From Nesterenkonia sp. Act20 (GTDB taxonomy: Bacteria > Actinomycetota > Actinomycetes > Actinomycetales > Micrococcaceae), in contig NZ_JADPQH010000001.1 in the NCBI RefSeq assembly GCF_019173455.1, positions 1,268,391 to 1,332,390 on the forward strand: a stretch of 64,000 nt of DNA, in the 5' to 3' direction. The notes beneath the pieces were generated by a model. It saw nothing but the letters and a program-made list of their open reading frames with translations. It made no database searches and had not been told where the DNA came from. Shown in pieces: positions 1-64,000 of this stretch. Numbering within the stretch: the stretch's first letter is position 1; each line of letters opens with the position of its first letter. The translations under genes were made by a program, and so were the position numbers.

Positions 1-954
1 CACGCTTTCGCTCTGCAGGTTCTCCGAAATGGTGAACAGACCGTTCTCCCGCACCTCATCGGTGACGACCAGGTCCACCTGTACCTCGGCCTGGCGGACC
101 TCCTTCTCCATCTCGAGGTCGAGGTGCTCGCCGTACTGCTCCACCGCCAGTCGCGCTCCCTCTTCAGGGTCGCTGACCGCGTCCTTCCAGCCCTGAATCT
201 CGGCTTCGAGGAAGGACTTGATGAGCTCGGGGTCCTCCTCGATCATCTCCTCCGTGGTGATGAAGGCCTCTGCGACGAAGGGCAGTCCGTTCTCGCTGAG
301 CATCAGGTTGGTGACCTCATTGCCCATGAGCTCCACCGTGAGCGACTCATTGGTCACGAAGGCGAAGAAGCCATCGACCTCACCGTCGACCAGTGGGGCA
401 GGATCGTATTCGACCGGGACCATCTCCACCTCTTCGGGATCGATGTCGTTGGCCTCCAGCAGCGCCTCGAACAGCGCCTCATTGCCGCCGGCCTGCACCC
501 CGATGGTCTTGCCCACGAGGTCCTCGGGAGTGGCGATATCTCCGCCATCTGCCAGGGAAAGAATCGTGAAGGGGTTGCGCTGGTACTTCGCGCCGACGAT
601 CTTCAACGGTGCATCCTCCTCCGCGATGACCTGACCGGTTGCCACGGCGTTGGAAGTGCCGATGCTTGCCTCCCCGGAGGCCACCATGTTCTCGATGGGG
701 CCGGGACCCGGAATGAACTCGACGGAGTCGAATCCGGCCTCCTCGTAGTAGCCGTTCTCCTTGGCGAAGAACTCTCCGGCGAACTCGGCATTCTCGATCC
801 ATGACAGCGCCAGGCTGATATCGCCGTAGCTCTCCTCCCCGCCACCTTCAGCCGCTTCGGACTCGTCACCTCCTGAACAGGAGGTGAGTGCGAGGATTCC
901 GACAGCGGAGACGGCGGCAAGCCGACGACGGCGGGAGTGGGTTCCGGTGTTCAT
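1..954 (-). CDS. ABC-transporter substrate-binding lipoprotein (NMT1/THI5-like, NitT/TauT family), N-terminal part; 5' end at 954, gene runs off window start
   Basis: Reverse-strand translation from ATG (rc of 952-954): MNTGTHSRRRRLAAVSAVGILALTSCSGGDES... Lipobox LTSC, then typical SsuA/TauA-like periplasmic binding fold motifs. Not in the ORF track because there is no stop inside the window; the + ORFs 124..804 and 884..1402 are its antisense shadow. Confidence 0.6.
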   Translation of the reverse strand, partial: MNTGTHSRRRRLAAVSAVGILALTSCSGGDESEAAEGGGEESYGDISLALSWIENAEFAGEFFAKENGYYEEAGFDSVEFIPGPGPIENMVASGEASIGTSNAVATGQVIAEEDAPLKIVGAKYQRNPFTILSLADGGDIATPEDLVGKTIGVQAGGNEALFEALLEANDIDPEEVEMVPVEYDPAPLVDGEVDGFFAFVTNESLTVELMGNEVTNLMLSENGLPFVAEAFITTEEMIEEDPELIKSFLEAEIQGWKDAVSDPEEGARLAVEQYGEHLDLEMEKEVRQAEVQVDLVVTDEVRENGLFTISENLQSESV

Positions 955-1068
955 GTGGTGCTCCTTCATCAGTGGTGCAGTGGACGGTGCGAAGAGTGAT
1001 CGGTGGTGCGGTCCTAGGTTCTGGTGCGGGCTGTGCGCTGCGGCGGCCTGCTCTCTGCCCGGGAGGAC

Positions 1069-2478
1069 TCAGCTGACTCCCTGCATCTGCGCTGCGGCTC
1101 GCGCATGGCGGGGAAGCACATCGTCGAGCGCGCCCAGCTGGAGCTGGCCGGATTCCACGAGGGACTTTCCGGCGACCATGACGCACCAGCCGCTGGCAGG
1201 GCCCGAGCGCAGCCAGCCTTCGACGGGATCGGTGAGCGCGCCGGCCTGGGAGAGGGGCGCGGATTCCCAGATCACCAGGTCCGCACAGGCTCCAGGACGA
1301 AGGTGGCCGATCTCGTCGGCCCAACCGAGGTTCGCCGCGGATCCGCGAGTGGCCATGGACAGCGCCCCACGTGCCGACATCGCTGAGGGTCCGTTGCGAT
1401 AGCGGGCCAGCAGCATCGCTCCGCGGGTCTCCATCCAGAGGTTCGCCGAGTCGGAGGAGGCCGAACCGTCGCAGCCGAGGCCCACCGCCATGCCCATAGA
1501 GCGCAGCGCCTGGGCGTCGGCGGTGTCACCGGCGAGGATCATGTTGGAGCTGGGACACTGCGTCGCGGTGACGCCTGCGGCCGCAAGTCGGCGATTCTCC
1601 TCCTCGTTGCCGTACACATAGTGCGCGACCCAGGACCGGGGCGTGGCCCAGCCGACGTCCTCGAAGTACTCCACGGGGCGCCGCCCGTAGACCTCCAGGG
1701 CGTAGGTGTCCTCGTCCTTGTCTTCAGCGAGGTGGGTATGCAGCCGGACGTCATGCTTCTCGGCGAGCTCGGCGGTCTTGCGCATGATCGACTCGCTGAC
1801 CGAAAACATGGAACACGGCGCCAGTGCCACGCGGGTCATCGCGCCAGGTGTCGGGTCATGGAAGGTGGAGATCAGTCGCTCGGAATCGGCGAGGATGGTC
1901 TCCTCGTCCTGCACCACCGCCTTGGGCGGCAGCCCGCCGTCCTCCACGGAGCGGGTCATCGAGCCGCGGTTGGCCATGAAGCGGAAGCCGATCTCGGTGG
2001 TGGCCTTGATCTGGGCGTCGATCAGGTTCGGCCTCGGGTGCACATACATGTGGTCCGAGGAGGTGGTGCAGCCACTCAGCAGCAGCTCCGCGCAGGCCAC
2101 ATAGGTGGAGAGATAGGTGGACTCTTCGTCCAGCGCCGCCCAGCGCGGGTAGAGGGTGGTGAGCCATTGGAAGAGGCTCCCATTGATGGCCGGGGCGAAG
2201 GCCCTCGTGAGGTTCTGGTACATGTGATGGTGCGTGTTGACCAGACCCGGAGTGATGAGCCGACCGCCGGCGTCGATCACTCGCTCGGCCGCCGGAGGCT
2301 GCACCGACCTCGCCCCAGCACTGTGCACCCGCCCGGCATCGAGAGCGATCCACCCGCCGTCGATCTCCCGGCCGGCCTCCAGCGCCTCCTGCTGCGCCTC
2401 GGGTCCCTCAGTCGCGACGTCGAGCACGATATAGGCGTTGGTGATCAGCGTGTCGACGCGCAGTGCGGCGGGGGGCAT
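1069..2478 (-). CDS. Amidohydrolase-superfamily deaminase (guanine/8-oxoguanine deaminase-like)
   Basis: 469 aa; metal-binding motif GLVNTHHHMYQ, later HTHLAED and DGSASSD motifs typical of the guanine/cytosine deaminase subfamily; position at the head of the purine cluster. Confidence 0.6.
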   Translation of the reverse strand: MPPAALRVDTLITNAYIVLDVATEGPEAQQEALEAGREIDGGWIALDAGRVHSAGARSVQPPAAERVIDAGGRLITPGLVNTHHHMYQNLTRAFAPAINGSLFQWLTTLYPRWAALDEESTYLSTYVACAELLLSGCTTSSDHMYVHPRPNLIDAQIKATTEIGFRFMANRGSMTRSVEDGGLPPKAVVQDEETILADSERLISTFHDPTPGAMTRVALAPCSMFSVSESIMRKTAELAEKHDVRLHTHLAEDKDEDTYALEVYGRRPVEYFEDVGWATPRSWVAHYVYGNEEENRRLAAAGVTATQCPSSNMILAGDTADAQALRSMGMAVGLGCDGSASSDSANLWMETRGAMLLARYRNGPSAMSARGALSMATRGSAANLGWADEIGHLRPGACADLVIWESAPLSQAGALTDPVEGWLRSGPASGWCVMVAGKSLVESGQLQLGALDDVLPRHARAAAQMQGVS

Positions 2479-2656
2479 TCGTCCTCCTGAAGTTGATTGA
2501 CCCCAACCTATGAAACAGATGTTTCTTCCTTCACTCGGCTCGGTTACGGATATGTAAATGCCGGAGCGCGTAACGGCGCTGTAACCCGCGCTTGCCTAAG
2601 CTGGAGCACGATTCCAGCTCATGGCCGCAGCGCCGCGCACTCCCGGAGGAGGCACC

Positions 2657-3700
2657 ATGCTCGACCGCATCACCTCCTACAGCTCCTGCCTCGACGACCC
2701 CGAACACTGGGCGATAGCAACAATCGTTTCGGTGCATGGCTCCTCGCCCAGCCCGGTGGGCACCTCGATGGCGGTCTCTGCCGACCTGGAGATCATCGGC
2801 TCACTCTCCGGGGGCTGCGTGGAGTCCTCGGTGGCCGCATCCGCCCAGGACGCGATCGCTGCCGGGACCGTCCGCCGGGAAGCCTTCGGACCCGACGGCA
2901 CCCCGTTCGGTCAGGCTGGCCTCGGAATCGCGTTGACCTGCGGCGGCGAGATCGAGGTGCTCATCCAGCCCCTGGTGACCGCCGAGCTGGATACGCTGCG
3001 TGAGCTCGCGGAGCGGGATCCACACGTTCCGGCGGAACTGACTCGGATGGTGACAGATCACGCGGGGACCCGTCTGGTCATCCGGGAACAGCGCGCCGGC
3101 TCGCCGCGGCTCATTCTCAGCGGAGTCCATGACTTCTCCACCCAGCTGGCTCAGCTCGCACTGCAGATCGGCTGGAACGTCCACCTGGTGGAGATCCGCC
3201 CCGCCTTCGGCACGCCCGAGCGCGTCCCCACCGGAGCGCAGCTGCACCTGGGACACCCCGGCACGATCATCGCCGAGCTGCTGCAGGACGAGGCCGCGGC
3301 CTGGACCGGTGTGGTCGTGATGACCCACCACCCGGATCTCGACGTCCCGGTGCTGGACGCGGCGCTGAGTCTGGCGAACCGGGCGGACTGGGTCAACGAT
3401 GCCGACGACGACGCAGCCCGCTGCTTTATCGGGGCCATGGGTTCACGCACCTCAGCGGCACGCCGAGACGCCGCACTGCGCGCCATGGGTCACAGCGAGG
3501 CCGCCCGCGAGCGCGTGGTCTCCCCGCTGGGACTGGACTTGGGCGCCGAGACGCCCGGAGAAGCGGCAGTCTCGATGCTCGCCGAGCTCCTCGCAGCGAA
3601 GAACTCCCAGACCAGTGCACAGCCGCTGAGCCTCAGCGAAGGACCGATCAATGCGTCTCGGCCGCGCAGCATCAGCATCATCAGAGAAATGGCAGTGTGA
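2657..3700 (+). CDS. xdhC: XdhC/CoxI-family molybdoenzyme maturation factor
   Basis: GGAGGAGG RBS immediately before ATG 2657 (track ORF begins earlier at 2621). N-terminal XdhC_CoxI domain and C-terminal Rossmann-like XdhC_C (AVSADLEIIGSLSGGCVE...GGEIEV...); stop 3 nt before the XDH gene. Confidence 0.75.
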   Translation: MLDRITSYSSCLDDPEHWAIATIVSVHGSSPSPVGTSMAVSADLEIIGSLSGGCVESSVAASAQDAIAAGTVRREAFGPDGTPFGQAGLGIALTCGGEIEVLIQPLVTAELDTLRELAERDPHVPAELTRMVTDHAGTRLVIREQRAGSPRLILSGVHDFSTQLAQLALQIGWNVHLVEIRPAFGTPERVPTGAQLHLGHPGTIIAELLQDEAAAWTGVVVMTHHPDLDVPVLDAALSLANRADWVNDADDDAARCFIGAMGSRTSAARRDAALRAMGHSEAARERVVSPLGLDLGAETPGEAAVSMLAELLAAKNSQTSAQPLSLSEGPINASRPRSISIIREMAV

Positions 3701-3703
3701 ACC

Positions 3704-6700
3704 GTGGACATCACCAGTGTTGAGACGACCCTGAGCACCGCGGATCCGGAGGATTTCGAGCCCGGGGATTCCAGGCTTGCCGGAGGCACGGTGCTCTACT
3801 CCTATGGCTATGACTTCACGAACCCCGCCCCGCGCAGGCTTCTGGACATCACTGCTGCCGGGTGGGCACCCCTGACCTGGCACGAGCAGGACGCCGGTCA
3901 GGGATGGACGGGCTTGGAGATCGCCGCCACCACGACCATCGCGCAGTTCCACGCCGCCGCCTCGTCTCTGGCCGGGACCGGTGCCGAGGGGCTGCCCGGC
4001 ATCAAGCTCATGGAGGCTGCCGCAGAGTGCTTCGTAGCCTCCTGGAAGGTGTGGAACAGCTCCACCGTGGGCGGCAATGTCGCTACTGCGCTGCCGGCGG
4101 GACCGATGACCTCCTGGCTCTCCGCCATGGAGGCTCAGGCTGTGATCTTTTCCCCCGGCGGGACCCGACGTACCGCGTTGGTCTCGGATCTGGTGCTCGG
4201 CACAGGGTCCACCGCCCTGGAGTCCGGCGAATTAATCCGCGCCTTCTTCGTGCCCGTCAGCGCGCTGGCGCGCCCCACGCTGATGGTGCGGGAATCGCTG
4301 ACCCGCTACGGCCGGTCTGCCGCCCTGCTGCTCGCCTCCCCCCTCCCTGGTGGGGCCCACGGCACCGATCAGGTGCGTCTCACCATCACCGCCAGCACGG
4401 TGCATCCAGTGATCCTGCAGCTTTCCCGCGATGCTGCGGTGGACACCGGAGTGGCGGCCGCAGTGCGCGCCGGGGTCCCCGAGTCGACGTGGAATGACGA
4501 TGTCCATGGCGACCGCGAGTGGCGCATCGAGGTCACGATCCGGCTCGCGCAGGAACTTGCAGAGGCGATCTTCAGCCAGGAGCGCGCCTCTGCACTCGCG
4601 CCACAGGGTGCGGAGGCATCCTCTGCCCAGGCGGAGCTCCCCGAGCCGACTCTGCTGAGCACACATGCTGCGGCCGGGCAGCCAGCCCAGCCAGCCCAGG
4701 TCACGGTGGACGGCAGGCAGCTCGCCTTGGACGCTGATCCCGGGCAGTGCCTGCGCACCTGGCTGCGGGACACCGGCGCGGCCGGGGTCAAACGCGGTTG
4801 TGACGCCGGAGACTGTGGGGCCTGCACCGTGCATCTCGCCCAGCCCGGGCAGAAGCCGACCGCGGTGCACAGCTGCATCGTCCCGGCGCAGCGCGCCGCG
4901 GGAACCGAGGTCACCACCGTGCAGGGGCTGAGTCCGGAAGCCACCGCCCAGGTGCTGTCCTCCCAGCAGGAAGACGGTGCATCACATGATCATGAGGCGT
5001 TCGCGGCCGCCCTGCATCCGACCCAGCGGGACTTCCTCGACTCTCACGGCTTCCAGTGCGGCTACTGCACCGCTGGCTACCTGATGACCGCCACCGCGGA
5101 GAGCCCGTACTCTCCCGGGCCCTCGCCCGCTGACACCAACCCTGGAGGTCCTGCCGAGCGCGAGACCGATGAATCGACCGAGACGGCCACCGGGACGACC
5201 CTGGACGCCGAGGACCCCGCGACGCTTCGTCGATTCAAGGGCAATCTCTGCCGATGCACCGGCTACTGCTCGATCAAGGATGCGCTCACGCAGACCCCAC
5301 GGGTCAGCGCCGAATCAGGCCCCGGAAAGAGCCCGGCACCACCCGCCGGACCCGCCGTGGTCACCGGCACCGCTGCCTTCACCTTTGACCAGGCCGGCGA
5401 GCGACCCCCGGAGGATCCTCTGCACATCGTAGTGATCCGGTCCCCGCATGCCCACGCCCGGATCCAGAACATCGATGCCCGGGCAGCCCTGGACGCGCCC
5501 GGAGTGATCGCCGTGCTCACCCACGAGGACGCCCCCGCTGAGCTCTACTCCTCCGCTCAGCACGAACTGGTGGAGGATGACCCCGCGGACACCCGGGTGC
5601 TCGATGACGTGGTCCGCCACGTGGGGCAGCGGGTCGCCGTCGTCGTCGGGGAATCTCGTCGACAGGCCGAACGCGCCGCGAAGCTGGTACAGGTGGACTA
5701 CGAACCGCTTCCCGCAGTGCTGGATCCACGGACTGCACAGGACACAGGGGCCGCTGCGGTCCACGCGGGAAAGGACTCCGCCACGCACCGGATCCTCGCC
5801 CCGAAGAGGAACCTCGTGGCCGTCGCCTCCAGCTCCCACGGCCAGGCCGAGCAACAGCTCGCCTCGCTCCAGCCCTCTGAAGGCGCGGCACTGTCCACGG
5901 GTGAAACGGGCACCTCCTACACCGGCAGCTTCGAGACCCACCGGACCTCGCATGTGGCACTGGAGACCCACGGCTGCCTGGGGTGGATCGATGAGCTGGG
6001 CCGTTTCACGCTGCGTTCCTCCACGCAGGTTCCCTTCCTGGTGCGGCGCACCCTGTGTCGGATCTTCGGTCTCGCGCCGGAGGCGGTGCGCGTCTTCGCG
6101 CCGAGGGTGGGTGGGGGCTTCGGCTCCAAGCAGGAGGTGCTCACCGAGGATCTGGTGCTTCTGGTGCTGCGCACTCTGCATGAGCGCGGAATCGACCGGC
6201 CGGTGCAGCTGGAGCTCACCCGTTCGGAGGCCTTCGCAGCGACCACCACGCGTCACCCCTATCTGATCGACGTCTCGGTGGGAGCCGACGCTGAGGGCGC
6301 GCTGCAGGCCATGCAGCTGCGGGTGCTCTCCGACACCGGGGCCTACGGCAACCATGGGCCCGGGGTGATGTTCCACAGCGTGACCGAGTCCATGCAGCTC
6401 TACTCGGCCCCGCATAAGCAGGTGCACGCCGAAGTGGTCTACACCAACAATCCCCCGGCGGGCGCCTTCCGCGGCTACGGACTGAGCCAGACCCTCTTCG
6501 CGGTGGATTCGGCGATGGACGAGCTGGCCCACCGGCTGGGTCGGGATCCGCTGAGCTTCAAGGCGGCGAACATCATCGCCCAGGGTGAGACCCTCTTCGG
6601 CGCAGAACATGACGATGTGCTCGTGGAGGTGGACGGGCTGCAGCAGTGCCTGGAGATCATCGGCAAGGAGCTGCGCACCGGCGAGCTGAGTGCTGCGGAG

Positions 6701-7702
6701 CTGGCAGAGTGTGAGGGTCTGCTTGCGGAGGAGCGTCACGGTGCTCTCGAGGCAGCGCCCAGCGACGGTCCCGATGAAGCGCCCGACGGCGCGAAAGCTG
6801 GCCTTTCGCTCGGGGACTGGGCGGTGGGCACCGGCACCGCGGTGGCGATGATCGACACCGTGCCACCCAACGGGCATCATTCCCACGCCACCGTCGCCGC
6901 GCTCGGGTCCGGGCGCTACCAGCTCAAGGTCGGCACCGCGGAGTTCGGCAACGGCACCTCCACCGTGCACCGCCAGGTGGTGGCCGAGGTGCTGGGCACC
7001 ACCGCCGAGAAGATCCACCTGGTCCAGGCCGACACGGACGCCGTGCGTTTCGACACCGGCGCCTTCGGCTCCACCGGCATCACGGTCGGGGTCAAGGCAG
7101 CCCATGCCGCCGCGGAAGATCTGCTCAAAAAGCTCTCCGCCAATCCGGAGGCGGACCCCGCCGGGCTCATCGGCGAGGGCACCTGGTCCGGCACTCCCCG
7201 CTCGGTCTCGTTCAACGTGCATGGTTTCCGGATCGCGGTGGACCGGCGCAGCGGGACCCTGCGCATCCTGCAGTCGGTGCAGGCCGCCGACGCCGGCGTG
7301 GTGCTCAATGAGGCGCAGTGCCGCGGACAGGTCGAAGGCGGTGTCGCCCAGGCGCTGGGCGCGGCGATGTTCGAGGAGCTGGAGATCGATCAGGACGGCG
7401 CCGTCACCACCGACATCCTGCGCAATTACCACATACCCCAGATGGCAGACGTGCCGCGCACCGAAGTCCATTTCGCCCAGACCCGCGATCCCATCGGACC
7501 CCTGGGTGCCAAGTCGATGTCCGAGGCACCGTTCAACCCTGTCGCACCGGCGCTGGGCAATGCGATTCGCGATGCCACCGGGGTCCGCATGACGCGCACG
7601 CCCTTCCGCAAGGACCGGATCGCGGCGGCCCTGCGGAACGCGGAGCTCAGCAAGTCCGGCCTCAGCGAGGCGATCTCTCAGTCCGAGATCTCTGGAGCCT
7701 GA
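3704..7702 (+). CDS. Xanthine dehydrogenase/aldehyde oxidase-family molybdoenzyme, single 1332-aa polypeptide with FAD - [2Fe-2S] - molybdopterin domains in CoxM-CoxS-CoxL order
   Basis: GTG start. N-terminal ~300 aa CoxM-like FAD-binding domain; residues ~330-530 with two [2Fe-2S] motifs ([14 protein letters not shown]; [12 protein letters not shown] ... [11 protein letters not shown]); C-terminal ~780 aa a/b-hammerhead plus Moco-binding large-subunit fold ([17 protein letters not shown]...GGGFGSK...). Translationally adjacent to xdhC. Confidence 0.8.
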
Positions 7703-8376
7703 GCGGCGCGCCACCGCAGCAGGTCCTCAGGCGTGTCGATGTCGGCGGCTTCGGCGCAGTCGGTGAGGTCGATGGCGTCGAGGAGCTCGGGATGGTCGCG
7801 CAGATACGCCCGGGCACCCTCGTCCTGCTGCGCGGCGGCTGCGGCGTCGAGAGCGGCGCGGATCTCGAAGACCACGGGGTGCGTGGGGCGTCCCTGAACC
7901 ACACCGCGCGCAACGCGACCGGGACGGTGCGCGTCGAGGACCCTGCGCAGCGCCTCCGCCCCGATGCCCGGCTGGTCCACCAGAACGACGGCGACCCGGT
8001 CAGCCCGGCGGTCACGGGCAGCCTGGATTCCAGTGCGGAAGGACGCCGAGAGCCCTCGATGCCAGTTCGGGCAGACCACGACCTCCGGGGCTATGGCAGA
8101 CGCTTCGCCCAGCGCTACCGCTTCGTCCAACACTGCGAGGGCCTCCTCGGCGCGGTGGCCCAGCACCAGCAGCGGGACAGTTCCTGCATCCGTCGCCGCC
8201 TGCACCGCGCGCTGCATCAGCGTTCTGCCGTGCACACTCACCAGTGCCTTACCTCGAGAACCGAGCCTGCTTCCCTCCCCTGCGGCGAGGATCACCGTCA
8301 CCGTCCTCAGGGGTTCGGGGTCGGGCCCCAGGGCAGCCGGGCGCGGCACGAGCTGCTGTGGACCCGTCACTGCCAT
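7678..8376 (-). CDS. mocA: MocA-like molybdenum cofactor cytidylyltransferase (MobA-like NTP transferase)
   Basis: Start at internal ATG (rc 8374-8376) of track ORF 7678..8484. [15 protein letters not shown] ... VLVDQP motifs of the MobA/MocA nucleotidyltransferase fold; consistent with MCD-type Moco required by CoxL-type enzymes. Confidence 0.65.
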
Positions 8377-8389
8377 CTTGCACCCTCGC

Positions 8390-8662
8390 TCAGGCGCGCT
8401 CGTTGGCGGCTTGACCCAGCGCGATGAGCTTCTCTCCCAGACCGTAGCTGCGGTCGGCGAGCTGGCGGACATAGCCCTTGGCAATCATGGTGCGCAGCAG
8501 CCTGTGCGCGGTCGGCGCGGGAAGATGAGTCTGTTCTGCCAGTTCGCTGAGGCTCATCTGGCCACCGTGGGCACCGATGGCTTCGAGGATGTCGAACGCC
8601 CGGTCCACTGACTGCACCTTGCGTGGTCCCTCGGTCATGAGCCGCTCCTTGTCATCGGTCAT
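8390..8662 (-). CDS. IclR-family HTH domain-only protein (90 aa; truncated regulator or remnant)
   Basis: SLSELAEQTHLPAPTAHRLLRTMIAKGYV is a canonical IclR N-terminal wHTH; ORF stops at the linker helix with no effector domain; 13 nt gap to mocA. Confidence 0.5.
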   Translation of the reverse strand: MTDDKERLMTEGPRKVQSVDRAFDILEAIGAHGGQMSLSELAEQTHLPAPTAHRLLRTMIAKGYVRQLADRSYGLGEKLIALGQAANERA

Positions 8663-8667
8663 GTGGA

Positions 8668-10101
8668 TCAGCGCTTCATCACGCTGAGCGCAGGGTGGCC
8701 GGTGCCGCGGAGGAACTGTCCCACAGGGGCCAGTGCAGTGGTCGTGTCCCGGGCGGTGAACAGCTCGATGCCGCGCAGCACAGCTCCGATCACGGTGCCG
8801 GTGATCTCGAGATGCTCATAGGCAGAGATCGGATTCTTGTGCGCCAGTCCCACGGCGGAGACCACATTGGTCTCCAGCGGGTCATAGATCACCAGGTCCG
8901 CATCCTTACCCGTGGCGATGGTCCCCTTGCGAGTCAGCCCGGCCAGGGTGGAGGTGTTCTGGGCCATCCACCTGCTGACCTGCTCAAGTCCTATTCCACG
9001 CAGCCGAGCTTCATGGGCCACGGCGGAGAATCCCACCTGCAGCCCGGATATCCCGCCCCATGCCTGCTGCAGGTCAGGGGCTCCGCGGTGCTTCTCCTCG
9101 ATCGTGGAGGGCGAATGATCGCTGACCACCGCGTCGATGAGCCCCTCGCGCAGTCCCTCCCAGAGCGCCTCCCGGTTGCCGGTGTCGCGGATCGGCGGGC
9201 AGCATTTGAACTCGGCGGCCCCATCCGGGATCGAGTCGGCGTCGAAGCAGAGGTAATGAGGGCAGGTCTCTACAGAGAGCGGCAGACCTTCAGCGCGGGC
9301 CGCGCCAATGATGTCCAGAGCACGGGCGGAGGCCAGGTGCAGGATATGTGTCCGGCAGCCCGTCTCGCGGACGGCTTCGATGAGATCGCTGATCGCTGCC
9401 ACTTCGGCATCATGCGGGCGGGTGAGCGCCCAGTCCGCGTAGTGGCTGAGCCGGCGTCGTCGGCCGGTGACCTCGGTGGCACGTTCGATCGTCTCGGCAT
9501 CTTCTGCGTGGACGATCACCAGACCGTCGAATCCGGCCACTTCGGCCATCGCCTCGCGCAGCTGCTCGCCGTTCACCGGTGGGAACTCATCCACCCCGGA
9601 GGGCAGCAGGAAGCATTTGAACCCGAAGGCACCGGCTTCCCAGAGGGGCCTGAGCTGGGCGGTGTTGCCGGGGATGATCCCTCCCCAGAAGCCGACGTCC
9701 ACATAGGTCTGGCCCGCAGCGGCCTGCTGCTTGATCCGCAGCGACTCCACATCCACCGTGGGCGGGATGGAATTCAACGGCATGTCCACCACGGTGGTGA
9801 CCCCGCCCAGTGCCGCCGCCATGGTGCCGGTGGCGAAGCCCTCCCAGCTGGTGCGGCCGGGCTCGTTGATGTGGACGTGGGTGTCGACGTTGCCCGGGAG
9901 CACCTGGTGGGCGGGCCTGACCACGGTCATCCCGGCGCCGGCGCCGACGTCGCTGGCTTTAACGATCTCGGCCCGCCGCCGACCTTCGCCCGGGCTCAGC
10001 CGATGGATCCGGGCGATCTCACCGTCGAGGATCTCCAGGTGCGCGGGAAGGAACTCTCCTTCGAGCAGCACCTGCTCGGCGATGAGGTGTCGCAGCGTCA
10101 A
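8668..10101 (-). CDS. allB: Allantoinase (cyclic amidohydrolase)
   Basis: Track ORF 8668..11100 is an over-extension; probable TTG start at rc 10099-10101 overlapping the permease stop (TTGA). 478 aa; DTHVHINEPGRT metal motif, carbamylated-Lys region FKCFL, dihydroorotase/allantoinase fold. Confidence 0.75.
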   Translation of the reverse strand: MTLRHLIAEQVLLEGEFLPAHLEILDGEIARIHRLSPGEGRRRAEIVKASDVGAGAGMTVVRPAHQVLPGNVDTHVHINEPGRTSWEGFATGTMAAALGGVTTVVDMPLNSIPPTVDVESLRIKQQAAAGQTYVDVGFWGGIIPGNTAQLRPLWEAGAFGFKCFLLPSGVDEFPPVNGEQLREAMAEVAGFDGLVIVHAEDAETIERATEVTGRRRRLSHYADWALTRPHDAEVAAISDLIEAVRETGCRTHILHLASARALDIIGAARAEGLPLSVETCPHYLCFDADSIPDGAAEFKCCPPIRDTGNREALWEGLREGLIDAVVSDHSPSTIEEKHRGAPDLQQAWGGISGLQVGFSAVAHEARLRGIGLEQVSRWMAQNTSTLAGLTRKGTIATGKDADLVIYDPLETNVVSAVGLAHKNPISAYEHLEITGTVIGAVLRGIELFTARDTTTALAPVGQFLRGTGHPALSVMKR

Positions 10102-11588
10102 CGTTCTGCCTCCTTCTCGGCGAGGGTCTCGGCCCCAAGGGCGGGGGCAACGTCTGTGGTCGGTCCAGCCGTTCCCGGCATCTCCGCTCCGACTTCGGCG
10201 ACCTTCGGGGTGGTAGGGAGCACGGCGTTCAGGAGGACGGCGGCGAGCATGGCCGGCACGATGCCCGAGGTGAGCAGGAGCGCGATGTCCGGGTGGAAGG
10301 CGGCCGTGACCTCCTCGGAGGCGAAGGAGAATCCGATGCCCAGGCCCAGCGAGACGGCGACGATCAGCATGGCCCGGCGGTCGAGGACTTGGCTGCTGAC
10401 CACCTGGATCCCTGCGGAGGCCACCATGGAGAACATCACCAGCACCGCTCCGCCGAGCACGGCGTAGGGGATGGTGCTGAAGAAGGCCGCGAACTTCGGC
10501 ACGAACCCTGCCAGAAGCAGCATGCCCCCGGCCATGGCGACCACGAAGCGGCTCACGACGCCGCTGAGCACGACCACGCCGGTGTTCTGGCTGAAGGTCG
10601 TGTTGGGCATCGCACCGAAGAGCGCTCCCAGCGAAGTGCCCACCCCATCCGCCATGACGCCTCCGCTGAGCTGGCGGGAGGTGGGTGATGCCCCGACGGC
10701 GGTCCGGGAGACGGCGGTGAGATCTCCGATGGACTCCATCGAGCTGGCCAGCGCGATGACGGTGATCGCAATGATGGCGGCTCCGGTGAAGTCCATGCCG
10801 AAGTGCAGCGGGGTCGGGGCGAAGAACCAGTCCGCCTCGGCCACGGCGGCGAGGCTGACCATGCCGAAGGCTGCCGCCACGGCGTAGCCGGTGAGCAGAC
10901 CGATCAGCACTGAGGCCACGGAGAGGAAGCCCTTGCCGAACTGGTTGCACAGCACGGTCACCACGACCACCAGGGCTGCGATGCCGAAGTGGAACAGCGC
11001 CCCATAGTCCCCGGCGCTCTGCGCCGGGGCACCGCCTGCGGCGTAGTCGATGGCGGTGGGCATGAGCTTGATGCCGATGATCAGGATGATGATGCCGCAC
11101 ACCAGGGGCGGAAAGAGCCGTGAGATCCAGTGCAGGGCACCGCCGAAGATCACCTGCACGAAGCCTGCGACGAAGGCGCCGCCGAAGACCGCCGCGATGC
11201 CGAACTCCTGAGCGATGGGAATCGCCACCGCCAGGAACGCGAAGCTGGTGCCCTGCATGACGGGCAGCCGAGATCCCACGGGCCCCAGACCCAACGTCTG
11301 CAGCAGCGTGGTCACACCCGAGACGATCATGGCCAGCTGCACCAGCAGCGTGGTCTCCCCGGTGGTCATCCCGATGGCGGTGGCCACGATCAGGGGAGGC
11401 GCCGCATTGCCGACGAACATGGCCAGCAGATGCTGGACCGCCAGCGGAGCTGCGCGGTGCAGCGGGGGCAGCTCATTGACCCGGGCGACCGCCTCGGCCG
11501 CAGTGACCTGCGAAGCAGTCGCGCCGCCGTGGGTCGAGCCCTCGGCCGTATCCGTGGTGTGAGGGGAGGCAGTGGTCTCGGCAGGCAT
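10098..11588 (-). CDS. Nucleobase:cation symporter-2 (NCS2) permease, xanthine/uric acid type
   Basis: 496 aa, ~12-14 predicted TM helices, NCS2 signature regions (VLGGAVLVMF..., QNTGVVVLSGV). Confidence 0.8.
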   Translation of the reverse strand: MPAETTASPHTTDTAEGSTHGGATASQVTAAEAVARVNELPPLHRAAPLAVQHLLAMFVGNAAPPLIVATAIGMTTGETTLLVQLAMIVSGVTTLLQTLGLGPVGSRLPVMQGTSFAFLAVAIPIAQEFGIAAVFGGAFVAGFVQVIFGGALHWISRLFPPLVCGIIILIIGIKLMPTAIDYAAGGAPAQSAGDYGALFHFGIAALVVVVTVLCNQFGKGFLSVASVLIGLLTGYAVAAAFGMVSLAAVAEADWFFAPTPLHFGMDFTGAAIIAITVIALASSMESIGDLTAVSRTAVGASPTSRQLSGGVMADGVGTSLGALFGAMPNTTFSQNTGVVVLSGVVSRFVVAMAGGMLLLAGFVPKFAAFFSTIPYAVLGGAVLVMFSMVASAGIQVVSSQVLDRRAMLIVAVSLGLGIGFSFASEEVTAAFHPDIALLLTSGIVPAMLAAVLLNAVLPTTPKVAEVGAEMPGTAGPTTDVAPALGAETLAEKEAER

Positions 11589-11729
11589 AGGAGCAACTTC
11601 CTGTCACGGTGATGAACCGGCTTGTCTCCTACACGCTATGAGTCCGGTGTTAGGGCCGTGTTTCCACACGATTACCGCCGTAAGAAACATGCGTTCCGTA
11701 TTTCACGCCTATCGGAACGCAGGTTTCAC

Positions 11730-12656
11730 TCAGGCGAAGCCGCCGATCCATTCCCAGGCCTGCGGTCGCGCAGGCGCTGCCCTGCGGGTGACGGAGGCGT
11801 TCATCAGACCGTAGGGGCGGTCCCCCGCCTGGAAGACCTCATTGGGGTTCTCCAGACCGAAGGGACTCAGGTCCACCACATAGTGATGATTGTTCGGCAT
11901 CACGAACCGGATGTCCTCGATCTCCTCCACTGCACCGAGCACGGCCTCGCCTGCGGCGTAGAGCGTCTGCTGCAGGGACAGCGAGTGGACCAGCGCGAAC
12001 TGCTCCATCACGATCTGCTTGACGCGCGCGTAGAGGGCGTCGAAGTCGACCTCCTGTGCGTCGATATCTGCGGCGAAGAGCCAGCGGGCGGTGATGTCCG
12101 TGGCCATCACCCGGTCCCGGGTCTCGGGCAGCGTGGTGTACCGGTCCTTCGGATACCCGGAGAACTCGCTGCCGGTGGTCTTGAGGACGGTGAGGTCGCT
12201 GAATCCGCCCATCAGGTGCTCGTCACCATCCTGGATGGTCAGCGCCGCGGTGCGGATCTCCTGCTTGGACTTCACGAAGGAGTGCTCGTGTTCGGTGAGC
12301 GCACCATCGGACCCCGGGACCTGGATCCGTTCCCAGGGGTAGGACTCAGCACTCCAGCGGCCGCCGTCGACCTCGGCATACTCGACGAAGTGGCGTCCGA
12401 GCAGCAGCAGGAACTGCTCCGGGGTGCTGATCCCGTGCTCCTTGGCGAAGGCGTAGACGGTGTTCTTCTGGGTATCGGTGGCGATGACCCTGCTGTTGTC
12501 ACCCTCGGTGTAGCAGTCGGTGAAGTCTCCACGCAGCATCGAGCTGACGTTGAGATCCATGAGCGTGTGGACCGGGGTGTCCCGGTTCACCCGGACCACG
12601 CGCACCTCGGCCTTCCCGTACTGGTTGGGGCCAAGGACGACGTCGGGACTGCTCAT
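11730..12656 (-). CDS. Urate oxidase (uricase)
   Basis: 308 aa; YGKAEVRVVRV and TQKNTVYAFAK motifs of factor-independent uricase (tunnel-fold). Confidence 0.85.
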   Translation of the reverse strand: MSSPDVVLGPNQYGKAEVRVVRVNRDTPVHTLMDLNVSSMLRGDFTDCYTEGDNSRVIATDTQKNTVYAFAKEHGISTPEQFLLLLGRHFVEYAEVDGGRWSAESYPWERIQVPGSDGALTEHEHSFVKSKQEIRTAALTIQDGDEHLMGGFSDLTVLKTTGSEFSGYPKDRYTTLPETRDRVMATDITARWLFAADIDAQEVDFDALYARVKQIVMEQFALVHSLSLQQTLYAAGEAVLGAVEEIEDIRFVMPNNHHYVVDLSPFGLENPNEVFQAGDRPYGLMNASVTRRAAPARPQAWEWIGGFA

Positions 12657-12756
12657 AGGGATGCTCCTTCAGGGGTGAGTCGGCGTGCAGGTGTCAGTGG
12701 GTGAGGCGTGCGAGGGTCGGGCGCGCGGATCCCCGAACTCGAAGGGCTGGCAATGG

Positions 12757-13083
12757 TCAGCTGCCCCGGTAGGTGCTGTAGGCGAAGGGGCTCAGCAGCA
12801 GGGGCACGTGATAATGCGCAGCCGAGGCCTCCACAGCGAAGGTCAGCGTGACCTCAGGGAAGAAGTGATCCACCGCGCGGGACGCGAAGTACTCTCCGGT
12901 GCCGAAGACGAGCCGGTGCGCACCTTCGGGCAGCGTCTCGGGTCCCAGCTCCGTGATGCGACCATCGGCGTCGGTGGTTCCGGAGGCGATCTGCGCCCCC
13001 TCGGGCCCCAGCAGCTGCACGGTGATTCCTCGTGCCGGAGTCCCGGTGGTGGTGTCCAGGACATGGGTGGTGATGAGACTCAT
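12757..13083 (-). CDS. 5-hydroxyisourate hydrolase (transthyretin-like)
   Basis: 108 aa from internal ATG of track ORF 12757..13179; MSLITTHVLDTTTG... and C-terminal YRGS tetrapeptide diagnostic of HIUase. Confidence 0.85.
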   Translation of the reverse strand: MSLITTHVLDTTTGTPARGITVQLLGPEGAQIASGTTDADGRITELGPETLPEGAHRLVFGTGEYFASRAVDHFFPEVTLTFAVEASAAHYHVPLLLSPFAYSTYRGS

Positions 13084-13111
13084 CGTGGCTCCTCTGCCTT
13101 GTTTCAATCTC

Positions 13112-13999
13112 TCAGCGTTCGAGCTCGTCGAGTTCGTCGTAGGCTTTCGCGATGGCGGAGATGCGCTTCCGGCCAGCACCGAGCTGCCGGTTGAGCACCC
13201 CGTTGGCGAGCAGACTGACCAGGGTCATCGCCGCCGCGTAGCTGTCGAAGGCACCTTCCGAGTCGATGGGGCATTCGATCCAGCAGTCGGCCTCCATGGC
13301 GTAGTGCCGGGAGGTGCTGTCGCCCAGGCAGAGGAGCTGGGCTTCGGAGGACGCCACCGCCCGGACCGCCTTGCCGAAGACCACGGGACGACGGCGGAAG
13401 CCCACCGCCACCACCAGATCCCCGGCTCCGATGCCGGCGAGCTCCTCGCCCAGGGTCTGACCGGGCTGGGGTGCGATCCGCACCCTGGGCCGGGTCTGGA
13501 TGAGCTGCTGGTGCAGATGAAGCGCCACCGGGTAGCTGTTGCGCAGCCCGAGCAGGATCACCCGTTCGGCGCTCGCGAGCATCTCCACCGCCTGTTGAAG
13601 CCTGCCATCGGCCAAGCCTGCGGTCAGCCGCGCGAGGTTATCGTGGTCGCGCGCCTCGTGACGCTGCATTCCGGTGGAGCCTTCGGTGTCGGCGGAGGTC
13701 ACCGGCGCAGCTGTGGGGACTCCTCGGCTGCGCAGCGCGCGAGCGTGATCTTTGACCTCGCGGAAGTCCTCGAAGTCGAGCTTGCGGAACAGCCGAGATA
13801 CCGTGGCCTTCGAGACGCCCGTCTCGCGACTGATATCTGCTGCGGAGAAGATGGCCAGGTCGCCCAAATGCTCCAGCAGGAAGTCAGCCACTCGCCGCTC
13901 CTGCGGGGCCAGCGCCCCGTAGTGGGCGTCGATCCGGGCGTCGATGCGCGTCTCGGGTTCGAGCGGGGGCTGGTTCGCGGCCTCCGGTGGCGGGGTCAT
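13112..13999 (-). CDS. RpiR/MurR-family transcriptional regulator (HTH_6 + SIS domain)
   Basis: 295 aa; N-terminal HTH (AADISRETGVSKATVSRLFRKLDF), C-terminal SIS sugar-phosphate-binding domain; ATGA overlap with upstream allC. Confidence 0.75.
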   Translation of the reverse strand: MTPPPEAANQPPLEPETRIDARIDAHYGALAPQERRVADFLLEHLGDLAIFSAADISRETGVSKATVSRLFRKLDFEDFREVKDHARALRSRGVPTAAPVTSADTEGSTGMQRHEARDHDNLARLTAGLADGRLQQAVEMLASAERVILLGLRNSYPVALHLHQQLIQTRPRVRIAPQPGQTLGEELAGIGAGDLVVAVGFRRRPVVFGKAVRAVASSEAQLLCLGDSTSRHYAMEADCWIECPIDSEGAFDSYAAAMTLVSLLANGVLNRQLGAGRKRISAIAKAYDELDELER

Positions 14000-15249
14000 C
14001 GTCCTGCTCGCTCTCCGTGCTCACGTGCAAGCACCCAGACAGCTTCTTGCAGCGCCTGCAGAGCCAATGCCACATCGGCGGAGATGACGTTCTCCTCCGG
14101 GTGGTGGCTGATGCCGTCCTCGCAGCGGGTGAAGAGCATGCCGATCTCCGTCACCGCCGCCATCGCCATGGCGTCGTGCCCAGCACGCGAGTACAGGGTG
14201 ATCGGGTCGGCGTCCCCGGTGGCGGCCACGCCGGCCGCGAGCGCTCGCGTCATCCGCGGCGAGCAGCCCACGGTGGACGCGGCGTGGATCTCTTCGACCA
14301 CCAGCTCCAAGCTGCGCTGGGCGCAGAACCGGCTCAGCGCAGCGTGGATCTCCTGCCAGGCGGTGTCACGGAGCTCATCAGATTCGGCGCGCAGGTCCAG
14401 GGAGAAGTCGGCCTCTCCCGGCACGACGTTCACCGCACCGGGACGGGTCTCCAGCTGACCGACCGTGGCGATAACACCGCGCTCACGGCCGATCCGTTCC
14501 ACGTCCAGGACTGCCTGAGCGGCCCCGACCAGTGCGTCCCGCCGGCGTTCATAGGGGGTGCCCCCGGCATGCCGGGCCTCACCGAGGATGGCGAGCCGAA
14601 AGCGGCGCGCCCCGGCGATGGAGCTGACCAGCCCCAAGGCCCGATCGGCCGCTTCGAGAGAGGGGCCCTGCTCGATATGGGCTTCGAGGTAGCCGACCAG
14701 ATCCTCAGGCGCCCGGGCGGCGTCGTCGACCTTCTCTGGATCCAGGCCGAAGTCCCAGAAGGCCTGAGCCATGCTGATCCCCTCGGCGTCCACGGCCTCC
14801 CACCAGGCGGGGTCCCAGGTGCCCGCCATGGCACGTGATCCCAGCAGGGTCGCGCCGAACCGGGTGCCCTCCTCATCGGCGAAGGCGATGATCTCCACGG
14901 CGAAGGGAAGGTCCTTCGCGTAGGGGGCCAGCAGACGGACCGTCTCGATTCCCAGCAGCACACCCATGATGCCGTCATAGCGTCCGGCATCGGGAACGGT
15001 GTCGAGGTGGGAGGCGATGATCAGCGCCGGCAGGCCGGGCTCGCGACCCTCGAGCCGAGCACACTGGTTGCCTGCGGCGTCCTGCCAGGTCTCCATCCCC
15101 ACCTCGGCCATCCACGCCGCGGCGAGTGCATTGTGCCGCTGGTGCTCTTCGGTCAGGTAGGCGCGCAGGATCCCGTCGGGGAGAGCGCTGATCGCGGCAA
15201 GCTCGTCACAGCGGGTCATGATGCGGTCGGCCGCAGCGTCGAGGGTCAC
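13996..15249 (-). CDS. allC: Allantoate amidohydrolase (M20 family, AllC-like)
   Basis: 417 aa M20/M28 peptidase-like with dimerisation insert; strongest resemblance to allantoate amidohydrolase/N-carbamoyl-amino-acid hydrolases; context. Confidence 0.7.
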   Translation of the reverse strand: MTLDAAADRIMTRCDELAAISALPDGILRAYLTEEHQRHNALAAAWMAEVGMETWQDAAGNQCARLEGREPGLPALIIASHLDTVPDAGRYDGIMGVLLGIETVRLLAPYAKDLPFAVEIIAFADEEGTRFGATLLGSRAMAGTWDPAWWEAVDAEGISMAQAFWDFGLDPEKVDDAARAPEDLVGYLEAHIEQGPSLEAADRALGLVSSIAGARRFRLAILGEARHAGGTPYERRRDALVGAAQAVLDVERIGRERGVIATVGQLETRPGAVNVVPGEADFSLDLRAESDELRDTAWQEIHAALSRFCAQRSLELVVEEIHAASTVGCSPRMTRALAAGVAATGDADPITLYSRAGHDAMAMAAVTEIGMLFTRCEDGISHHPEENVISADVALALQALQEAVWVLAREHGERAGR

Positions 15250-16613
15250 GGGGAGACCTCCCGAGACTCCAGGGGCCGATCGAACTGCCCAGGCTGGTGG
15301 AGCTGGTCGGACTGACCGGGCTGCCCGGGCTGGTCGAGCTGGTCGAGCTGGTCGAGCTGGTCGAGCTGCCCCGCCTGCCCGCGAGTCGACTGTTCCTGGT
15401 AGATCTCTGCCGCGGCTCCGGTGCCGCCGCCGGCGCGGACCTCAGCGCCACCAGCGCGCAACACCTGTTCCAGCGCCGCGAGGGTGAGCATCACGGCGTC
15501 CTTGCGGGCGTTATAGCCCATGGTGCCGATGCGCCAGACCTTCCCGTGCAGCGGCCCGAAGCTGGTGCCGATCTCGATGCCGTAGTCCTGGAGCATGGCC
15601 GAACGGGCGGCGTCGCCATCGATCCCTGCAGGGATCTCCACGGCGACCACGTTGTTCATCTTGTGCGTGACGTCCCCGAAGACCGCCAGCCCGAGCCCCC
15701 GGACTCCCGCCAGCATGGCCTGGCCATGGAGCTCATGACGGGCGACGGCGGCGTCGATCCCCTCGTCCAGCAGCAGTCGAGCACATTCACGCGCCCCGTA
15801 GAGCATGGAGGTTGCCTCGGTGTGGTGGTTCAGCCGCTGGGGGCCCCAGTAGTCCATGATCATCGCCAGATCGAAGTAGTTCGAGGCGATTCTGGTGCCG
15901 CGGCCTGCAGTGCCGTCGGCGATGCCTGCCTCGACATGCCGACGAGAACGGATGACGTCCACGGCGCGCGGGGAGAGGGTGATCGGCGCCGAACCAGAGG
16001 GTCCCCCGAGGCATTTCTGCAGTCCGGCCGTGACAGCGTCGATCTTCCATGCATCGGCGGAGAACTCATTGCCTGCCAGAGAGGCCGTCACGTCGGTGTA
16101 GAACAGCACGTCGTGGCGCTGGCAGATCTCACCGATGCCGGCGAGCGGCTGATTCATCGTGGTGGAGGTGTCCCCCTGGACGAGAGCAAGCAGCGTGGGC
16201 CGCTCCTCGATGATGGCCGCCTCGATCTCCTCTGGCGTGAAGACCTGGCCCCAGGTCTTCTCGCGGACCGCGACCTCAGCTCCGGCGCGCACGGCGATCT
16301 CGGCGAGCAGGTGACCGAACCGTCCGAAGATCGGCACGAGCACCTTCGAACCGGGCTCGATCAGCGAGACCAGAGCCGCTTCGATGCCGGCCCGGGAAGT
16401 GCCGTCCACCAGGAACGTCGCCTCGTTGTTGGTCTTGAAGACTCCGCGGTAGAGCTCCATGACCTCGTTCATATAACCGGTCATCGCGGGATCATATTGG
16501 CCCACGAGCTGAGCCGACATGGCACGCAGCACGCGCGGATCGGCGTTGATCGGGCCCGGCCCCATGAGCAGCCGGGGTGGCGGATTGATCTGGCGGGAGC
16601 TCATGAGGACCAT
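15246..16613 (-). CDS. Class V (PLP) aminotransferase, PucG-like (S)-ureidoglycine-glyoxylate / alanine-glyoxylate aminotransferase, with repetitive (QLD)n/(PGQ)n C-terminal tail
   Basis: 455 aa; AGT-family fold (SRQINPPPRLLMGPGPIN... , lysine region GLQKCLGGPSG); C-terminal ~55 aa low-complexity tail encoded by a 9-bp tandem array. Confidence 0.7.
   Translation of the reverse strand: MVLMSSRQINPPPRLLMGPGPINADPRVLRAMSAQLVGQYDPAMTGYMNEVMELYRGVFKTNNEATFLVDGTSRAGIEAALVSLIEPGSKVLVPIFGRFGHLLAEIAVRAGAEVAVREKTWGQVFTPEEIEAAIIEERPTLLALVQGDTSTTMNQPLAGIGEICQRHDVLFYTDVTASLAGNEFSADAWKIDAVTAGLQKCLGGPSGSAPITLSPRAVDVIRSRRHVEAGIADGTAGRGTRIASNYFDLAMIMDYWGPQRLNHHTEATSMLYGARECARLLLDEGIDAAVARHELHGQAMLAGVRGLGLAVFGDVTHKMNNVVAVEIPAGIDGDAARSAMLQDYGIEIGTSFGPLHGKVWRIGTMGYNARKDAVMLTLAALEQVLRAGGAEVRAGGGTGAAAEIYQEQSTRGQAGQLDQLDQLDQLDQPGQPGQSDQLHQPGQFDRPLESREVSP
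15294..15383. repeat. 9-bp tandem repeat array (ctgNNcNNN x10; four perfect ctggtcgag copies at 15330-15365) inside the aminotransferase 3' end
   Basis: Read directly: ctggtggag ctggtcgga ctgaccggg ctgcccggg (ctggtcgag)x4 ctgccccgc ctgcccgcg; in-frame, encodes ...QLDQLDQLDQLDQPGQPGQ... Confidence 0.9.
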
Positions 16614-16656
16614 GCTACTGAAACTATTGTTTCATTCGTGAAACAGGTGCGTATCG

Positions 16657-17151
16657 TCATGAGACGACCTGCTCCAGTCGCAGCACTGCGATCTCGGCGA
16701 GCTGCTCGCGTCGGACGACGGCCTCTTCCTCCTCGGTGTTCTGCAGGCGAAGTTCGAGCTGGGTGCGCATCTCACGGTCTGATCGGCCTGCGGCGCGGAT
16801 CAGGAAGATCCGGTCGAAGCGCTGTTCGTAGGCCTCATTGGCGCTGATCCACTCCGCCTGGGCGGTCTCATCGGCGCCGAGGCTTCCCTGTTCTCGTCGG
16901 GAGGCCTCGGCTTCCCGGGAGGAGCCCTGCACCTTCTCTCCGATCCGCGGGTGATGTTCGAGCGCGCCGTCGACCTCGAGGTCGGTCCAGTCCTGTGCGA
17001 GCTCCGCGGCGGTGGTGGTCAGCTCCGCGACGCTCTCGTAGGGCCTCCGGGCGAGGAGCGCGGCGCGCCAGGAGGGAATGGGCGCGCAGGCGGCGAGCGT
17101 CTCCGTCAGCTCCTCCGGGGTGGCCGCATTGAATTCGCTGAGCTTCATCAT
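16657..17151 (-). CDS. uraD: OHCU decarboxylase (2-oxo-4-hydroxy-4-carboxy-5-ureidoimidazoline decarboxylase)
   Basis: 164 aa (MMKLSEFNAATPEELTETLAACAPIPSW...HPRIGE...); lies in the C-terminal part of the artefactual 618-aa track ORF 16657..18513; ATGA overlap with the amidase stop. Confidence 0.75.
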   Translation of the reverse strand: MMKLSEFNAATPEELTETLAACAPIPSWRAALLARRPYESVAELTTTAAELAQDWTDLEVDGALEHHPRIGEKVQGSSREAEASRREQGSLGADETAQAEWISANEAYEQRFDRIFLIRAAGRSDREMRTQLELRLQNTEEEEAVVRREQLAEIAVLRLEQVVS

Positions 17152-18395
17152 CGGATCTCCTGTGTCGACGGCAGCCGGGCGTGGAACTCCTGCGCCCAGC
17201 GGATGAGTGCACGGTCGCTCCCGGCAGCCCCGAGCAGGCAGACGCCGGTGGGAAGTCCCGCTGCCGTGCGCAGCGGGACATTGACCGCGGGCAGCCCGGC
17301 CAGACCGGCCAGGCAGGTGAGCATCATGGTGCCGCGGCGGTGTTCCTCGATGACTTCTCCGCCCAGTGCGGCCTCGCTGCGCAGCGGTGCGGGACCGGCC
17401 GCCGAGGGAAGCGCCAGCACGGAATCGCCGACCCAGTCGCGGATGATTCGGCGTGCCCCGGCGGCCAGCGCCCGGGCCTGCCGCTCCTGATCTGCGGTGA
17501 ACTGGCGGGCCGTGCGGAACCGCGCGCCGACGTCGTCGGCCATCGCCTCCCAGTGGGTGCTGACCCATTCGCCGTGGTTGGCCCAGGCCTCGCGCATCTG
17601 GATGATGCGGAAGGCCTCGAACCAGGCGGCGTGCATCTCCGGGGAGACGCCGGCGATCCGCCTCAGGTGCAGGCGTGGTGGCAGGGCGCTCGGAGGCGCG
17701 GTCACACCGTCCACGGCGGTGCGCACGGCGTCGGCGACCTCCGGCTCCACCTGATCGAAGAGGCCGGGGAGGAGCGTGAGCTCTTCCGGGAGTGCGGCGG
17801 GCTGCTCCGTCTCCGCGCCGGCGGGCAGGAGCACCTCGGCCACGAGGCTCAGCGTCGCGGCGTCGCGGGTCATCCAGCCCACCGCGTCGAAGCTCTGCGC
17901 AAGTGGCAGCAGACCCTCGCGGGAGATGGCGCCGTGGGTGCTGCGTATGCCCCAGAGCCCCTGGTAGGAGGCGGGCACGCGGATCGACCCACCGGTGTCG
18001 GTTCCCAGCCCGATGCTCACCTGACCCAGTGCGACGGCGGCGGCGGAGCCCGAGCTGGACCCCCCGCTGATCCGGTCGGGGGCCGCCGGGTTCGGCGGTG
18101 TCCCGTAGTGCTGATTGGTTCCGGCCAGGGAGAGTGCGAACTCGTCGGTCTGCGCGATCCCGGTGATCGCGGCGCCTGCCTCGAGCAGCTGTCTCACGGG
18201 GGGCGCGGTGCTGGTCTGCTCGGGGGCCTCGGCCAGCCAGGCGGGGTTGCCGGCACCGATGCTGTGTCCCGCAATCGCGTAGAGGTCCTTGACGGCGACG
18301 TTCTGCCCGCCCAGCGGTCCGGTTCCGGAAGACGGGATCAGCGGGGCATCGGGGTCCCCACCCACCCGCCAGATCGTGGGCTCTGCTGTGCTCAT
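17148..18395 (-). CDS. Amidase-signature (AS) family amidase
   Basis: 415 aa with GGSSSGSAAAVA AS-signature and catalytic Ser-cisSer-Lys context (KDLYAIAG). Confidence 0.7.
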   Translation of the reverse strand: MSTAEPTIWRVGGDPDAPLIPSSGTGPLGGQNVAVKDLYAIAGHSIGAGNPAWLAEAPEQTSTAPPVRQLLEAGAAITGIAQTDEFALSLAGTNQHYGTPPNPAAPDRISGGSSSGSAAAVALGQVSIGLGTDTGGSIRVPASYQGLWGIRSTHGAISREGLLPLAQSFDAVGWMTRDAATLSLVAEVLLPAGAETEQPAALPEELTLLPGLFDQVEPEVADAVRTAVDGVTAPPSALPPRLHLRRIAGVSPEMHAAWFEAFRIIQMREAWANHGEWVSTHWEAMADDVGARFRTARQFTADQERQARALAAGARRIIRDWVGDSVLALPSAAGPAPLRSEAALGGEVIEEHRRGTMMLTCLAGLAGLPAVNVPLRTAAGLPTGVCLLGAAGSDRALIRWAQEFHARLPSTQEIR

Positions 18396-19486
18396 CGCAG
18401 CTCCGCGAAGTCTCGGACGGCCACCCGCGCGTGGACTCCTTTGACCAGGTCGACCACCTGGGAGATGTTGAAGTCCGTGGCCGCGGAGAGATAGGCGTAG
18501 GCATGCTCTGCATCGAGGCCCCAGCGGGCCTGCAGCAGCACGATCGCGTTGCGCACGCAGTTCTGCACGGCGATGTCCAGGTCCTCGTCCATCCCGGTGG
18601 GGATGAGGAACTCCGCGGTCTCGGCCAGCGGCCCGATCTGTTCGCCGAAGGCGGCCAAGGCCTGTTCCCGAGGGATGACCTCGAAGCTCAGCAGCCCGCG
18701 CAGGGAGGCCTCCATCGCGGTGAGCGCGACCTCGCCGTCGCCCTGGGCGAAGTGGGGATCGCCCACGTAGGCCAGCGCGCCGGGCACCTGCACGGGCAGG
18801 TAGAGCGAAGTTCCCTCGGTGAGCATCTTGATGTCGATATTGCCGCCGTGGGCCCCCGGCGGCACGGAATGGGGACGGGCCTCCCCCGCTACCGCCACCC
18901 CGATGGTCCCGAAGAAGGGAGCCAGCTCGAAGCTCAGCAGCCTCTCCGCTCCGGTGCGCGGGGCCATACGGCCGCGAGCCTGACCCTGACCGGCCTCTTC
19001 CACGGCGGCGAAGATCGAGACGTTGCGTTCTCCGCGCGGGTACTCCCCGTTGAGCGCTCCCTTGCCGTGGCGGTTGGAGATGATGCCGTAGGGGACGCGG
19101 CGCTGCAGCTGCTTGATGGTCACCTTGAGCAGGTCGCCCGGCATGGCGCCCTCGACATGGAGGGGGCCGGTGTTCACGTGCGGGCCGTCGACGGCGGGGT
19201 CTCGCGGGTGGTCGCTTGCTGCGAGCGCGATCGCGTCGGTGAGCACCTGATCCTCGGGCACGCCGTGTCCGCCGAAATAGGCCAGCGGGTCCCGTCCCTG
19301 ATCCTCGAGAATGCCCTCATGAGAGAGTGTGTCGATGACGACCTGCTCACCGGACTCGATGTGCAGCGCCGGCTCATCGGCGGCGCAGGGCAGCCTCCCC
19401 CAGAAGATGTTCTCCGGGCGCGCCGGGAGGTAGCGGGCACCCTCGGGCAGGTGTTCGCCGGGCTGCAGGATGGGCTGCGGGCTCAT
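18392..19486 (-). CDS. Acetamidase/formamidase (FmdA/AmdA)-family hydrolase; first gene of the long minus-strand operon
   Basis: 364 aa; FmdA_AmdA fold motifs (HGGNIDIKMLTEGTSLYLPV, GDPHFAQGDGE); ATGA overlap with amidase start. Confidence 0.7.
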   Translation of the reverse strand: MSPQPILQPGEHLPEGARYLPARPENIFWGRLPCAADEPALHIESGEQVVIDTLSHEGILEDQGRDPLAYFGGHGVPEDQVLTDAIALAASDHPRDPAVDGPHVNTGPLHVEGAMPGDLLKVTIKQLQRRVPYGIISNRHGKGALNGEYPRGERNVSIFAAVEEAGQGQARGRMAPRTGAERLLSFELAPFFGTIGVAVAGEARPHSVPPGAHGGNIDIKMLTEGTSLYLPVQVPGALAYVGDPHFAQGDGEVALTAMEASLRGLLSFEVIPREQALAAFGEQIGPLAETAEFLIPTGMDEDLDIAVQNCVRNAIVLLQARWGLDAEHAYAYLSAATDFNISQVVDLVKGVHARVAVRDFAELR

Positions 19487-19560
19487 GGATCACTCTCCTC
19501 GTTCCGATCAGTCTGCCCGATCAGGTGTTACAGCAGAGTGACATCTCTGGAATGTCCGTT

Positions 19561-20667
19561 TCAGAGCCGGAGCGTGGCCTTCATGGGCTCGCTCAGCTGT
19601 TCCGCACTGGTCAGGAAGCCGTCATGACCGATCGGCGAGTGGATCGTGTGCACCGGGTGGCCGCCTGGGATGGCATCGGCGATCTGCTGGGACTGTTCAG
19701 GGAAGTACAACCGATCGGTCTCCACAGCTGCGAGGAATGGAACGGCGGTGACCGAGGAGAGAGCCTCGGCCACGCCTCCACGCCCACGCCCGACGTCGTG
19801 GCTCATCAGCGCCTCGGAGAGCACCACATAGGCATTGGGGTCGAATCGCTTGAGCAGCTTCTCGGCCTGGTGGTCCAGGTAGGACTCCACCTGGTAGCGG
19901 CCGCGCCGCCGGTCGGGCCAGCCGAAGGGATCCTCTGCACCCTGCGGGGCGCGTCCGAATCGAGCGCCCAGCTCGGCCTCTGCACGGTAGGTGATGTGGG
20001 CGATCCGCCGCGCGAGCCCGAGTCCGGAATGCGGGGCGGGGCCGCCGTAATAGTCCCCGCCGGCGAAATACGGGTCATTCTCCACCGCCAGCACCTGGGC
20101 CTGCCCGAAAGCGATCTGCTCAGCGGTGGACGCCGCACCGCAGGCGAAGACGGCCACGCCGTCGACCATCTCCGGGTAGGTGGCGGCCCATTCCAGCGCG
20201 CGGGCGCCTCCCATGGATCCACCGATCACCGTGTGGAACGTCTTGATGCCCAGGGCCGCAGCCAGCCGGGCTTCGAGGTGCACGGAATCGCGAATCGTCA
20301 CGAAGGGGAACCGGGAGCCATAGGGCTTCCCGTCGGGATCCAGAGAGGCGGGTCCGGTGGAGCCGTAGCAGCCACCCACCATCGCCGGGGCGATGACGAA
20401 CCAGCGCTGGGTGTCGATCGGTCGACCGGGGCCCAGCAGACCCTCCCACCATCCGATGGAGGGGTCTGCCGGGGTCGCGGCGACATGGGAGTCCCCGGTC
20501 AAGGCGTGCGCCACGAGGATCGCATTGCTGCCGTCCTCGTTGAGCGTGCCCCAGGTCTCGTAGGCGATGGTGACTTCGGGCAGCTGCCCACCTGTCTCGA
20601 ATGTGTACGCCCCCACATCTGCCGTGTTCAGCGCACCCGCAGGCCTGTCCCCAAAGTCATTCAGCAC
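19561..20667 (-). CDS. metX: Homoserine O-acetyltransferase
   Basis: 368 aa a/b-hydrolase, MetX hallmark GGSMGG nucleophile elbow and N-terminal pattern. Confidence 0.85.
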   Translation of the reverse strand: MLNDFGDRPAGALNTADVGAYTFETGGQLPEVTIAYETWGTLNEDGSNAILVAHALTGDSHVAATPADPSIGWWEGLLGPGRPIDTQRWFVIAPAMVGGCYGSTGPASLDPDGKPYGSRFPFVTIRDSVHLEARLAAALGIKTFHTVIGGSMGGARALEWAATYPEMVDGVAVFACGAASTAEQIAFGQAQVLAVENDPYFAGGDYYGGPAPHSGLGLARRIAHITYRAEAELGARFGRAPQGAEDPFGWPDRRRGRYQVESYLDHQAEKLLKRFDPNAYVVLSEALMSHDVGRGRGGVAEALSSVTAVPFLAAVETDRLYFPEQSQQIADAIPGGHPVHTIHSPIGHDGFLTSAEQLSEPMKATLRL

Positions 20668-20682
20668 CCGATCACCCTAACC

Positions 20683-22134
20683 TCAGACCGCGGACGCGGC
20701 TTCTCGCTTCGTCACATTGTCCGCACTCTGGTCATCGGCGGAAGAGTCCTGGTCAGAAGCCTGGCCAGCACTCTGGGTGGTGCTTTGGATGGCGGCCGCC
20801 TTCTCGAGCCCCTGGGCCAGGTCGGCGATGATGTCGTCGATGTGCTCCAGACCCACGGAGAGCCGGACGAGACCTGGCTTGACCCCCGCGGCATGCTGCT
20901 CGGCGGGGCTGAGCTGCCGGTGGGTGGTCGAGGCGGGATGGATCGCCAGCGAGCGCACATCACCGACGTTGGCCACCAGCGAATGCAGCTCCAGCGCGTC
21001 CACCAGCGTCTGGCCCGCGCGGGCCTGCGTGGCGTCGTCGTCCTCGGCTCCGCCGGCAAGCTCGAAGGCCAGCACTGCGCCGGTGCCGCGCGGCAGGTAC
21101 TTCTGCGCCCGCTCGAAGCAGGGGCTCGACGGCAGCCCGGAGTAGTAGACGCGCTTCACGGCCTCGTGGCCCTCCAAATACTCGGCCACCTTCTGGGCGT
21201 TGGCGACGTGGCGCTCGATCCGCAGCGAGAGGGTCTCCAGACCGAGGTTGATCTCAAAGGCGTTGTGCGGAGACAGCGCCGGCCCGAGGTCGCGCAGCAG
21301 CTGCACGCGGGCCTTGAGGATGAAGGAGAGGTTGACTCCGAAGATCCCCTCGGGGCCGAGATCCCGGCCGAAGACCAGCCCGTGGTAGCTCTCATCAGGG
21401 GTGCTGAAGCCGGGGAAGCGCTCCGGGTGGGCGAAGTAGTCGAAGCGTCCGGAGTCCACGATCACCCCGGCGATCGCCGTGCCGTGCCCACCGAGGAACT
21501 TGGTGGCCGAATGCACGACGACGTCGGCGCCGAAGTCGATCGGCTTGATCAGGTACGGGGTAGTCAGCGTGGAATCGATGATCAGCGGCGCACCATGGTC
21601 GTGGGCGACCGAGGCCACCCCTTCGATGTCCAGCACGTCCCCGCGCGGATTGGCCACGGCCTCGCCGAAGAAGGCGACGGTGTTCTCCCGTGTGGCGGCC
21701 CGCCAGGACTCGAGGTCGTCCGGGTCCTCCACGAAAGTGACGTCGATGCCGAACTTCGGAAGCGTGTGCTTGAAGAAGTTCTGCGTGCCGCCGTAGAGGG
21801 TGGGCGAGGCGACGATGTGACTGCCGGACTCGGCGATGTTCAGCAAGGCCAGCGAGGTGGCGGCCTGGCCGGAGCCGACTCCGAGCGCCCCGACGCCGCC
21901 TTCCAGGGCGGCGATCTTGTCCTCGATGGCCTGGACCGTGGGGTTGCCGATGCGGGAGTAGATCGGTGCGATCTCCTCGAGACCGAAGCGACGTGCTGCT
22001 GCGGCGGTGTCGGGGAAGACGAAGGAGGTGGTCTGATGGATCGGCAGGGCCCGTGCTCCGGTGGCCGGATCAGGGGCGACTCCGGCGTGGATCTGCTGGG
22101 TCTCGAACTGCCAGGTGCTGTCGTCGTTGCTCAA
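20683..22134 (-). CDS. metY: O-acetylhomoserine sulfhydrylase (PLP, Cys/Met metabolism family)
   Basis: 483 aa; Cys_Met_Meta_PP fold (SATKFLGGHG lysine region); TTG start at rc 22132-22134 with GGAG 7 nt upstream; acidic C-terminal tail. Confidence 0.85.
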   Translation of the reverse strand: MSNDDSTWQFETQQIHAGVAPDPATGARALPIHQTTSFVFPDTAAAARRFGLEEIAPIYSRIGNPTVQAIEDKIAALEGGVGALGVGSGQAATSLALLNIAESGSHIVASPTLYGGTQNFFKHTLPKFGIDVTFVEDPDDLESWRAATRENTVAFFGEAVANPRGDVLDIEGVASVAHDHGAPLIIDSTLTTPYLIKPIDFGADVVVHSATKFLGGHGTAIAGVIVDSGRFDYFAHPERFPGFSTPDESYHGLVFGRDLGPEGIFGVNLSFILKARVQLLRDLGPALSPHNAFEINLGLETLSLRIERHVANAQKVAEYLEGHEAVKRVYYSGLPSSPCFERAQKYLPRGTGAVLAFELAGGAEDDDATQARAGQTLVDALELHSLVANVGDVRSLAIHPASTTHRQLSPAEQHAAGVKPGLVRLSVGLEHIDDIIADLAQGLEKAAAIQSTTQSAGQASDQDSSADDQSADNVTKREAASAV

Positions 22135-22288
22135 GGAACTGCTCCGTTCAATGCGGTCCTTGGGGCTGAGCCGCGCGTGAACGTCGCTGCCGGTCAGAGG
22201 AGCTCCGGCGTTGAATCCTGTACGGCCCCGTCCTGAGGACTGGGTTTAAGGGCCCGCACTGGTGTGTGGCCCGCGCTTGCCACGTCGA

Positions 22289-22397
22289 TCACCGATGCTC
22301 GGTGATAGCCGCAGCCAGGTCGTCACCCGGGGCACCCCACCGCGAACTGGAGGGTTGCCGGCCAGCAAACCGGGGTTTTGCGCTGGCACTCTTGACC
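22289..22397 (-). ncRNA. SAM-IV riboswitch in metY-metX leader
   Basis: Reverse complement reads GGUCAAGAGUGCCAGCGCAAAACCCCGGUUUGCUGGCCGGCAACCCUCCAGUUCGCGGUGGGGUGCCCCGGGUGACGACCUGGCUGCGGCUAUCACCGAGCAUCGGUGA. This matches the actinobacterial SAM-IV consensus (AGUGCCAGCG...CCCCGG.UUGCUGGCCGGCAACCCUCC...GCGGUGGGGUGCCCCGGGUGA.GACC) nearly base for base; located ~155 nt upstream of metY. Confidence 0.75.
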
Positions 22398-22461
22398 TAG
22401 GGATAAGTCTGCATCGCGGAACGCCGCAGTGCAAGTGCACCCCCTCCTGCGACCCTCCCGC

Positions 22462-22531
22462 GAAAAAATCGTAGACCTCTAGCAAGTCGTAGGGCTATAG
22501 CTCGACGACAACGCGAAAGCTCTACGATTTC
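22462..22531. repeat. Palindromic A-tract/T-tract repeat element, copy A (partly degenerate)
   Basis: gaaaaaatcgtagacctctagcaagtcgtagggctatagctcgacgacaacgcgaaagctctacgatttc; left outer arm intact; 16 nt upstream of lipoprotein ORF1. Confidence 0.85.
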
Positions 22532-22546
22532 TGCCATCCTGGGACG

Positions 22547-22963
22547 ATGCAGCACGAAATCCGTTCGCTGGGCGCAGCCCTCCCGCTGGGCGCGATCTTC
22601 GTCCTCGGCCTCCTGGGCTGTGGTTCAGAACCGAGCACCGCCGATGCGCCCGAGGGCCTCGTCACTCGCGAGACCGACGACGACGGCGGCGACTCAGCCA
22701 TGCTCCAGGGCACCGTCACCCAGTTGGAGGGCTGCTTCTACATCGAGGACGCCCACCCCGAGGGCGAGCTGTGGGTGGCGGTGTTCCCCTCGGATATCGT
22801 CGCCGAACCCTCGGCTGGGGACGGGTTCTCCCTGAACGGGCAGGACTACAACGACGGCGACCAGAGCACCGTCGGAGGCAGCCGCGCCGTCGAGGCGGAC
22901 TACCCAGCGCCCGAGGAATGTGACGAGGAGGCTCCGCAGTGGCAGGTCCATCCGGAGGGCTGA
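22547..22963 (+). CDS. Small secreted lipoprotein, unknown function (paralog 1)
   Basis: 138 aa; signal peptide with lipobox LLGC; conserved blocks DAPEG, GCFY, VAVFP, GxGF..GxDYxDGD..VGGS, PEECDE..QW shared with the next ORF. Confidence 0.6.
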   Translation: MQHEIRSLGAALPLGAIFVLGLLGCGSEPSTADAPEGLVTRETDDDGGDSAMLQGTVTQLEGCFYIEDAHPEGELWVAVFPSDIVAEPSAGDGFSLNGQDYNDGDQSTVGGSRAVEADYPAPEECDEEAPQWQVHPEG

Positions 22964-22964
22964 T

Positions 22965-23405
22965 GTGAGCATCAAAGGTCCAGACCGTGCACGTCGCCGA
23001 CTCGCCGCAGCCGCGCTCCTGGGCGCAGCACTCGGCGCATCGCTGACCGGATGCGCGACAGATCTGCAGGACCCCGATGCACCAGAAGGCGTGCCGAACT
23101 ACATCGTCGACGAAGAGGCCGGTGCCGACGCCGCGCTGGCGGGGCGCGTGGCAGAGATCGATGGCTGTTTCTACGTCCAGGGCCCGGCCCCAGAGCGAAT
23201 TCTCACCCTCGCAGTTTTCCCTGCTCGCGAAGTCACAGACGCGTCGGAGGGGTCAGGATTTGCGTACCTGGGAGAGGACTATGCCGATGGCGACGCCATC
23301 ACCGTCGGCGGAAGCATGTCCGGGTCGACCCTCTACGCCGTTCCCGAGGCGTGTGACGAGGACGTCCAACAGTGGAGGGTCGCCCCGTCGACCCCGGCCC
23401 CCTGA
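22965..23405 (+). CDS. Small secreted lipoprotein, unknown function (paralog 2)
   Basis: GTG start 2 nt after the ORF1 stop, with GGAGGG 5 nt upstream (the track ORF begins at an earlier GTG, 22920); lipobox LTGC, RRR in the n-region; same conserved blocks as paralog 1. Confidence 0.6.
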   Translation: MSIKGPDRARRRLAAAALLGAALGASLTGCATDLQDPDAPEGVPNYIVDEEAGADAALAGRVAEIDGCFYVQGPAPERILTLAVFPAREVTDASEGSGFAYLGEDYADGDAITVGGSMSGSTLYAVPEACDEDVQQWRVAPSTPAP

Positions 23406-23406
23406 C

Positions 23407-23478
23407 GAAAAATCGTAGAGCTATCGCGTTGTCGTAGAGCTATAGCCCCACGATTCGCTAGAGCCCTACGATTTTTTC
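23407..23478. repeat. Palindromic A-tract/T-tract repeat element, copy B (partly degenerate)
   Basis: gaaaaatcgtagagctatcgcgttgtcgtagagctatagccccacgattcgctagagccctacgatttttt; starts 2 nt after the ORF2 stop; right outer arm intact; G-rich right flank mirrors the C-rich left flank of copy A. Confidence 0.85.
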
Positions 23479-23542
23479 GCGAGGGGGGGGCGACGGGGGT
23501 GACGCGGGAGGGCGGGACGTCGCTGGCCTACACTCATCTCTC

Positions 23543-24979
23543 ATGAGCTCCTCTGACAACGATGTCCGCGCAGCCCTGCGCAGCGCCTTCGCGCCCCACG
23601 CCGTGACCACCGACCCGGCGGAGCTCGACTCCCACGCTGTGGACAAGGGGCCGCTGGAGCACTGGCAGGTGCATACCCCGCTCGCGGTCGTCTTCGCGGA
23701 ATCGGTCGCTGAGGTGCAGCAGCTGGTCCAGCTCTCCGCCGAGCACGGCTTCCCGCTGATCACCCGCGGCGCTGGGACCTCCGTCTCGGGCGGGGCCAAC
23801 ACCACAGCAGGCTCGGTGGTGTTGAACCTGACCCGGATGAACCAGATCCTGGCGATGCGCCCCGAGGACGAGGTCGCCGTCGTGGAACCCGGCGTGATCA
23901 ACGCGGATCTGAACACCGCGGCCGCACAGCATGGACTGATGTACGCCCCGGACCCCGCCAGCTACCGCACCTCCACGATCGGCGGCAATGTCGCCACCAA
24001 CGCCGGCGGGCTGCGCTGCGCCAAGTACGGCGTCACCCGGGACTCGGTGCTGGCTCTGGACGTGGTCCTCGCCGACGGCACCCTCATCCATGCCGGACAG
24101 GCCACCTTCAAGGGAGTCGCCGGCTATGACCTGACCAGCCTGTTCGTCGGGTCGGAGGGGACCCTGGGCATCGTCGTCGGCGTCACCGTGCGGCTGCGCC
24201 ACCTGAGTCAGCACACTGAGACCATCGCCGCGTTCTTCGACGAACTCACCACCGCCGCCCAGGGCGTGCTCGACATCGGCAAGGCTCGAGTCCAGCCGGC
24301 GATCACCGAGCTGCTGGACCACCGCACCATGCTCGCCCTCGACGAAGCGCAGGGCTCGGATCTCGCCACCCGCGGGAACACCCTGCTGCTGATCCAGACC
24401 GACGGGCACGGGGCGGGCATCGAAGCCGAGATCATCCGCGAGGTGCTCCGAGCACTCGACGCCACGGTCAGCGACCCCGGCTCCACTGAATCGGAGCGTC
24501 TGATCGAGCTGCGCCGGCACGCCCGGGGCGATGGAATCATCACCGAGGTTCGCGTGGGCGAGGACGTCGCGGTGCCGCGATCCCGGCTGGTGGACTACAT
24601 CCGCGCGATCCAGGACCTCGCAGTGGAGCACGAGGTCCAGCTCAAGGTCGTCGCCCATGCCGGGGACGGCAACCTGCACCCCACCTTCAGCGTGCCGAGC
24701 TCCGAGCTGGCGCCCGAGCCGGACGCAACGGCCGGCGAGCAGAACGACGACGACGGCGCACCCGTCTCAGCGATGTCCCGGCTGCATGCGGCCCTGGACG
24801 GTTCGGTGCGGATCGCACTGGAGATGGGCGGCACGATCACCGGCGAGCACGGCATCGGCACCTATAAGCTGCGCTGGCTGGACTGGGAACAGTCGAACGA
24901 GGTGATCGAGCTGCAGCGCAGCATCAAAAACGTCTTTGACCCTGACTATCGACTCAATCCGGGTCGCGCGATCCTGTAG
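23543..24979 (+). CDS. FAD-linked oxidase (GlcD/D-lactate dehydrogenase-like; FAD_binding_4 + FAD-oxidase_C)
   Basis: 478 aa; PCMH-type FAD-binding domain (ITRGAGTSVSGGA ... GSEGTLGIV). Confidence 0.75.
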   Translation: MSSSDNDVRAALRSAFAPHAVTTDPAELDSHAVDKGPLEHWQVHTPLAVVFAESVAEVQQLVQLSAEHGFPLITRGAGTSVSGGANTTAGSVVLNLTRMNQILAMRPEDEVAVVEPGVINADLNTAAAQHGLMYAPDPASYRTSTIGGNVATNAGGLRCAKYGVTRDSVLALDVVLADGTLIHAGQATFKGVAGYDLTSLFVGSEGTLGIVVGVTVRLRHLSQHTETIAAFFDELTTAAQGVLDIGKARVQPAITELLDHRTMLALDEAQGSDLATRGNTLLLIQTDGHGAGIEAEIIREVLRALDATVSDPGSTESERLIELRRHARGDGIITEVRVGEDVAVPRSRLVDYIRAIQDLAVEHEVQLKVVAHAGDGNLHPTFSVPSSELAPEPDATAGEQNDDDGAPVSAMSRLHAALDGSVRIALEMGGTITGEHGIGTYKLRWLDWEQSNEVIELQRSIKNVFDPDYRLNPGRAIL

Positions 24980-27041
24980 CGGCTGAGACCGGGCCATCAC
25001 CCGGCCCCGCCCCAGCAAGCACCGCGCGCGCCGCGGCGTCCGCGTCGGCGAGGCTGCGCGCCGAGGACTCCGGATCACCACCGGCCTCCGCGGCGATCGC
25101 GGTCCCCCACTGCACGGAGCTCAGCTGCAACCCGAGCACGTAGATCTCCTCCGCCGCATCGTCGGCGGGGATGAGCCGGTGCGGCAGCGGCGTGACGTCG
25201 AAGCCCTTGCCCGATCGAGGGGCCCCCGAGGCGTCGACCAGCTCGCGCGGCCGAGCCATGCCGCTGCGCAGCAGGCCCGCCACCAGCGGTGAGCGGGAGA
25301 GCTGAACCCGGTTCGCCGGCATCATCGCTTCGAGCAGCCACCGCGCCTGATAGGCCGGCGCGGCCACGGCTGGAGATTCCGCGGTGAAGCAACCGGTCTC
25401 CCGGTCGACATCAAAGATCGGCTCCGGCCCCAGGAACTCCACCACCCCCGCCCGGGTCAGCGCTGCCAGCTCCTCGATCCGCTGCAGCGGCGGTCCGCTC
25501 GCGAGGCCTTCGACCAGCGATTCGAACCATCCCTCGATCTCGCTGATCTGGCTGGACTGCGAGACGCGTCCCTGACTGATCAGCGCCTTGACCTCCATCC
25601 GGGCCAGGTGCAGTGCGCCGATCGCCATCTTCACCGGGCTCTGCATCCCTGCCGCCGAGGTGACCGCGTCATCTTCGAGGTAGGTCTGCATATGCTGCTG
25701 GTACTGCTCCGCGGAGTCGAAGGTCAGTCCGCCGAAGGGTCTGCCGAGGGATCGGATGTCGAACCAGAGGACGTCGGGGGCGTGTTCACGCAGCAGACGA
25801 TGCCCCCGCGCCTGCAACACCGCCTCGCCCAGATGAGTGTCCGCGAGCAGAGCATCCAGAGCAGGGAGGAACTCCGCACTGAAAAGTTCCGGCGCGTTCC
25901 GCTCCAAGGTCCGGTAGTAGGTTCGAAGCACGTCGCGTTGGATCAGCGGCCACAGGTGTGCAGAGAAGTCCAGCACGTCGTGACGGCGCTCGGCGGCGGC
26001 CACCGCATCGGCATGCAGGTGATGCAGCGTCACGCCCACGGGCGCGAATCCAGGGGCAGTGGTCAGCGCGGTGGACTTGGCCCGGTAGGGAGTGCCGCGC
26101 CGAGAACCAGCCACCAGGTGCGGCTCGTCTCCGGTGGCGAGGTATTCCAGCCGCTGTCCAGCCGGGCGGTCCGGGTGTTCGTGGAACACTCCGCCGCGGC
26201 CCACGCTGGCCTGGATCATCAGGTCGAAGAAGTTCAGCCCCATGCCGCGGACCAGCACGTTCTCCCCTGCTGGCAGCGCGTGATAGTCCACCTCCGTAGG
26301 AATCGCGGGCGGTTGGTAGTGCAGATCCAGCTCTGCGGCCACCGCGCTGAAGTGCTCGCCGGTCTCGTTCAACCCCGCGGGGATATGCCCCAGCGCGAGC
26401 ACGACGTGCTCGACGCGAAGCCGGCGGGCGTCGTCGTCGTTGTCGGCGTCGTCGTCGATGTCGTTCTCGGCATCAGCGTCGTCGCCCTGCAAGGTCAGCT
26501 CATATCCCACCTGCCCCCGCCGCAGTCCACTGACCTCAGCCTGAATGTGCTCCACCGTGATACCAGGGTGCCGCTGCAGCGCCGCGCAGACCTCGGCGTG
26601 GAGCCAGCTCAGATACTGGCCGTAGGCCGCGCGGGTGGGGTAGTCGGAGTCCTGCCCACCGTGGTCCACTCCGTGGAAGACCGGAGGCTCGAAGCTGTCG
26701 CTCCGCACGGGACTCGCGGTGGCCTCTGCCGCATGCCCCTCCCTCCACTGCGCGAAGGAGCGGGAGACCGACGACGCCGGCAGCCGGCTCTGCGTGTCTC
26801 CGGCCGGCGCCGCAGTGGGAAAGCTGGCGGGGGTGTTCATGAGATACAGCGGCGACTGCCGCGGGTTCCAGACACGGCCCGGGCCATGCGGAGCGGGGTC
26901 GATCACCAGGATGCGCAGCGCAGTTTCCACAGCCTCGCCTGGGGCATGTTCTACGGCAGCGAGGAGTCGTTCGAGGAACGAGGTGCCACGGGGTCCGGCG
27001 CCGATCACGGCAACTCTTCGTTCCTGCGTCAGACGGGGCAT
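24954..27041 (-). CDS. FAD/NAD(P)-binding oxidoreductase (NAD_binding_9-like), with acidic low-complexity insert
   Basis: Probable start at internal ATG (MPRLTQERRVAVIGAGPRGTSFLERL = Rossmann GxGxxG); the Arg-rich + strand ORF 25608..27386 is its antisense. Insert DDADAENDIDDDADNDDDA. Confidence 0.6.
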   Translation of the reverse strand: MPRLTQERRVAVIGAGPRGTSFLERLLAAVEHAPGEAVETALRILVIDPAPHGPGRVWNPRQSPLYLMNTPASFPTAAPAGDTQSRLPASSVSRSFAQWREGHAAEATASPVRSDSFEPPVFHGVDHGGQDSDYPTRAAYGQYLSWLHAEVCAALQRHPGITVEHIQAEVSGLRRGQVGYELTLQGDDADAENDIDDDADNDDDARRLRVEHVVLALGHIPAGLNETGEHFSAVAAELDLHYQPPAIPTEVDYHALPAGENVLVRGMGLNFFDLMIQASVGRGGVFHEHPDRPAGQRLEYLATGDEPHLVAGSRRGTPYRAKSTALTTAPGFAPVGVTLHHLHADAVAAAERRHDVLDFSAHLWPLIQRDVLRTYYRTLERNAPELFSAEFLPALDALLADTHLGEAVLQARGHRLLREHAPDVLWFDIRSLGRPFGGLTFDSAEQYQQHMQTYLEDDAVTSAAGMQSPVKMAIGALHLARMEVKALISQGRVSQSSQISEIEGWFESLVEGLASGPPLQRIEELAALTRAGVVEFLGPEPIFDVDRETGCFTAESPAVAAPAYQARWLLEAMMPANRVQLSRSPLVAGLLRSGMARPRELVDASGAPRSGKGFDVTPLPHRLIPADDAAEEIYVLGLQLSSVQWGTAIAAEAGGDPESSARSLADADAAARAVLAGAGPGDGPVSAATGSRDPD

Positions 27042-27178
27042 GGGCGGCGCGGTCTCCTGGTGGGCTCTTCGGCGGATTCGTCCCGACCAGAGTACTGCGG
27101 GCACGCGCTTTGTCAGTTCCCTGACCGAACCGCTAGTCTAGACGGGCGCATGAGAACGGCTCGCCGCAATCGTGGGCA

Positions 27179-27270
27179 CAGGAGGCGTGCCAGAGCGGCC
27201 GAATGGGCTTCACTGCTAATGAAGTGTCCGCCTCAAAGCGGACCGGGGGTTCAAATCCCCCCGCCTCCGC
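27179..27270 (+). tRNA. tRNA-Ser (anticodon GCU), class II with long variable arm, CCA encoded
   Basis: ggaggcgtgccagagcggccgaatgggcttcactGCTaatgaagtgtccgcctcaaagcggaccgggggttcaaatccccccgcctccgcca: 7-bp acceptor stem ggaggcg/cgcctcc, anticodon loop cuGCUaa, T-arm gggggTTCaaatccccc. Confidence 0.85.
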
Positions 27271-27277
27271 CACGTGA

Positions 27278-27317
27278 TCGAAGAACCCCTGTCGGGAATG
27301 CACCTGACGGGGGTTCT
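27278..27317 (+). terminator. Stem-loop after tRNA-Ser
   Basis: gaagaacccctgtc-gggaatgcacct-gacgggggttcttc (13-bp stem) followed by tgtgtctgg. Confidence 0.5.
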
Positions 27318-27395
27318 TCTGTGTCTGGCACCCCACGCAACCCGCACCCCACGTCCCCCGCTCCACTCCCCGTCGATTCTGGCTAGGCTCGGAGC

Positions 27396-28352
27396 ATGAG
27401 AACTTCTGCAGACTTCCCGGCCGAGGAATCCCCTGCTCCGCGAGCCGTGCTGGTCGGCTGCGGCGATGTCGGCACGCGCATCGGACATCGCCTGCTCGAA
27501 CGCGGCTTCTCCGTCACCGGATGGCGACGCAGCCCGGAGCGGCTCCCCGCTGAGTTCGACGGCGCGGCGATGGACCTCACCGAGCCCGACTCCGTGCCCC
27601 AGCCGCCTGCTGACACCGCGGCACTGGTCTTCTCCCCCGCCGCCGGCAGCCGAGATCCGCAGCGCTACGAGCAGGTCTATCTCCAGGGTCTGAGCACCGT
27701 GCTGGACCGCCTGGAACAGGCAGGCCTCGCGGGTTCAGTGCGGGTCCTGCTGGTCTCCTCCACCTCGGTGATGGGCGACGCCGAAGGCATGCTCGACGAA
27801 TCCGCTCCGCTCACGCCGGCCAGTCCGACGGGCGAGATCCTGGCCCGTACCGAGGAGCTGCTGGCGAGGTGGCGCACCGCTGGGGCCGATGCGTCTCCGC
27901 GGCGACGCAGCAGCACGCTGCGCCTCTCCGGCATCTACGGTCCGGGCCGAGACCGCATCCGCAAGCAGCTGCGCGCGGGCTCGGTGGGCGAGGCCGCAGG
28001 TCAGGACACCCAGGATGCCTGGAGGATCTCCAACCGGATCCATTCCGATGACGCCGCCCGCGCCGCCGTCGAGCTGTTGACCCACCCGGCCCCGCCGGAA
28101 CTCGTGCTGGGAGTGGATGAGCTCCCCATCCCCATCGGTGTGGTGCAGAACTGGATGGCCGATCAGCTTGAGCTGCCCCGACCGTGGAGCGATCCGCGTC
28201 TGGAACCGGCGCTGCTGGAGAGTTCCCGGCCGATGGATCTGCTTGCCGCGGGTCATGGCAAGTCGCTCGACGGGTCCCGGCTTCGCGGGCTGCTCGGCGA
28301 GCTGCTGCACCGGGACTTCCGCTCGGGCTACGCCGCGATGCTGAGTGATTGA
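27396..28352 (+). CDS. NAD-dependent epimerase/dehydratase (atypical SDR)
   Basis: 318 aa; N-terminal Rossmann VLVGCGDVGTRIG; SDR-like core. Confidence 0.6.
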   Translation: MRTSADFPAEESPAPRAVLVGCGDVGTRIGHRLLERGFSVTGWRRSPERLPAEFDGAAMDLTEPDSVPQPPADTAALVFSPAAGSRDPQRYEQVYLQGLSTVLDRLEQAGLAGSVRVLLVSSTSVMGDAEGMLDESAPLTPASPTGEILARTEELLARWRTAGADASPRRRSSTLRLSGIYGPGRDRIRKQLRAGSVGEAAGQDTQDAWRISNRIHSDDAARAAVELLTHPAPPELVLGVDELPIPIGVVQNWMADQLELPRPWSDPRLEPALLESSRPMDLLAAGHGKSLDGSRLRGLLGELLHRDFRSGYAAMLSD

Positions 28353-28444
28353 TCGGCGCCACCCCAGGAATGAGCCGCCCCACGCGTCTGCGTTCCACCT
28401 CGTGTGCTTGACATCACATCTGCTCCGGTGCTTCAGTTGACTTA

Positions 28445-28460
28445 CTGACCATTCGGTCTG
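28445..28460. promoter_or_regulatory. PaaR-type operator-like motif upstream of paaI
   Basis: actgaccattcggtctgg, related to the sites at 34977 and 56270. Confidence 0.45.
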
Positions 28461-28481
28461 GAAATGCGATGAGGAGCACCG

Positions 28482-28940
28482 ATGACTGAATCCACCCAGC
28501 TCGCCCCGGCGGGTCATGAGAGCTCCCACCAGGGCCCGCGGCACCGGATGCTGGAGAACGATCGCACCTCGCAGGCGCTGGGGATCGTGGTTCTGCAGGC
28601 TGATCCCGGCCACGCGAAGATCAGCATGACGATCCGTGAGGACATGACCAACGGCTTCGACATCGCCCACGGCGGGATGATCTTCTCGCTGGCCGACACC
28701 TGCTTCGCGATGGCCTGCAACCACCCCGAGCTGGACGAGGGCACGATCACCGTGGCCTCCGGCGTCGACATCAATTTCCTGAAGCCCGCCCTGCTCGGCG
28801 ACGAGGTCGTCGCCGAAGCGATCGAGGTGGCGCACACCGGACGCAGCGGCTTCACTGATGTGACGATCAGCCGCGGCGACGACCTCATCGGCATCTTCCG
28901 TGGCCGCTCACGCACCATCGCCTCCCCCGGAAAGAAGTGA
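28482..28940 (+). CDS. paaI: Hotdog-fold thioesterase PaaI (phenylacetyl-CoA pathway)
   Basis: 152 aa; PaaI/4HBT signature (HGGMIFSLADTCFAMA). Confidence 0.8.
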   Translation: MTESTQLAPAGHESSHQGPRHRMLENDRTSQALGIVVLQADPGHAKISMTIREDMTNGFDIAHGGMIFSLADTCFAMACNHPELDEGTITVASGVDINFLKPALLGDEVVAEAIEVAHTGRSGFTDVTISRGDDLIGIFRGRSRTIASPGKK

Positions 28941-28944
28941 ACCC

Positions 28945-30276
28945 ATGAGCATCCTCAACACCGAGACCGACGAGGCCGCCGCGACCGAACCCGGCCAGCC
29001 CGACCCCGCCGAGCTGATGACCCGCGAGGAGATCGAGGCGCTGCAGCTCACCCGGCTGAAGGCCACCATCCGCCACGCCTACGAGAACGTCGCGGCCTAC
29101 CGCGAGCTCTATGACGCACACGGCGTCGGCCCCGACGACCTGCAGACACTGGACGATCTCGCGAAGTTTCCCTATACCGATAAGGAGTTCCTGCGCGCGG
29201 CCTACCCCTTCAAGGCGTTCGCCGTGCCGATGGAGCAGGTCCGTCGCGTCCATGCCTCCTCCGGCACCACGGGCCGTCCCACGGTGGTGGGCTACACCGA
29301 TGAGGACATCGACACCTGGGCCACGTTGCTCGCCCGCTGCCTGCGCTTCTCCGGCGTGCGCCCCGGAGACCTGGTGCACAACGCCTACGGCTACGGACTC
29401 TTCACCGGCGGCCTTGGAGCCCACTACGGGATCGAGAAGCTCAAAGCCACGGTGATCCCCATGTCCGGCGGTCAGAGCGAGAAGCAGGTCCAGCTGATCC
29501 AGGACTTCAAGCCCAGGGTCATCCTGTGCACCCCGACCTACCTGCTCGCGCTGGCAGACGCCTTCCGCAACGCCGGGGTGGATCCGCGAGAGACCTCGCT
29601 GGAAGTGGCAGTCCTCGGCGCGGAGCCCTGGACCGACAAGATGCGCCACGAGATTGAGCAGACCTTCAACCTCACAGCCTGTGACATCTATGGACTCTCC
29701 GAGGTCATGGGCCCCGGCGTGGCAGGTGAGTCCGGAGAACGCCAGGACGGCTCCACCATCTGGGAAGACCACTTCCGCCCCGAGATCATCGACCCGATCA
29801 GCGAAGAGGTGCTGCGCACCGGCGAACACGGCGAGCTGGTGTTCACCACGCTGACCAAGCAGGCGCTGCCCATCATCCGCTATCGCACCCACGACCTCAC
29901 CCGGCTGCTGCCCGGCTCGGACCGGCCCGGTCACCGCCGGATGGGCCGGATCACCGGCCGCAGCGATGACATGATCATCCTGCGCGGGGTCAACCTCTTC
30001 CCCTCCCAGATCGAAGAGATCGCCCTGGAGATCCCCGGGCTCTCCCCGCATTTCCAGCTGCGCCTGGCTCGGCCGGAGAAGATGGACGAGATGACCGTGC
30101 ACATCGAGCGGCGCCCGGAGACCAGCCTCGAAGCCGCTGAGGCCGCAGGCGCAGAGCTGGGCCGGCAGATCAAGGTCAAGGTCGGCTCCAGCTGCCGGAT
30201 CACCGTGGAAGAGCCCGGTTCGCTGGCCCGCTCCTCCGGCAAGCTGCGCCGGATCTATGACCAACGCCCGAAATAA
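28945..30276 (+). CDS. paaK: Phenylacetate-CoA ligase
   Basis: Start at internal ATG (MSILNTE...) 5 nt after the paaI stop; AMP-binding motif SSGTTGRPTVVGYT, PaaK fold. Confidence 0.8.
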   Translation: MSILNTETDEAAATEPGQPDPAELMTREEIEALQLTRLKATIRHAYENVAAYRELYDAHGVGPDDLQTLDDLAKFPYTDKEFLRAAYPFKAFAVPMEQVRRVHASSGTTGRPTVVGYTDEDIDTWATLLARCLRFSGVRPGDLVHNAYGYGLFTGGLGAHYGIEKLKATVIPMSGGQSEKQVQLIQDFKPRVILCTPTYLLALADAFRNAGVDPRETSLEVAVLGAEPWTDKMRHEIEQTFNLTACDIYGLSEVMGPGVAGESGERQDGSTIWEDHFRPEIIDPISEEVLRTGEHGELVFTTLTKQALPIIRYRTHDLTRLLPGSDRPGHRRMGRITGRSDDMIILRGVNLFPSQIEEIALEIPGLSPHFQLRLARPEKMDEMTVHIERRPETSLEAAEAAGAELGRQIKVKVGSSCRITVEEPGSLARSSGKLRRIYDQRPK

Positions 30277-30288
30277 TCCGCCGCTAGT

Positions 30289-30918
30289 GTGGGAGCCATG
30301 ACAAGCACTTCCACGACTGCCGGCACCTCGCGCCGGGGGCGTCCCGGCTATGACCGCGAGGGGCTGATCACCGTGTGCGTGGAGGCCTTCAACAGGCATG
30401 GCTATGAGGCCACGTCCATGGGCGCACTCTCCCGTGAACTGGGCATCTCCAAGTCCGCAATCTATCACCACGTGGACTCCAAGGAAGAGATCCTTGACAT
30501 CGCGCTGAACCGCTCGCTTGCCGAGCTGGAACGCGTGGTCTCCGAGGCGGAGGCGCTGGAGGCTACGGCCGTGGAGGAGCTCGAGATCATCCTCAGCGAA
30601 TCGGTCAAGGTGCTGACCACGTCACTGCCCTATGTGACGCTGCTGCTGCGGCTGCGCGGGAACTCCGAGATGGAGGTCAAGGCGCTGCAGCGACGTCGCG
30701 AGATCACTCTGCGCATCGCGGAGCTGATCCGTCAGGCCCAGGAGAACGGTGACCTGCGCAGCGACATCGATGCACGCACCGCTTCCCGCCTGGCCATGGG
30801 CACGATCAATTCGATCGTGGACTGGTACCGCCCCGTGGGCGGCGCCCCGGACGCCGCCCTGGCCGAGACGGTAAAGCAGATGGTGCTCGGCGGGCTGCGC
30901 GCAGCGTCCTCCAGCTAG
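30289..30918 (+). CDS. paaR: TetR-family regulator (PaaR-like)
   Basis: 209 aa; TetR HTH (ATSMGALSRELGISKSAIYHHV); immediately downstream of paaK. Confidence 0.7.
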   Translation: MGAMTSTSTTAGTSRRGRPGYDREGLITVCVEAFNRHGYEATSMGALSRELGISKSAIYHHVDSKEEILDIALNRSLAELERVVSEAEALEATAVEELEIILSESVKVLTTSLPYVTLLLRLRGNSEMEVKALQRRREITLRIAELIRQAQENGDLRSDIDARTASRLAMGTINSIVDWYRPVGGAPDAALAETVKQMVLGGLRAASSS

Positions 30919-31282
30919 CCCTCACGAGAAACTTTTCATTGCATCGGGCAACTGCCTGAAGTCCCGCCACGGCAGCGATGCAGGCGCGCACACTCCCCCG
31001 TGAGGCGTCATTTTCGCGGTGAACGGCACCGCACACCTGTTGACCGTCGAGTTTTGTTCAAGCTAGCGTCGAACCAAATCAAGGGTGCCGCTCACGTGTT
31101 TTCACTTGTCAGTGACACTCTCAGTCCACCCAGGGCTGGTCCTGGGAATCTTTTGTGTCCTCGATCCATCGAAGATCTGAAGATTTCAGTCGATTCCGCG
31201 ACAGATGCCTGTCCCGGAGTGCAGCCACTCCAGCTCACCATCGACCAGGTCTGATCACACCTGCGCATGGAGGTACCAACGG

Positions 31283-32719
31283 ATGGATATTCTGACGACG
31301 GGCGGCACACTCGCCCTGGTGATCGCTCTGCTGGTGGCCGCGGTGGTGATCGGCGCCGTGGTGCTGCTGATGATGCGGGCCTGGACCAAAGTCGCCCGGG
31401 CCGATGAGGCACTCGTGGTCACCGGCAAGTCCTCCCGGTCCGATGTGCCGGGTTCGCGACCCAAACAGGTCATCGTCAACGGACGAGCCATGGTCAACCC
31501 GATCCGACAGCGGCACGAGATCATCTCGCTGCGCTCCCGGCAGGTCCTGATGACGGTCACCGCGCAGAGTCACGACAACGTGACGATCAACGCCGAGGCC
31601 GTGGCGCTGGTCAAGATCGGCAGCGCGGACGAGGACGTCAAGGCAGCCTCGGAGCGCTTCGCCTCCCAGGACGACGCCGTGGTCGAGTACACCCAGGACC
31701 AGCTCGAAGGTGCTCTCCGTGGGCTGATGGCCCAGCAGACCGTCATCCAGCTGATGCGCGACCGACAGAAGTTCTCCGATGAGATCTCCAAGTCGATCTC
31801 CCCCGAGCTGCTCACCCAGGGCCTCCTGCTGGACTCCTTCCAGATCCGTGAGATCACTGACGATTCGGGGTACATCTCCTCCCTGGGCGCTCCGGAGATC
31901 GAAGCCAAGCGCCAGGCCGCCGAGATCGCCGCGACGAATGCCGAGCGTGCGATCGCCAAGGAGCGGATCTCCAACAGCGAGCAGAACCTGGTCGAGGAGA
32001 CCGAGTACGACTCGAACAAGGCCGCTGCGGCTTCGCGAGTCGGTCAGGCACGAGCTCAGGCCGAGCAGGCGGAGGCCCTGGCCGGGGAGAAGGCTCGGCA
32101 GGAGGTCCTCGGACAGCGCGCGGAGAACCGCCAGGCTGAGCTCGACGCCGAGGTGAAGCGTGTCGCCGACGCTGATCTCTACAAGCAGCAGAAGCGCGCC
32201 GACGCCGAGGCCTACGACCGCACCAAGGCCGCCGAGGCGGAGGCACTGGTCGCCGAATCAGAGGCACGCGCGCGCCTCCAGCGCTCTGAGGCTGAGGCCA
32301 CCGCCATACGTGCCGAGGGCGAGGCGAAGGCTTCTGCAATCCGTGCCGAGGCTGAGGCGCTGCGCGAGAACCAGGAAGCCGTATTGGCCCGTGAGGCCCT
32401 CTCCGTGCTCCCCCAGCTGATGGAATCCTTCGCAGCCGGCTATGCCAACGTCGGATCCGTGACGCTCATCGGTGGCAGCGGCGAATCGGGTGCCGCGAAG
32501 CACTTCGACGGTGAGTCCTCGGTCGCCCTGGCAGGAGTCTTCAAGAGCGTCGAGGCCACCACCGGGATCGATCTCGGGTCGATTCTGCAGTCGAAGGCCC
32601 AGGGAACGGCGATCGGTGAGGCACTGGCCGAGTCCAGTTCCGGCATCGGCACCGGCACCGGCACCGGCACCGGCACCGGCACCGGCACCAAGGAAGCGGA
32701 GAGCACACAGAACGAGTAG
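31283..32719 (+). CDS. Flotillin-like SPFH/band-7 membrane protein (YqiK/FloT-like) with (GT)7 tail
   Basis: Start at internal ATG MDILTTGG of track ORF 31205; N-terminal TM helix, SPFH domain, long A/E-rich coiled-coil (EA repeats), C-terminal GTGTGTGTGTGTGT. Confidence 0.75.
   Translation: MDILTTGGTLALVIALLVAAVVIGAVVLLMMRAWTKVARADEALVVTGKSSRSDVPGSRPKQVIVNGRAMVNPIRQRHEIISLRSRQVLMTVTAQSHDNVTINAEAVALVKIGSADEDVKAASERFASQDDAVVEYTQDQLEGALRGLMAQQTVIQLMRDRQKFSDEISKSISPELLTQGLLLDSFQIREITDDSGYISSLGAPEIEAKRQAAEIAATNAERAIAKERISNSEQNLVEETEYDSNKAAAASRVGQARAQAEQAEALAGEKARQEVLGQRAENRQAELDAEVKRVADADLYKQQKRADAEAYDRTKAAEAEALVAESEARARLQRSEAEATAIRAEGEAKASAIRAEAEALRENQEAVLAREALSVLPQLMESFAAGYANVGSVTLIGGSGESGAAKHFDGESSVALAGVFKSVEATTGIDLGSILQSKAQGTAIGEALAESSSGIGTGTGTGTGTGTGTKEAESTQNE
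32648..32689. repeat. Hexanucleotide microsatellite (ggcacc)x7 inside the flotillin 3' end
   Basis: Read directly; in-frame, encodes (Gly-Thr)7. Confidence 0.9.
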
Positions 32720-32827
32720 GTACCCAGCAGTCCAGATGGTCTTGCCGCGTTCCCCCGTGCGTGAGATTCTGCCCTGAGTCAGACGTCCCCCTCGGGGACG
32801 GTCGTTCAGCGCAGAGGGAGTCGAGCA

Positions 32828-33562
32828 GTGCTCAGCAGTGAGATCGCCGATCTCGCGGGGGTCACCGTGCGCACGCTGCGCCACTACCATCACATCGGAG
32901 TGCTTCCCGAGCCCCCTCGCAGCTCCGCCGGCTACCGCCACTACGACATCAGCCATCTGGTTCAGCTCTTGCGCATCAAGAGACTGACCGCACTGGGCTT
33001 CCCACTGGCAGACCTAGAGACGGCCCTGGATGTTCCTTCGGCCGCCGAGAACCTGCTCGAGGAGCTTGACCTGCAGGCCGCCGCCGAGATCGAGCGTCTC
33101 AACGCGCGCCGTGCACGCATCGCTGAACTGCGCAGCAGCGGATCCCCGGCTGATCTCTCACCCGAACTGGCAGCCTGGCGCTCGGCTCCAGAGGCGCTTC
33201 TCTCCGAAGAGATTTCGCAGCTCGAACACGAACAGCTGGTGCTGCTCGGGCACCTCCTGGGGGACGGCGGGCACGAGACCTTCTCGGCCGGTTTCGCAGC
33301 GCTGAACACCCAGTTGATCACACCGCTCACGGCGCGCTTCGCCGCCCTCGACACCGACACACCCGACACCGAGATCGAGGCTCTGACCCAGGAGATGATC
33401 TCTGTCCTGCGCCCTGTGAATAAGAGGTTCGCGGATCTTCCGCCCTTGGATGACCAGGTCATCGCGCTGATGGACGAATTGGCTGAGCAGAGGCTGCATC
33501 CTGTCCAGCGTCGTGTTCTGCGCCAGATCCAGCAGGTGATGGAACAGCTCGAGGACAGCTGA
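32828..33562 (+). CDS. MerR-family transcriptional regulator
   Basis: 244 aa; N-terminal MerR HTH (LSSEIADLAGVTVRTLRHYHHIGVL), C-terminal effector domain. Confidence 0.75.
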   Translation: MLSSEIADLAGVTVRTLRHYHHIGVLPEPPRSSAGYRHYDISHLVQLLRIKRLTALGFPLADLETALDVPSAAENLLEELDLQAAAEIERLNARRARIAELRSSGSPADLSPELAAWRSAPEALLSEEISQLEHEQLVLLGHLLGDGGHETFSAGFAALNTQLITPLTARFAALDTDTPDTEIEALTQEMISVLRPVNKRFADLPPLDDQVIALMDELAEQRLHPVQRRVLRQIQQVMEQLEDS

Positions 33563-33605
33563 ACCTCCGAGGACTTGACCCTGACGCGACGTCATAGCCT
33601 GAACT

Positions 33606-34838
33606 GTGCGCATGAACAGAACCTCGCTCTTCTACTTCGCCTCATTCGTCGCCTCCCTGCTGGGCAATTCGATCACCACCATCGCCCTGCCGCTGCTCGT
33701 GCTGTTCACGACCGGCAGTCCGCTCGACGCCGGAATCGTGGCGATCGCCGCCTCGGTGCCGGCCGCGATCGCCGGGCTGCTGATGGGTTCGCTCATCGAC
33801 CGGATCAATCGACGCACCGCATCGATCATCGCGGATGTCATCTCCGCCCTCGCACTGCTCATCCTGCCCATCGTCGAACTGACGGTCGGGCTGAACCCGA
33901 GCTGGTTCATCGCCGTGGCGGTATCGAGCTCCTTCGGAGACGTCCCCGGAATCACCGCCCGGGAAGCGATGCTCCCGGCCGTCGCGAAGGCGGCGGGAGC
34001 GGAGCCGTCGCGGCTCATCGGCCTGCGCGAAGCACTCACCGGGGTGACCATGCTCATCGGTCCGGCCATCGCCGGCGTGCTGGTCGCAGCCCTGGAGCCG
34101 GTGACGGTCCTGTGGTTCACCTCCGGCCTAGCGGGCCTGGCGGTGCTGCTCACCCTCGGCATTCCGTCCAGGGCGACGGCGCATCAGCGTGACCGCGACG
34201 CGGAGACCTCGACGCAGGGCATGAGCTCGGTCTTCAACGGCCTCAACATTCTGCTCCGCTCCCCGCTGCTTCGCGGAATGCTGCTGCTGGCCATCACGCT
34301 CGGGGTCGTGCTCGCGGCCATCCAGGGCATGGTGGTGCCGGTCCACTTCGCCTTCCAGAATGAACCTCAGTACGTCGGATTCGTGCTCAGCTCACTCGCC
34401 GCAGGCCTGCTTGTAGGCGGTGGCCTCTTCGCGGCCCTCGCCAACAGATTCCCGCGCAGGGTCTGGTTCATCTCCGGCATCGTCATTCTGGCGGTGGGTT
34501 TCGGCGGCCTCGCCTTCCTCGGCCCGGTCTGGACGATCTTCGCCTCGGCCGCAGTCGCTGGTCTCGGCGGTGGCGCCATGAACGCCGTCGTCGGACTGAC
34601 CTTTGTGGAGAACGTCGACGAGTCCCAGCGTGGCAGGGTCCTGGGCGCACAGAACGCGATCTTGACCCTCGCACCGGCGCTGGGCATCGGCGGTGGGGCT
34701 GTCCTGATCGATACCGGCAGTCTGCACCTCGCGACCACGGCCTTCGTCGCAGCCTGGGTGGTGGTCTCGCTCGGATCCCTGTTCAACCCGCTGATCCGCA
34801 GACTCGGCGAACCCTCCCGTGAGCTCGTCGATGCGTGA
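33606..34838 (+). CDS. MFS transporter (efflux type)
   Basis: 410 aa, ~12 TM helices; paired with the MerR regulator. Confidence 0.75.
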   Translation: MRMNRTSLFYFASFVASLLGNSITTIALPLLVLFTTGSPLDAGIVAIAASVPAAIAGLLMGSLIDRINRRTASIIADVISALALLILPIVELTVGLNPSWFIAVAVSSSFGDVPGITAREAMLPAVAKAAGAEPSRLIGLREALTGVTMLIGPAIAGVLVAALEPVTVLWFTSGLAGLAVLLTLGIPSRATAHQRDRDAETSTQGMSSVFNGLNILLRSPLLRGMLLLAITLGVVLAAIQGMVVPVHFAFQNEPQYVGFVLSSLAAGLLVGGGLFAALANRFPRRVWFISGIVILAVGFGGLAFLGPVWTIFASAAVAGLGGGAMNAVVGLTFVENVDESQRGRVLGAQNAILTLAPALGIGGGAVLIDTGSLHLATTAFVAAWVVVSLGSLFNPLIRRLGEPSRELVDA

Positions 34839-34976
34839 ACACGCTTGACCACGGGGAGGGAGCCCACTCAGCCGCAGCGACGCAACAGCCCGACACTCGG
34901 CTCAGGAGGGCTCCCCACCCCGGACCTCCGATCTTTCGCTGGCTCTGCGTGTTGACCGTCACACCTCCAGTGCTAT

Positions 34977-34998
34977 ACTGAACGAACGGTCGGTAAAT
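34977..34998. promoter_or_regulatory. PaaR-type operator-like motif upstream of paaA
   Basis: actgaacgaacggtcggtaaat ~20 nt upstream of the paaA ATG; near-identical to 56270-56292. Confidence 0.5.
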
Positions 34999-35016
34999 AA
35001 TGCGACGGAATCGAGG

Positions 35017-36054
35017 ATGACCATGTCACCCCAGAACCACCAGCACGCGCCCCTTCGCCTCGCCGATGAGGCAGATGCCGCTGCGGCGCGCGACGAGGCA
35101 GAGTCCGGACAGCACCGCTTCGACGAGATCATCGCCGATGACTCTCGCATCGAGCCGCGGGACTGGATGCCGGAGTCCTACCGGAAGTCTCTGGTGCGAC
35201 AGGTCTCCCAGCACGCCCACTCCGAGATCATCGGCATGCAGCCCGAAGGCAACTGGATCTCCCGCGCGCCCAGCCTCAAGCGCAAGGCCATCCTGATGGC
35301 CAAGGTCCAGGACGAGGCGGGCCACGGGCTGTACCTCTACTCCGCCGCCGAGACCTTGGGCACCCCCCGCGAAGACATGTATGACCAGCTCTACAGCGGC
35401 AAGGCCAAGTACTCATCGATCTTCAACTACCCGGCACGCACCTGGGCCGACGTCGGCGCCATCGGCTGGCTGGTCGACGGCGCCGCGATCGTCAATCAGG
35501 TGCCGCTCTGCCGCGCCTCCTACGGACCCTATGGCCGCGCCATGGTCCGCATCTGCAAGGAGGAGTCCTTCCACCAGCGCCAGGGCTGGGAGATCCTCTA
35601 CTCGCTGTCCCACGGCACGCAGGAGCAGCGCGAGATGGCCCAGGCCGCCGTGGACCGCTTCTATGGGCCGGCGCTGCAGATGTTCGGACCACCGGACGGA
35701 GACTCCCCGAACTCGCAGCAGTCGATGGCGTGGAACATCAAGCGCTTCACCAATGACGAGCTGCGCCAGCGCTTCGTGGACATGATCGTCCCGCAGGTCG
35801 AGGCCCTGGGCCTCACACTCCCCGACCCCGAGTTGAAGTGGAACGAAGAACGCGGTCACTACGACTTCGCCGAGCTGGACTGGGACGAGTTCTTCGCCGT
35901 GATCAAGGGCAACGGCCCCTTGAGCCGCCAGCGCCTGGAGCACTACCGCAGCGCACGCGACGAGGGAGCCTGGGTCCGCGAGGCCGCCGTGGCCTATGCG
36001 AACCGCGTGTCCCAGGAGCAGGACCGCGACCAGGCAGCCTTGATCGGCGCCTGA
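35017..36054 (+). CDS. paaA: 1,2-phenylacetyl-CoA epoxidase subunit A
   Basis: 345 aa ferritin-like di-iron protein ([15 protein letters not shown] motifs). Confidence 0.85.
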
Positions 36055-36128
36055 GCGTCACCCACTCCCCCACCACCCCCGCACGCTGACCGACCCGACG
36101 TCGTCACCACCGCAAGAAAGGCGAGGCC

Positions 36129-36428
36129 ATGTCCTCCAGCGCAGATTCGAGCTCCTGGCCTCTCTGGGAGGTCTTCATCCGAGGCTCCCGCGGCCTCTCC
36201 CACGTCCACGCCGGCTCCCTGCATGCCCCCGATGCCACGATGGCGATCCGCAATGCCCGGGATCTCTACACTCGGCGCAACGAGGGCACCTCGGTGTGGG
36301 TCGTCCCGGCTGAGGCGATCATGGCCTCGGATCCGGACTCCAAGGGCGGCTATTTCGAATCGGCCCAGGGCAAGAGCTACCGCCACGCCACCTATTACAC
36401 CCAGTCAGAAGGGGTGAAGCACCTGTGA
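36129..36428 (+). CDS. paaB: 1,2-phenylacetyl-CoA epoxidase subunit B
   Basis: 99 aa; PaaB signature LWEVFIRG. Confidence 0.85.
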   Translation: MSSSADSSSWPLWEVFIRGSRGLSHVHAGSLHAPDATMAIRNARDLYTRRNEGTSVWVVPAEAIMASDPDSKGGYFESAQGKSYRHATYYTQSEGVKHL

Positions 36429-37252
36429 GCTTCGCATCGCATGACTCCGCCACCCGGCAGTCCCAGGGCGAGGCGATCACCGCTGAGGAGATCGCAGCCT
36501 CAGGTGCCACGGCCGATGAGGCCACCGCCCGCTATGCCCTGATCCTGGGCGACGACGCGCTGATGCTCTCCCAGCGACTCGGCGCCTGGGTCTCTCGTGC
36601 ACCGGAGCTGGAGGAGGACGTGGCCCTGGCGAACATCGCGCTGGATCTGCTGGGCCACGCCAGGTTCCTGCTCACCTACGCCGGCACCGCCTGGGGCAAG
36701 TCCGAGGATGACCTCGCCTACTTCCGCGAGGAGGAGGAGTTCCGCTCCTGCCGCCTGGTGGAGCAGGAGAACGGGGACTTCGGCAAGACCATCGCCCGGC
36801 AGCTGATCTTCAGCTTCTACCAGCACGAGCTCTACAGCCGACTTGTGCACTCCACGGACGCCACTCTCGCGGCGATCGCGGAGAAGGCGCTCAAGGAGGT
36901 GGACTACCACCAGGACCACGCCGCCCAGTGGGTGCTGCGCCTGGGACTGGGCACCGAGGAGTCCTCGCGACGCATGCAGGCCGGCCTGGACTCAGTCTGG
37001 TCCTATGTGGAGGAGCTCTTCACCGATGTGGAGCCCATCACCGAGCTCGGCGACGTCGCAGTGCTGCCCTCGACTCTGCGCGAACCCACGCTGAACCGGC
37101 TGCACCAGGTCATCGAACAGGCCGATCTGAGCGTGCCAGACATGTCCGGCGCCCACGGAGCCGACCGATCCGGACGCCACTCCGAGCAGCGCGGATTCAT
37201 CCTGGCCGAGATGCAGGTCCTGGCCCGCCGCCACCCTGGAGCCACCTGGTGA
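36425..37252 (+). CDS. paaC: 1,2-phenylacetyl-CoA epoxidase subunit C
   Basis: 275 aa ferritin-like, overlaps the paaB stop. Confidence 0.8.
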   Translation: MSFASHDSATRQSQGEAITAEEIAASGATADEATARYALILGDDALMLSQRLGAWVSRAPELEEDVALANIALDLLGHARFLLTYAGTAWGKSEDDLAYFREEEEFRSCRLVEQENGDFGKTIARQLIFSFYQHELYSRLVHSTDATLAAIAEKALKEVDYHQDHAAQWVLRLGLGTEESSRRMQAGLDSVWSYVEELFTDVEPITELGDVAVLPSTLREPTLNRLHQVIEQADLSVPDMSGAHGADRSGRHSEQRGFILAEMQVLARRHPGATW

Positions 37253-37263
37253 GAGGAGCAGTC

Positions 37264-37776
37264 ATGGGGACGTTGAGACCAGAAGCCGTGACCCTTCCCG
37301 CAGACGCCACCGTGTGGGAGGTCGCCGCCACCGTGAATGATCCGGAGATTCCGGTGCTCAGCATCGCCGATCTCGGAATCCTGCGCGAGGCACGGCTGGA
37401 CGAGGACGGCACCGCCGTCGTCGTCATCACGCCCACCTACTCGGGCTGCCCCGCCATGGACACGATCCATGCCGATGTCACGGCGGCGCTGCGCCACGCC
37501 GGGCACGAAGCCGTGCGCGTGGACACCGTGCTGCAGCCGGCCTGGACCACCGACTGGATGACCGATGAGGGCAAGGCGAAGCTGCGTGAGTACGGCATCG
37601 CCCCGCCGACCGGCAAGGCGGCCCTCGGGCCGGTCCGAGTGGGCCTGAGCGTGAAATGCCCGCGTTGTGACTCCCCCAATACCCGTGAGATGACCCGCTT
37701 CGGCTCCACCGCATGCAAGGCGCTCTACCAGTGCCGCGACTGCCTGGAGCCCTTTGACCACTTCAAGGTGCACTGA
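37264..37776 (+). CDS. paaD: 1,2-phenylacetyl-CoA epoxidase subunit D (DUF59/SufT-like)
   Basis: 170 aa from internal ATG of track ORF 36928; C-terminal CPRC...CRDC zinc-ribbon. Confidence 0.8.
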   Translation: MGTLRPEAVTLPADATVWEVAATVNDPEIPVLSIADLGILREARLDEDGTAVVVITPTYSGCPAMDTIHADVTAALRHAGHEAVRVDTVLQPAWTTDWMTDEGKAKLREYGIAPPTGKAALGPVRVGLSVKCPRCDSPNTREMTRFGSTACKALYQCRDCLEPFDHFKVH

Positions 37777-38927
37777 TGTCGACGACCACCCGCCGCCGCG
37801 CGAGCTTCTCCACGCTGACCGTCTCCGAAGTGCGCCCACTGACCTCGGACTCGGTGGAGGTCACCTTCGCCGTTCCCGAGGAGCTGCAGGAGGACTTCGA
37901 CTACGCACCCGGCCAGTACGTCGCGCTGCGCACCGAGCTGGACGGCCAGGAGGTCCGCCGCTCCTACTCGATCTGCACCGAGCCCACCCCCGGAGAGATC
38001 CGCGTTGCGATCAAACGTGACATCGGTGGCCTGTTCTCCAACTGGGCCAACGAGTCGCTGAAGCCCGGAGATCAGATGGAGGTGATGAACCCCTCCGGGG
38101 CGTTCGTCTCCAAGACGGCGATCACCTCGATGAACAATCCCGCGAAGCTCGCGGAGGAGGCGGTGGCGCTGCGCTCGGACGTGCACCTGGTCGCCTTCGC
38201 CGCAGGATCAGGGATCACTCCGATCATGGCCATCGCACGCTCCGTGCTGGCCGCCTCAAAGGACTCCACCTTCGACCTCGTCTACGCCAACCGCTCCGCG
38301 GGTGACGTGATGTTCGCCGAGGAGCTGGGTGATCTCAAGGACCGTTATCCCTCCCGGCTCGCGGTGCACCATGTGCTCAGCCGGGAGCAGCGCATCAACC
38401 CGCTGCTCACCGGGCGGATCGACGAGGAGAAGCTCAGCGATCTGCTGGACAAGGTGCTGCGCGTCCAGGACACCGATGAGTGGTTCCTCTGTGGGCCCTT
38501 CGAGCTGGTGCAGATGGCCCGGGACTTCCTCGCAGCCCGCGGAGTGGATGAGAATGACGTCCGCTTCGAGCTGTTCACCACCGGACGCCCGGACCGCCCC
38601 GAAGGTCAGCAGGGCCGCAAGGTGGAGGCCGATCCGGAGGGCGAGAACGTCCAGATCGAGTTCACCCTCGACGGACTCACCGGCCAGGTGGCCTCGCCGA
38701 CGGGTTCGGGAGAGACCGTGCTCAACGCCGCACTGCGCGCCCGCTCGGACGTGCCGTTCGCCTGCGCGGGCGGAGTCTGCGGCACCTGCCGCGCGAAGGT
38801 CGTTTCTGGAGATTTCGAGATGGAAGAGAACTTTGCGCTGGAGTCCGACGAGGTCACGGCGGGCTACATCCTGACCTGCCAGACCCGTCCCACCTCCGAG
38901 AAGCTCGTGGTCGACTACGACGCCTGA
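37776..38927 (+). CDS. paaE: 1,2-phenylacetyl-CoA epoxidase reductase subunit (FNR-like + plant-type [2Fe-2S])
   Basis: 383 aa; FAD (RSYS), NAD and C-terminal CAGGVCGTCRAKV ferredoxin motifs; 1-nt overlap with the paaD stop. Confidence 0.85.
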   Translation: MSTTTRRRASFSTLTVSEVRPLTSDSVEVTFAVPEELQEDFDYAPGQYVALRTELDGQEVRRSYSICTEPTPGEIRVAIKRDIGGLFSNWANESLKPGDQMEVMNPSGAFVSKTAITSMNNPAKLAEEAVALRSDVHLVAFAAGSGITPIMAIARSVLAASKDSTFDLVYANRSAGDVMFAEELGDLKDRYPSRLAVHHVLSREQRINPLLTGRIDEEKLSDLLDKVLRVQDTDEWFLCGPFELVQMARDFLAARGVDENDVRFELFTTGRPDRPEGQQGRKVEADPEGENVQIEFTLDGLTGQVASPTGSGETVLNAALRARSDVPFACAGGVCGTCRAKVVSGDFEMEENFALESDEVTAGYILTCQTRPTSEKLVVDYDA

Positions 38928-38953
38928 GCGCCACCACCGACACAGGAGCTGCC

Positions 38954-39724
38954 ATGATCAACCTCACCATCGTCGACGGCGTCGCCGAGATCGTCCTCGA
39001 CGCCCCCAAGAAGCTGAACTCGCTGGATGAGCAGGCCATCGACGACCTCGACGCGGCCTACCAGGAGGCCGAACAGGCAGAGGTCCGCTCCCTGCTGCTG
39101 CGCGGCGAGGGCAAAGGCTTCTGCGCCGGGCGGGACATCTCCGAAGTCGTGCCGGCCACCGACGACGCGCTCGGCTTCCTGCAGGGGAAGGTCACCCCGC
39201 TGATGCGCCGGATGGCCGCCTTCCCGGCACCGACCTTCGCCGCGGTCCAGGGCGCGTGCCTGGGCGTCGGGCTGGGACTGGCCATCGCTACAGACGTGGT
39301 CTATGTCGCCGAGAACGCGAAGATCGGCTCTCCCTTCGCAGCACTGGGCGCCACGCTGGATTCCGGGGGTCACGCCCTGTTCGTGGAGCGTCTCGGTGCC
39401 CACCGCACCCTGGATCTGATCTACACCGGGGACCTGATGTCCGGAGCTGAGGCGGTCGCGGCCGGGCTCTTCTCCCGTGCCGTGGATCCGGAAGAGCTCC
39501 TCGAGTTCACCCGAGGGAAGGCCGCCGTCGCCGCCCAGGGGGCCACGCTGGCCTTCCGCGAGTCGAAGGCACTCGTGGCGACGCTGCGGGACCAGCGCAT
39601 CGGACTCTGGGAGTCGCTGAAGGATGAGAACCACGCCCAGGGTCGGCTGTGCGACTCCGCGGATTATTCGGAGGGTTTCGCCGCCTTCCAGTCCAAGCGG
39701 AAGCCCATCTTCCACGGTCACTGA
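38954..39724 (+). CDS. paaG: Enoyl-CoA hydratase/isomerase (PaaG/PaaF-like)
   Basis: 256 aa crotonase fold (GFCAGRDI oxyanion-hole motif). Confidence 0.7.
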   Translation: MINLTIVDGVAEIVLDAPKKLNSLDEQAIDDLDAAYQEAEQAEVRSLLLRGEGKGFCAGRDISEVVPATDDALGFLQGKVTPLMRRMAAFPAPTFAAVQGACLGVGLGLAIATDVVYVAENAKIGSPFAALGATLDSGGHALFVERLGAHRTLDLIYTGDLMSGAEAVAAGLFSRAVDPEELLEFTRGKAAVAAQGATLAFRESKALVATLRDQRIGLWESLKDENHAQGRLCDSADYSEGFAAFQSKRKPIFHGH

Positions 39725-39788
39725 AACGTGACCCGGGGAATACCCGCGCAGGCTTGCCGAGAGGCAGGCGCAGGTCTAGCCTTCTCGC

Positions 39789-40016
39789 ATGGAAGCCATT
39801 GAGTTCATTGAAGCGGTCATCCTCGGCATCTGGGTGCTTGGCATCGTCGCGGCGCTGGTCGCCGTCCCGCTGACCAACACGAAGACCCACGCACTGGTGA
39901 TGTTCCTGGTCGCCTTCGCGCTGCCGATCATCGGCTCGGTGGTCGCGATCACCACCGCGGCCGAGCTGCGTTGGGAGCTGCACCAGGACCGCAGGAATGC
40001 CCGCCACCACGTCTGA
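39789..40016 (+). CDS. Small two-TM membrane protein, unknown function
   Basis: 75 aa; two hydrophobic helices, basic C-terminus. Confidence 0.4.
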   Translation: MEAIEFIEAVILGIWVLGIVAALVAVPLTNTKTHALVMFLVAFALPIIGSVVAITTAAELRWELHQDRRNARHHV

Positions 40017-40040
40017 GGCTTCCCCGAGGGGCAGACCTGT

Positions 40041-41003
40041 TTAGCCGCCGATGATCTGTCGGCGAAATTCGCCCGGCGAGACACCGTACTCATGCTTGAA
40101 TGCACGGCTGAAGCTCGACGCGTCCGGGTAGCCCCAGCGGGCCGCCACCGCGCTCACTGATCGACGCGACTGTGCCGGGTCACCGAGTTCTATGCGACAG
40201 CGCTCCAGCCGACGACGACGGATCCACTCGCTGATCGTCGTTCCCTCCTGCGCAAAGACGCCCTGCAGATAGCGCAGTGAGACATGCAGGGCCCGCGCCA
40301 CAGCTTCGACCCCGAGGCCGGGGTCGCTCAGGTGGTCGTCGATATGTCTGACCGCCTCCAGGTAGACCACGTCCCTGGTGGGAACATCTGAGGTGGGCCT
40401 GAAGCGCGAGAGCAGCGTCGCCTGGACCAGCTGCAACACTGCCGAAGCCGCACGCGGATCCGGGGCCATCTCCCCCTTCTGCAGCTGATCGTCAAGGCTC
40501 CCCAGCAGCGAAGATGTCAGGGCTCCCAACCCCGCACTTCCTGGGATCCGCTGAGCCACCACCTCTCGCGCCTGTTCGGCGGAGAGACCGAGATGCTCCA
40601 CTGCGATCTGCACGACGAACATTCGGTAGGCGCCATCGAAGACGAGGTCATAGGGTCGGCGAGTGTCATAGATGACGAGGTCTCCTGGTGAGAGCAGGGC
40701 CTCGCGTCCATCCTGTCGCGTGAGTGAACTCCCCTCGACCTGCAGAGCGAACTTGAAGACTCCTGGGTCCCCTGCGGCGATCGTCTGCCGACTTCGACGC
40801 ACTGTCACGGCATCCCCGCCCACCCCGGCCACGCTCAATGAGCCGAGAGCCAGCCCGGTGAGAGAGCCGTGGAACTGAGCAGGGTGCTCCGTCCTGGCAT
40901 CGAGCGGGACGAAAGCGGTGTTCACGGCGTGGCGCCACGCTTCGAAGCGCTCACCAGGCGCCAGCGGGTCGGGGTCGAAGGACACCTGCCCCGTCGTCAT
41001 CAT
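40041..41003 (-). CDS. AraC/XylS-family transcriptional regulator (FeaR-like)
   Basis: C-terminal double HTH (AVAARWGYPDASSFSRAFKHEYGVSPGEFRR); start taken at MMTTGQ (the track ORF extends to 41093, so the exact start is uncertain). Confidence 0.7.
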   Translation of the reverse strand: MMTTGQVSFDPDPLAPGERFEAWRHAVNTAFVPLDARTEHPAQFHGSLTGLALGSLSVAGVGGDAVTVRRSRQTIAAGDPGVFKFALQVEGSSLTRQDGREALLSPGDLVIYDTRRPYDLVFDGAYRMFVVQIAVEHLGLSAEQAREVVAQRIPGSAGLGALTSSLLGSLDDQLQKGEMAPDPRAASAVLQLVQATLLSRFRPTSDVPTRDVVYLEAVRHIDDHLSDPGLGVEAVARALHVSLRYLQGVFAQEGTTISEWIRRRRLERCRIELGDPAQSRRSVSAVAARWGYPDASSFSRAFKHEYGVSPGEFRRQIIGG

Positions 41004-41186
41004 GCTTGCCCACCGGCCTCTTTCCTGCTGATCTGCATGCTCCCAGTCTTCCACCTTATTGTGACCCGAGACACAATCATGCGCATGGTGCACAGGTCCG
41101 TGCGTCTGAGATCAAGGCGGGTGCCTGATCTGCGGAGATGCTGGTCTCCTCACCGCAGGACGGCGATTCAAGGAGACGAGAAGACG

Positions 41187-42710
41187 ATGGATGCACCCCG
41201 GACAAGCGAATACATCGTGATCGGCGCAGGGTCAGCTGGCTCGGCGATCACTCGGCGCCTGCTCGATGCCGGACACAGCGTGCACGTGATCGAGGCTGGC
41301 GGCCAGGATGAGGACCCCAACATCCACAGCCCCCAAGGCTGGCCCCTGCTCATGCAGGGACCGTCGGACTGGGCACTGACCACTGTGCCTCAGGTGCATG
41401 CGGACAATCGCAGCATCGCCTGGCCGCGCGGCAAGGTGTTGGGAGGGTCAGGCTCGCTCAACGGCATGATCTATATCCGTGGTCACCGTTCGGACTACGA
41501 CAAGTGGGCCGCTGCAGGATGCGAGGGCTGGGCGTGGGAGGACCTGCTGCCACTGTTCAGGCGTTCGGAAGACCACGAAGACGGAGCCTCCGAGTTCCAC
41601 GGCGCCGGCGGACCGCTGCACGTGGAGAAGATCGTGCACCGCCACGCGAGCTCCGAAGCGTTCGTCGAGGCGGCAGGAAGCGTCGGAATCCCCGAGACCC
41701 AGGACTTCAACGGCGAGCAGATGTCCGGAGCCGGGTTCAACCATACGACCACTAAGGACGGGAAGCGGCACAGCCCCTGGCGCGCGTTCATCCAACCGAT
41801 CCTGGGGCACGAGCGGCTCACCGTCACCACTGACGCCATGGTGCACCGGATCACCCACGAATCCGGGCAAGCCACCGGGGTGGAGTACAGCACCGCGTCT
41901 GGGGCTCACATCGCCCGCGCTGAGGCGGAGATCATCCTCTGCGGCGGAGCAATCGGCTCCCCCTCGATCCTGCAACGCTCCGGCATCGGTGATCCGTCTG
42001 ATCTTCGCCAGGCGGGCATCGATTCGGCGCTGGAGCTTTCCGGCGTCGGCAAGAACCTGCAGGATCATGTGCTTGCAAGCGTCATCTACGAGGCCCCCGA
42101 GCCGCTTGCCGAGGGACGGCACAATCTGCTGGAGGCGCAGCTCTTCGCGCACAGTCGACAGACCGACGAGGAGGCACCCGACATCCAGCCGCTCTTCATG
42201 CATTTCCCGTATCCCACCGACGGCGGAGAGGTGCCCGCAGCTGGCTTCACCATCAACGCCGGGATCGTCCGTCCGCGCTCCCGCGGGACGCTGCGGGTGA
42301 CCAGCTCCGATCCAAAGGCCTCTCCGCTGCTGGATCCGAATCTGCTGGCCGAGGAGTATGACCTGGAGGCTCTCTGTGACGCGATCGAGCTCTGCCGCGA
42401 AATCGGCGAACAGGATGCTCTAGCCCCCTATCGCAGAGCCGACTTCAACCCTGCCGGACCGTTGAAGACCCGCGACCAGGTCCGCGACCACGCCCGGGCC
42501 ATGGCGGGGACGTACCACCACCAGGCCGGCACATGCCGGATGGGCGTGGACGACCTCTCGGTGGTTGACCCCCAGCTGCGTGTGCGCGGAGTGACCGGCC
42601 TGCGCGTGGCCGACGCCTCGATCATGCCCGCACTGCCCAGCGGCAACACCAATGCCCCGTCGATCATGATCGGCGAGAAGGCCGCCGACCTGCTGCTGCA
42701 GAGTCGCTGA
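41187..42710 (+). CDS. GMC-family FAD oxidoreductase (choline/alcohol dehydrogenase-like)
   Basis: Start at MDAPRTSEYIVIGAGSAGS (ADP-binding bab motif) with AGGAGACG upstream; the track ORF start at 40869 is an over-extension. Confidence 0.8.
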   Translation: MDAPRTSEYIVIGAGSAGSAITRRLLDAGHSVHVIEAGGQDEDPNIHSPQGWPLLMQGPSDWALTTVPQVHADNRSIAWPRGKVLGGSGSLNGMIYIRGHRSDYDKWAAAGCEGWAWEDLLPLFRRSEDHEDGASEFHGAGGPLHVEKIVHRHASSEAFVEAAGSVGIPETQDFNGEQMSGAGFNHTTTKDGKRHSPWRAFIQPILGHERLTVTTDAMVHRITHESGQATGVEYSTASGAHIARAEAEIILCGGAIGSPSILQRSGIGDPSDLRQAGIDSALELSGVGKNLQDHVLASVIYEAPEPLAEGRHNLLEAQLFAHSRQTDEEAPDIQPLFMHFPYPTDGGEVPAAGFTINAGIVRPRSRGTLRVTSSDPKASPLLDPNLLAEEYDLEALCDAIELCREIGEQDALAPYRRADFNPAGPLKTRDQVRDHARAMAGTYHHQAGTCRMGVDDLSVVDPQLRVRGVTGLRVADASIMPALPSGNTNAPSIMIGEKAADLLLQSR

Positions 42711-42753
42711 ACATCTTCCTCGATCACCACCGCTGACCCTTTAGGAGAACACC

Positions 42754-44151
42754 ATGACCACCACCCTGCTCGAGCAGATCCAGTCCACTGACGGCCCAGA
42801 GATCCTCGACCCCGCCACCGGTGAGTTCATCGCCCGGGCGCCGCAGACCTCCCCCGCAGACCTCGACGACGCCGTCGCCCGTGCCGTGCGCGCCCAGGTC
42901 TCCTGGGCTGCCACGCCAGACGCCGAGCGGCAGGCCGCACTGCAGTCCGCCGCCGACGCGGTCGAGGCTCACGCCGAGGAACTCGCCCAGCTGCTCTCCC
43001 GTGAACAGGGAAAGCCGCTCAACGGCCCCAATGCGCGCTTCGAGGTCGGCGCCTGCGTGGCCTGGCTGCGCACCGCCGCATCGATCCCGGTGGAGCCTGA
43101 GGTCCTCCTCGACGACGAGTCCGGGCACGCCGAGCTGCACTACCGTCCGCTTGGCGTCGTCGGCGCGATCGGACCCTGGAACTGGCCGATGATGATCTCC
43201 GTGTGGCAGATCGCCCCCTCGCTGCGCATGGGCAACACGGTGGTCATCAAACCCTCCGAATACACCCCGCTCAGCGTGCTGGCCCTGGTCAAGGTCCTGA
43301 ACTCGGCCCTGCCGGAGGATGTGCTCATCGCGGTTCCAGGTGACGGCTCACTGGGCAAGCAGCTCACCGAGCACGCCGATATCGCGAAGATCATGTTCAC
43401 CGGTTCGGTGGCCACGGGCAAGGCCATCATCAAGACTGCCGCCGACACGATGAAGCGGATGACCATGGAGCTCGGCGGCAACGACGCCGGGATCGTGCTG
43501 GACGACGCCGATCCGGCGGCCATCGCGGAGGACCTGTTCTGGGGCGCGTTCATCAACACCGGTCAGACCTGCGCGGCACTGAAGCGACTCTACGTGCCGG
43601 ACTCGATCTACGACGAGGTCTGCCAGGCACTGACGGCGGTCGCGGCGAAGATGCCGATGGGCGTCGGCCTCGAGGAGCAGAATGTGCTGGGACCGCTGCA
43701 GAACGCCAAGCAGCGTGACATCGTGGCCCGTCTCGTGGACGCCGCGAAGGACTCCGGTGCGCGCGTGCTGATCGGCGCCAACCCCGACGACGACGCCGCA
43801 GGCTTCTTCTATCCCGCCACCCTCGTGGCAGACATCGACCAGCAGAACCCGCTGGTCACCGAGGAGCAGTTCGGCCCGGCCCTGCCGATCATCCGTTACA
43901 GCGACCTGGACCAGGCCATCGAATGGGCCAACGGTCTCGAGGTCGGTCTCGGCTCCTCGGTCTGGTCCTCAGACGTCACGCGTGCCACCGAAGTCGCCTC
44001 CCGGCTTCAGGCCGGCACCACGTGGATCAACAAGCACGGCGCGATCGATCCACGAGTGCCCTTCGGCGGAGCCAAGCAGTCCGGCTTCGGACTGGAGTTC
44101 GGGCTGCAGGGACTCAAAGAGGTCGCTCAGCCGCACGTGATCCAGCGCTGA
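42754..44151 (+). CDS. NAD(P)-dependent aldehyde dehydrogenase
   Basis: 465 aa ALDH fold (ELGGNDAGIV, catalytic Cys region GQTCAALKRLYV). Confidence 0.85.
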   Translation: MTTTLLEQIQSTDGPEILDPATGEFIARAPQTSPADLDDAVARAVRAQVSWAATPDAERQAALQSAADAVEAHAEELAQLLSREQGKPLNGPNARFEVGACVAWLRTAASIPVEPEVLLDDESGHAELHYRPLGVVGAIGPWNWPMMISVWQIAPSLRMGNTVVIKPSEYTPLSVLALVKVLNSALPEDVLIAVPGDGSLGKQLTEHADIAKIMFTGSVATGKAIIKTAADTMKRMTMELGGNDAGIVLDDADPAAIAEDLFWGAFINTGQTCAALKRLYVPDSIYDEVCQALTAVAAKMPMGVGLEEQNVLGPLQNAKQRDIVARLVDAAKDSGARVLIGANPDDDAAGFFYPATLVADIDQQNPLVTEEQFGPALPIIRYSDLDQAIEWANGLEVGLGSSVWSSDVTRATEVASRLQAGTTWINKHGAIDPRVPFGGAKQSGFGLEFGLQGLKEVAQPHVIQR

Positions 44152-44172
44152 GCAGTCTCCCCCGCCGCCCCC

Positions 44173-44247
44173 GCAAAAAAATCGTAGACCTCTAGCATGT
44201 CGTAGAGCTATAGCTCTACGACATGGCCGGAGGTCTACGATTTTTTG
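44173..44247. repeat. Palindromic A-tract/T-tract repeat element, copy C (near-perfect); bidirectional terminator-like
   Basis: gcaaaaaaatcgtagacctctagcatgtcgtagagctatagctctacgacatggccggaggtctacgattttttgc; outer 18-bp and inner 12-bp inverted repeats; between convergent ALDH and GH13 genes. Confidence 0.85.
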
Positions 44248-44264
44248 CCTCAGGAGTCAGCTAC

Positions 44265-45920
44265 CTACGCTATCCACACAGTCGCGTCAGGGTTCAAAAG
44301 ACCATCGGTCAACGCATCAGGGACCGACATCAAGATCACTTCACCCGCTGGCAGCGCAGCAGGCGCAGTGGAGAGGTTTGCCACCACTGTCACCTCACCC
44401 ACGCGGAACTCGAGAACGTCCTCGAGGGAATCGCTTTCCCCCCTCCCCGTCCCCCACGTCAGGTCAGATCCAGCGAGGGCGTAGTCACGCCGCATAGCAA
44501 GCGTTGTTCGGTAGAAGGAGAGAGTCGAATCCGACTCCTTCTCCTGAAGATCAACGGCGAGTGCCCCGAAGCTCTCGGGCTGCGGCAGCCAAGTGCGCGG
44601 CGATGAAGAAAACCCGAAAGCCACGTCATCGGCGCGCCAAGGAAGGGGCACACGACAACCATCGCGACCCCGGATGGCATGGCCAGATCGCTCCCACACC
44701 GGATCCTGACGGACCTCATCGGGAAGCATCGTGGCCTCCGGGAGGCCGAGTTCTTCCCCTTGGTAGAGGTAAGCGGAACCCGGCAGGGCTAGCATTATGG
44801 CGGTCGCGGCGCGTGCACGGCGCAGGCCGAGGGCATCGTCAGGTTGAGGATCCTCTGGACCCACACCTGCTTCGAGGTTCACCGGGCCCTGGTATCCGAA
44901 GCGGCTCGCATGTCGCATCACATCGTGGTTGGAGAGCACCCAGGTAGTCGGGGCGCCCACCGCTTCATTCGCAGCAAGGGATGTGGCGATGGTCTCACGG
45001 ATCTCAGCGCAGTCCCATGGCAGAGACAGGTAGGCGAAGTTGAAGGCCTGGTGCATCTCCCCCTCACGGACTATGCGCGCAGTCCGCTCCGGGGGGAGCC
45101 ATGCCTCTGCACATAGGATTCTGGTGCCGGAATAGCTGTCGAGAATCTCTCGCCAATGGCGGAAGATGTCGTGGATGCCCTCCTGGTCCCACATCGGTGG
45201 CATGAGGCCATCTATGGGCTCGACCACACCGTGAGCCGCGTGCGGCCAGCTGGGGAGGCCCGGAGCCTTCACCATGGCGTCGCATACATCGACTCTGAAC
45301 CCGTCGACGTCGCGGTCCAGCCAGAATCTCAGCGTCGTGTCGAACTCGGACCGCACCCGGGGGTTGTCCCAGTTCCAATCGGGCTGACCAGAGTCGAAGA
45401 GATGCAGATACCACTGACCCGGGGTCCCATCGGCTTCGGTGACCCGTGTCCACGCGGGGCCGCCGAACATGCTCTCCCAATCATTCGGTGGAAGCGACCC
45501 CTCGGGCCCCGTCCCCTCTTTGAAATGGAAGAGGGACCGCTCAGGGCTCCCCGGCGCCGCGGCGAGTGCCTCTTTGAACAGCACGTGCTCCCAGGAGCAG
45601 TGGTTGGGCACAAGGTCAACGATTACTCTCAGTCCCAGCTCATGAGCCCGGTCGACCATCTCATCGAAGTCAGCGAGGGTTCCGTACCTTTCGTCGACGT
45701 CGCGGTAGTCGGCCACGTCGTAGCCCCCGTCACGTTGCGGGGACGGATAGAAGGGGGACAACCACACGGCGTCCGCCCCCAGATCCGCGACATGGCTGAG
45801 TCGCTGGGAGATTCCTCTCAGATCGCCGGTTCCGTCGCCGTCGCTGTCGGCGAACGAGCGGGGGTAGACCTGGTAGATGACGGCCGTGCGCCACCATTCG
45901 GAGTCGTTGATGTCGATCAT
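44265..45920 (-). CDS. GH13 alpha-glucosidase / oligo-1,6-glucosidase-like
   Basis: 551 aa; GH13 regions (DLVPNHCS, GFRVDVCD, catalytic EAW..). Confidence 0.8.
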   Translation of the reverse strand: MIDINDSEWWRTAVIYQVYPRSFADSDGDGTGDLRGISQRLSHVADLGADAVWLSPFYPSPQRDGGYDVADYRDVDERYGTLADFDEMVDRAHELGLRVIVDLVPNHCSWEHVLFKEALAAAPGSPERSLFHFKEGTGPEGSLPPNDWESMFGGPAWTRVTEADGTPGQWYLHLFDSGQPDWNWDNPRVRSEFDTTLRFWLDRDVDGFRVDVCDAMVKAPGLPSWPHAAHGVVEPIDGLMPPMWDQEGIHDIFRHWREILDSYSGTRILCAEAWLPPERTARIVREGEMHQAFNFAYLSLPWDCAEIRETIATSLAANEAVGAPTTWVLSNHDVMRHASRFGYQGPVNLEAGVGPEDPQPDDALGLRRARAATAIMLALPGSAYLYQGEELGLPEATMLPDEVRQDPVWERSGHAIRGRDGCRVPLPWRADDVAFGFSSSPRTWLPQPESFGALAVDLQEKESDSTLSFYRTTLAMRRDYALAGSDLTWGTGRGESDSLEDVLEFRVGEVTVVANLSTAPAALPAGEVILMSVPDALTDGLLNPDATVWIA

Positions 45921-46777
45921 GCAGTGAGGGTTCCCTTTCGGTACAAGTCAGGTCGTCGGTCGGCAAGCAGACCGTTGTGCGGGGAGATTGATTTGTCCTC
46001 GGCGAGATGAAGCGAGAGTGACGCACGGGCGACCGGGCGGGCCCCCGAAGCGTCTGGAACATCGGCCACAACCCAACCGTATTGACTCACGATCACGGTG
46101 GCTTCGTTCCACGATTGACCCCGCTCAATCCCGGCTCGATCACAGCAGGCGATAAAGACGCCGTTGGTCCGCGCCGCCGCTTGAGCTGCGATCACCTCGG
46201 CAGCACGCTCGGCCACGGGATGCTCTCCCGAGGGCCAATTCGTGGGGACAGCGATGAGATCAGCCCCTGCGAGAGCGAGGAGCCGCGGCATCTCGGGAAA
46301 CTCCATGTCGTAGCAGATCAACAGGCCTATCCTGCCGTGCACCGTGTCAACCACGGGAGGCAGATCATTCCCCGGCTCGAATACCTGGGTCTCGCGATCC
46401 CAGAGATGCGTCTTTCGATAGACCGCGCTCACACCGTCGGCGTCGATCAACGCCGCACTGTTGTAGAGCACCTCACCCCCGTCCTCGCAGAACCCCACGA
46501 CGACAACCAGCGAAGTACCTCCAAGCGCCGCGGAAGTCTCGGCGAAGAAGGGGTGATCCGTGGTCATTGCGACGCTGCGAGCCTCCGCCCGGCTCCTGAA
46601 CACATAGCCCGACGTGGACAGTTCGGGCAGCACGAGAACATCCGTTCCGTCGGAACAGGCTTCCGCGACTGCCTCGCCGATCAGGGTGAGATTTCCTTCG
46701 AGGTCACCCACCATGGGTGTGAGCTGGTGACACGCGACATTCGTCAGCTTCCGCTCAAGAGCAGCACCCGGACTCAT
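45917..46777 (-). CDS. Carbon-nitrogen hydrolase family (nitrilase/amidase superfamily)
   Basis: 286 aa; E-K-C triad context (LPELSTSGY, RKTHLW, LLICYDMEFPE); ATGA overlap with glucosidase start. Confidence 0.75.
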   Translation of the reverse strand: MSPGAALERKLTNVACHQLTPMVGDLEGNLTLIGEAVAEACSDGTDVLVLPELSTSGYVFRSRAEARSVAMTTDHPFFAETSAALGGTSLVVVVGFCEDGGEVLYNSAALIDADGVSAVYRKTHLWDRETQVFEPGNDLPPVVDTVHGRIGLLICYDMEFPEMPRLLALAGADLIAVPTNWPSGEHPVAERAAEVIAAQAAARTNGVFIACCDRAGIERGQSWNEATVIVSQYGWVVADVPDASGARPVARASLSLHLAEDKSISPHNGLLADRRPDLYRKGTLTA

Positions 46778-47580
46778 TTGACGGCCCCTTCGGTGATCCC
46801 AGAGATGAGGCGACGCTGCAGCACCACATAGGCGCTGACGATCGGCAGCGCCACGAGGACTGCCGCGGCAGCTGTGATGTTCGGGTCGGAAGCACGAGCG
46901 GCGCCAGAGAAGAAGGACAAAGCTAGCGGCGCCGTCTGGACGGCTTCGTTCTGGGGAACAAGGATCAAGGCGAGGAGGAATTCATTCCAGGTGAAGAGGA
47001 ACAAGATGGTCACCAAAGTAGCGATTGCCGGTCCCGCGATGGGCATCAGCACACTCCTGAAGATGATGAACCTCGACGCCCCGTCCATCCGCGCCGCTTC
47101 CAAGAGTTCCTTGGGCACGGACGCGAAGAACGCACGCATCCAGAACACTCCTAACGGTACGGAGAGGCCGATCTGGGGCAATATGAGAGCGAGATATGTG
47201 TCGATGAGATTCCAGTCTGCCAACATCTGATAGAGCGGCAAGACGGTGACCTCATACGGAAGCACCAACCCCAGCAGCATCGCGCCCAGCATGATCTTGA
47301 CCCCGGGGACCCTCATGTGGGCCATGGCATAGCCAGCCAAACAGGCCACGGCGACGGTCACAGCGACGACGGCGGTGGTCACCAAGGCGCTTGAGGCCAG
47401 TGCCGATCCGAAGCCGCCTCTCGTCCACGCCTCGGCGTAGTTCGCGAACGTGAGAGACCCAGAGGAGTCCGATCCACGGAGCGAGGAAATCACAATTGAG
47501 AGGAACGGGAAGACGGCGATGGCCGTTGCGATGAGGAGGAGAGTATGGGTGATGACAACTTCGCTGCGTGCAACCTTCAT
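46774..47580 (-). CDS. ABC transporter permease (carbohydrate, MalG-like)
   Basis: 268 aa, 6 TM, EAA loop (EAARMDGASRFIIFRSVLMP). Confidence 0.8.
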   Translation of the reverse strand: MKVARSEVVITHTLLLIATAIAVFPFLSIVISSLRGSDSSGSLTFANYAEAWTRGGFGSALASSALVTTAVVAVTVAVACLAGYAMAHMRVPGVKIMLGAMLLGLVLPYEVTVLPLYQMLADWNLIDTYLALILPQIGLSVPLGVFWMRAFFASVPKELLEAARMDGASRFIIFRSVLMPIAGPAIATLVTILFLFTWNEFLLALILVPQNEAVQTAPLALSFFSGAARASDPNITAAAAVLVALPIVSAYVVLQRRLISGITEGAVK

Positions 47581-48566
47581 GAGTTTCTCTCCTCCTTGCC
47601 GGGGGCCTGCGCCGGCTCCGGCGTCGAGCGTGGAGCTCGGTCGGGCGACTCTCGCAGCGCAAGCTGAACGATGCCGACGATCACCAAGGTGAGCACGGTA
47701 AGCACAACCGCCAGCGCCGAAGCCTCCCCGAGCAATCTGTTCTGGAACGCGTCCTGGTAGATGTAGACGCTGGGGACGGCCGTAGAGGTGCCGGGGCCGC
47801 CCTGAGTGGTGTTCCAGATCAGATCGAAGTTCCTCAGCGCGAACGTGATGGTGAGAATCAGTGCGATAGATATCTGCGGGCGCAGGGATGGCAGAGTGAT
47901 GCTGACGAACTCTCGGATGGGACCCGCGCCGTCAAGCCGCGCAGCCTCGTACAGCGAACGGTCGATCGAGGCGATGCCGGAGAGGAAGAGCAGCATGCAC
48001 AACCCGTACTCCACCCAGGTTCCTATCCCGCCGATGGCTGGCAGCGCAGTGCCGAAATCTCCGAGCCAGGCACGCGTGATCGACCCAAGACCGACAGCGC
48101 GCAGAGTCTCGTTGAGCGGTCCATCGATCGCGAGAATATCTCGCCACGAGACAGCAACGACCACGCTCGAAAGGATCTGCGGGAGGAACAACAGCGCCCT
48201 GAACCAGGTCAACCCGTAGATCCTGATCCGAGACATGAGCCCCGCAAGAAAGAGACCAATGACCACAGGAAGGGCCGCATAGAAGAACAGCAGCACCAAG
48301 GAGTGGCTGAGCGCCTCTCTCATGGCCGGATTGGTGAAGACCTCCACGTAGTTCGAGAAGCCAACCGGAGTTGCCGCGGTGATGCCGTCCCAGCGGTAGA
48401 AGGAGATTCGCACCGACTGCACGATCGGGACGATCACAAACACGATGAAGAACGCCAGCGCGGGCGCGACATAGAACAACGAGGACCAGGAGTATCTGGA
48501 TGAACCCTGCCTGCGTCGCTTCGAAGAAGCCTCGGGTCTTTTCGCTTCGGCCCTCGACACGGTCAT
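47577..48566 (-). CDS. ABC transporter permease (carbohydrate, MalF-like)
   Basis: 329 aa, EAA loop (EAARLDGAGPIREFVSITLP). Confidence 0.8.
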   Translation of the reverse strand: MTVSRAEAKRPEASSKRRRQGSSRYSWSSLFYVAPALAFFIVFVIVPIVQSVRISFYRWDGITAATPVGFSNYVEVFTNPAMREALSHSLVLLFFYAALPVVIGLFLAGLMSRIRIYGLTWFRALLFLPQILSSVVVAVSWRDILAIDGPLNETLRAVGLGSITRAWLGDFGTALPAIGGIGTWVEYGLCMLLFLSGIASIDRSLYEAARLDGAGPIREFVSITLPSLRPQISIALILTITFALRNFDLIWNTTQGGPGTSTAVPSVYIYQDAFQNRLLGEASALAVVLTVLTLVIVGIVQLALRESPDRAPRSTPEPAQAPGKEERNS

Positions 48567-49918
48567 CCGTGCGCCTCGGCCCAGACCTCTTGGACCTGCT
48601 CGGTGAATTCCTCCGGGCTCACCCGTCCGGCCATCACTTCCTGCAACGTTCCACCCATCTGATTCAGCATGTCGGTGGTCGCCCAGTCGTAATATCCGAC
48701 CTGGGTTCCCGCTTCGATCGTCTCCTCGAGAGCCGTCAGCGTCTGTTCCTCCAACGGGTCGTCAGCTGTGACTCCGTCGGTCACAACAGGCAGTCGACCG
48801 GTGTCGAGAATCTGCTGGCCCACCTCCGGAGAGTGCAAGGTCTCCAGAAAAGCGATCGCGGGGAGTTCCGCGTCGGTGCTGCTGCTGATGTGCCATGGCG
48901 ATGCCGTGGCACCGACGCCACCCGAGGTGAGTGACCCGAAACCGAACTCTTCGGAGTTCAGCGGGGCACCGTTCCATGATCCACCGACGAAGTAGACCCC
49001 CTCACCGTCGGCGAACCGAGCAATGGCGTCTTGGTTGCTGATGCCGTCATAGCCGGGTCCGAAGTATCCCGCATCCGCCCAAGCTGCCATCGTCTGAGCC
49101 GCCTCAGCATTTCCTTCCGTCTCGAACGTTGCGTCTGGATCGCCGCCGATCCACGCTGCAATATCCGCTGGATCCTGAGTGGTCGCAGCGATGTCGGAGA
49201 AGATATGCGTTGCGGCGTACTGGTCGGAATTGCCGAGCATGATCGCCTGCTCTCCAGCCTCGTCTGCCGCTGCGGCGCCAGCTTCCAGATCCTCGACGGA
49301 ATCCGGAGCCGTGAGGTTCAGTTCCTCGAGCTTTTCCTTGTTGTAGTAGATGCCCTGCACTTCGCTGATGGGTGACATGCCGTAGAGGGTTCCACTGCCG
49401 AAAGCTGATCCCTCGTCGTTCCATCGTGCCGGATCGAGGGTGCTTGCTCCGGTGCCTTCTTCCCAGCCGTAGACGTCGGCCACATCGTCAAGTGGGCGGA
49501 CGAGGTCTCCCTTCACAAGTGCTCCGTCGACTGCGTGTCCGATGTTGCCCTGGAACAGGTCAGGCGGGGAGCTGCTCGCTGCAGCATTCACTACGGTGGC
49601 GATGAGATCATCGAAGCTCTTGTACGTCACGTCAACGGTCACGTTCGGGTATTCGTCCTCGAATGCTGGGACGACCTCTTCCATCAGCCCTTCTTCGGCC
49701 TGGTCGGCCCAGACTGACAGCGTGACATCCCCAAGATCCGCGATCTGTTCAGGCGTCACTTCCTCGGTGATGGACTGGCGATCTTCATCTGATGATTCTG
49801 CGGCAGCACCGCTGCCAGGGGCCCCACATCCGGAGAGTGCGAGCAGCGCTACCACCGACGTGGTGAGCGGCATAGACATGAATCGTGCACGGTGACCTGC
49901 TCGAACGCTGTGTCTCAT
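48563..49918 (-). CDS. ABC transporter solute-binding lipoprotein (family 1, sugar)
   Basis: 451 aa; lipobox LSGC; SBP_bac_1 fold. Confidence 0.75.
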   Translation of the reverse strand: MRHSVRAGHRARFMSMPLTTSVVALLALSGCGAPGSGAAAESSDEDRQSITEEVTPEQIADLGDVTLSVWADQAEEGLMEEVVPAFEDEYPNVTVDVTYKSFDDLIATVVNAAASSSPPDLFQGNIGHAVDGALVKGDLVRPLDDVADVYGWEEGTGASTLDPARWNDEGSAFGSGTLYGMSPISEVQGIYYNKEKLEELNLTAPDSVEDLEAGAAAADEAGEQAIMLGNSDQYAATHIFSDIAATTQDPADIAAWIGGDPDATFETEGNAEAAQTMAAWADAGYFGPGYDGISNQDAIARFADGEGVYFVGGSWNGAPLNSEEFGFGSLTSGGVGATASPWHISSSTDAELPAIAFLETLHSPEVGQQILDTGRLPVVTDGVTADDPLEEQTLTALEETIEAGTQVGYYDWATTDMLNQMGGTLQEVMAGRVSPEEFTEQVQEVWAEAHG

Positions 49919-51261
49919 GACTGTTCTCCTGTGGTGTTTCCGACGGTTTCAAATGAGGCGAGACGCATGGTCGCGGTTGCCTCGTGCGCAGACATGCCCT
50001 CGCTGTTGGAGATCACTGCGACGGCCTCGGCCAAGGCTGGCGTCGCCTCCCTAGTGATGCGCTGGTAGGTGAGCGGCTTGAGGAACCTCGAAACGGAGAG
50101 TCCAGCGCTGTGCTTCGCGCCACCAGCAGTAGGGAGCGTGTGGTTCGTGCCCGCCATGCCCTTGTCAGAATAGGCAACGGTACTCCAATGGCCCATGAAG
50201 AGTGAGCCATAGTTGGTGAGGTGGTCGTGGTACCATGCGTCATCTGCGGTCTGGACCTCCAAATGTTCCGGCGCCAGCTCGTCCATGACTAGAACTGCGT
50301 CTTCCGGCGACTCGACGACGACTACCGAACCGAAATCTCTCCAGGCAGGTCCGCAGATGTCACGCGTGGATAGCTCCAGGATCTGACGTTCGACCGCCGC
50401 GATGACCTGCTGCCCCAACGACCTGGATGTCGTCACGAGTGCCGCAGGAGAGTTGGGGCCATGCTCTGCCTGTCCAAGCAGGTCAGCGGCGACTATCTCT
50501 GCGTCGGCGGTCTCATCAGCAATCACCGCGACCTCGGAGGGCCCAGCCAAGAGATCGATGGCGACCGCGCCGAAGAGCTGCCTCTTGGCTTCAGCGACGT
50601 AGGCATTGCCCGCACCGACGATCATGTCAACCGGCGCCTCTCCCAGGAGTCCGAATGCCATCCCCGCGAGGGCCTGCACGCCACCCAGCAGGTAGAGATG
50701 ATCCACCCCGGAGAGGTGTGCGGCATAGCTCACCGCATCGTTGGCCCGTCCGTCCGGCTGCGGCGGAGTGCAACCCAGGACGGAAGGCACTTGGGCGGCC
50801 TTGGCGACTCCAATGCTCATCAGCGCACTCGCAGTGAGCGGAAAGCGTCCGGCAGGAAGGTAGGCCCCGACGCTATTGATCGGAATGTAGCGCTGTCCCA
50901 CAGTAAGTCCTGGGACCATCTCCGCTTCGAAGTCGAAGAGGTGTTCGCGCTGAAGGGCCGCGAACTGTCGGGTTCGTTCGGAGCCAAGCTCGATCGCGGC
51001 CCGCAGCTCCGGGTTCAGTCGATCGCCGCTCGAGGCAATCGAGGCGGCATCCAGTTCGAACGTCGATAGCTCAGAGCCATCGAGATCCTTCGCGTATTTG
51101 CGAATCGCCTGCATGCCGTGACGTTCGATATCGAGCAGCATCTCGCTGACTCTGGCGGCGACCGCAGGGTCGCGTTGGGCGGGGGGCGCGTCGACTTTCG
51201 GCGCTTTGAGCTCATCAAAGCGCTCACCATGTACGGACCTGAACTGTGGGCTAATTCTCAT
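49915..51261 (-). CDS. Histidinol-dehydrogenase-family NAD-dependent dehydrogenase (HisD paralog, non-histidine context)
   Basis: HisD fold with Zn-ligand regions (GQAEHGPNS, HLEV..); probable start MRISPQF (track ORF starts at 51297); first gene of the sugar ABC operon. Confidence 0.65.
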   Translation of the reverse strand: MRISPQFRSVHGERFDELKAPKVDAPPAQRDPAVAARVSEMLLDIERHGMQAIRKYAKDLDGSELSTFELDAASIASSGDRLNPELRAAIELGSERTRQFAALQREHLFDFEAEMVPGLTVGQRYIPINSVGAYLPAGRFPLTASALMSIGVAKAAQVPSVLGCTPPQPDGRANDAVSYAAHLSGVDHLYLLGGVQALAGMAFGLLGEAPVDMIVGAGNAYVAEAKRQLFGAVAIDLLAGPSEVAVIADETADAEIVAADLLGQAEHGPNSPAALVTTSRSLGQQVIAAVERQILELSTRDICGPAWRDFGSVVVVESPEDAVLVMDELAPEHLEVQTADDAWYHDHLTNYGSLFMGHWSTVAYSDKGMAGTNHTLPTAGGAKHSAGLSVSRFLKPLTYQRITREATPALAEAVAVISNSEGMSAHEATATMRLASFETVGNTTGEQS

Positions 51262-51333
51262 GAACCCGACTATTCCGGGTTGGAAGATGAAGGACAACTG
51301 CAGGTTTTCAACGGATTCCTATAGCCTGAAGCT

Positions 51334-52233
51334 ATGTCTTTGAACCAGATGCGGGCTTTTCTCATGGTCGTCTCCATGGGGAGCTTCTCCGGGGCAGCAA
51401 CAGAGATGCAGATGGCGCAGCCTTCGGTGTCTGGAATGATCAAGAGAATCGAACAGGCCTACGGCGTGCGGCTTTTCACCAGGGGGCCGCGACGCCTCGT
51501 CTTGACCAACGCAGGCCAGGAGCTTCTCCCGTATGCGAAAGCGGCCGTGGAAGCGGCGGACAACGCCGACGTCGCGCTTCGATCCCTCACGTCTCTCGCT
51601 GGCGGGGTCGCCACCTTCGGACTGCTGCGCAACGCAAACTACTACTTCCTCTCACGCCTGCTCGAAACATTCACGACGCGGTTTCCGGATGTGCGCCTGA
51701 GGGTCTTCGGCCTCAACTCAGCCGAAGTTGCAGAAGCAGTAGCGGCTGGCGATCTGGAAGCAGGCCTCGTCGTGCTGCCGATCGACTCAGAGGGCTTGCA
51801 GGTGACGCCTCTGATGAGAGACGAAGTCTTTTACGCCTCGGCAGACCCCTCGCGCACGGCAAGCCCCGTCACGATCCGAGACCTCTCGCAGGCCGATCTG
51901 ATCCTCTACGACGCGCATTACGGCTGGCGAGATCCTACACGGCGGCAACTCGCAGAGCGCGCCAACCTCGAAGGGGTGACTCTCACGGCTCGAATCGAAG
52001 TGGAACACGTTGAATCTGCGCTGGACATGGTGCAGCACGGACACGGCGACACGATCATCTCAGGGGCAGTCAGAGCAGGGAAAGCCTTCCCCCCATCGAT
52101 CCATACCGCCCCATTTGCTGAACCGATGTATGACACGATCGCCCTTGTTCAGAGACCCGGAGCGGTACTCTCACCCGCCACGCGTGAACTCACCAGACTC
52201 GCTCAACGGATGCTGCTCCAACCGAATTTCTAA
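51334..52233 (+). CDS. LysR-family transcriptional regulator
   Basis: 299 aa; N-terminal LysR HTH (MRAFLMVVSMGSFSGAATEMQMAQPSVS); divergent from the ABC operon. Confidence 0.8.
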   Translation: MSLNQMRAFLMVVSMGSFSGAATEMQMAQPSVSGMIKRIEQAYGVRLFTRGPRRLVLTNAGQELLPYAKAAVEAADNADVALRSLTSLAGGVATFGLLRNANYYFLSRLLETFTTRFPDVRLRVFGLNSAEVAEAVAAGDLEAGLVVLPIDSEGLQVTPLMRDEVFYASADPSRTASPVTIRDLSQADLILYDAHYGWRDPTRRQLAERANLEGVTLTARIEVEHVESALDMVQHGHGDTIISGAVRAGKAFPPSIHTAPFAEPMYDTIALVQRPGAVLSPATRELTRLAQRMLLQPNF

Positions 52234-52334
52234 GCGCTGTCAGTTGTGGCCTCGCGATCCACCGCAGGAAGGTGCCGGAGCGGAGGTCCGTCGCCTGTCG
52301 GGAATCAGCGCAATTCTCAAGAACCGTCTCCCCC

Positions 52335-52404
52335 GAAAACATCGTAGACCTCCGGCGATGTCGTAGAGCTATAGCTCTACGATTCGCTAGAGGTCTACGA
52401 TTTT
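52335..52404. repeat. Palindromic A-tract/T-tract repeat element, copy D
   Basis: gaaaacatcgtagacctccggcgatgtcgtagagctatagctctacgattcgctagaggtctacgatttt; C-rich left/G-rich right flanks; between convergent LysR and sulfatase genes. Confidence 0.85.
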
Positions 52405-52422
52405 CTCCGGGAGGGGGCGGGG

Positions 52423-54033
52423 TTACGGGGTGACGTCTTCGCCGACCCAGGCGTCCTCGTAGAACTGCGAAGACCTGGACTTCAACAGCTCGGTGTACGC
52501 CTCGTCGGGGAGCGACTGCGCTGAATCCTCGGGCACCTCGGTGGTGAACGCTGACACGCCCAGACCGGCCTCGTGGTCCTCCACGTTCAGCCCGGCGATC
52601 TCCAAGAGGGTGGGGAACATGTTCAGCTGGTCCATGTCCGAACGCAGCGGGGCCTCCTCCCCGCCCGGAACCCAGATGCGATTGAAGAGAGCGCGGGTCT
52701 CGTCATCGCCCAGCTCTTCGTGGAAGGCATCGCCGGCGTCCACAGGCTTGAGGTGGTCACCCATGATCACCACGGCTGTGTCCTCGAGGTAGCCCTGCTC
52801 CTCCATATGCTTCACGAGTCCGGCCACCTGATCCATCGAGCATGCATACACCGAGGTGGCTTCCTTCTCTGTGTCCACTGTGCAGTAGTCATGGACGTGC
52901 ACAGGCTCGTGCGTGTCGAGGGTGAGCACTGAGAGGTTGAAGGGCTCGCCCGTCACCTCGGACTCGGCATGCAGGGCATCGAGCTCGTCCTTGGCGTATT
53001 CCATGAGCCGCTGGTCACTCAGGCCCCAGTCGCTGCGGAAGCTGCTGTCGGGCTCTCCCCGGTCGCGCCAGTCACCTCGGCCCAGCACCTTCGAGTAGCC
53101 ATGATCGCCGAGCATGGTGTCCTTCGCCGCAAAGGAGGGGTTGGCACCTCCGAGGAAGACGTTGGTGTAGCCGTTGTCCTTGAGGATGTCACCGAAGCAG
53201 GTCAGCCCACCGAGATAGGTCTCGGTCCCCACGCCGCTCTCGGCATAGGATCCGCTGCTCGCTGCGGAGAGGATGCCGTCGAGCGGAACTCCGCACTGCG
53301 TCGAGACCAGTCCGGCCATGGTCCAGCCGCTGCCGTCGTACTCACGCAGATCATCGATGCTCTGCCACCCATCTTCAGCGCGGGTGACCTCCTTCAGCGA
53401 AGCATAGGCATCCTTCTCGAAGACCTCGTCATCCCCGAGCGCCGCCTCGCCAGATTCGAGATACACCATGACCATATTGCGCTCGTCACCCTCGCTGGTG
53501 ACGTTCGGCTTCACGTAGTGGTCGCCGATCTCATAACTGGAGTCGGCGGCGTCGATGTAGTCCGTGACCTGGACCGTGCTGACGAATGCAGCGGGCCCGC
53601 CGATGATGAGCGTGAGAACCACGACGGCGTACATTCCGCGTCCGAACCATGTGGGGCGAGTGTGGTCCGACGCAGACTGATGGGTCCGGGTCTTGGAGCT
53701 GCGGTGACGCAGTCGACGCATGATGGACGGCCAGAACATGATGGCGATGGTCAGCAGCAGCGGCACGACGCCGATGCCCAGGATGCAGACCCAGACGATG
53801 ACGCCGCCTCCGCCGCCGATCTCCATCGACATGAGGTTCATGAGCACCTGGACCACGGTGACCTTGCCCCAGTGATAGTGGATGATGGCCGCCGCGATGA
53901 GCAGCGCCATTCCCAGCCAGGTCAGCGTGAACAGCAGCACGCCAGCAAGGACCCTGCCGATCCGCCCGGTCGTGGATCGAGCCCGCCGGGAACCGGCAGC
54001 ATCCCGCGATCCAGATGCATGCATGTCCGTCAT
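52423..54033 (-). CDS. Membrane-anchored sulfatase-family protein (LtaS/phosphoglycerol-transferase-like, alkaline-phosphatase superfamily)
   Basis: 536 aa; N-terminal multi-TM segment then extracytoplasmic sulfatase domain. Confidence 0.65.
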   Translation of the reverse strand: MTDMHASGSRDAAGSRRARSTTGRIGRVLAGVLLFTLTWLGMALLIAAAIIHYHWGKVTVVQVLMNLMSMEIGGGGGVIVWVCILGIGVVPLLLTIAIMFWPSIMRRLRHRSSKTRTHQSASDHTRPTWFGRGMYAVVVLTLIIGGPAAFVSTVQVTDYIDAADSSYEIGDHYVKPNVTSEGDERNMVMVYLESGEAALGDDEVFEKDAYASLKEVTRAEDGWQSIDDLREYDGSGWTMAGLVSTQCGVPLDGILSAASSGSYAESGVGTETYLGGLTCFGDILKDNGYTNVFLGGANPSFAAKDTMLGDHGYSKVLGRGDWRDRGEPDSSFRSDWGLSDQRLMEYAKDELDALHAESEVTGEPFNLSVLTLDTHEPVHVHDYCTVDTEKEATSVYACSMDQVAGLVKHMEEQGYLEDTAVVIMGDHLKPVDAGDAFHEELGDDETRALFNRIWVPGGEEAPLRSDMDQLNMFPTLLEIAGLNVEDHEAGLGVSAFTTEVPEDSAQSLPDEAYTELLKSRSSQFYEDAWVGEDVTP

Positions 54034-54122
54034 CCCTGCTCCACCTCAAGTTCACCTGAAAGTCATTCAGCGAACCACGATACTCTTTCTTGCTCGGTGT
54101 GATGCGGAACAGGGTTCGAGGG

Positions 54123-56231
54123 TCACACCCACTCGGGCTTGTTCTCCTTCGCCACACGGGTCAGCACGTCATAGGTGGCCACGATCTCGTCATGCTGGTT
54201 GTGCAGCACCGTGTCCCAGCGGACCTCGCCGTAATCATCGGTCTCGCGCGGGATGATCTGCTTGGCGGTCAGGGTCACTCGGATCGAGTCGTCGTAGGTC
54301 ACCGGGGTCTGGAAGGAGAGGTTCTCCAGGCCGGTGTTCGCCAGCACCGGCCCCGGTGCCGGCTCCACGAAGAGCCCCGCAGCCCAGGCCACCAGCAGGT
54401 AGCCGTGCGCCACCCGGCGCGGGAAGAACGGGTTCGCGGTCGCGGCCTCTTCATTGGTGTGCGCGTAGAAGGTGTCTCCGGTGGACTCGGCGAAGGCGGT
54501 GATGTCCTCCAGCGCCACAGTGCGCAGGCCCGAGGCGAACTGGTCGCCGATGCGCAGCTCCGCCAGGGACTTGCGGAACGGGTGCACCGCCGTGCCCTCG
54601 GCCACCGTCTCCGGCGTCGCCGTGACGGCCTTCGCTCCGCGGTGCCAGACTCCGGTCACGCCGGTGAGGAGATCGGGCGAGCCCTGGACCGCGGTGCGCT
54701 GCATATAGTGCTTCACTGCGCGGATGCCGCCCAGCTCTTCGCCGCCCCCGGCCCGGCCGGGACCGCCGTGGACCAGATGCGGCAGCGGGGATCCGTGCCC
54801 GGTGGAGGTCTTCGCGTCGTCGCGGTCGAGGAAGAGCACCCGGCCGTGATGGGAGGCGATCCCCCGGGTGAACTCCGCGGCGATCTCCGGGTCGTGGGTG
54901 CAGACCGTTGCCACCAGGGAACCGCCGCCGAGCGCGGCGAGGTCAACGGCGTCGTCGATGTCGGCATAGCCGAGCACCGAGGTGACCGGCCCGAAGGCCT
55001 CGACCGAGTGCACCGCGGGGGTGCGGGGCTCGGCGAAGGAGAGCACGGTGGCCGGGAAGAATGCGCCCCGTGCAGCATCGGCCGAGCCGGTGCCTGATTC
55101 GGGTCCGCCCACCCGCACCGCGCCGCCGGCGCTGACCAGCGTGTCCACCGCCCGGGCGACCTCATCGCGCTGGTCGGTGGAGGCCAGCGGCCCCATCGTG
55201 GTGTCGGCGTCACGCGGATCACCGAGGACCACACGGGACTCGAGCCGGGCACGCAGCGCCTCCACCACAGGGTCCACCTGGGCGGAGGGCACGATGACGC
55301 GGCGGATGGCGGTGCACTTCTGTCCCGTCTTCGCGGTCATCTCCAGGGTCACCGACTTGATGAAGGCCTCGAACTCCACGGTGTCAGGCGCCGCATCGGG
55401 GCCGAGGATGGCGGCATTGAGCGAATCGGTCTCCGCGGTGAAGCGCACGCCCTGGTTCGCCACATTCTCATGGGAGCGCAGCAGCTGGGCGGTGTTCGCG
55501 GAACCGGTGAAGGCCACGTGATCTCGATGATCCAGGTGATCGAGCAGGTCGCGGGCGGATCCGGAGATCAGCTGCAGCGCACCGGCGGGGATCAGTCCGG
55601 AATCGATCATCAGCCGCACACAGGCCTGCGTGACATAGGCGGTCTGTGAGGCGGGCTTCACGATGGTCGGGACCCCGGCGATGAAGCTGGGGGCAAACTT
55701 CTCGAGCATCCCCCAGACGGGGAAGTTGAAGGCGTTGATCTGCACCGCGACACCGGTCAGCCTGGTGTAGATGTGTTCACCCAGGAAGGATCCGTCCCGG
55801 GAGAGCTGCTCCACCGCCCCGTCGACGATGACGTTCGCGTTCGGCAGCTCCTTGCGCCCCTTGGAGGAGAAGGTGCGGATCGTACCGATGCCGCCGTCGA
55901 CGTCGACCAGGTGGTCCCGACGCGTGGAGCCGGTCCGGTCGGAGAGCTCGTAGAGCTCCTCGCGGTGCTCGTGGAGGTAGGCCGCCAGGTGCTTGAGCCG
56001 CAGCGCACGCTGGTGGATCGTCAGCTGCCCCAGACTGGTCTGACCTGCCGAGCGGGCATGGGCGACGGCGGCCGCCGTGTCCACCCCCTCCGTGGAGACC
56101 TGGCAGACCGGCTCACCGGTGGACGCGTCGAGGATCTCGCTGACCCGCTCCGGGCTCTCCGGGGTCCACCAGGAGTCCTGGATGTAGCTGGGCAGCAGGC
56201 GCGGAGCCGCAGAAGTTTCAATGGCAGCCAT
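54123..56231 (-). CDS. paaZ: Bifunctional PaaZ (ALDH domain + MaoC-like hydratase: oxepin-CoA hydrolase / 3-oxo-5,6-dehydrosuberyl-CoA semialdehyde dehydrogenase)
   Basis: 702 aa; N-terminal ALDH fold, C-terminal MaoC hotdog (last ~150 aa). Confidence 0.8.
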
Positions 56232-56269
56232 GGGGTCCTCTCGATGAGCGTGGGACAGACCGGAGCAGA

Positions 56270-56292
56270 ACTGACCGATCGGTCGGTAATTT
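56270..56292. promoter_or_regulatory. PaaR-type operator-like motif upstream of paaZ
   Basis: actgaccgatcggtcggtaattt with near-perfect 14-bp palindrome TGACCGATCGGTCg, ~40 nt upstream of the paaZ start. Confidence 0.5.
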
Positions 56293-56356
56293 ATCCCATC
56301 CTAACGTGGGATCTCCGGATGTGACACCCCACACACAGCGCCAGCGGCGAGCCGGG

Positions 56357-57373
56357 TCAGCTCGCGAGATTCACCACGGTGCGGCCACGGACCTTGCCGG
56401 CGAGGATCTGCTCCGCCTGCTCGAACACCCCGTCCAGAGCGATCTCCTGGGTCATCTCATCCAGCAGCTCCAGGGGCAGGTCAGCGGCAAGCCGCGCCCA
56501 GGCCTCTTCGCGCAGCGACTGCGGCGCGGTCACCGAATTGATCCCGGCGAGCGTGACCCCGCGCAGGATGAACGGCATCACGGTGGTGGGCAGGTCGTGG
56601 CCCTGTGCGAGCCCGCAGCTGGTGACGGTGCCGCCGTCGTCGGTCTGGGAGAGGATGTTCGCCAGCGTGGCCGAACCGGCCGAATCCACGCCGCCCGCCC
56701 AGCGGCGCTTCTGCAGCGGGGCGCCGGGCTCGGCGAACTCCGCGCGGTCCAGCAGCGCGCTGGCACCGAGGCGACGGAGGTAATCGCCCTCGGTGTCCGC
56801 ACGCCCGGTCACCGCGCTCACCTGGTAGCCGAGCTTCGCCAGAAGTGCGATCGCCACCGATCCCACACCCCCGGCAGAACCGGTGACGACGACGGCGCCT
56901 GCCTCAGGCCGCACTCCCCCGCGCTCCAGCGCAAGCACCGAGAGCATCGCGGTGAACCCTGCTGTGCCGATGGCGGCGGCCCGGCGCGGGGTCAGCCCCG
57001 CGGGGAGCCTCACCAGGTGCTGACCCGACACGCGGGCCCGCTGCGCGAGGCCACCGTGGGCCGACTCCCCGATGCCGCCACCGGTGAGCACCACCTCGTC
57101 ACCGATGTCGAACTGCGGGTCCCCCGAGGCGGTCACCTTCCCGACCAGATCGATGCCGGGGATCAGCGGAGAGGTGCGGGCGACCCCCGGCTTGCCCGCC
57201 AGAGCAAGCCCGTCCTTGTAGTTGATCCCGGAGTAGTGGACGTCGATGTCCACCGGGGCGTCGCCGCCGGAGTCGGCGAGGAAATCTTCCTCGAGATCGA
57301 TCAGTTCTGCCTGATGCTCCTGGACTCGGCCCTTGTTCAGGGTCTGCTGGATCAGTGCTGCGCGAAAGGTCAT
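56357..57373 (-). CDS. MDR-superfamily NADPH:quinone/acrylyl-CoA reductase-like oxidoreductase (YhdH/AcuI family)
   Basis: 338 aa; zinc-free MDR pattern (VVTGSAGGVGS Rossmann). Confidence 0.65.
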   Translation of the reverse strand: MTFRAALIQQTLNKGRVQEHQAELIDLEEDFLADSGGDAPVDIDVHYSGINYKDGLALAGKPGVARTSPLIPGIDLVGKVTASGDPQFDIGDEVVLTGGGIGESAHGGLAQRARVSGQHLVRLPAGLTPRRAAAIGTAGFTAMLSVLALERGGVRPEAGAVVVTGSAGGVGSVAIALLAKLGYQVSAVTGRADTEGDYLRRLGASALLDRAEFAEPGAPLQKRRWAGGVDSAGSATLANILSQTDDGGTVTSCGLAQGHDLPTTVMPFILRGVTLAGINSVTAPQSLREEAWARLAADLPLELLDEMTQEIALDGVFEQAEQILAGKVRGRTVVNLAS

Positions 57374-57867
57374 GACTGCCTCCTTGGCATTGGGTGCTCA
57401 TGCTGAGTGTGGTCGTCGAAGATCAACGCCGTCTGTGAGGACTGGACGCAGGCCAGGGACTGGATCCGCTCGAAGATCACCCGGCGAAGCTCCTCCACGG
57501 TCCGGGTGCGGACCAGCAGTACGGCGTCGTACTGTCCTCCCACCAGGGCCAGGTGCCGCACCGCAGGCTCATCGGCGAGCGCGCCGCGCAGCACCTCCCA
57601 GTCATCCTGCTTCAGCGTGAGGAAGACATAGGCGGCAGTGGCCATCCCGGCGGCGCGGGAATCGATCACGGCGGTGTAGCCCTCGAGCACTCCCGATCGA
57701 CGCAGGCGAGAGATGCGCTCGTAGGCGTTGGCGCGGGAGAGGTGGAGCCCGGCGGCGATGGCCGAGACCGACTGACGGGCGTCCACACTGAGCGCATGCA
57801 GGATCCGGTGATCCACTGAGTCCAGTGAGATGTCGCGTTCTGTCGGTCTGTCTCGTCCCTGGCCCAT
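57370..57867 (-). CDS. Lrp/AsnC-family transcriptional regulator
   Basis: 165 aa; N-terminal HTH (LDSVDHRILHALSVDARQSVSAIA) plus RAM domain; ATGA overlap with the downstream gene. Confidence 0.8.
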   Translation of the reverse strand: MGQGRDRPTERDISLDSVDHRILHALSVDARQSVSAIAAGLHLSRANAYERISRLRRSGVLEGYTAVIDSRAAGMATAAYVFLTLKQDDWEVLRGALADEPAVRHLALVGGQYDAVLLVRTRTVEELRRVIFERIQSLACVQSSQTALIFDDHTQHEHPMPRRQS

Positions 57868-58050
57868 AGTTCTGGACGATACCAGCGTTGCCGCATCTCA
57901 ATCATGCAGTTCGTCCAGCCTCAGCCTCCTCGCGGCAGACCCTGTCTCGGATCCGCGGCGCGGATAGCTCAATGCAGGTGAGCTCAGCCACACTCATACC
58001 AAGAGTGTGATGCACCACACGTGCCATTGACGTCTTTTGAGGAGGCTGGG

Positions 58051-59236
58051 CATGACCAGCGACACAGCGCCGGGGTCCACCGAACAGGGCTCCCACATCC
58101 GGGACACCAGCAGCAGCTTCGGGATCACGCCGGAGCAGTACATGCTCCCGGCTGCCCAGCAGATTCGCATGCTCGGCCCCGACGGGAGACTGATCCCCGA
58201 GGAGGAGCAGGGCACCAGCCCGGGACACGAGTACCCGATCCCGGAAGACGACGCGCTGCTTGCAGCCTATGAGGCGCTGGTGGTGGGCCGCCGCGTCAAT
58301 GACCAGAACTACGCCCTGGTCCGGCAGGGTCGGCTCGCCGTCTACCCCTCCTCCCACGGCCAGGAGGCCTGCCAGGTCGGGGCCGCGCTCGCATTGGGCG
58401 ACGGGGACTGGATGTTCCCCACCTACCGCGACACTGTGGCCACCATCAGCCGCGGCGTCGACCCGTTGGAGGTCATGGTCTCGTTCCGCGGGGACTGGCA
58501 CTGCGGCTACGACCCGCTGCAGTACAAGATCTCGGCGATGTCGACCCCGCTGACCACCCAGCTGCTGCATGCAGTCGGGGTCGCCCATGCGGCCAAGCTG
58601 CGCGGGGAGGACACCGTGGTCCTGGCCATGTGCGGCGACGGCGCCACCAGTGAAGGCGATTTCCATGAAGCGCTGAACTTCGCCGCCGTCTTCGAGGTCC
58701 CAGTCGTCTTCTTCGTGCAGAACAACGGCTACGCCATCTCGGTGCCGCTCTCACATCAGACCGCCGCCCCCTCGCTGGCTCACAAGGCGATCGGCTATGG
58801 AATGGCCGGTGAGCAGGTCGACGGCAATGACATGGTGGCCGTGCTGGCCACGCTGCGCCGCGCCGTCGACCTCGCTCGCAAGAATTCGATGCCGCTTCTG
58901 CTCGAGGCCATCACCTACCGCATGCAGGCCCACACCAACGCCGACGACGACTCCCGCTACCGCGAGTCCGATGAGGTCGAGCAGTGGAAGCAGCGCGATC
59001 CGCTGCAGCGCATGCGCACCTTCCTCACCGATCGCGGCGTGCTCGATGAGAACGCGGAGACCCGCATCAGCGGCAAGGCCGAGGAGGTCGCCGCGGCCCT
59101 GCGGCTCGCCATGACCACCGAACCGGCCATGGACCCGCTGGAGATCTTCGACCACGTCTATTCCGCTCCCACCGCCCAGCTGCGCGAACAGCGCGCCCAG
59201 CTGGCCGATGAGCTCGCTCGAAACCAGGAGGGCTGA
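58051..59236 (+). CDS. 2-oxoacid dehydrogenase E1 component alpha subunit (branched-chain/pyruvate type, TPP)
   Basis: Start at MTSDTAPG after GAGGAGG; TPP-binding GDGATSEGDFHEALNFAAV motif. Confidence 0.8.
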
Positions 59237-59239
59237 CCC

Positions 59240-60316
59240 ATGGCCACCACGACCACCACGCCCGCAGCGGCCGAGACCGCGACGGCCGCCAAGCCCACCA
59301 CCTTCGCCGCAGCGCTGAACACTGCGATGTCCGATGCCATGGAGCGCGAGGCCTCGGTCTGCGTCTTCGGCGAGGACGTCGGCACGCTCGGCGGTGTCTT
59401 CCGCATCACCGACGGGCTGACCCAGCGCTTCGGCAAGGGCCGCTGCTTCGACACTCCGTTGGCCGAATCGGGCATCGCCGGCATGGCCATGGGCATGGCG
59501 ATGAACGGCATGCGCCCGGTCATCGAGATGCAGTTCGACGCCTTCGCCTATCCGGCGCTGGAACAGATCTTCAGCCACATCGCCAAGACCGCGAACCGCT
59601 CCCGCGGGCGGGTCCGCCTGCCCATGGTCATACGCATCCCCTACGGCGGCGGAGTCGGCGGGGTGGAGCACCACTGCGACTCCTCCGAGGCCTACTACGC
59701 GCACACTCCCGGGCTGAAGATCTACACCCCGGCCACCGTGAGCGACGCCTACCTGATGCTGCGCGAGGCCATCGACTCCCCCGATCCCGTGGTCTTCTTC
59801 GAGCCGAAGAAGCTCTACTGGACCAAGGAGAGCGTGGATCTCAGCGCGCTGCGAACCCAGTACGAGTCCGCCGCAGAGGATTCCACGACGCCGGCCGCCG
59901 GAGTCGGAGCCGAGGGCCGCGCCGTCGTCGTCCGGGAGGGCACCGACGTCTCCTTCATCAGCTACGGGCCCAGTGTGTCCACCGCGCTCAAGGCTGCCGA
60001 GGCCGCCGCAGAGGACGGGATCTCTGCGGAGGTCCTGGACCTGCGCAGCATCGTCCCTTTCGACGACGCCGCCCTGGCCGCCACGGTGGCCAAGACCGGA
60101 CGCGCGATCGTGATCGCCGAGGCGCAGGGCTTCGTGTCCGTGGCCTCGGAGATCGTCGCCCGGATCCAGGAGCGCAGCTTCCATTCGCTCTCCTCCCCGG
60201 TCAAGCGCGTGACCGGCTTCGACATTCCGTATCCGTCGCCGAAGCTCGAGGAGCACCACCTGCCCAGCGTGGACCGCATCCTGGACGCTCTCGACGAACT
60301 GCAGTGGGAGGACTGA
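59240..60316 (+). CDS. 2-oxoacid dehydrogenase E1 component beta subunit
   Basis: 358 aa transketolase-like pyrimidine-binding and C-terminal domains. Confidence 0.8.
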   Translation: MATTTTTPAAAETATAAKPTTFAAALNTAMSDAMEREASVCVFGEDVGTLGGVFRITDGLTQRFGKGRCFDTPLAESGIAGMAMGMAMNGMRPVIEMQFDAFAYPALEQIFSHIAKTANRSRGRVRLPMVIRIPYGGGVGGVEHHCDSSEAYYAHTPGLKIYTPATVSDAYLMLREAIDSPDPVVFFEPKKLYWTKESVDLSALRTQYESAAEDSTTPAAGVGAEGRAVVVREGTDVSFISYGPSVSTALKAAEAAAEDGISAEVLDLRSIVPFDDAALAATVAKTGRAIVIAEAQGFVSVASEIVARIQERSFHSLSSPVKRVTGFDIPYPSPKLEEHHLPSVDRILDALDELQWED

Positions 60317-60317
60317 G

Positions 60318-61859
60318 ATGACCACGTTCAATCTGCCCGATCTGGGCGAAGGACTCACTGAGGCCACGCTGCTGAGCTGGCTGGTGGCCGAGGGCGAGAC
60401 GATCGTGGTGGACCAGCCCATCGCCGAGGTCGAGACCGCGAAATCCGCGATCGAGGTCCCCTCCCCGTATGCCGGAGTCGTCACCACGCTCCACGGCGCC
60501 GTGGGCGAGACCATGATCGTCGACCAGCCGCTGATCACTGTGGACGGCGAGGGTGCCGAGGGCGGTGCCACCGACTCCAGCGATGATGCCGCCCCGACCG
60601 GTGCCGCTGAGGATGCCGGAGCGCTGAGCTACCGTGAGGAGGAGCGCGCCGGCACCACCCCCGCCACCGGGGACGTCTCCCACCCCGAGGAAGGTTCCTC
60701 CGGTGAGGAGGACGAGGGATCGGGCAACGTCCTGATCGGCTACGGCACCTCCACCTCCTCGAACAGCCGACGACGACGCCGGCGCAACGGTGCTGTGCGC
60801 CAGACCGACGCCGCCGGCAGCGGTGAGAACACGCCGGCGGGTCCCGCCGTCCCGACCGCCCAGCAGAAGGCCCCTCGGGTCTCCTCCCCGCTGGTGCGCC
60901 GCCTCGCACGGGAGCACTCCGTTGCACTGAGCGAACTCAGCGGTTCCGGCCCGGACGGAATGATCCTGCGCGCCGATGTGCAGGCAGCGATCAGTGTCTC
61001 CTCGAAGCAGGACGCAACCGCTGCGCAGAGCATTCCAGCAGCGGATCGGGCTGCGACCACCGGGGCTCCGGCGGCGTCTTCGAAGACCGCCGCGGCCCCT
61101 AAGGCAGCAGCCGGCTCCACGACGGCGGCCGCTCCCGGGGGTCTCGAGGTGCGCGAGCGCGTCCCGATGTCCGGGATGCGCAAGGCCGTGGCCACCACCC
61201 TGTCCCGCTCACGTCGCGAGATCCCCGAGGCGACCGTCTGGCAGGACGTGGACATGACCGAGGTCCTCGCCCTGCGTGCCCGCCTCAAGGAACAGGCGGC
61301 CAAGGACGGCGGCGCGGCACCCTCGTTGCTCGCTCTGCTGAGTCGATTCGTGCTGGCCGGGCTCTCGCGCTATCCGGATCTTGCCACCCGGCTCGAGGAG
61401 CGCGAGGACGGCGGTCAGGAGATCGTGCACTTCGACGGGGTGAACCTCGGGTTTGCGGCGCAGACTCCGGGCGGTCTGGTGGTGCCGGTGATCCGGCACG
61501 CCGAACGGCTCTCGGCCCGGGGGCTGCACACCGAGATCGGACGGCTCGTCGGCGAGGCTCGCGAGGGGTCGATCTCTGGCAAGGAGCTCACCGGGGGGAC
61601 CTTCACGGTGAACAACTACGGGGTCTTCGGCTCGGACGGGGCCACGCCGATCATCAACCATCCAGAGGTGGGCATCCTGGGCATCGGTCGAATCCTGGAC
61701 CGCGCCTGGGCCGTCAACGGGGAGCTGGCAGTGCGCAAGGTCGCGACGCTGACCATCGCCTTCGACCACCGGGTGTGCGACGGCGGCACCGCCGGTGGGT
61801 TCCTCAACTTCGTGGCGACCTGCCTGGAGGACCCATCCTCCGCGCTGGCTGATCTGTAG
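60318..61859 (+). CDS. Dihydrolipoamide acyltransferase E2 (lipoyl domain, E3-binding domain, catalytic domain)
   Basis: 513 aa; lipoyl-Lys motif VETAKSAIEV, PSBD (SPLVRRLAREHSV), catalytic DHRVCDG. Confidence 0.85.
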   Translation: MTTFNLPDLGEGLTEATLLSWLVAEGETIVVDQPIAEVETAKSAIEVPSPYAGVVTTLHGAVGETMIVDQPLITVDGEGAEGGATDSSDDAAPTGAAEDAGALSYREEERAGTTPATGDVSHPEEGSSGEEDEGSGNVLIGYGTSTSSNSRRRRRRNGAVRQTDAAGSGENTPAGPAVPTAQQKAPRVSSPLVRRLAREHSVALSELSGSGPDGMILRADVQAAISVSSKQDATAAQSIPAADRAATTGAPAASSKTAAAPKAAAGSTTAAAPGGLEVRERVPMSGMRKAVATTLSRSRREIPEATVWQDVDMTEVLALRARLKEQAAKDGGAAPSLLALLSRFVLAGLSRYPDLATRLEEREDGGQEIVHFDGVNLGFAAQTPGGLVVPVIRHAERLSARGLHTEIGRLVGEAREGSISGKELTGGTFTVNNYGVFGSDGATPIINHPEVGILGIGRILDRAWAVNGELAVRKVATLTIAFDHRVCDGGTAGGFLNFVATCLEDPSSALADL

Positions 61860-61890
61860 CGCTGACTCTGCCCGCAGAGCTGAGCAAGGA

Positions 61891-61927
61891 GGGGCCGGCG
61901 TCGACAGGGGCTGTCGATGCCGGCCCC
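61891..61927 (+). terminator. Stem-loop terminator after the E2 gene
   Basis: ggggccggcgtcgacag-ggg-ctgtcgatgccggcccc followed by tgctcttcgtctc. Confidence 0.5.
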
Positions 61928-62008
61928 TGCTCTTCGTCTCAGGAGATGCGGTGCAGGCCGCGGGGTAGTAGGAATGGAGGCTCGTGGACGAACCTTCGAG
62001 GAGTCAGC

Positions 62009-62899
62009 ATGACCGACGACCCCAGCACACACCCCAGCGCACCCCCCGACGCACCCCGCCGCTATGCTCAGCCCGCGGCGTATCAGTCACGTCCCGGTTC
62101 ACCGCTCGATCTCGATCGCGGCTTCTACTCGGGTATGGCCGCGGCAGACCGCACGCTCACCCAGGAGTTTGAGATCCCGGTCCGTTCTGCGCAGGCATGG
62201 GAGGTCAAGGCAGGGTCGATCGTGCGAATCCATGCGGTGGAAGGGCCTCAGGTCGGTGACCTGAATCTCTGGAACCTGCACAACCCTCGCGAACATTTCT
62301 GGGCGGCGCGGACCCGGCAGCTGCAGCGCGCGTCGATGACCACCTATGACCGCTTCTGGTCCACGCTGCCGTACCTGCGGCCCATGGCGACCGTGGTCGG
62401 GGACTCTCTGGCCGATCATCCCGACGCCGAGGTCATCCATGACCTCTTGGGCACGCGCTGTGATCCCTATGTCAATCGCATGCTGAGCGGGGAGGACTTC
62501 GATCTGCACTGTCATTCGAACCTCACACGGGCGGTGCTGGATCATGGCCTCGCCGAATCCGACATCCACGATGTGCTCAACGTCTTCCAGTTCGCGGGCC
62601 TGAACGAGAAGCGCGAGTACTTCATGGACACCTGTCCCACGCAGCCCGGCGACTTCTTCGAGTTCTTCGCCGAGATCGACCTGCTCTGTGCACTCTCCAC
62701 CTGCCCGGGCGGAGATCTCTCCATGCACATGTGGGGACCGGAGGCGGCGACCCCGCAGGAGCAGCTGGAGCACTGTCACCCGCTCGGCGTCCAGGTCTTC
62801 TCCGTGGCCGAGGATGCGCTCCGCGGCTGGGCACAGCCGCAGACCGCAGCGTATCGCGGCAAGAACGGTCGCCACGGGCTGCAGCGGCACTCCGCCTAG
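62009..62899 (+). CDS. DUF1989-family protein (urea-carboxylase-associated-like)
   Basis: Start at MTDDPST after GAGGAG; conserved DUF1989 blocks (GDLNLWN, HCHSNL, FFAEIDLLCALSTCPGGD). Confidence 0.6.
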   Translation: MTDDPSTHPSAPPDAPRRYAQPAAYQSRPGSPLDLDRGFYSGMAAADRTLTQEFEIPVRSAQAWEVKAGSIVRIHAVEGPQVGDLNLWNLHNPREHFWAARTRQLQRASMTTYDRFWSTLPYLRPMATVVGDSLADHPDAEVIHDLLGTRCDPYVNRMLSGEDFDLHCHSNLTRAVLDHGLAESDIHDVLNVFQFAGLNEKREYFMDTCPTQPGDFFEFFAEIDLLCALSTCPGGDLSMHMWGPEAATPQEQLEHCHPLGVQVFSVAEDALRGWAQPQTAAYRGKNGRHGLQRHSA

Positions 62900-62947
62900 A
62901 ACTCGAGCTTCATCCTGCCTAGAACTGGGAGAAGACCACGTGAGACA

Positions 62948-62988
62948 CGAGCGGGCCCGGGGCGATCAGAGATCACCCCGGGCCCGCT
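62948..62988. terminator. Bidirectional stem-loop between convergent DUF1989 and glpK genes
   Basis: gagcgggcccgggg-cgatcagagatca-ccccgggcccgctc (14-bp perfect stem). Confidence 0.55.
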
Positions 62989-63016
62989 CCACTCACCTGA
63001 ATCAGGTGGCTGCTGA

Positions 63017-64000
63017 TTACTTGACGTCGTCGTCCACCCAGTCGAAGGTCCGCGTCACGGCCTTCTTCCAGAGTCGCAGCTGACGGTCGCGCTCTGCCTC
63101 GTCCATGGCAGGCTCCCAGCGCTTGTCCTCGGCCCAATTGGCCGCCAACTCGTCCGTGTCATTCCAGAAGCCCACCGCGAGACCCGCAGCGTAGGCCGCG
63201 CCCAGCGCTGTGGTCTCGGTGACCTTCGGACGGACCACGGGAATGCCGAGGATATCGGCCTGGAACTGCATCAGGGCGTCGTTGGCCACCATGCCGCCGT
63301 CGACCCTCAGGTCCTCCATGTCGACCCCGGAGTCGGCATTTGCGGCATCCAGCACCTCGCGGGTCTGGAAGGCAGTGGCCTCCAGGGCTGCACGGGCGAT
63401 GTGACCCTTGTTCACGAAGCGTGTCAGGCCCACGATGGCTCCTCGCGCCTCGCCGCGCCAGTAGGGAGCGAACAGACCCGAGAACGCCGGCACGACGTAC
63501 ACGCCACCGTTGTCCTTGACGGACTTGGCCAGCTGCTCCACCTCCGGGGCCGTCTTGATGAAGCCCAGGTTGTCGCGCAGCCACTGGATCAACGATCCGG
63601 TCACCGCGATGGAGCCTTCCAGGGCGTAGACCGGCTTGGCATCACCGAGCTTGTAGCAGACCGTGGTCAGCAGTCCGTTCTCCGAGCGGACGATCTCCTC
63701 ACCGGTATTGACGATCAGGAAGTTGCCGGTCCCATAGGTGTTCTTGGCACCGCCCTTTTCGAACGCAGCCTGCCCGAAGGTGGCGGCCTGCTGGTCGCCC
63801 AGGATTCCGGCCACCGGGGTCTCGCGCAGCAGCTGCGCGCCGTGGACCTTGCCATAGACCTCGGAGGATGACTTGATCTCCGGCAGCATCGAAAGCGGCA
63901 CACCGAAAGCCTCCAGGATGTCTTCATCCCAGGTGAGCGTCTCGATGTCCATGAACATGGTTCGGGAGGCGTTGGTGACATCGGTGATGTGCACACCACC
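63017..64000 (-). CDS. glpK: Glycerol kinase, C-terminal ~325 aa (gene continues beyond window end)
   Basis: FGGY-kinase C-terminal domain; [45 protein letters not shown] motifs. Confidence 0.85.

What the first reader, a model, noticed from the sequence alone, without database searches (positions are those of the whole stretch)
22462..23478. Two copies of the palindromic element bracket a two-gene paralogous lipoprotein cassette
Copy A ends 16 nt before the ORF1 ATG and copy B begins 2 nt after the ORF2 stop, so the ~1 kb between them is exactly the two lipoprotein genes. A keeps its left (outer) arm best and B its right (outer) arm. The C-rich flank left of A (cccctcctgcgaccctcccgcg) is the reverse complement of the G-rich flank right of B (cgcgaggggggggcgacggggg). 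The pair therefore behaves like terminal inverted repeats of a composite, possibly mobilisable or recombination-delimited, cassette inserted between the metY riboswitch leader and a FAD-oxidase gene. Alternatively A is an operator upstream of the pair and B its terminator.
Basis: partly seen in the sequence, partly recalled or inferred. Interest (0 to 1): 0.7.

Follow-up and report, generated by a model that had tools for sequence, protein, structure and literature searches.

The report
Palindromic repeat pair flanking lipoprotein operon
Two inverted copies of a previously undescribed 72-bp hairpin-forming repeat of Nesterenkonia flank a fast-evolving two-gene lipoprotein operon in a gene-swapping hot spot, most likely as transcription terminators or insulators and not as the ends of a jumping cassette.

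Summary
The window is Nesterenkonia sp. Act20. Copies A (22462-22533) and B (23407-23478) are real and are inverted sisters, 88% complementary over 78 nt. They flank two paralogous lipoprotein genes (44% identity, both with a lipobox). They belong to a Nesterenkonia-restricted family of 72-bp nested palindromes. Each copy has four invariant TCGTAGAGCT boxes, A/T-run shoulders, and a C-rich 5' and G-rich 3' flank. One relative's genome holds at least 15 copies, and the window holds four.

The C/G-rich flanks are a compositional trait of every copy, not cassette-specific repeat extensions. Single copies lie mostly between convergent genes. Orthologous copies evolve more slowly than synonymous sites.

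The metY | FAD-oxidase gap is hypervariable. It has no genes in N. lutea, different genes in other species, and the lipoprotein pair with only a degenerate A and no B in a deeper lineage. The pair is never seen at another locus. No target-site duplication and no recombinase were found.

A second pair (C/D) flanks an 8-kb island. There the duplication junction lies outside the element, and the one-copy "empty" sites are best read as deletions between direct repeats.

Verdict: a REP/MITE-like terminator or insulator repeat, and a new member of a known kind. The composite-transposon reading is only partly supported.

The parts
22440..22461 (.). C-rich 5' flank of copy A. It begins just beyond the conserved metY promoter block ('gcaagtgc').
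   Evidence: sequence. Flank composition. Homology with N. lutea and YGD6 ends at 'gcaagtg'.
22462..22533 (.). Copy A of the 72-bp nested-palindrome repeat, in 'rev' polarity (short arm on the left). The outer A-run is intact. The inner T-run is degraded to TTTCTG in all orthologues.
   Evidence: Hairpin -37 kcal/mol, z = -3.8.
22547..22963 (+). ORF1, a 138-aa predicted lipoprotein (lipobox LLG|C) of an uncharacterised family.
22965..23405 (+). ORF2, a 146-aa paralogous predicted lipoprotein (GTG start, lipobox LTG|C).
23407..23478 (.). Copy B of the repeat, in 'fwd' polarity and inverted relative to A. Both its A-run and T-run are intact.
   Evidence: With its flanks the hairpin is -60.7 kcal/mol, z = -4.9.
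23479..23515 (.). G-rich 3' flank of copy B, with G-quadruplex-type runs. It ends at the conserved FAD-oxidase promoter block ('cctacactc').
   Evidence: Boundary defined against N. lutea, YGD6 and L023.
22268..22397 (-). SAM-IV riboswitch leader of metY. This is the left neighbour and is not part of the element.
   Evidence: 97 bits against a gathering threshold of 38.
23543..24979 (+). FAD-linked oxidase gene. This is the right neighbour.
44175..44246 (.). Copy C of the same repeat ('rev'), between the convergent aldehyde dehydrogenase and alpha-glucosidase genes. It is the left boundary of the 8-kb island.
44247..52335 (.). 8-kb accessory island: GH13 glucosidase, nitrilase-type hydrolase, sugar ABC transporter, HisD-like gene and LysR regulator. 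It is flanked by C and D. It is absent in N. halotolerans and in 2-592A-3Z, and present in ERR5377901.
52336..52407 (.). Copy D of the repeat ('fwd'). It is orthologous to the single copy found in N. halotolerans and in 2-592A-3Z.

Best explanation
**What it is.** A and B are inverted sister copies of a Nesterenkonia-specific dispersed intergenic repeat. Each copy is a 72-bp nested palindrome with four TCGTAGAGCT boxes, a 22-bp perfect core, A-run and T-run shoulders, and a compositionally C-rich 5' and G-rich 3' flank.

**How it most likely works (inferred).** The family behaves like REP/BIME- or MITE-type elements. On either strand a transcript would carry a long hairpin followed by a U-run, so the most likely role is a bidirectional terminator, insulator or RNA 3'-end structure.

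**At this locus (inferred).**
- B ends the lipoprotein operon 2 nt after its stop codon and shields the FAD-oxidase promoter.
- A stops leftward transcription from running into the metY promoter and SAM-IV leader. Its inward T-run is degraded, so transcription into lipo1 is not blocked.
- A's outer box supplies a TACGAT motif 21-26 nt upstream of the ATG that could serve as a -10 element.

**History.** The lipoprotein pair is an old, fast-evolving resident of a hypervariable gap between two core promoters. It is not a transposon. A is old. B arose later, in the halotolerans group, as a local inverted duplicate of A when the downstream genes were lost.

**Role of pairs (shown for C/D only).** Pairs of copies arise by local duplication. 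They then act as passive repeats for homologous deletion or exchange, as the C/D island shows.
For: **Family and structure**
- The genome scan found the core pattern only in Nesterenkonia. The same relaxed core pattern gave only chance core matches in metagenome contigs. A BLAST of copy C with its flanks (101 nt) found nothing in plasmids or phages.
- In an alignment of 26 copies the four boxes and the core are invariant and the inter-box segments vary.
- 81% of positions pair in the hairpin. There are compensatory AU-to-UA and GC-to-CG changes, and no shuffle reached the observed covariation score.
- The hairpins are strong, with z from -3.3 to -9.6.

**Position**
- Five of eight single-copy loci with both neighbours called lie between convergent genes. 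My binomial P is about 0.03.
- The neighbours of single copies are housekeeping genes, with no transposase.
- C and D both lie between convergent genes.

**Constraint**
- Orthologous copies are 86-97% identical. Synonymous sites in metY and the FAD oxidase are only 77-80% identical, and those in the lipoprotein genes 50-58%.
- A's inward T-run reads TTTCTG in all four genomes, and CTTCTG in L023. Its outward run is intact.

**History**
- States of the gap: A-lipo-lipo-B in Act20, N. halotolerans, 2-592A-3Z and SRR25400176; no genes in N. lutea; a CBAH gene in YGD6; degenerate A, lipo, lipo, a small membrane protein and CBAH without B in L023; and an unrelated lipoprotein plus the small membrane protein in L021 and L093.
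- The lipo1 and lipo2 orthologues each group together across lineages.

**C/D pair**
- The window is collinear with N. halotolerans except for 44248-52328.
- L090 carries the island with C and D, plus a direct duplicate of the last 28 nt of the aldehyde dehydrogenase gene left of D.
- Island genes are 88-94% identical between Act20 and L090, the same as the flanking aldehyde dehydrogenase at 92%. The island is therefore ancestral, and the one-copy sites are deletions that left a D-type copy.
Against: - There are no expression data. Termination and insulation are inferred from architecture and position only.
- The simple terminator scan flagged nothing at A or B. The stem is long and interrupted, and the U-run can pair with the A-run.
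- A terminator needs structure, not sequence. The strict invariance of four 10-bp boxes is therefore not explained and hints at a sequence-specific binding protein.
- Three copies (A, L010, L011) lie between divergent genes.
- Pairs are far more frequent than chance. Four pairs no more than 1.4 kb apart occur among 15 copies in a genome of at least 2 Mb, against about 0.15 expected by my calculation. A purely passive terminator does not explain this.
- C is flipped relative to D although their left flanks are direct duplicates. That flip has no demonstrated mechanism.
- Cassette dS about three times the flanks could reflect allele exchange rather than simple residence.
Confidence: 0.55

Rival explanations
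1. Recombination-delimited allele cassette. The conserved elements, together with the conserved neighbouring genes, act as homology anchors. Divergent alleles of the surface lipoprotein pair are swapped between lineages by homologous recombination. The elements therefore delimit a unit of exchange without being mobile themselves.
For: - dS between Act20 and N. halotolerans is 0.61 for lipo1 and 0.82 for lipo2, against 0.23 for metY and 0.27 for the FAD oxidase.
- Nucleotide identity falls from about 95% to about 70% between roughly 22400 and 23520 and recovers on both sides.
- This is the longest contiguous low-identity stretch in 48 kb of collinear sequence.
- The elements themselves stay 86-96% identical.
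- C and D share lineage-specific variants, CTAG in Act20 and CTGG in L090. This suggests sequence exchange between copies.
Against: - A 72-bp anchor is short, and the breakpoints cannot be placed at the elements with this resolution.
- Higher dS may partly reflect weaker codon constraint in small secreted proteins.
- dN/dS is about 0.3, so there is no clear positive selection.
- The lipo1 and lipo2 trees are compatible with vertical descent.
Confidence: 0.2
2. Composite mobile cassette. A and B are the terminal inverted repeats of a unit moved by a trans-acting transposase or site-specific recombinase that recognises the TCGTAGAGCT boxes, in the manner of REPIN/RAYT, pdif-module or attC systems.
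For: - The inverted sister pair is real.
- The four invariant boxes suggest protein recognition.
- Pairs flank accessory genes far more often than chance.
- All three inverted pairs have the same polarity, with the short arm facing outward.
- Each box contains the GTAG tetranucleotide that marks one superfamily of REPs (PMC3733652).
Against: - The cassette sits at the same locus in every genome that has it.
- L023 lacks B.
- No target-site duplication was found. No transposase or recombinase was found in the window, in its N. halotolerans counterpart, or next to single copies.
- No single-copy insertion polymorphism appears among three lineages about 10% apart.
- In the C/D pair the duplication junction lies inside the aldehyde dehydrogenase gene, about 50 nt outside the element.
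- A crossover at the element centre predicts that the left arm of C is the same type as the left arm of the ancestral copy. It is not.
Confidence: 0.12
3. Operator array. The four boxes are binding sites of a transcription factor or nucleoid protein that regulates the adjacent genes. A would be the operator of the lipoprotein operon.
For: - The 10-bp boxes are invariant, in two direct and two inverted copies at fixed 18-19-nt spacing, with a 22-bp perfect palindrome at the centre.
- A ends 16 nt before the ORF1 ATG, and it holds that position even in L023.
Against: - Most copies lie between the 3' ends of convergent housekeeping genes, where an operator has nothing to control.
- The neighbouring genes share no functional theme.
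- No regulator gene is linked to the copies.
Confidence: 0.08

Closest known systems
REP / BIME / REPIN elements (repetitive extragenic palindromes; GTAG-tagged superfamily, PMC3733652; RAYT-associated, PMC2817692)
   Same: - Short dispersed extragenic palindromes that fold into hairpins, often between convergent genes.
- Inverted halves form one long stem-loop.
- A GTAG motif is present in every box.
- Some REP families have fewer than 100 copies. Some sit inside small GC-rich palindromes, for example T. roseum CCGSSCC...GGSSCGG in PMC3733652, which recalls the C-rich and G-rich flanks here.
- Proposed roles for REPs are termination and mRNA stabilisation.
   Different: - The unit here is not a GTAG tail followed by a 5-13-bp stem and a loop. 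It is four direct or inverted 10-bp boxes in a single 72-bp palindrome.
- The copy number is low, about 15 or more.
- No RAYT (Y1 transposase) was found, and none could be searched for genome-wide.
- The host is an actinobacterium. PMC3733652 does not mention that phylum.
MITEs that act as terminators or promoters (Correia, ERIC, RUP and similar; named from my own knowledge)
   Same: - Non-coding, palindromic, dispersed in intergenic DNA, and tens to about 150 bp long.
- They can carry outward promoter-like motifs and hairpin terminators.
   Different: - No target-site duplication was seen.
- No parent IS with matching ends was found.
- No insertion polymorphism of single copies was seen among the genomes compared.
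Composite transposons and pdif modules (named from my own knowledge)
   Same: - Cargo genes lie between two inverted copies of a short repeated site.
- All three inverted pairs here share the same polarity.
   Different: - The cargo has never been seen at a second locus.
- Some pairs (L001, L012) are direct, not inverted.
- The traced junction in the C/D pair lies outside the repeat.
- There is no Xer-type 11-6-11 site and no recombinase.
Integron attC sites (named from my own knowledge)
   Same: - An imperfect palindrome with two box pairs and a 1-nt arm asymmetry that would bulge in a folded strand.
- It flanks gene cassettes.
   Different: - There is no GTTRRRY/RYYYAAC core.
- The boxes within one arm are direct, not inverted.
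- There is no integrase and no attI site.
- Copies are scattered in the core genome, not arranged in an array.
Bidirectional intrinsic terminators
   Same: - A-run, then hairpin, then T-run, readable from both strands.
- Located at convergent gene ends, and 2 nt after a stop codon in the case of B.
   Different: - The hairpin is much longer and richer in A and T than usual.
- It has the same sequence at many loci.
- It carries C-rich and G-rich outer flanks.

Membership tests
REP/BIME/REPIN | Short extragenic imperfect palindrome that forms a stem-loop | tested here: met
   Hairpins with z from -3.3 to -9.6. 81% of positions pair across 26 copies. All copies are intergenic.
REP/BIME/REPIN | Unit built as a conserved GTAG (or CGTC) tail at one end of a 20-40-bp stem-loop | tested here: inconclusive
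   GTAG is present in all four boxes. The boxes do not form separate 20-40-bp stem-loops. The element is one 72-bp palindrome.
REP/BIME/REPIN | Associated RAYT (Y1/HUH transposase) gene, typically flanked by REPs | not testable with these tools
   None appears among the neighbours examined. No whole-genome protein search was left. The two element-flanked ORFs in L002 and L012 have no Pfam or NCBIfam match.
REP/BIME/REPIN | High copy number (usually above 100, though some families have 20-100 or fewer) | tested here: inconclusive
   15 copies with an intact core in 2-592A-3Z and four in this 64-kb window. Degenerate copies were not counted genome-wide.
MITE | Target-site duplication flanking each copy | tested here: not met
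   No direct repeats flank the copies. The flanks are compositionally C-rich or G-rich but not duplicated.
MITE | Presence/absence polymorphism of single copies between close genomes | tested here: not met
   All copies are shared between Act20 and N. halotolerans over about 40 kb of collinear sequence, and in the parts of that region held for 2-592A-3Z and L090. The C/D deletion is the only exception.
MITE | Parent IS with matching terminal inverted repeats | not tested
   No IS was seen in the sequence held. Complete genomes were not available to scan.
Composite transposon / mobilisable cassette | Two copies of the same element flanking cargo genes | tested here: met
   A and B are 88% complementary over 78 nt. 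They are nearest relatives within each genome.
Composite transposon / mobilisable cassette | The same unit found at different genomic sites, with target-site duplications | tested here: not met
   The lipoprotein pair is always between metY and the FAD oxidase. No target-site duplication was found.
Site-specific recombination cassette (attC / pdif type) | Crossover inside the site, so that attL and attR are reciprocal hybrids of the resident and incoming sites | tested here: not met
   In the C/D pair the ancestral single copy is D-type on both arms. The duplication junction lies 28 nt inside the aldehyde dehydrogenase gene.
Site-specific recombination cassette (attC / pdif type) | Cognate tyrosine recombinase or integrase nearby, or a Xer-type core | tested here: not met
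   None is present in the window or in the syntenic N. halotolerans loci. The core sequence is unlike dif or attC cores, a comparison made from my own knowledge.
Bidirectional intrinsic terminator | Stable hairpin followed by a U-run on both strands, at gene 3' ends | tested here: met
   Sequence and folds of B, C and D. Convergent-gene location. The simple scan did not flag them because the stem is long and interrupted.
Bidirectional intrinsic terminator | Transcripts actually end there | not testable with these tools
   This needs Term-seq or a reporter assay.

The most novel reading that the evidence does not exclude
The repeat is the substrate of a dedicated, still unidentified DNA enzyme that recognises the four TCGTAGAGCT boxes. 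This would be an actinobacterial counterpart of the REPIN/RAYT partnership. The enzyme would copy the element locally in either orientation and flip its interior. That activity would create the flanked accessory-gene units and their later loss. The C-rich and G-rich, G-quadruplex-prone flanks would be a footprint of this process or its target preference.
Probability: 0.15. Interest if true: 0.6.

Novelty: new member of a known kind. Interest (0 to 1): 0.35.

Why it matters
- Dispersed palindromic repeats are well studied in Proteobacteria, but I found no description of one in Nesterenkonia in the searchable literature. This family is small, clean and under purifying selection, with an unusual four-box design and skewed G-quadruplex-prone flanks. 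That makes it a tractable case for asking whether such repeats act as terminators or insulators in high-GC Actinobacteria, and what protein reads them.
- For genome annotation, it explains hairpins at gene ends.
- It flags two accessory regions of the UV-resistant strain Act20: a fast-evolving surface lipoprotein pair and an 8-kb sugar-utilisation island.
- It is a worked example in which repeats flanking a cassette look like transposon ends but are better explained by local duplication followed by repeat-mediated deletion.

Tried and rejected
1. **Centre-crossover (attL/attR) model.** A and B look like reciprocal chimeras of two perfect palindromes. That is mathematically the same as "B is the reverse complement of an asymmetric A", so it adds no evidence. 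Asymmetric single copies are the norm. The model fails for C/D.
2. **Flank complementarity as an extension of the inverted repeats.** Rejected by the all-against-all flank control. A copy's own two flanks score the same as the family background (13.4 against 13.3).
3. **The 8-kb island as an Act20-specific insertion into a resident element.** This was my first reading. I rejected it after finding L090 with the island at the same divergence as the flanks, plus the 28-nt direct duplication.
4. **Metagenome scan.** It gave only chance core matches.
5. **Plasmid and phage searches.** No match.
6. **Rfam.** Nothing at gathering thresholds. Only sub-threshold hairpin-type miRNA hits.
7. **Function of the lipoproteins.** No Pfam or NCBIfam match. 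The AlphaFold model was unusable, with pLDDT 38, so no fold search was run.
8. **The element-flanked ORFs of L002 and L012 as candidate enzymes.** No family match.
9. **Target-site duplications.** None found.
10. **Consensus promoter and terminator scan.** No hits.
11. **Remnants of the element at the gap in N. lutea, YGD6, LB17, N. flava and L021.** None found.
Full report
**Source and observation.** The window comes from the 2.09-Mb contig of Nesterenkonia sp. Act20, shown by exact protein matches.
- Copy A is at 22462-22533 and copy B at 23407-23478.
- A's T-run ends 16 nt before the ORF1 ATG at 22547. B starts 2 nt after the ORF2 stop codon at 23403-23405.
- The repeat finder reports arms 22453-22530 and 23410-23487 as 88% complementary over 78 nt.
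- The 15-nt core motif occurs 14 times in the window against 0.46 expected, all within four elements: A, B, C (44175-44246) and D (52336-52407).
- ORF1 and ORF2 are paralogues, 44% identical with E = 3e-32. Each has a signal peptide ending in a lipobox. Neither matches Pfam or NCBIfam.
- An exhaustive profile search finds 185 representative proteins with E-value of 0.001 or better, most about 130 aa long. This is a small uncharacterised family.

**Anatomy of the element.** An alignment of 26 copies from seven Nesterenkonia sources gives the design:
- an A-run,
- TCGTAGAGCT,
- 8-9 variable nt,
- TCGTAGnGCTA | TAGCnCTACGA,
- 8-9 variable nt,
- AGCTCTACGA,
- a T-run.

The four boxes and the GCTATAGC centre are invariant. 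The inter-box segments vary. One arm is always 1 nt longer than the other, so every copy has a definable polarity. As a single strand each copy folds into a long hairpin (z from -3.3 to -9.6). Across copies 81% of positions pair. Compensatory changes occur, and no shuffle reached the observed covariation score. No Rfam family matches.

**The flanks.** That does not hold.
- Every copy has a C-rich 5' flank (mean 50% C) and a G-rich 3' flank (mean 49% G).
- G-quadruplex-type runs occur in 5 of 21 right flanks, against a background of 0.13%.
- The A-left/B-right complementarity ranks only 62nd of 529 flank combinations.
- A copy's own two flanks are no more complementary than unrelated ones.

The flanks are therefore a compositional family trait. 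They are also length-variable between orthologues.

**Distribution.**
- A scan of one genome per species finds the core only in Nesterenkonia. There are 15 copies in the uncultured isolate 2-592A-3Z and two divergent copies each in N. sp. F and N. muleiensis.
- The metagenome scan gave only chance matches. Plasmids and phages gave none.
- 113 kb of syntenic DNA from N. lutea, YGD6, LB17, N. flava and the L021 lineage holds no copy.
- I found no literature on such a repeat in this genus.
- Five of eight single-copy loci with both neighbours called lie between convergent genes. The neighbours are housekeeping genes with no transposase.
- Orthologous copies are 86-97% identical between lineages. 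Synonymous sites in the same lineages are only 77-80% identical in the flanking genes. The copies are therefore constrained.

| Genome or contig | Content of the gap |
|---|---|
| Act20, N. halotolerans, 2-592A-3Z, SRR25400176 | A, lipo1, lipo2, B |
| N. lutea | 415 bp, no gene, no element |
| N. sp. YGD6 | one CBAH-family gene, no element |
| L023 (FAD oxidase 83% identical) | degenerate A (E = 2e-6), lipo1, lipo2, small membrane protein, CBAH; no B |
| L021 and L093 | unrelated lipoprotein plus the small membrane protein |
| N. flava | other genes |

Homology between species stops at the metY promoter block on the left and at the FAD-oxidase promoter block on the right. The variable DNA therefore fills exactly the space between two core promoters.

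The lipo1 and lipo2 orthologues each group together. The duplication, and A, are thus older than B. B appears only in the halotolerans group, where the membrane-protein and CBAH genes are missing. The pair is never found elsewhere. No target-site duplication or recombinase is present.

**A divergence island.** Between Act20 and N. halotolerans:
- dS is 0.23 for metY, 0.27 for the FAD oxidase, 0.61 for lipo1 and 0.82 for lipo2. dN/dS in the lipoprotein genes is about 0.3.
- Nucleotide identity drops from about 95% to about 70% between roughly 22400 and 23520.
- This is the longest contiguous low-identity stretch in 48 kb of collinear sequence.

This fits either weaker constraint or exchange of old alleles. 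It keeps the "recombination-delimited" reading alive as a rival.

**Pairs elsewhere.** In 2-592A-3Z, four of the 15 copies' neighbours are another copy no more than 1.4 kb away. About 0.15 such pairs are expected for a genome of at least 2 Mb (my calculation). These pairs flank:
- an aldo/keto reductase (L001),
- a 443-aa ORF (L002),
- an ORF of about 200 aa (L012),
- the lipoprotein pair (L014).

Pair mates are usually each other's closest relative. Orientation varies: L001 and L012 are direct, while A/B, C/D and L002 are inverted. Pairs therefore arise by local duplication in either orientation.

**The C/D pair shows how a pair forms and what it then does.**
- The window is collinear with N. 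halotolerans from 13600 to 62128 except for 44248-52328. That 8-kb island carries a glucosidase, a nitrilase-type hydrolase, a sugar ABC transporter, a HisD-like gene and a LysR regulator. It lies exactly between C and D.
- N. halotolerans and 2-592A-3Z have one D-type copy at the site. I first read this as an insertion in Act20.
- A contig from run ERR5377901 (L090) changes that reading. It is 98% identical to 2-592A-3Z in the aldehyde dehydrogenase gene and carries the island with C and D.
- Its island genes are 88-94% identical to those of Act20, like the flanking aldehyde dehydrogenase gene at 92%. The island is therefore ancestral and was lost at least twice.
- In L090 the left flank of D holds a direct duplicate of the last 28 nt of the aldehyde dehydrogenase gene plus a C-tract. 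Act20 keeps only GTCTCCCCCG of it.
- The pair thus arose by duplication of a segment that contained the element, with the junction outside the element. Deletion between the direct repeats gives the one-copy sites.
- The interior of C is flipped relative to D, and I cannot explain that.
- A second large indel nearby (40021-42748) has no element at its ends. Elements are therefore not required for gene gain and loss here.

**Mechanism.** The best-supported reading, at about 0.55, is that the family is a REP/MITE-like structural repeat acting as a bidirectional hairpin terminator or insulator.
- B terminates the lipoprotein operon and shields the FAD-oxidase promoter.
- A protects the metY promoter and riboswitch from leftward transcription. 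Its inward T-run is degraded to TTTCTG in every orthologue while the outward run is intact. This is what one expects if read-through into lipo1 must be allowed.

These functional steps are inferred from architecture, position and constraint, and none has been shown. The strict invariance of the boxes, the excess of pairs and the flip of C are not explained by a passive terminator. They are the basis for the more novel reading, a dedicated enzyme or binding protein, to which I give 0.15.

**Comparison with known systems.**
- The closest are REP/BIME/REPIN elements. They share extragenic hairpins, a GTAG motif, small families in some species, insertion within small GC-rich palindromes in at least one species, and proposed roles in termination and mRNA stabilisation (PMC3733652, PMC2817692).
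- Membership is not established. The unit architecture differs, and a RAYT gene could not be searched for.
- The defining features of MITEs (target-site duplication, insertion polymorphism) were tested and not met.
- The features of composite transposons (same unit at other sites) and of attC or pdif sites (crossover inside the site, cognate recombinase) were also tested and not met.

**Verdict.** The composite-transposon interpretation is only partly supported. This is a new family of a known kind of element, of moderate interest.

Noticed in passing
window 44247-52335, with C at 44175-44246 and D at 52336-52407; L090 2843-2915 and 10964-11036: An 8-kb sugar-utilisation island (GH13 glucosidase, nitrilase-type hydrolase, ABC transporter, HisD-like gene, LysR regulator) is flanked by an inverted element pair. 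It is absent in N. halotolerans and in 2-592A-3Z, which each keep one D-type copy. It is present in an ERR5377901 contig, where D is preceded by a direct duplicate of the last 28 nt of the aldehyde dehydrogenase gene.
   Followed up: yes
window 40021-42748: The AraC-type regulator and GMC oxidoreductase genes present in Act20 and N. halotolerans are replaced by about 147 nt in 2-592A-3Z (L013) and L090. No element sits at either boundary, so large indels here do not need the repeat.
   Followed up: partly
window 22547-23405: The two lipoprotein genes have dS of 0.6-0.8 and dN of 0.18-0.27 against N. halotolerans. The neighbouring metY and FAD-oxidase genes have dS of about 0.25 and dN of about 0.02. 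This is a sharply bounded divergence island.
   Followed up: yes
right flanks of copies, for example window 23479-23515 and 52408-52430; L013, L008: The 3' flanks carry runs that fit a G-quadruplex motif in 5 of 21 copies, against 0.13% of random 45-nt windows. Some flanks are short tandem arrays, such as CTCCCCCG three times in N. halotolerans and GGGGAGC three times in L008, and their length varies between orthologues.
   Followed up: partly
L002 5297-6628 (-) and L012 about 428-1090 (-): Two ORFs of 2-592A-3Z are each flanked by an element pair and match nothing in Pfam or NCBIfam. The 443-aa one lies between sdhB and a YihY-like gene. By eye its C-terminus looks like the DUF559/Vsr-type endonuclease proteins common in Actinobacteria, but this is unconfirmed.
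   Followed up: partly
window 19561-22397 (-): A SAM-IV riboswitch (97 bits) leads a metY (O-acetylhomoserine sulfhydrylase) gene followed by a metX-like (homoserine O-acetyltransferase) gene. Its promoter block 'gcaagtgc...cagact' is conserved in every Nesterenkonia locus fetched here that retains this region.
   Followed up: partly
L023 1161-2448; L020 8924-9907; L021 9709-9984: Other species carry a small membrane protein (91-118 aa) and/or a CBAH-family hydrolase in the same gap. N. lutea instead has short tandem copies of the 'GCGCAAGTGC...GCGACAG' promoter-proximal sequence.
   Followed up: partly
window 27181-27272 (+): A tRNA-Ser (GCT) gene.
   Followed up: no
window 32640-32689 and 32288-32359: A CCGGCA hexamer repeated 8.3 times and a 33-nt unit repeated 2.2 times. 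Identity to N. halotolerans is low around 32578-32676.
   Followed up: no

Follow-up and report, generated by a model that had tools for sequence, protein, structure and literature searches.

In Burkholderia cenocepacia, the TetR-type regulator PaaR (BCAL0210) acts on the inverted repeat ACCGACCGGTCGGTT to repress three separate paa clusters, and phenylacetyl-CoA releases it (PMC2770484; PMC9493321). One conserved copy of this repeat, 15 bp long and with abutting halves (ACCGACC and GGTCGGT), lies in each core promoter, between the -35 and -10 elements. According to secondary accounts of Sakamoto et al. 2011 (PMC9493321, PMC6651687), PaaR of Thermus thermophilus HB8 (TTHA0973), likewise a TetR-family repressor of paa operons freed by phenylacetyl-CoA, binds CNAACGNNCGTTNG. 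Regarding Actinomycetes, PaaR has been described as the predominant regulator of paa clusters (PMC13186573), a putative PaaR site of the form AACGA-N4-TCGGT has been reported in Streptomyces pristinaespiralis (PMC10933834), and a comparative study of the PaaR regulon is cited in the RegPrecise paper (PMC3840689). The same physiological role is fulfilled in E. coli and Pseudomonas by PaaX, a phenylacetyl-CoA-responsive repressor of the paaZ and paaA promoters, yet this protein belongs to another family (GntR-type) and recognizes another operator (PMC9493321).

The window analyzed here, a 64,000-nt stretch of the genome of Nesterenkonia sp. Act20 (Micrococcaceae), contains a gene for a TetR-family regulator, paaR, and three copies of a palindromic box, one per intergenic region and each ahead of the first gene of a paa unit. 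A similar arrangement is said to occur in Corynebacterium glutamicum: the paa cluster there includes the gene for a TetR-type repressor PaaR, and several actinobacterial paa operons are preceded by an imperfect palindrome; this regulator, together with a comparative PaaR regulon of Actinobacteria, was reportedly described by Chen et al. in 2012 (Appl Environ Microbiol; cited in PMC9493321, PMC3840689 and PMC9210681). The C. glutamicum motif is reportedly the 22-mer ACTNACCGNNCGNNCGGTNAGT, and the paaZ copy of the window fits it at 17 of its 18 specified positions. The three boxes are, in all likelihood, operators of PaaR, acting as a repressor released by phenylacetyl-CoA.

Comparison with NCBIfam models showed that the genes previously named PaaI, PaaK, PaaABCDE and PaaZ, as well as the TetR-family gene after paaK, had been correctly assigned (Table 1). 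The alignment of PaaK to TIGR02155 begins at residue 39 of the protein, whose real start is probably later than the GTG at 28900. Given the gap of 12 bp between paaK and paaR, the regulator is presumably co-transcribed with paaK and autoregulated, and a terminator-like hairpin located 3' of paaR is likely the end of the paaIKR unit. The loci had been described as physically separated; there are indeed three units, but they lie merely about 4 kb and 17 kb apart. After annotation of the remaining ORFs, which include purine catabolism genes, a sugar ABC transporter and a 2-oxo-acid dehydrogenase complex, no paaF, paaH or paaJ genes were found in the 64-kb window, the enoyl-CoA hydratase/isomerase gene at the end of the paaABCDE operon being the sole representative of the lower pathway. 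No GntR-type gene, the family to which PaaX belongs, was present among the approximately 50 annotated ORFs of the window, where the regulator families represented were TetR, MerR, AraC/FeaR-like, LysR and Lrp/AsnC.

The PaaR protein of the window, a TetR-family protein of the kind with an N-terminal helix-turn-helix domain, had 67 TetR-family relatives in the PDB, the best being 2iai (SCO3833; E 2e-47), and its relatives carry the domains PF00440 and PF17932. Its closest relatives were from Nesterenkonia (98% identity with a protein encoded in a contig of an uncultured member of the genus, L001), and its identity with the paa-linked TetR protein of Corynebacterium pilosum (L038) was 53%. There is no PaaR model in NCBIfam, and homologues in the databases are named only "TetR/AcrR family"; the present analysis thus provides a functional annotation for a gene so labelled.

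Table 1. Positions of paa genes, predicted promoters and boxes in the window, and of a gene pair in two related loci (own coordinates of each locus).
Feature	Position	Strand	Details
paaI, hydroxyphenylacetyl-CoA thioesterase	28482..28940	+	TIGR02286, 127.8 bits, over cut-off
paaK, phenylacetate-CoA ligase	28900..30276	+	TIGR02155, E 5e-190, 631.5 bits, just below the 646 cut-off
paaR, TetR-family regulator, 209 aa	30289..30918	+	TetR-family models only
Terminator-like hairpin and T-run 3' of paaR	31129..31146	+	
paaA-paaB-paaC-paaD-paaE and enoyl-CoA hydratase/isomerase	35017..39724	+	TIGR02156, 02157, 02158, 02159, 02160, all over cut-offs
Enoyl-CoA hydratase/isomerase (PaaG/PaaF-like)	38954-39724	+	Under PaaG cut-off
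paaZ, bifunctional oxepin-CoA hydrolase / aldehyde dehydrogenase	54123..56231	-	TIGR02278, 1038.7 bits
Putative paaI promoter	28408..28437	+	TTGACA (28408-28413), 18-nt spacer ending TGC, TTCAGT (28432-28437); read from sequence
Predicted paaA promoter, sigma-70-like	34952..34979	+	TTGACC, 16 nt, (TGc)TATACT; 10/12 positions, extended -10
Candidate PaaR-type operator before paaI-paaK-paaR	28440..28465	.	ACTTACTGACCATTCGGTCTGGAAAT; axis between 28452 and 28453; 26.1 bits
Candidate PaaR-type operator before paaABCDE	34973..34998	.	CTATACTGAACGAACGGTCGGTAAAT; axis between 34985 and 34986; 35.6 bits
Candidate PaaR-type operator before paaZ	56266..56291	.	CAGAACTGACCGATCGGTCGGTAATT (plus strand); axis between 56278 and 56279; 32.0 bits
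Site quoted before paaI	28444-28465		ACTGACCATTCGGTCTGGAAAT
Site quoted before paaA	34977-34998		ACTGAACGAACGGTCGGTAAAT
Site quoted before paaZ	56270-56291		ACTGACCGATCGGTCGGTAATT; gene on minus strand
Thiolase and hydroxyacyl-CoA dehydrogenase pair, Nesterenkonia L005	13351-15389		
Thiolase and hydroxyacyl-CoA dehydrogenase pair, Nesterenkonia L006	13561-15599		

A preliminary description of this DNA had noted a motif of about 20 nt shared by the three upstream regions. All three quoted sequences were found in the window; the coordinates given for the paaA (34977-34998) and paaZ (56270-56292) sites were exact, while those for paaI (28445-28460) were slightly off, as the site starts at 28444 rather than 28445 and the quoted 18-mer occupies positions 28444-28461. 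The degenerate 17-mer proposed for this motif had three exact matches in the window, and the sole match added when up to two mismatches were allowed was the palindromic paaZ copy read on the reverse strand (0.20 expected from shuffles). Because that pattern had been derived from the three sites themselves, making its own hit count circular, an independent palindromic matrix was built exclusively from upstream regions of paaA, paaI and paaZ in other genera (142 regions, loci L008-L080). The top recurrent 8-mer in a de novo enrichment analysis was ACTGACCG/CGGTCAGT, found in 52 of the 142 upstream regions vs. 18 of 1420 random control pieces, and the matrix seeded with it was iterated to 65 distinct sites, resulting in a 26-bp palindrome with consensus AATTACTGACCGATCGGTCAGTAATT.

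With this independent matrix, the three boxes ranked first to third in the 64-kb window (35.6, 32.0 and 26.1 bits for paaA, paaZ and paaI, respectively), and the best scores of 200 windows simulated with a first-order Markov model had a mean of 6.1 and a maximum of 20.3. No further sites were detected in the window, the fourth-best position scoring 3.0 bits (a gap of 23 bits), nor did a matrix based on the three sites reveal additional ones, its next non-overlapping match (12.9 bits) being located within a gene. As the score gap between true sites and background exceeds 20 bits, the 26-bp matrix is usable for the annotation of PaaR regulons in Micrococcales and other Actinomycetota. The paaI copy was the weakest of the three and is degenerate, with ACCA/CTGG replacing ACCG/CGGT. 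Distances between box and start codon ranged from 17 to 39 nt (17 for paaI, 18-24 for paaA and 38 for paaZ).

The motif of about 20 nt proved to be real, but it covers only part of the element, which in full is a palindrome of 26 bp. The 3' tail GGTAAAT corresponds to the outer arm GTAA(w)T, the mirror of the left TTAC, and is not extra sequence; the near-perfect palindrome already recognized in the paaZ copy, TGACCGATCGGTC, carries the symmetry axis of the whole element. Each half-site holds a 4-bp direct repeat (ACTG-ACCG), and a second pseudo-palindrome, shifted by 2 bp, can therefore also be read, so that two positions of the axis are possible. Across the 73 loci of other genera the dominant axis was ACCG-N2-CGGT, 2 bp to the left of the one implied by the C. 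glutamicum 22-mer (ACCG-N6-CGGT). The offset frame, which is probably the one used in that 22-mer, is a better fit for the two Corynebacterium pilosum loci (L038, L039), where ACTGACCGGATGGTCGGTAAGT was found before paaK. The conserved 26-bp palindrome thus contains overlapping pseudo-palindromes 2 bp apart.

When compared with the B. cenocepacia system, the window shares the TetR-type regulator, the three putative target units and a nearly identical half-site word (ACTGACC vs. ACCGACC). The arrangement of the paa gene cluster differs, however, and so does the architecture of the site: in Nesterenkonia the half-sites are 4 bp further apart, within a 26-bp palindrome placed on or after the -10 element. 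The T. thermophilus sequence is the counterpart of the central 14 bp of the box described here, in the variant TGAACGwwCGTTCA, yet it is shorter, without the outer TTAC/GTAA arms, and comes from a phylogenetically remote organism. The paaA copy matches the putative S. pristinaespiralis site exactly (AACGA-ACGG-TCGGT).

Among the distinct sites from other genera (125 sites, L008-L080), the ACCG/AACG half-site position was heterotypic in 74 of 116 vs. 57.7 expected, a comparison that ignores shared ancestry. As far as we know, neither this excess of ACCG+AACG sites nor the 26-bp extent and the 2-bp ambiguity of the axis belong to the standard descriptions of PaaR operators. QacR-like TetR operators are long (about 26-28 bp), consist of overlapping inverted repeats and are bound by a pair of dimers. 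That the box could be more than a single-dimer site, namely a 26-bp composite operator formed from the 4-bp direct repeat of each half-site and read by two offset PaaR dimers, is a speculative reading, to which we attach a low probability; if it were true, the heterotypic excess would reflect a functional asymmetry.

A consensus scan for promoters upstream of paaA yielded one strong sigma-70-like promoter (vs. 0.0 expected); its -10 hexamer is overlapped by the box, as is the transcription start, predicted to lie near 34986. Across six Nesterenkonia sequences the paaA intergenic region was unalignable up to the -35 element, and near-invariant from there as far as the ATG, with the box and the Shine-Dalgarno sequence included; the predicted promoter itself was invariant in these sequences, and the box was identical in L001-L004 and different by one base in L007. 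The same scan found no promoters at paaI and paaZ, where the elements were identified by reading of the sequence and by conservation. At paaI, a -10-like TGcTTCAGT is followed at a distance of 3-7 nt by the box, which would cover the predicted transcription start; conservation within the genus starts exactly at the -35 TTGACA (28408), and the box was conserved in the alignment of seven Nesterenkonia loci. At paaZ, the outer arm of the box coincides in part with a -10-like TAAATT of the gene strand, and no -35 element was recognizable. With promoters and transcription starts as predicted, the boxes are placed as would be expected if PaaR repressed by occluding RNA polymerase.

The paaI and paaA promoters had in common the arrangement TTGAC[A/C]-(G)TCACA[T/C]CT...GTGCT followed by the -10 (TTCAGT and TATACT, respectively), a likeness that extends beyond the operator and suggests a duplicated or co-evolving promoter module. 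A further 8-mer, TGTTGACG, was enriched upstream of paaA, paaI and paaZ in the other genera (38 of 142 regions vs. 7 of 1420 controls; L008-L080); it probably represents a shared -35 region, which in the paaA promoter of the window reads GTGTTGACC.

A scan of one genome per species yielded 80 PaaR-related loci, spanning Micrococcaceae, Microbacteriaceae, Corynebacterium, Dermatophilaceae, Nocardioides, Streptosporangiaceae and other groups, and when the Paa proteins of the window were mapped onto them, the PaaR orthologue adjoined paa genes (paaI/paaK, paaABCDE and/or paaZ) in 68 loci. In the 73 loci from other genera (1.32 Mb scanned, with a site threshold of at least 15 bits), the box preceded paaA in 41 of 50 cases, paaI in 36 of 41, paaZ in 43 of 51 and paaJ in 25 of 29, and it was absent before the internal genes paaB, paaC and paaE (0/146). 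Almost all sites (151 of 159) were located in the upstream regions of first genes, most of the other eight being just beyond the distance limits set, and the box was found in both orientations relative to the genes. The paaJ sites were initially unassigned; annotation of the genes downstream of the box in Rothia (L016) and Kocuria (L010) revealed a 3-oxoadipyl-CoA thiolase, an enoyl-CoA hydratase and a 3-hydroxyacyl-CoA dehydrogenase. The box was carried by 25 of 29 paaJ-paaF-paaH operons, so that the additional hits at paaF, paaH and paaJ loci anticipated in the preliminary description do exist in the relatives.

None of 12 loci encoding a PaaR-like TetR protein, but without a paa homologue of at least 60% identity in the fetched flanks (10 kb), contained the box (L041, L044, L050-L054, L067, L071, L075, L076 and L030). 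These control loci were mostly from Microbacterium, with one from "Candidatus Nesterenkonia" and one from an unclassified member of Actinomycetales, and four or five of them held just a thiolase with 37-40% identity. Their TetR proteins share 49-55% identity with PaaR and probably represent paralogues directed at a different target.

In two Nesterenkonia species (L005, L006), genes for a hydroxyacyl-CoA dehydrogenase and for a thiolase sharing 75% identity with Rothia PaaJ were found 3-5 kb from paaR (Table 1), with no PaaR box at the pair, which appears to continue an operon from the upstream gene. These may not be true paaJ and paaH genes. The lower pathway (thiolase, hydroxyacyl-CoA dehydrogenase) may have escaped PaaR control in Nesterenkonia, a possibility that we regard as rather unlikely.

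Assignment of the boxes to PaaR was weighed against binding by a different regulator, such as the FeaR-like AraC protein (40041-41093), the MerR protein (32828-33562) or an unlinked factor, with the TetR protein having its targets elsewhere. What the comparative data show is a co-occurrence of the box with paa genes; as paaR and the paa genes travel together in these loci, such co-occurrence does not by itself tell an association with PaaR from one with the paa genes. However, the AraC, MerR and MFS genes were not conserved neighbours, paaR being directly followed by paaA in L002 and L007; moreover, a box with 2-fold symmetry, as observed here, is typical of TetR dimers. Homologous TetR-type PaaR proteins have been shown to bind boxes closely related to this one; considering this and the lack of conservation of the other regulators in the neighbourhood, a different binding protein is improbable.

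The probability is smaller still that the palindrome acts in the RNA, where a hairpin in the 5'-UTR would influence stability or translation, instead of serving as a protein-binding operator in the DNA. The boxes of paaA and paaI are situated downstream of the predicted -10 elements and would be partly transcribed, and any palindrome can in principle form a hairpin; yet no compensatory change was detected (complementary pairs in 42 of 125 sites vs. 57.7 expected at positions 10/17, and in 45 of 125 vs. 53.4 at positions 7/20), and the predicted leader folds were no more stable than those of shuffled sequences (z = +0.28, -1.50 and +0.83). The box also occurs in both orientations, and it is its sequence, not its pairing, that is conserved. 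In view of the lack of compensatory covariation and of folds stabler than shuffles, an RNA element was rejected. Regarding chance similarity, or a dispersed repeat devoid of a regulatory role, the circular hit count of the original pattern would have left room for such an explanation, but the matrix from other genera selected precisely these three positions, above all 200 simulated windows and with the 23-bit gap mentioned above. Copies are found solely before the first genes of paa operons, and sister species show little or no variation in the box, while their flanking intergenic DNA is unalignable. Together with the counts from other genera, the independent matrix and this conservation effectively refute the explanation, which we consider the least probable of all.

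PaaR as the binding protein, repression as its effect and phenylacetyl-CoA as the inducer are inferred from the characterized homologues. In such a system, a PaaR dimer, or possibly two given the 26-bp length, would bind the palindrome TTACTGAcCGwwCGgTCAGTAA, which overlaps the -10 and start of the predicted paaA promoter and lies on or just downstream of the putative core promoters of paaI and paaZ, and the bound protein would block RNA polymerase. In the presence of phenylacetate, PaaK would form phenylacetyl-CoA, which would bind PaaR and free the DNA, switching on paaI-paaK-paaR, paaABCDE-hydratase and paaZ, with paaR expected to be autoregulated as a member of the first of these units. 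A candidate PaaR regulon had been proposed from the shared motif, and it is supported by the box before each of the three paa units and by the presence of the same box near TetR orthologues across Actinomycetota; it is not a new regulon, however, as regulons of this type have already been described. It is an ordinary PaaR/operator system of a known kind, newly seen in Nesterenkonia, which defines the regulatory logic of phenylacetate catabolism in this genus and leaves the current understanding of the system unchanged.

Several features of the surrounding genes were also recorded. A flotillin-like gene, a MerR-family regulator and an MFS transporter are located between paaR and paaA (31205-34838); considering that in L002 and L007 paaA follows paaR after 0.2-0.7 kb, the cluster seems to have been split by the insertion of these three genes. 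The paaABCDE-hydratase operon is directly followed (40041-44151) by genes for a FeaR-like AraC regulator (minus strand), a GMC-family oxidoreductase and a StyD-like aldehyde dehydrogenase, which probably funnel phenylethanol, phenylethylamine or phenylacetaldehyde into phenylacetate under their own regulator; the best score of the PaaR matrix in this region was 3.0 bits. Directly upstream of the putative paaI promoter there is an ORF of 318 aa (27396-28352), without an NCBIfam hit and with a coding-like GC3 of 0.81. At the beginning of the window (1069-16613), genes related to purine/urate catabolism were found, encoding an amidohydrolase, XdhC, a fused xanthine dehydrogenase (1332 aa), a MobA-like transferase, a xanthine/uracil permease, a uricase, an M20 peptidase and a class-V aminotransferase.

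Follow-up and report, generated by a model that had tools for sequence, protein, structure and literature searches.

A family of nested palindromes of about 75 bp forms a hairpin whose stem covaries among copies, carries four boxes of constrained sequence, is conserved at an orthologous site, lies preferentially at gene 3′ ends and has been duplicated locally around gene blocks that are present in some genomes and absent from others. Four copies (A, B, C and D) occur in a 64-kb stretch of DNA from Nesterenkonia sp. Act20, which was analysed as a whole and is called the window below. The explanation that we favour, tentatively and with slightly less than even confidence, is that the element is a selected, protein-recognised hairpin module, which at gene and islet boundaries would terminate transcription in both directions, work as an insulator or serve as a 3′-end hairpin, and whose palindromic structure would favour breakage and insertion at its sites.

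To our knowledge, nearly all work on REP-like structured repeats between genes has concerned Proteobacteria, and the present family is a compact, well-delimited structured repeat in a high-GC actinobacterium. Because hairpin covariation, box constraint and purifying selection at an ortholog are three separable signals, a hunt for the binding protein is feasible.

Architecture of the element

From left to right, the element consists of an A-run, an outer TCGTAG box, 12-13 nt, an inner TCGTAG box, the centre GCTATAGC, the mirror image of these parts, and a T-run. Its length is approximately 75 bp, or approximately 100 bp when the C-rich and G-rich flanks are included. The features are listed below with their positions in the window.

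22438..22461, C-rich outer flank of copy A, complementary to the G-rich flank of copy B (88%), lengthening the palindrome
22462..22531, copy A, orientation 1 on the plus strand, TCGTAG at 22469 and 22487, CTACGA at 22522
22547..23405, plus strand, cargo 1 between copies A and B, with ORF1 at 22547-22963 and the end of ORF2 at 23405
23407..23478, copy B, orientation 1 on the minus strand, between co-directional genes
23479..23502, G-rich outer flank of copy B
44160..44172, C-rich outer flank of copy C, made of CTCCCCCG-type units whose number differs among genomes
44173..44247, copy C, near-perfect, orientation 1 on the plus strand, centre GCTATAGC, TCGTAG at 44182 and 44200, CTACGA at 44216 and 44235
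44248..52334, cargo 2, an 8-kb islet between copies C and D
52335..52404, copy D, orientation 1 on the minus strand, ortholog of the solo copy in N. halotolerans and a MAG
52405..52422, G-rich outer flank of copy D

When the window was searched for the 15-mer TCGTAGRSCTMTAGC with up to two mismatches, 17 matches were obtained, of which 16 were located inside the four elements and one was unrelated. Each element contained four matches in the order + + - -, the shuffle expectation being 0.21, and this result bears out the four copies, with their architecture and positions, that an earlier note on this DNA had described. Similarly, the central 20-mer occurred four times in the window versus 0 expected, and runs of six or more A or T were found in the window exclusively at the four elements. 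A profile built from the four copies (nhmmer) detected no fifth copy in the 64 kb at E ≤ 1. The GC content of the window was 66.5%, and the value of approximately 68% given earlier has to be corrected.

The same note had called the element a palindrome of about 70 bp. It is not a true palindrome but a quasi-palindrome with fixed polarity, copies A and C being oriented alike and copies B and D the other way round. When 14 oriented copies were aligned without gaps, the source of the polarity was a linker between the outer and the inner box of 3 nt on the left versus 4 nt on the right, which results in a 1-nt bulge, and pairs 39-73 and 37-75 were mismatched in most of the copies. The complementarity within each pair extends into the flanks: copy A was aligned with the reverse complement of copy B over 94 nt, outer flank included, and the C and D regions with their flanks were complementary over 87 nt at 87%. 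Copy A is the one with a degenerate inner right box (CGACGA), and its T-run toward ORF1 is interrupted (TTTCTG) in Act20 and in the orthologous locus L008 alike. A role resembling that of DNA uptake sequences was rejected, as TCGTAG showed no enrichment outside the elements (13 occurrences versus 10.6 expected).

Distribution in related genomes and databases

One protein of the window is 100% identical to a protein of Nesterenkonia sp. Act20, and the best matches of MetY and Aldedh are in Nesterenkonia as well. A scan of species-representative genomes for the exact central 22-mer yielded seven loci, all in the MAG 'uncultured Nesterenkonia sp. 2-592A-3Z' (hereafter the MAG) and on contigs that total about 1.9 Mb. 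Because the pattern was exact, seven is a lower bound; one extra copy was found in the flanks of these seven loci. Copies were also present at the orthologous locus of GCA_051262615.1 (L008), and one copy each was found in GCA_003003175.1 (L010-L012), where it is degenerate, and in N. halotolerans (L014). The family thus occurs in the MAG, in N. halotolerans and in two other assemblies, and is not confined to the 64 kb, as the earlier note had allowed that it might be. No copy was found in 85 kb of orthologous loci from the more distant N. sp. LB17, N. lutea and N. sp. CF4.4 and from GCA_039544285.1. In total, the inspected DNA of the clade amounts to about 0.3 Mb, in which most loci were picked for carrying the element.

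At the Rfam gathering thresholds, SAM-IV and a tRNA were the only families that passed in the window, and none passed at the element; at E ≤ 10 the element gave sub-threshold miRNA-type hairpins only, the best with 31 bits versus a gathering score of 83. Plasmids and phages searched by blastn contained no match to the element, and viral and metagenome contigs gave 0 matches to either the central 22-mer with Ns or a generic pattern of the four-box geometry. Literature searches on the element sequence, on Nesterenkonia repeats and on REPs in Micrococcaceae retrieved nothing relevant, and the preprint on the Act20 genome does not mention repeats. Taken together with the patchy distribution, these results indicate that the family looks undescribed, limited to a narrow Nesterenkonia clade, and low-copy where a genome was scanned. 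The earlier statement that no named actinobacterial element was known to match it is in agreement with both Rfam and the literature searches.

Hairpin folding, covariation and sequence constraint

Each copy was predicted to fold into one long hairpin of about 30 bp. The folding energies of the four copies were -28 to -56 kcal/mol as RNA (z -2.6 to -11) and -13 to -34 kcal/mol as ssDNA (z down to -10.9), and no consistent strand bias was observed. In the 14 oriented copies, 77.5% of the pair cells were standard pairs versus 37-46% when the partners were slid, and the covariation score was 0.156 versus 0.116 in shuffles, with none of 500 shuffles reaching the observed value. Among the compensatory changes, which lie in the outer stem, were AU<->UA exchanges within the A/T-run helix and an alternation of GC<->CG at pair 34-78, and in the subfamily comprising MAG loci L002-L004 the A/T-run helix was coherently switched to AAATTA/TAATTT or GTTTG/CAAA.

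The variation was distributed unevenly over the stem. Only 2 of 24 columns were variable in the boxes versus 18 of 25 in the other stem and linker positions (Fisher, p = 6e-6), and since the boxes are far less variable than the rest of the stem, it would be the sequence of the boxes that is read, and not pairing alone. The earlier note had argued that the conservation goes beyond the needs of a terminator; it also goes beyond those of a hairpin, and the constraint can now be assigned specifically to the four hexamer boxes. In the explanation that we favour, a sequence-specific protein would read the TCGTAG/CTACGA boxes in the folded or the duplex form, and candidates for this reader would include nucleases, transposase-like enzymes and factors that bind RNA or DNA.

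We compared copy D with its orthologs in N. halotolerans and the MAG, and found one or two differences in 59 core nt. In these genomes identity at third codon positions is just 80-82% in the neighbouring Aldedh gene, and the intergenic DNA immediately outside the A/T runs is unalignable. At the synonymous rate about 11 differences would be expected versus the one or two observed, which indicates that the core is under purifying selection. Selection on the orthologous copy is strong, which argues for function over tolerated junk.

Gene context and termination

Among 11 non-orthologous sites, nine adjoin at least one gene 3′ end, typically at a distance of 17-35 nt from the stop codon. Five of them lie between convergent genes (C, D and MAG loci L001a, L002 and L004), two between co-directional genes (B and L001b) and two between divergent genes (A and L005 of the MAG), while a further two adjoin at least one 3′ end. 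The flanking genes are unrelated and mostly housekeeping genes, such as metY with a SAM-IV riboswitch, FAD oxidase, aldehyde dehydrogenase, sulfatase, sdhB, purD/purC, a class I aminoacyl-tRNA synthetase, MgtC and an IMPDH-like gene; the L005 copy adjoins an FMN reductase gene.

In the window, copy C is located 21 nt past the stop of Aldedh (+) and 17 nt before the stop of an alpha-amylase-family gene (-), and copy D is located 101 nt past the stop of a LysR gene (+) and 18 nt before that of a sulfatase gene (-). This confirms the convergent position that had been noted for these two copies. Copy A is divergent, 64 nt from the SAM-IV riboswitch (22268-22397, minus strand) and 15 nt from the ATG of ORF1 (22547), and copy B, which lies between co-directional genes, begins 1 nt past the ORF2 stop and ends 64 nt ahead of the FAD-oxidase start (23543); therefore, convergent gene ends are found at just two of the four copies of the window.

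The hairpin is followed by U-runs on both strands, U6/U7 in copy C and U6/U5 in copy B, and the runs of copies D and A are weaker on one side. Transcribed from either strand, a hairpin with a U-run would work as a factor-independent bidirectional terminator or as a hairpin protecting the 3′ end. Mycobacterial RNA polymerase requires a U-tract for intrinsic termination (PMC3993855), and from this requirement most copies would be expected to be strong canonical bidirectional terminators. The shape of a bidirectional terminator, which the earlier note had proposed, is thus seen in most copies but not in the subfamily of MAG loci L002-L004, where no U-tract is present, and three copies (A, L005 and L010) are divergent. 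At the last of these, the distance of the solo copy is 41 nt to the FAD-oxidase start and 89 nt to SAM-IV. It is not obvious what a terminator would do at these three divergent sites. Because ORF1 starts 15 nt after copy A, this copy could not terminate efficiently toward ORF1 unless the promoter were part of it as well.

Generic terminator-like sites in the window were not above shuffle expectation. Another convergent gap in the window (about 62949-62990) contains a unique GC-rich hairpin without a T-run. The same was found in the gap at the Aldedh 3′ end of N. sp. CF4.4, where the element is absent; in Act20, in N. halotolerans and in the MAG, this position is occupied by the element, to which the hairpin is unrelated. 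If bidirectional termination is true, the element would provide a canonical U-tract terminator in a region with few terminator-like sites, and it would help annotation and could serve as a genetic part in Micrococcaceae. By the reading that we favour, the element would serve as a transcriptional insulator at the boundaries of genes and islets.

The geometry of A-tract, hairpin and T-tract between convergent genes is that of canonical bidirectional intrinsic terminators. Ordinary intrinsic terminators have unique sequences and stems of 5-14 bp, whereas the present element has a stem of about 30 bp and four invariant boxes common to all copies, and some copies lack the U-tract or are located in promoter regions. 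A stem of 30 bp with four invariant boxes exceeds what a pure terminator needs.

Element pairs around presence/absence gene blocks

The comparison with related genomes that the earlier note had suggested revealed presence/absence differences at both loci, and showed what that note had missed, namely that the four copies are two pairs (A/B and C/D) bracketing presence/absence segments. In both cases the empty allele keeps exactly one copy.

At locus 1, Act20 and L008 have copy A, two lipoprotein genes and copy B in this order. In L010-L012 (MetY 87% identity) the lipoprotein genes are absent, and one copy is located between the FAD-oxidase start and the riboswitch. The two genes of cargo 1 are tandem paralogs encoding small lipoproteins with a signal peptide and a lipobox Cys, and the ORFs have no Pfam match.

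At locus 2, Act20 has copy C, the 8-kb islet and copy D. In N. halotolerans (Aldedh 96% identical) and the MAG, there is no islet; Aldedh is followed by the sulfatase gene, and the solo copy between them has the same orientation as copy D. In LB17, CF4.4 and N. lutea this locus has other cargo, with neither the islet nor a copy. According to Pfam, the minus strand of the islet encodes an alpha-amylase-family glucosidase, a CN hydrolase, two ABC permeases, a solute-binding protein and a histidinol-dehydrogenase-like gene, and the LysR gene is on the plus strand. Its composition differs from that outside, with GC of 0.60-0.63 versus 0.66-0.70 and GC3 of 0.68-0.79 versus 0.81-0.92.

Paired copies resemble each other most. 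The copies of locus 1 had 3-7 core differences and those of locus 2 had 1-5, versus 9-16 between the loci, indicating that the second copy at each locus was derived from the resident copy. The duplicated block comprises the element with its A and T runs and perhaps part of the C-rich flank (GTCTCCCCCG). The two members of a pair have their interiors inverted relative to each other, and the orientation is stable among orthologs. When copy C was compared with the flipped resident copy, three adjacent changes (GAA->ATG) were found in the linker, by which it becomes self-complementary; this change is an apparent signature of hairpin-templated mutation.

That the islet carried its own copy was rejected, since a 75%-identical islet in L017, an unrelated Logan contig, lies beside an IS3-type fragment and has no element, which indicates that the element was not brought by the islet. 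Simple cruciform resolution followed by a hairpin-capped end and fill-in was rejected as well, because by our own derivation it predicts that both copies are alike, and one was observed to be flipped and the other not.

In the explanation that we favour, hairpin or cruciform formation would render the sites prone to breaks and insertions; foreign DNA would be captured at the element, the element would be duplicated, and both new boundaries would be insulated. A deletion between near-palindromic copies would equally leave a solo copy, and the polarity of the events is thus uncertain. The two duplications with flipped interiors around gene blocks offer a testable handle on how long palindromes may shape islet insertion.

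Comparison with known repeats and alternative explanations

A different explanation, which we consider unlikely, is that of a REP/REPIN-type mobile element that is non-autonomous and for which a RAYT-like (IS200/IS605 Y1) transposase would cleave the GTAG boxes on an ssDNA hairpin. The position at gene ends would then reflect tolerated insertion, and terminator activity would be incidental. The element resembles GTAG-REPs and REPINs (E. coli REP-BIME, Pseudomonas REPIN and Stenotrophomonas SMAG; PMC3733652, PMC2817692) in several features: both are intergenic hairpin repeats with head-to-head GTAG/CTAC that can fold into one large stem-loop, both include G-T/G-U pairs, both mostly follow ORFs in gaps between genes that are convergent or co-directional, both have subfamilies with compensatory stem changes, and both are restricted to species or clades. 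In the present element, four GTAG/CTAC motifs are inverted head to head and form one long hairpin, like the HH REP dimers or REPINs (PMC3733652); the boxes are specifically conserved, the sites are downstream of ORFs, presence is patchy across species, and there are subfamilies inside one genome. The concerted GAA->ATG change in the linker of copy C is typical of hairpin-templated mutation in ssDNA.

However, a GTAG-REP is defined as a stem-loop of 20-40 bp with an unpaired GTAG tag at one end (PMC3733652), and here GTAG is part of an invariant hexamer, TCGTAG, that is base-paired and always faces CTACGA, so that no unpaired terminal tag exists. Each element has two nested box pairs instead of one short stem-loop per unit, and its half-units have no stem-loop of their own. 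The copy number is on the order of ten versus hundreds in GTAG-REPs (usually >100 per genome), and the scanned MAG had only the seven exact-core matches, a lower bound. The A/T runs give the element the geometry of a terminator, and its host is an actinobacterium; Actinobacteria are never named in the text of the 2013 survey. No Y1 transposase (PF01797) was found among the called genes of the inspected loci, and no transposase of any kind in the window or beside any inspected copy. Moreover, strong purifying selection on the ortholog would be unexpected for an insertion that is merely tolerated, and the new copies arose beside their parent and along with inserted cargo, and none at a remote site.

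Nor does the element look like a MITE, as its flanks are complementary (A-run/T-run, AAATTA/TAATTT, C-rich/G-rich) with no direct target-site duplication, and no IS with the ends of the element was found in the inspected DNA. The REP/MITE-like family suggested in the earlier note is therefore retained as a conserved repeat family, but the low copy number, the paired GTAG and the complementary flanks without target duplication do not fit that description.

Correia elements (NEMIS) of Neisseria are inverted repeats of about 100-150 bp at gene boundaries, which have been reported as terminators, outward promoters, RNase III substrates and a source of genome plasticity; they duplicate a TA target, contain an IHF site and occur in hundreds of copies. 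None of these last three properties was seen in the present element, and the sequences are unrelated. Since it fails the REP definition in part, has no MITE duplication and no similarity to attC or dif, we classed it among the structured intergenic palindromic repeats. It probably works most like the REP/REPIN and Correia-type elements, and may be called REP-like, though not a REP by definition.

We regard it as distinctly unlikely that the element is a landing pad or recombination site at the DNA level, that is, a cruciform-prone site where gene blocks are inserted or exchanged, with boxes recognised by a structure- or sequence-specific nuclease or recombinase, and of which a copy would be restored at either end of the insert. 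The pairs are what this reading would predict: both bracket presence/absence segments with solo empty alleles (L010; N. halotolerans and the MAG), variants specific to a locus are common to the two copies of a pair, duplication involved the element together with its A/T runs, the orientation is constant among orthologs and opposite within each pair, and the islet homolog elsewhere has no element. The layout of the four boxes, resembling R''-L''-L'-R', recalls the architecture of recombination sites. In pdif modules of Acinetobacter plasmids and in integron attC sites (R''-L''-L'-R' boxes), gene blocks lie between oppositely oriented structured sites, and the four-box layout and the extrahelical base or bulge that gives polarity are common to these and to the present element. 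Unlike them, the element has no similarity to Xer/dif or attC and is associated with no integrase or cassette array; it is scattered on the chromosome at the ends of housekeeping genes, and its empty allele is a full copy with the same arms, for which a central crossover does not account. Its boxes are TCGTAG/CTACGA and not the RYYYAAC/GTTRRRY of attC, and its copies are single or paired 0.9-8 kb apart.

There are only two such cases, both found by starting from the element, and no recombinase or integrase was found near the pairs, nor any integrase in the window. The arm types speak against two models of this kind. A central crossover in site-specific recombination was rejected because the left arm of copy C is opposite in type to the left arm of the resident site, and insertion into the loop with completion of the half-palindromes was rejected because asymmetric arms are retained in both copies. 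Other indels at or near both loci involve no element, namely COesterase/FmdE/DsrE (LB17, CF4.4 and N. lutea) and an AraC+GMC deletion (MAG), and deletion of the cargo by recombination between the copies, as described above, would also leave one copy. A third pair, in MAG L001, flanks a 443-aa ORF without Pfam match; its two copies belong to different subfamilies, and local duplication was rejected for this pair.

A more specific proposal, to which we give little credence, is that the element is the cis site of an undescribed actinobacterial mechanism of islet capture, in which a structure- or sequence-specific enzyme would cut the palindrome, foreign DNA would be joined, and the copies would be regenerated with one of them flipped. 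The flipped copy recalls the terminal repeats of parvoviruses with their flip/flop hairpin transfer. If this were true, insertions would arrive already insulated by bidirectional terminators, and solo copies might mark sites of past insertion or excision.

Finally, it is highly improbable that the element is an array of operators to which a transcription factor binds as a dimer or tetramer on duplex DNA, for example one of the TetR type with a McbR-like half-site. The boxes are invariant and palindromic, promoter-located copies adjoin sulfur-related genes (metY/SAM-IV and the FMN reductase gene of L005), and the inner TAGAG-N6-CTCTA resembles the McbR motif TAGAC-N6-GTCTA (PMC2723105, PMC9210681), but the half-site differs from that of McbR at the fifth base on both sides, only two or three copies are at promoters and most lie at 3′ ends, between stop codons of unrelated housekeeping genes, no regulator gene was identified, and covariation to other complementary sequences (AAATTA/TAATTT) fits a hairpin and not a fixed operator. 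Every CTACGAT includes a TANNNT hexamer facing outward, and an outward promoter at these hexamers of the element is possible.

Aldedh/sulfatase intergenic gap

Among the Nesterenkonia assemblies compared, the content of the gap that separates Aldedh from the sulfatase gene varies.

Sugar islet and Aldedh/sulfatase gap
Window 44248-52334, sugar-uptake/hydrolase islet, 8 kb, lower GC
L014 (N. halotolerans) 11399-11538, gap
L015 (Nesterenkonia) 11405-14266, gap
L016 (Nesterenkonia) 11402-12806, gap
L018 (N. sp. CF4.4) 11402-12937, gap

The gap holds the element alone in N. halotolerans and in the MAG ('uncultured Nesterenkonia sp. 2-592A-3Z'), is filled by the sugar islet in Act20, and is occupied by a carboxylesterase in N. 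lutea and CF4.4 and by a carboxylesterase, FmdE and DsrE in LB17. The 8-kb islet of Act20 was absent from the same locus in all five other Nesterenkonia assemblies examined. Across 6.4 kb it is 75% identical to positions 2691-9054 of L017, a Logan contig (SRR22405897), and the homolog there adjoins an IS3-type rve fragment.

In the gap 3′ of Aldedh, N. sp. CF4.4 has a GC-rich hairpin, whereas Act20, N. halotolerans and the MAG have the element. Unique, perfect GC-rich hairpins without a T-run, with convergent genes on either side, are located at two positions and have the form of I-shaped terminators.

GC-rich hairpins
Window ~62949-62990
L018 ~11430-11480

Sequence of the element

The left linker of copy C (window 44197-44199) differs from that of the resident-type copy by three adjacent substitutions (GAA to ATG), which leave it exactly complementary to the right linker (window 44222-44225). 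This is the pattern that template switching within the hairpin would be expected to give. The palindrome also appears to break short-read assemblies, as suggested by the Logan contig of a close relative that terminates within the element (L009, 1-34).

Surroundings of copies A and B

Features
Window 22268-22397, minus strand, SAM-IV riboswitch 5′ of metY (O-acetylhomoserine sulfhydrylase)
L010 (GCA_003003175.1) 9735-9868, plus strand, its conserved counterpart
Window 22547-22963 and ~22980-23405, pair of small paralogous lipoproteins in tandem, each with signal peptide and Cys lipobox
Window 27181-27272, plus strand, tRNA-Ser(GCT)

Copy A lies 64 nt from the 5′ end of the riboswitch, on its upstream side. 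The two lipoproteins have similar C-termini and no Pfam match, and Act20 and GCA_051262615.1 both carry the pair, which GCA_003003175.1 lacks. Neither an integrase nor an element copy adjoins the tRNA gene.

Other loci of the MAG

An AraC-regulator and GMC-oxidoreductase pair (2.7 kb), found in Act20, N. halotolerans, LB17, CF4.4 and N. lutea, is missing from the MAG (L006 4008-4155 versus window 40020-42749), and the junction carries no element copy. At another MAG locus, an ORF is flanked on each side by an element copy, the two belonging to different subfamilies.

ORF
L001 5297-6628, minus strand, 443 aa, between sdhB and a BrkB-family gene

It had no Pfam hit, and by eye its C-terminus resembles the DUF559/Vsr-like endonuclease type.

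Elsewhere in the window, a short in-frame (CCGGCA)n-like tandem repeat with a 12-nt period (32640-32687) lies within the ORF at 31205-32719.

Follow-up and report, generated by a model that had tools for sequence, protein, structure and literature searches.

The six genes between positions 44265 and 51261 of the window (the 64,000-nucleotide stretch of Nesterenkonia sp. Act20 DNA analysed here) lie on the minus strand and are a single translationally coupled transcription unit. They encode, in order, a HisD-family dehydrogenase, a lipoprotein solute-binding protein (SBP), two CUT1 permeases, a carbon–nitrogen (CN) hydrolase and a GH13 alpha-glucosidase (Table 1). The stable evolutionary unit is smaller, namely a LysR regulator, a dehydrogenase of what we call clade A and an ATAG-N7-CTAT operator about 75 bp upstream of it, usually together with the CN-hydrolase. 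We tentatively read the whole as a LysR-activated catabolic operon for a small alpha-D-glucoside, in which glucose would be released and the aglycone then oxidised and its amide hydrolysed; we rate this reading just short of an even chance.

Table 1. Features of the operon and its flanks, in window positions
Feature	Position	Strand	Evidence or remark
HisD/HpsN-family NAD+/Zn dehydrogenase, clade A, 448 aa	49915..51261	-	PF00815 9e-126
CUT1-type extracellular solute-binding lipoprotein, 451 aa	48563..49918	-	SBP_bac_8/SBP_bac_1; lipobox LLALSGC
ABC permease 1, MalF/UgpA/GlcT-like	47577..48566	-	BPD_transp_1; NCBIfam GlcT, UgpA, MalF all under cut-off
ABC permease 2, MalG/UgpE/GlcU-like	46774..47580	-	BPD_transp_1; NCBIfam GlcU, UgpE, MalG all under cut-off
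Nitrilase-superfamily CN-hydrolase, amidase-like, 286 aa	45917..46777	-	PF00795 3e-40
Cytoplasmic GH13 exo-alpha-glucosidase, 551 aa	44265..45920	-	Alpha-amylase domain 6e-94 plus DUF3459
LysR-type transcriptional regulator, divergent	51334..52233	+	HTH_1 8.5e-20, LysR_substrate 6.6e-31
Bidirectional intrinsic terminator, common to the convergent aldehyde dehydrogenase gene	44176..44246		Near-perfect hairpin
Candidate LysR box, dyad ATAGCCTGAAGCTAT (ATAG-N7-CTAT, T-N11-A type)	51321..51335		Overlaps LysR start codon
Second, imperfect dyad GAAAAC-N6-TTGTCC	51292..51309		Candidate activation site or -35 region

The transcription unit is defined by its junctions and its end. All five gene junctions are ATGA overlaps on the coding strand, and promoter or terminator signals within the operon show no enrichment above background. 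Directly 3' of the GH13 gene, a 71-nt hairpin is enclosed between A7 and U7 (-67.1 kcal/mol, z = -9.2; equal stability in 0 of 200 shuffles). The dehydrogenase starts with the ATG at 51261; translation could also begin at the in-frame TTG at 51297, but the 448-residue ATG form agrees with the NCBI protein and with homologues. The original prediction of a single coupled operon with a divergent LysR gene is confirmed by these junctions and by the position of that gene, and its family assignments are borne out by the Pfam domain matches. Two doubts it had raised can be set aside: the dehydrogenase is not an unrelated second HisD on its own transcript, since its gene is coupled within the operon, and the neighbourhood comparison recovers the six-gene order in other genomes. 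As it had stated, the combination matches no described pathway; we found no published description of it in the literature.

The PF00815 (Histidinol_dh) match of the dehydrogenase spans profile positions 6–411 of 411. Its nearest solved relative is CpHpsN (8v35; E 4e-111, 375 bits, 49% identity over ~410 residues), with E. coli HisD (1k75; E 4e-70, the best solved HisD at 242 bits) more distant. Aligned to CpHpsN, the full-length domain keeps the Zn and catalytic residues (GQAEHG, AGPSE, EH, DK and NH...H), including the Zn ligands and the catalytic Glu-His. Because these and the Lys353 equivalent are kept, the one enzyme would be expected to take a primary alcohol through to the acid by four-electron oxidation. 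NCBI names the protein histidinol dehydrogenase, and several sources label its homologues 'sulfopropanediol 3-dehydrogenase'.

The HpsN loop motif is G-R-Y-A/S-H, of which the terminal His126 binds the sulfonate (PMC11382572). The window protein and all 43 clade members have GRFPL at this place, apart from one member with GQFPL, whereas the proteobacterial homologues from the same search carry GRY[AS]H, as HpsN does. A clade-invariant YSDKGMAGTNH stands where HpsN has GDK-SGxNH. With respect to HpsN, His126 is replaced by Leu, Tyr124 by Phe, Trp258 and Arg413 by Ala and Gly351 by Ser, and the Lys353 equivalent is followed by an extra residue; the five substitutions and the insertion are invariant across the actinobacterial clade. 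The protein scores 422 bits with the TIGR00069 hisD domain model, well over the cut-off of 244, but with the full-length HisD equivalog NF010343 it reaches 238 bits where 647 are required; it has GRFPL instead of G-S-A-P-L and is coupled to an ABC importer. By sequence, the dehydrogenase is a member of an uncharacterised actinobacterial clade, neither a spare HisD nor a canonical HpsN. The description as HisD-like thus stands for the family, but the protein is nearer to HpsN than to HisD and the diagnostic motif of neither fits; the proposed conversion of an amino-alcohol to an amino-acid is therefore one of several possibilities, with a vicinal diol just as plausible.

The CN-hydrolase contains the Glu-Lys-Cys triad (E52, K122 and C155), and no NCBIfam equivalog reaches its cut-off. 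Among solved structures it comes closest to the Pyrococcus horikoshii/abyssi amidase/nitrilase (1j31, 3ivz, 6ypa and 7ovg), 6ypa and 7ovg being the same P. horikoshii amidase. As these are short-chain aliphatic amidases, an amide would be weakly favoured as substrate over a nitrile or N-carbamoyl compound; the prediction had put the three on a par, and its family call holds. Regions I–IV of the GH13 enzyme are intact (DLVPNH 102–107, GFRVD with D211, E272 and H332-D333), so that the Asp nucleophile, Glu acid/base and Asp transition-state stabiliser of a retaining alpha-glucosidase are all in place. It is most similar among solved structures to the alpha-glucosidase 8yie/8yif (E 4e-162), followed by Halomonas HaG (3wy1) and XgtA (6aav), which we take to be GH13_23 alpha-glucosidases. 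The SBP has only weak matches to solved oligosaccharide SBPs. Its orthologues with at least 60% identity were seen only in genomes that also carry the dehydrogenase, and the same genomes hold the CN-hydrolase; paralogues (41–52% identity) serve other sugar-derivative operons. With the SBP and both permeases present, no ATPase gene is found in the operon or its immediate flanks. Actinobacterial CUT1 systems usually use a shared ATPase in trans, such as MsiK.

The regulator has the HTH_1 and LysR_substrate domains and is separated from the dehydrogenase gene by 72 bp, in which the candidate T-N11-A dyad is located. ATAG-N7-CTAT has a single match in the 64-kb window (0.05 expected). Of 43 related loci, 18 have the exact dyad at a distance of 74–75 bp before the ATG of the dehydrogenase gene; it is found at -76 and -113 in two further loci and, with one mismatch, at -75/-74 in six more, so that its spacing from that start is constant across genera. 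We infer that LysR binds at this operator. The second dyad takes the form GGACAA-N7-TTGTCC in Streptomyces, and TTGTCC occupies the same intergenic place in 9 of the 10 sequences shown, the window among them, which suggests a function as an activation site or -35 region.

The six-gene order is present in 10 of 43 non-redundant related loci, from four actinobacterial families. It occurs in Streptomyces, Curtobacterium, Labedella, Jatrophihabitans (4-nt overlaps at four of five junctions) and a Nesterenkonia-like contig, with protein identities of 60–87%. Of 45 clade-A loci, 40 have a LysR orthologue next to the dehydrogenase and 29 have a CN-hydrolase orthologue no more than 5 kb away. As 14 of the 43 non-redundant loci have no CN-hydrolase within 10 kb, the amidase is an optional partner. 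Leucobacter has an Amidohydro_3 enzyme in place of a CN-hydrolase; its gene is convergent with the dehydrogenase gene and lies ~80 bp downstream of it, which fits a need for amide hydrolysis. In most loci the dehydrogenase, CN-hydrolase and LysR genes occur without GH13 or CUT1 genes; in Microbacterium the dehydrogenase and GH13 genes overlap by 4 nt and the CUT1 genes are absent. Elsewhere the core is accompanied by other importers (ribose-type CUT2 ABC, NCS1, APC, ProP-like/MHS-type MFS and polar-amino-acid ABC). Given such different transporters, the GH13/CUT1 genes seem to have been joined to the core as a front end. The view of an alpha-glucoside operon accordingly needs revision: the arrangement is conserved, but the stable unit also occurs without GH13. 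Many loci have the module inside larger clusters with tandem SnoaL-like proteins, a bicupin, a second HisD paralogue, an SDR, an alpha/beta-hydrolase and an HpcH aldolase. There, the substrate of the dehydrogenase might arise within a pathway and not by import.

The steps of the pathway that we propose all derive from family membership and synteny, and the order of the GH13, dehydrogenase and CN-hydrolase reactions is a proposal. The SBP and the two permeases would import the glucoside, energised by an ATPase in trans, and the cytoplasmic GH13 enzyme would free glucose and a small polar aglycone. The clade-A enzyme would then convert a primary alcohol of the aglycone, beside a hydroxyl or amino group, to the carboxylate using two NAD+ and one Zn site. 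The CN-hydrolase is predicted to cleave a carboxamide (a nitrile or N-carbamoyl group is less likely) with release of ammonia, and the resulting hydroxy- or amino-(di)carboxylic acid would enter central metabolism. The dehydrogenase, amidase and LysR trio would be the ancestral module for the free compound, to whose glucosylated form the CUT1/GH13 front end would open access. As the core occurs with other transporters and without GH13, the alpha-glucoside is probably a conjugate of some small polar compound, which other actinobacteria would import in free form. Coupling, conservation, intact catalytic residues and the conserved operator, all of them observed here along with the gene content and the clade-specific substitutions, support the pathway; counting against it, we know of no natural alpha-glucoside with an aglycone that needs exactly oxidation and amide hydrolysis.

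More widely, clade A stands an even chance of being a third substrate class of the HisD/HpsN enzymes, neither imidazole nor sulfonate. Together with the amidase, such an enzyme would process a small polar metabolite and its alpha-glucoside in two steps, oxidation of R-CH2OH to R-COOH and amide hydrolysis. If so, soil and plant-associated actinobacteria would make or encounter an alpha-glucoside not yet described as a natural product. Candidates with four carbons that fit the histidinol/DHPS geometry are 3,4-dihydroxy- and 3-amino-4-hydroxy-butanamide, which would give malate or aspartate. More speculatively, the substrate could belong to the orphan pantothenate pathway (pantothenase and oxidation of pantoate to dimethylmalate), in which the pantothenase activity had, as of 2023, not been assigned to a protein (PMC10393543).

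Other readings of the operon divide or reassign its parts. The SBP, permeases and GH13 enzyme might be an ordinary alpha-glucoside system (maltose, sucrose-isomer or trehalose type), with the dehydrogenase and CN-hydrolase merely co-transcribed and acting on an unrelated compound. GH13 alpha-glucosidases of the window type are often promiscuous, so the GH13 enzyme, which resembles broad-specificity members, and the transporter could serve ordinary disaccharides; the SBP paralogues and the majority of loci, in which the module has no GH13 or CUT1 genes, fit such a mosaic. However, genes of the two sets alternate along the operon, with the dehydrogenase at the front and the CN-hydrolase separating permease from GH13, and they are translationally coupled; four families keep this order. 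The close SBP orthologues were seen only in dehydrogenase-carrying genomes, the dehydrogenase is joined directly to the GH13 gene in Microbacterium and the whole unit is under one candidate LysR operator; we regard a mosaic as improbable. It also seems quite unlikely that the operon serves glucosyl-C3 compatible solutes, with glucosylglycerol oxidised to glucosylglycerate by the dehydrogenase, a glyceramide form converted to the acid by the CN-hydrolase and glucose and glycerate then freed by GH13. HpsN-type enzymes do use 1-substituted 2,3-dihydroxypropyl groups, and small residues in place of bulky or cationic ones (W258A, H126L, R413A) would enlarge the clade-A pocket. The host genus is halotolerant, glucosylglycerate is made by actinobacteria and mannosylglyceramide occurs in Rhodothermus. 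Glucosylglyceramide, on the other hand, is to our knowledge not a reported natural product, and enzymes of the same clade with identical motifs accompany APC, NCS1, MFS and amino-acid-type ABC importers and no glycosidase, which argues for a small non-glycosylated substrate.

The database labels lead to two further readings. A true sulfopropanediol-3-dehydrogenase (the JGI/KEGG-style label), in an operon for a sulfonated glycoside or DHPS, would agree with CpHpsN as best solved relative, with the labels of homologues and with the kept Lys353 equivalent. We consider it very unlikely: GRFPL replaces the sulfonate-binding His126 signature throughout the clade, and Arg413 and Trp258 are Ala. The genes annotated between ~35 and 62 kb of the window include no hpsO/hpsP, SuyAB, CuyA or Xsc, and the annotated recurrent neighbour clusters of clade-A loci contain no hpsO/hpsP or sulfolyase genes. 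A published survey of HpsN reports it from proteobacterial classes and Desulfobacteria only and never mentions actinobacteria. If the enzyme were a surplus histidinol dehydrogenase, serving to make or salvage histidine, the TIGR00069 score, the NCBI name and the P-L end of the motif would be accounted for, but this can almost be dismissed, as HpsN is markedly closer than any solved HisD, NF010343 fails and a sugar-type importer takes the place of a his-operon context.

Compared with known systems, the clade-A enzyme and HpsN are both PF00815 proteins with common Zn ligands (Gln/His of GQAEHG, Asp of DK and a C-terminal His of the partner subunit), catalytic Glu-His and Lys353; the clade-A gene differs in having a CN-hydrolase and a LysR regulator as partners instead of hpsOP or sulfolyase neighbours. 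With HisD (1k75; PF00815/TIGR00069) it shares the fold family, the predicted Zn/NAD+ chemistry and the Pro-Leu end of the loop motif, but has Arg-Phe at the Ser-Ala of HisD and, in the one HisD alignment shown (6an0), Lys instead of Tyr after the Zn-binding Asp; its context is catabolic. Similarity of the CN-hydrolase to the archaeal amidases 1j31, 6ypa, 7ovg and 3ivz (P. abyssi) is moderate (E ~1e-33, ~120 bits) and the triad is common to them; unlike these, it is part of an actinobacterial group whose genes keep company with those of the clade-A dehydrogenase. The alpha-glucoside uptake and hydrolysis operon aglEFGAK of Sinorhizobium meliloti likewise combines a CUT1 SBP, two permeases and a cytoplasmic GH13 exo-alpha-glucosidase. 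The window operon differs from it in having no ATPase gene, a LysR rather than a LacI-type regulator, and a dehydrogenase and CN-hydrolase interleaved and translationally coupled with the uptake genes.

The six open reading frames of the operon were placed by ORF calling at the coordinates of the original prediction, and their families were confirmed with Pfam. ATGA is found on the coding strand at all five gene junctions. The dehydrogenase probably starts at the ATG at 51261: translation from there gives the 448 residues of the NCBI protein, and the homologues align from residue 1. The SBP carries a lipoprotein signal (LLALSGC), the CN-hydrolase has E52, K122 and C155, and in the GH13 enzyme the four conserved regions are all present, with D211, E272 and D333. 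No ABC ATPase gene is present in the operon, and inside it consensus promoter and terminator matches are no commoner than in shuffled sequence. Directly 3' of the GH13 gene, a near-perfect hairpin with A7 and U7 at its sides (-67 kcal/mol, z = -9.2) is a bidirectional terminator, common to the operon and the convergent aldehyde dehydrogenase gene. An inverted repeat abuts the dehydrogenase ATG, where no obvious Shine-Dalgarno sequence is seen, and may form a hairpin acting in translation or attenuation; it is found in the window and in the closely related locus L001 and is missing from the other genera.

Features of the operon and its surroundings in the window
Feature	Position	Strand	Pfam match or detail
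paaA-E and enoyl-CoA hydratase	35017-39721		
AraC, GMC oxidoreductase, ALDH	40041-44151		AraC divergent from 613-aa oxidoreductase; ALDH betaine-aldehyde/aminobutyraldehyde-type
Hairpin	44176-44246		
Six-gene operon	44265-51261	-	
Dehydrogenase	49915-51261	-	Histidinol_dh, 9e-126
SBP (second gene)		-	SBP_bac_8/SBP_bac_1
Two permeases		-	BPD_transp_1 in each
CN-hydrolase		-	CN_hydrolase, 3e-40
GH13 enzyme		-	Alpha-amylase catalytic domain, 6e-94, and DUF3459
Inverted repeat AACCCGGAATAGTCGGGTT	51263-51281		
Dyad ATAGCCTGAAGCTAT (ATAG-N7-CTAT)	51321-51335		
LysR-type regulator	from 51334	divergent from operon	HTH_1 and LysR_substrate
Sulfatase-fold protein (536 aa)	52423-54033		phosphoglycerol transferase/LTA-synthase relative, convergent with LysR
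paaZ	54123-56231		

The dehydrogenase falls in a new clade (clade A) related to HpsN, the sulfopropanediol (DHPS) 3-dehydrogenase, and is neither HisD nor canonical HpsN. The predicted HisD-family membership holds for the Pfam family (PF00815) and not for HisD proper. The top solved-structure match is the Cupriavidus pinatubonensis enzyme CpHpsN (PDB 8v35; E 4e-111, 375 bits, 49% identity), as compared with 242 bits for the best solved HisD. The diagnostic loop of HpsN is G-R-Y-A/S-H, with the terminal His126 binding the sulfonate, and HisD has G-S-A-P-L at the same site (PMC11382572); the loop of the window dehydrogenase, G-R-F-P-L, fits neither. By this loop and a second motif, the PF00815 proteins of all fetched loci fall into three clean groups. 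Clade A, comprising the window protein and all actinobacterial homologues of at least 63% identity, has PAGRFPL and a near-invariant YSDKGMAGTNH; the proteobacterial HpsN-type clade B has GGRY[AS]H and GDK..SGxNH; clade C, from Chloroflexota, one Bacillota genome and, as a second paralogue, some actinobacterial clusters, has GGRYP[ML] and YGDK-[VI]IGTNH.

In an alignment of 43 clade-A, 24 clade-B and 27 clade-C sequences with CpHpsN (residue numbers of the structure paper), the changes Tyr124 to Phe, His126 to Leu, Trp258 to Ala, Gly351 to Ser, Ser355 to Ala and Arg413 to Ala are invariant in clade A, as is one extra residue after Lys353. Arg413 is two residues past the Zn ligand His411* in CpHpsN. 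Clade A shares its Zn ligands and its catalytic Glu-His pair with CpHpsN and would on this ground be predicted to keep the family chemistry. In clade A, two cationic or hydrogen-bonding side chains and a Trp are gone from the pocket that is the sulfonate site of HpsN and the imidazole site of HisD; the clade-A pocket should therefore be larger and less positive. Clade C is also without the HpsN His126. Its loci (L040-L048, L052, L056-L060 and L063) include Chloroflexota and a Robertmurraya genome; where it is the second paralogue of an actinobacterial cluster (L009-L013, L016, L033, L037 and L039), it adjoins an SDR and, in Microbacterium, also an HpcH aldolase.

A scan in which a single genome stood for each species gave relatives of the dehydrogenase at 80 loci, and all window proteins were compared with these and with five loci added by exact protein look-up. 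Loci with a dehydrogenase at least 60% identical to that of the window make up the clade-A set (45 loci, 43 non-redundant). In ten of them the operon is whole, with its gene order unchanged and LysR divergent, and the proteins are 60 to 87% identical to those of the window; these are a Nesterenkonia-like contig, two Streptomyces, five Curtobacterium, Labedella and Jatrophihabitans lederbergiae. Neighbouring genes of the Jatrophihabitans operon overlap by 4 nt at four of the five junctions. The homologue lists of the dehydrogenase, CN-hydrolase and SBP share genomes (for example Leifsonia shinshuensis, Glaciihabitans, S. aurantiacus, S. tendae and Labedella endophytica), and the operon thus occurs beyond the ten loci inspected. 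The feature is real and conserved outside the window, and the original observation was correct; the two outcomes that would have refuted it, a dehydrogenase transcribed separately and a gene combination found nowhere else, are both contradicted. Locus L001 (WNZI01000006.1), a 121-kb contig deposited as Vibrio cholerae strain 35D, has the complete operon (76-87% protein identity to Nesterenkonia; GC of the fetched stretch 63%) and is almost certainly an actinobacterial contaminant of that assembly.

The LysR and dehydrogenase genes diverge from an intergenic region of 72 bp. The ATAG-N7-CTAT dyad overlaps the LysR start codon and is the single match to this pattern in the 64-kb window, versus 0.05 expected. 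Of 43 related loci, 18 have the exact dyad 74-75 bp upstream from the start of the dehydrogenase gene, two more have it at -76 and -113, and a further six have it at -75/-74 with one mismatch. It is found in every cluster architecture, including those of Saccharopolyspora, Leucobacter, Mycolicibacterium and Amycolatopsis. A weaker second dyad, ending in TTGTCC, follows it. A recognition site and an activation site form the classical LysR layout, which the two dyads match, and ATAG-N7-CTAT is a candidate LysR-binding box. This layout would link LysR with the promoter of the dehydrogenase gene and so, in the window, with all six genes.

Among the 45 clade-A loci, the dehydrogenase has LysR as a neighbour in 40, the CN-hydrolase in 29, GH13 in 13 and the window-type CUT1 genes in 10. 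The core module is the dehydrogenase with LysR (and the amidase), and the glucoside importer and glucosidase are an add-on in the window-type operon. Other cores are joined to a ribose-type CUT2 ABC system, an NCS1 permease (Mycobacterium), APC permeases (followed in two loci by Zn-ADH and a succinate-semialdehyde-type ALDH), a ProP-like MFS protein (Saccharopolyspora), a polar-amino-acid-type ABC system (Leucobacter) or an OpuA-type system with a 4-nt-overlapped GH13 (Microbacterium); in Amycolatopsis a BCCT transporter is located nearby. Leucobacter, where no CN-hydrolase was found, has a convergent gene for an Amidohydro_3 enzyme close to the 3' end of the dehydrogenase gene. The variety of transporters, several of them of types for amino acids or osmolytes, suggests that the dehydrogenase substrate is small, polar and probably amino-acid-like.

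The closest solved match of the GH13 protein is an α-glucosidase with acarbose/acarviosin (8yie/8yif, E 4e-162), whose source and natural substrate were not found in the literature. It is followed by α-glucosidases of Halomonas and Xanthomonas, which we take to be GH13_23. The window enzyme has no signal peptide and should therefore act on an imported compound. The CN-hydrolase reached no curated equivalog in NCBIfam; its best solved relatives are the short-chain amidase/nitrilase of Pyrococcus horikoshii/abyssi, of which 6ypa and 7ovg are complexes of the C146A variant. Its homologues are mostly actinobacterial and lie in the same clusters as the clade-A dehydrogenase. The SBP resembles solved oligosaccharide-binding proteins only weakly, and its paralogues (41-52% identity) belong to unrelated sugar-derivative operons.

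In the likeliest reading, the operon serves the import and breakdown of an α-glucoside, whose aglycone is then oxidised and de-amidated. GH13 would release glucose from the imported compound, the clade-A enzyme would oxidise the primary alcohol of the aglycone with two NAD+ at one Zn site, and the CN-hydrolase would de-amidate the oxidised aglycone to a hydroxy- or amino-dicarboxylate and ammonia. The glucoside with an amino or N-acyl aglycone that had been predicted is broadly reasonable; the clade, the core module and the add-on glucoside part refine it. If the geometry of histidinol and DHPS is a guide, the Zn-binding group would be five atoms from the carbon bearing the alcohol oxygen. The C4 candidates 3,4-dihydroxy- or 3-amino-4-hydroxy-butanamide would fit and may yield malate or aspartate. 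No cleanly fitting natural product was found. The pantothenate pathway, an orphan route whose reaction types match, is a more speculative candidate; its pantothenase was still unidentified in 2023 (PMC10393543). The original prediction knew of no described pathway for the combination and we likewise found none: literature searched on HisD-like enzymes, the gene combination and the nearest structures gave no description of the operon.

Several other readings were weighed. A mosaic operon, in which the importer and GH13 serve one compound and the dehydrogenase and CN-hydrolase an unrelated one, is unlikely; the two sets of genes are interleaved, and the six-gene order recurs intact. Catabolism of a glucosyl-C3 solute is improbable. 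A true sulfonate function, to which the similarity to CpHpsN might point, is very improbable, and a spare HisD, as the Pfam match might suggest, is hardly credible, its gene being coupled to the other five by the ATGA junctions. The database names of the homologues, 'histidinol dehydrogenase' (NCBI) and 'sulfopropanediol 3-dehydrogenase' (JGI), are both doubtful because of the motifs, the pocket changes, the lack of hpsO/hpsP or sulfolyase genes near the operon among the genes annotated between about 35 and 62 kb, and a published survey with HpsN in proteobacterial classes and Desulfobacteria only. Pyridoxine or N-heterocycle ring cleavage, a reading of larger clusters, and a sulfoquinovose-type oxidative pathway were rejected; both leave the six-gene operon unexplained, as it has no ring-cleavage or sugar-oxidation enzymes.

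Many clade-A loci also have tandem SnoaL-like proteins (330-410 aa), a bicupin (388 aa), the clade-C paralogue, an SDR, an α/β-hydrolase, an HpcH aldolase and a LacI regulator. These larger clusters (L009-L013, L016, L018-L021, L028, L031, L033, L037, L049, L077, L083 and L084), which are actinobacterial and Dormibacterota and also contain sugar-type ABC systems, look like an uncharacterised multi-step catabolic pathway; in L084 the α/β-hydrolase is fused to the aldolase. For the bicupin there is neither a solved relative at E<0.01 nor an NCBIfam match, the tandem SnoaL-like protein has only weak matches to SnoaL-like polyketide-pathway proteins (SnoL, AclR and similar), and the CUT2 SBP is ribose-type; none of the three gave a substrate clue. 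No homologues of the SnoaL, bicupin, SDR, hydrolase or LacI proteins are present elsewhere in the window, and for none of the added proteins was a close relative of known function found.

The operon, LysR, the phosphoglycerol-transferase-like membrane protein and the AraC-GMC oxidoreductase-ALDH module are located between paaABCDE (about 35-39 kb) and paaZ (54.1-56.2 kb), the two parts of the phenylacetate genes being separated by about 14 kb of unrelated genes. The GC content of the operon is 61.7%, versus 66-68% in the flanks; this and the position would both fit an acquisition through insertion among the paa genes. The related cluster of Amycolatopsis marina (L083) also abuts paaZ-paaABCDE. 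A functional link to phenylacetate catabolism was rejected, as no other locus shows this adjacency, which points to coincidence or a shared insertion site. The GMC oxidoreductase and ALDH are a separate two-enzyme alcohol-to-acid module; it was rejected as part of the operon, being convergent, beyond the terminator and not conserved beside clade-A loci. The sulfatase-fold protein is missing from all related loci.

Clade A is widespread in actinobacteria and sharply set off by its motifs. Reading it as a separate clade would correct a systematic mis-annotation as histidinol dehydrogenase or sulfopropanediol 3-dehydrogenase, the latter label inflating the inferred sulfonate-cycling capacity of soil actinobacteria. 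The SBP, the LysR sensor and the three soluble enzymes provide a handle to fish the α-glucoside and its aglycone from plant, soil and microbial extracts. To our knowledge, just two activities are established in PF00815, histidinol oxidation and DHPS/cysteinolate oxidation. If our reading is true, clade A, which has a regulator, an operator and an amidase partner of its own, extends the chemistry of this family of one-site four-electron dehydrogenases.
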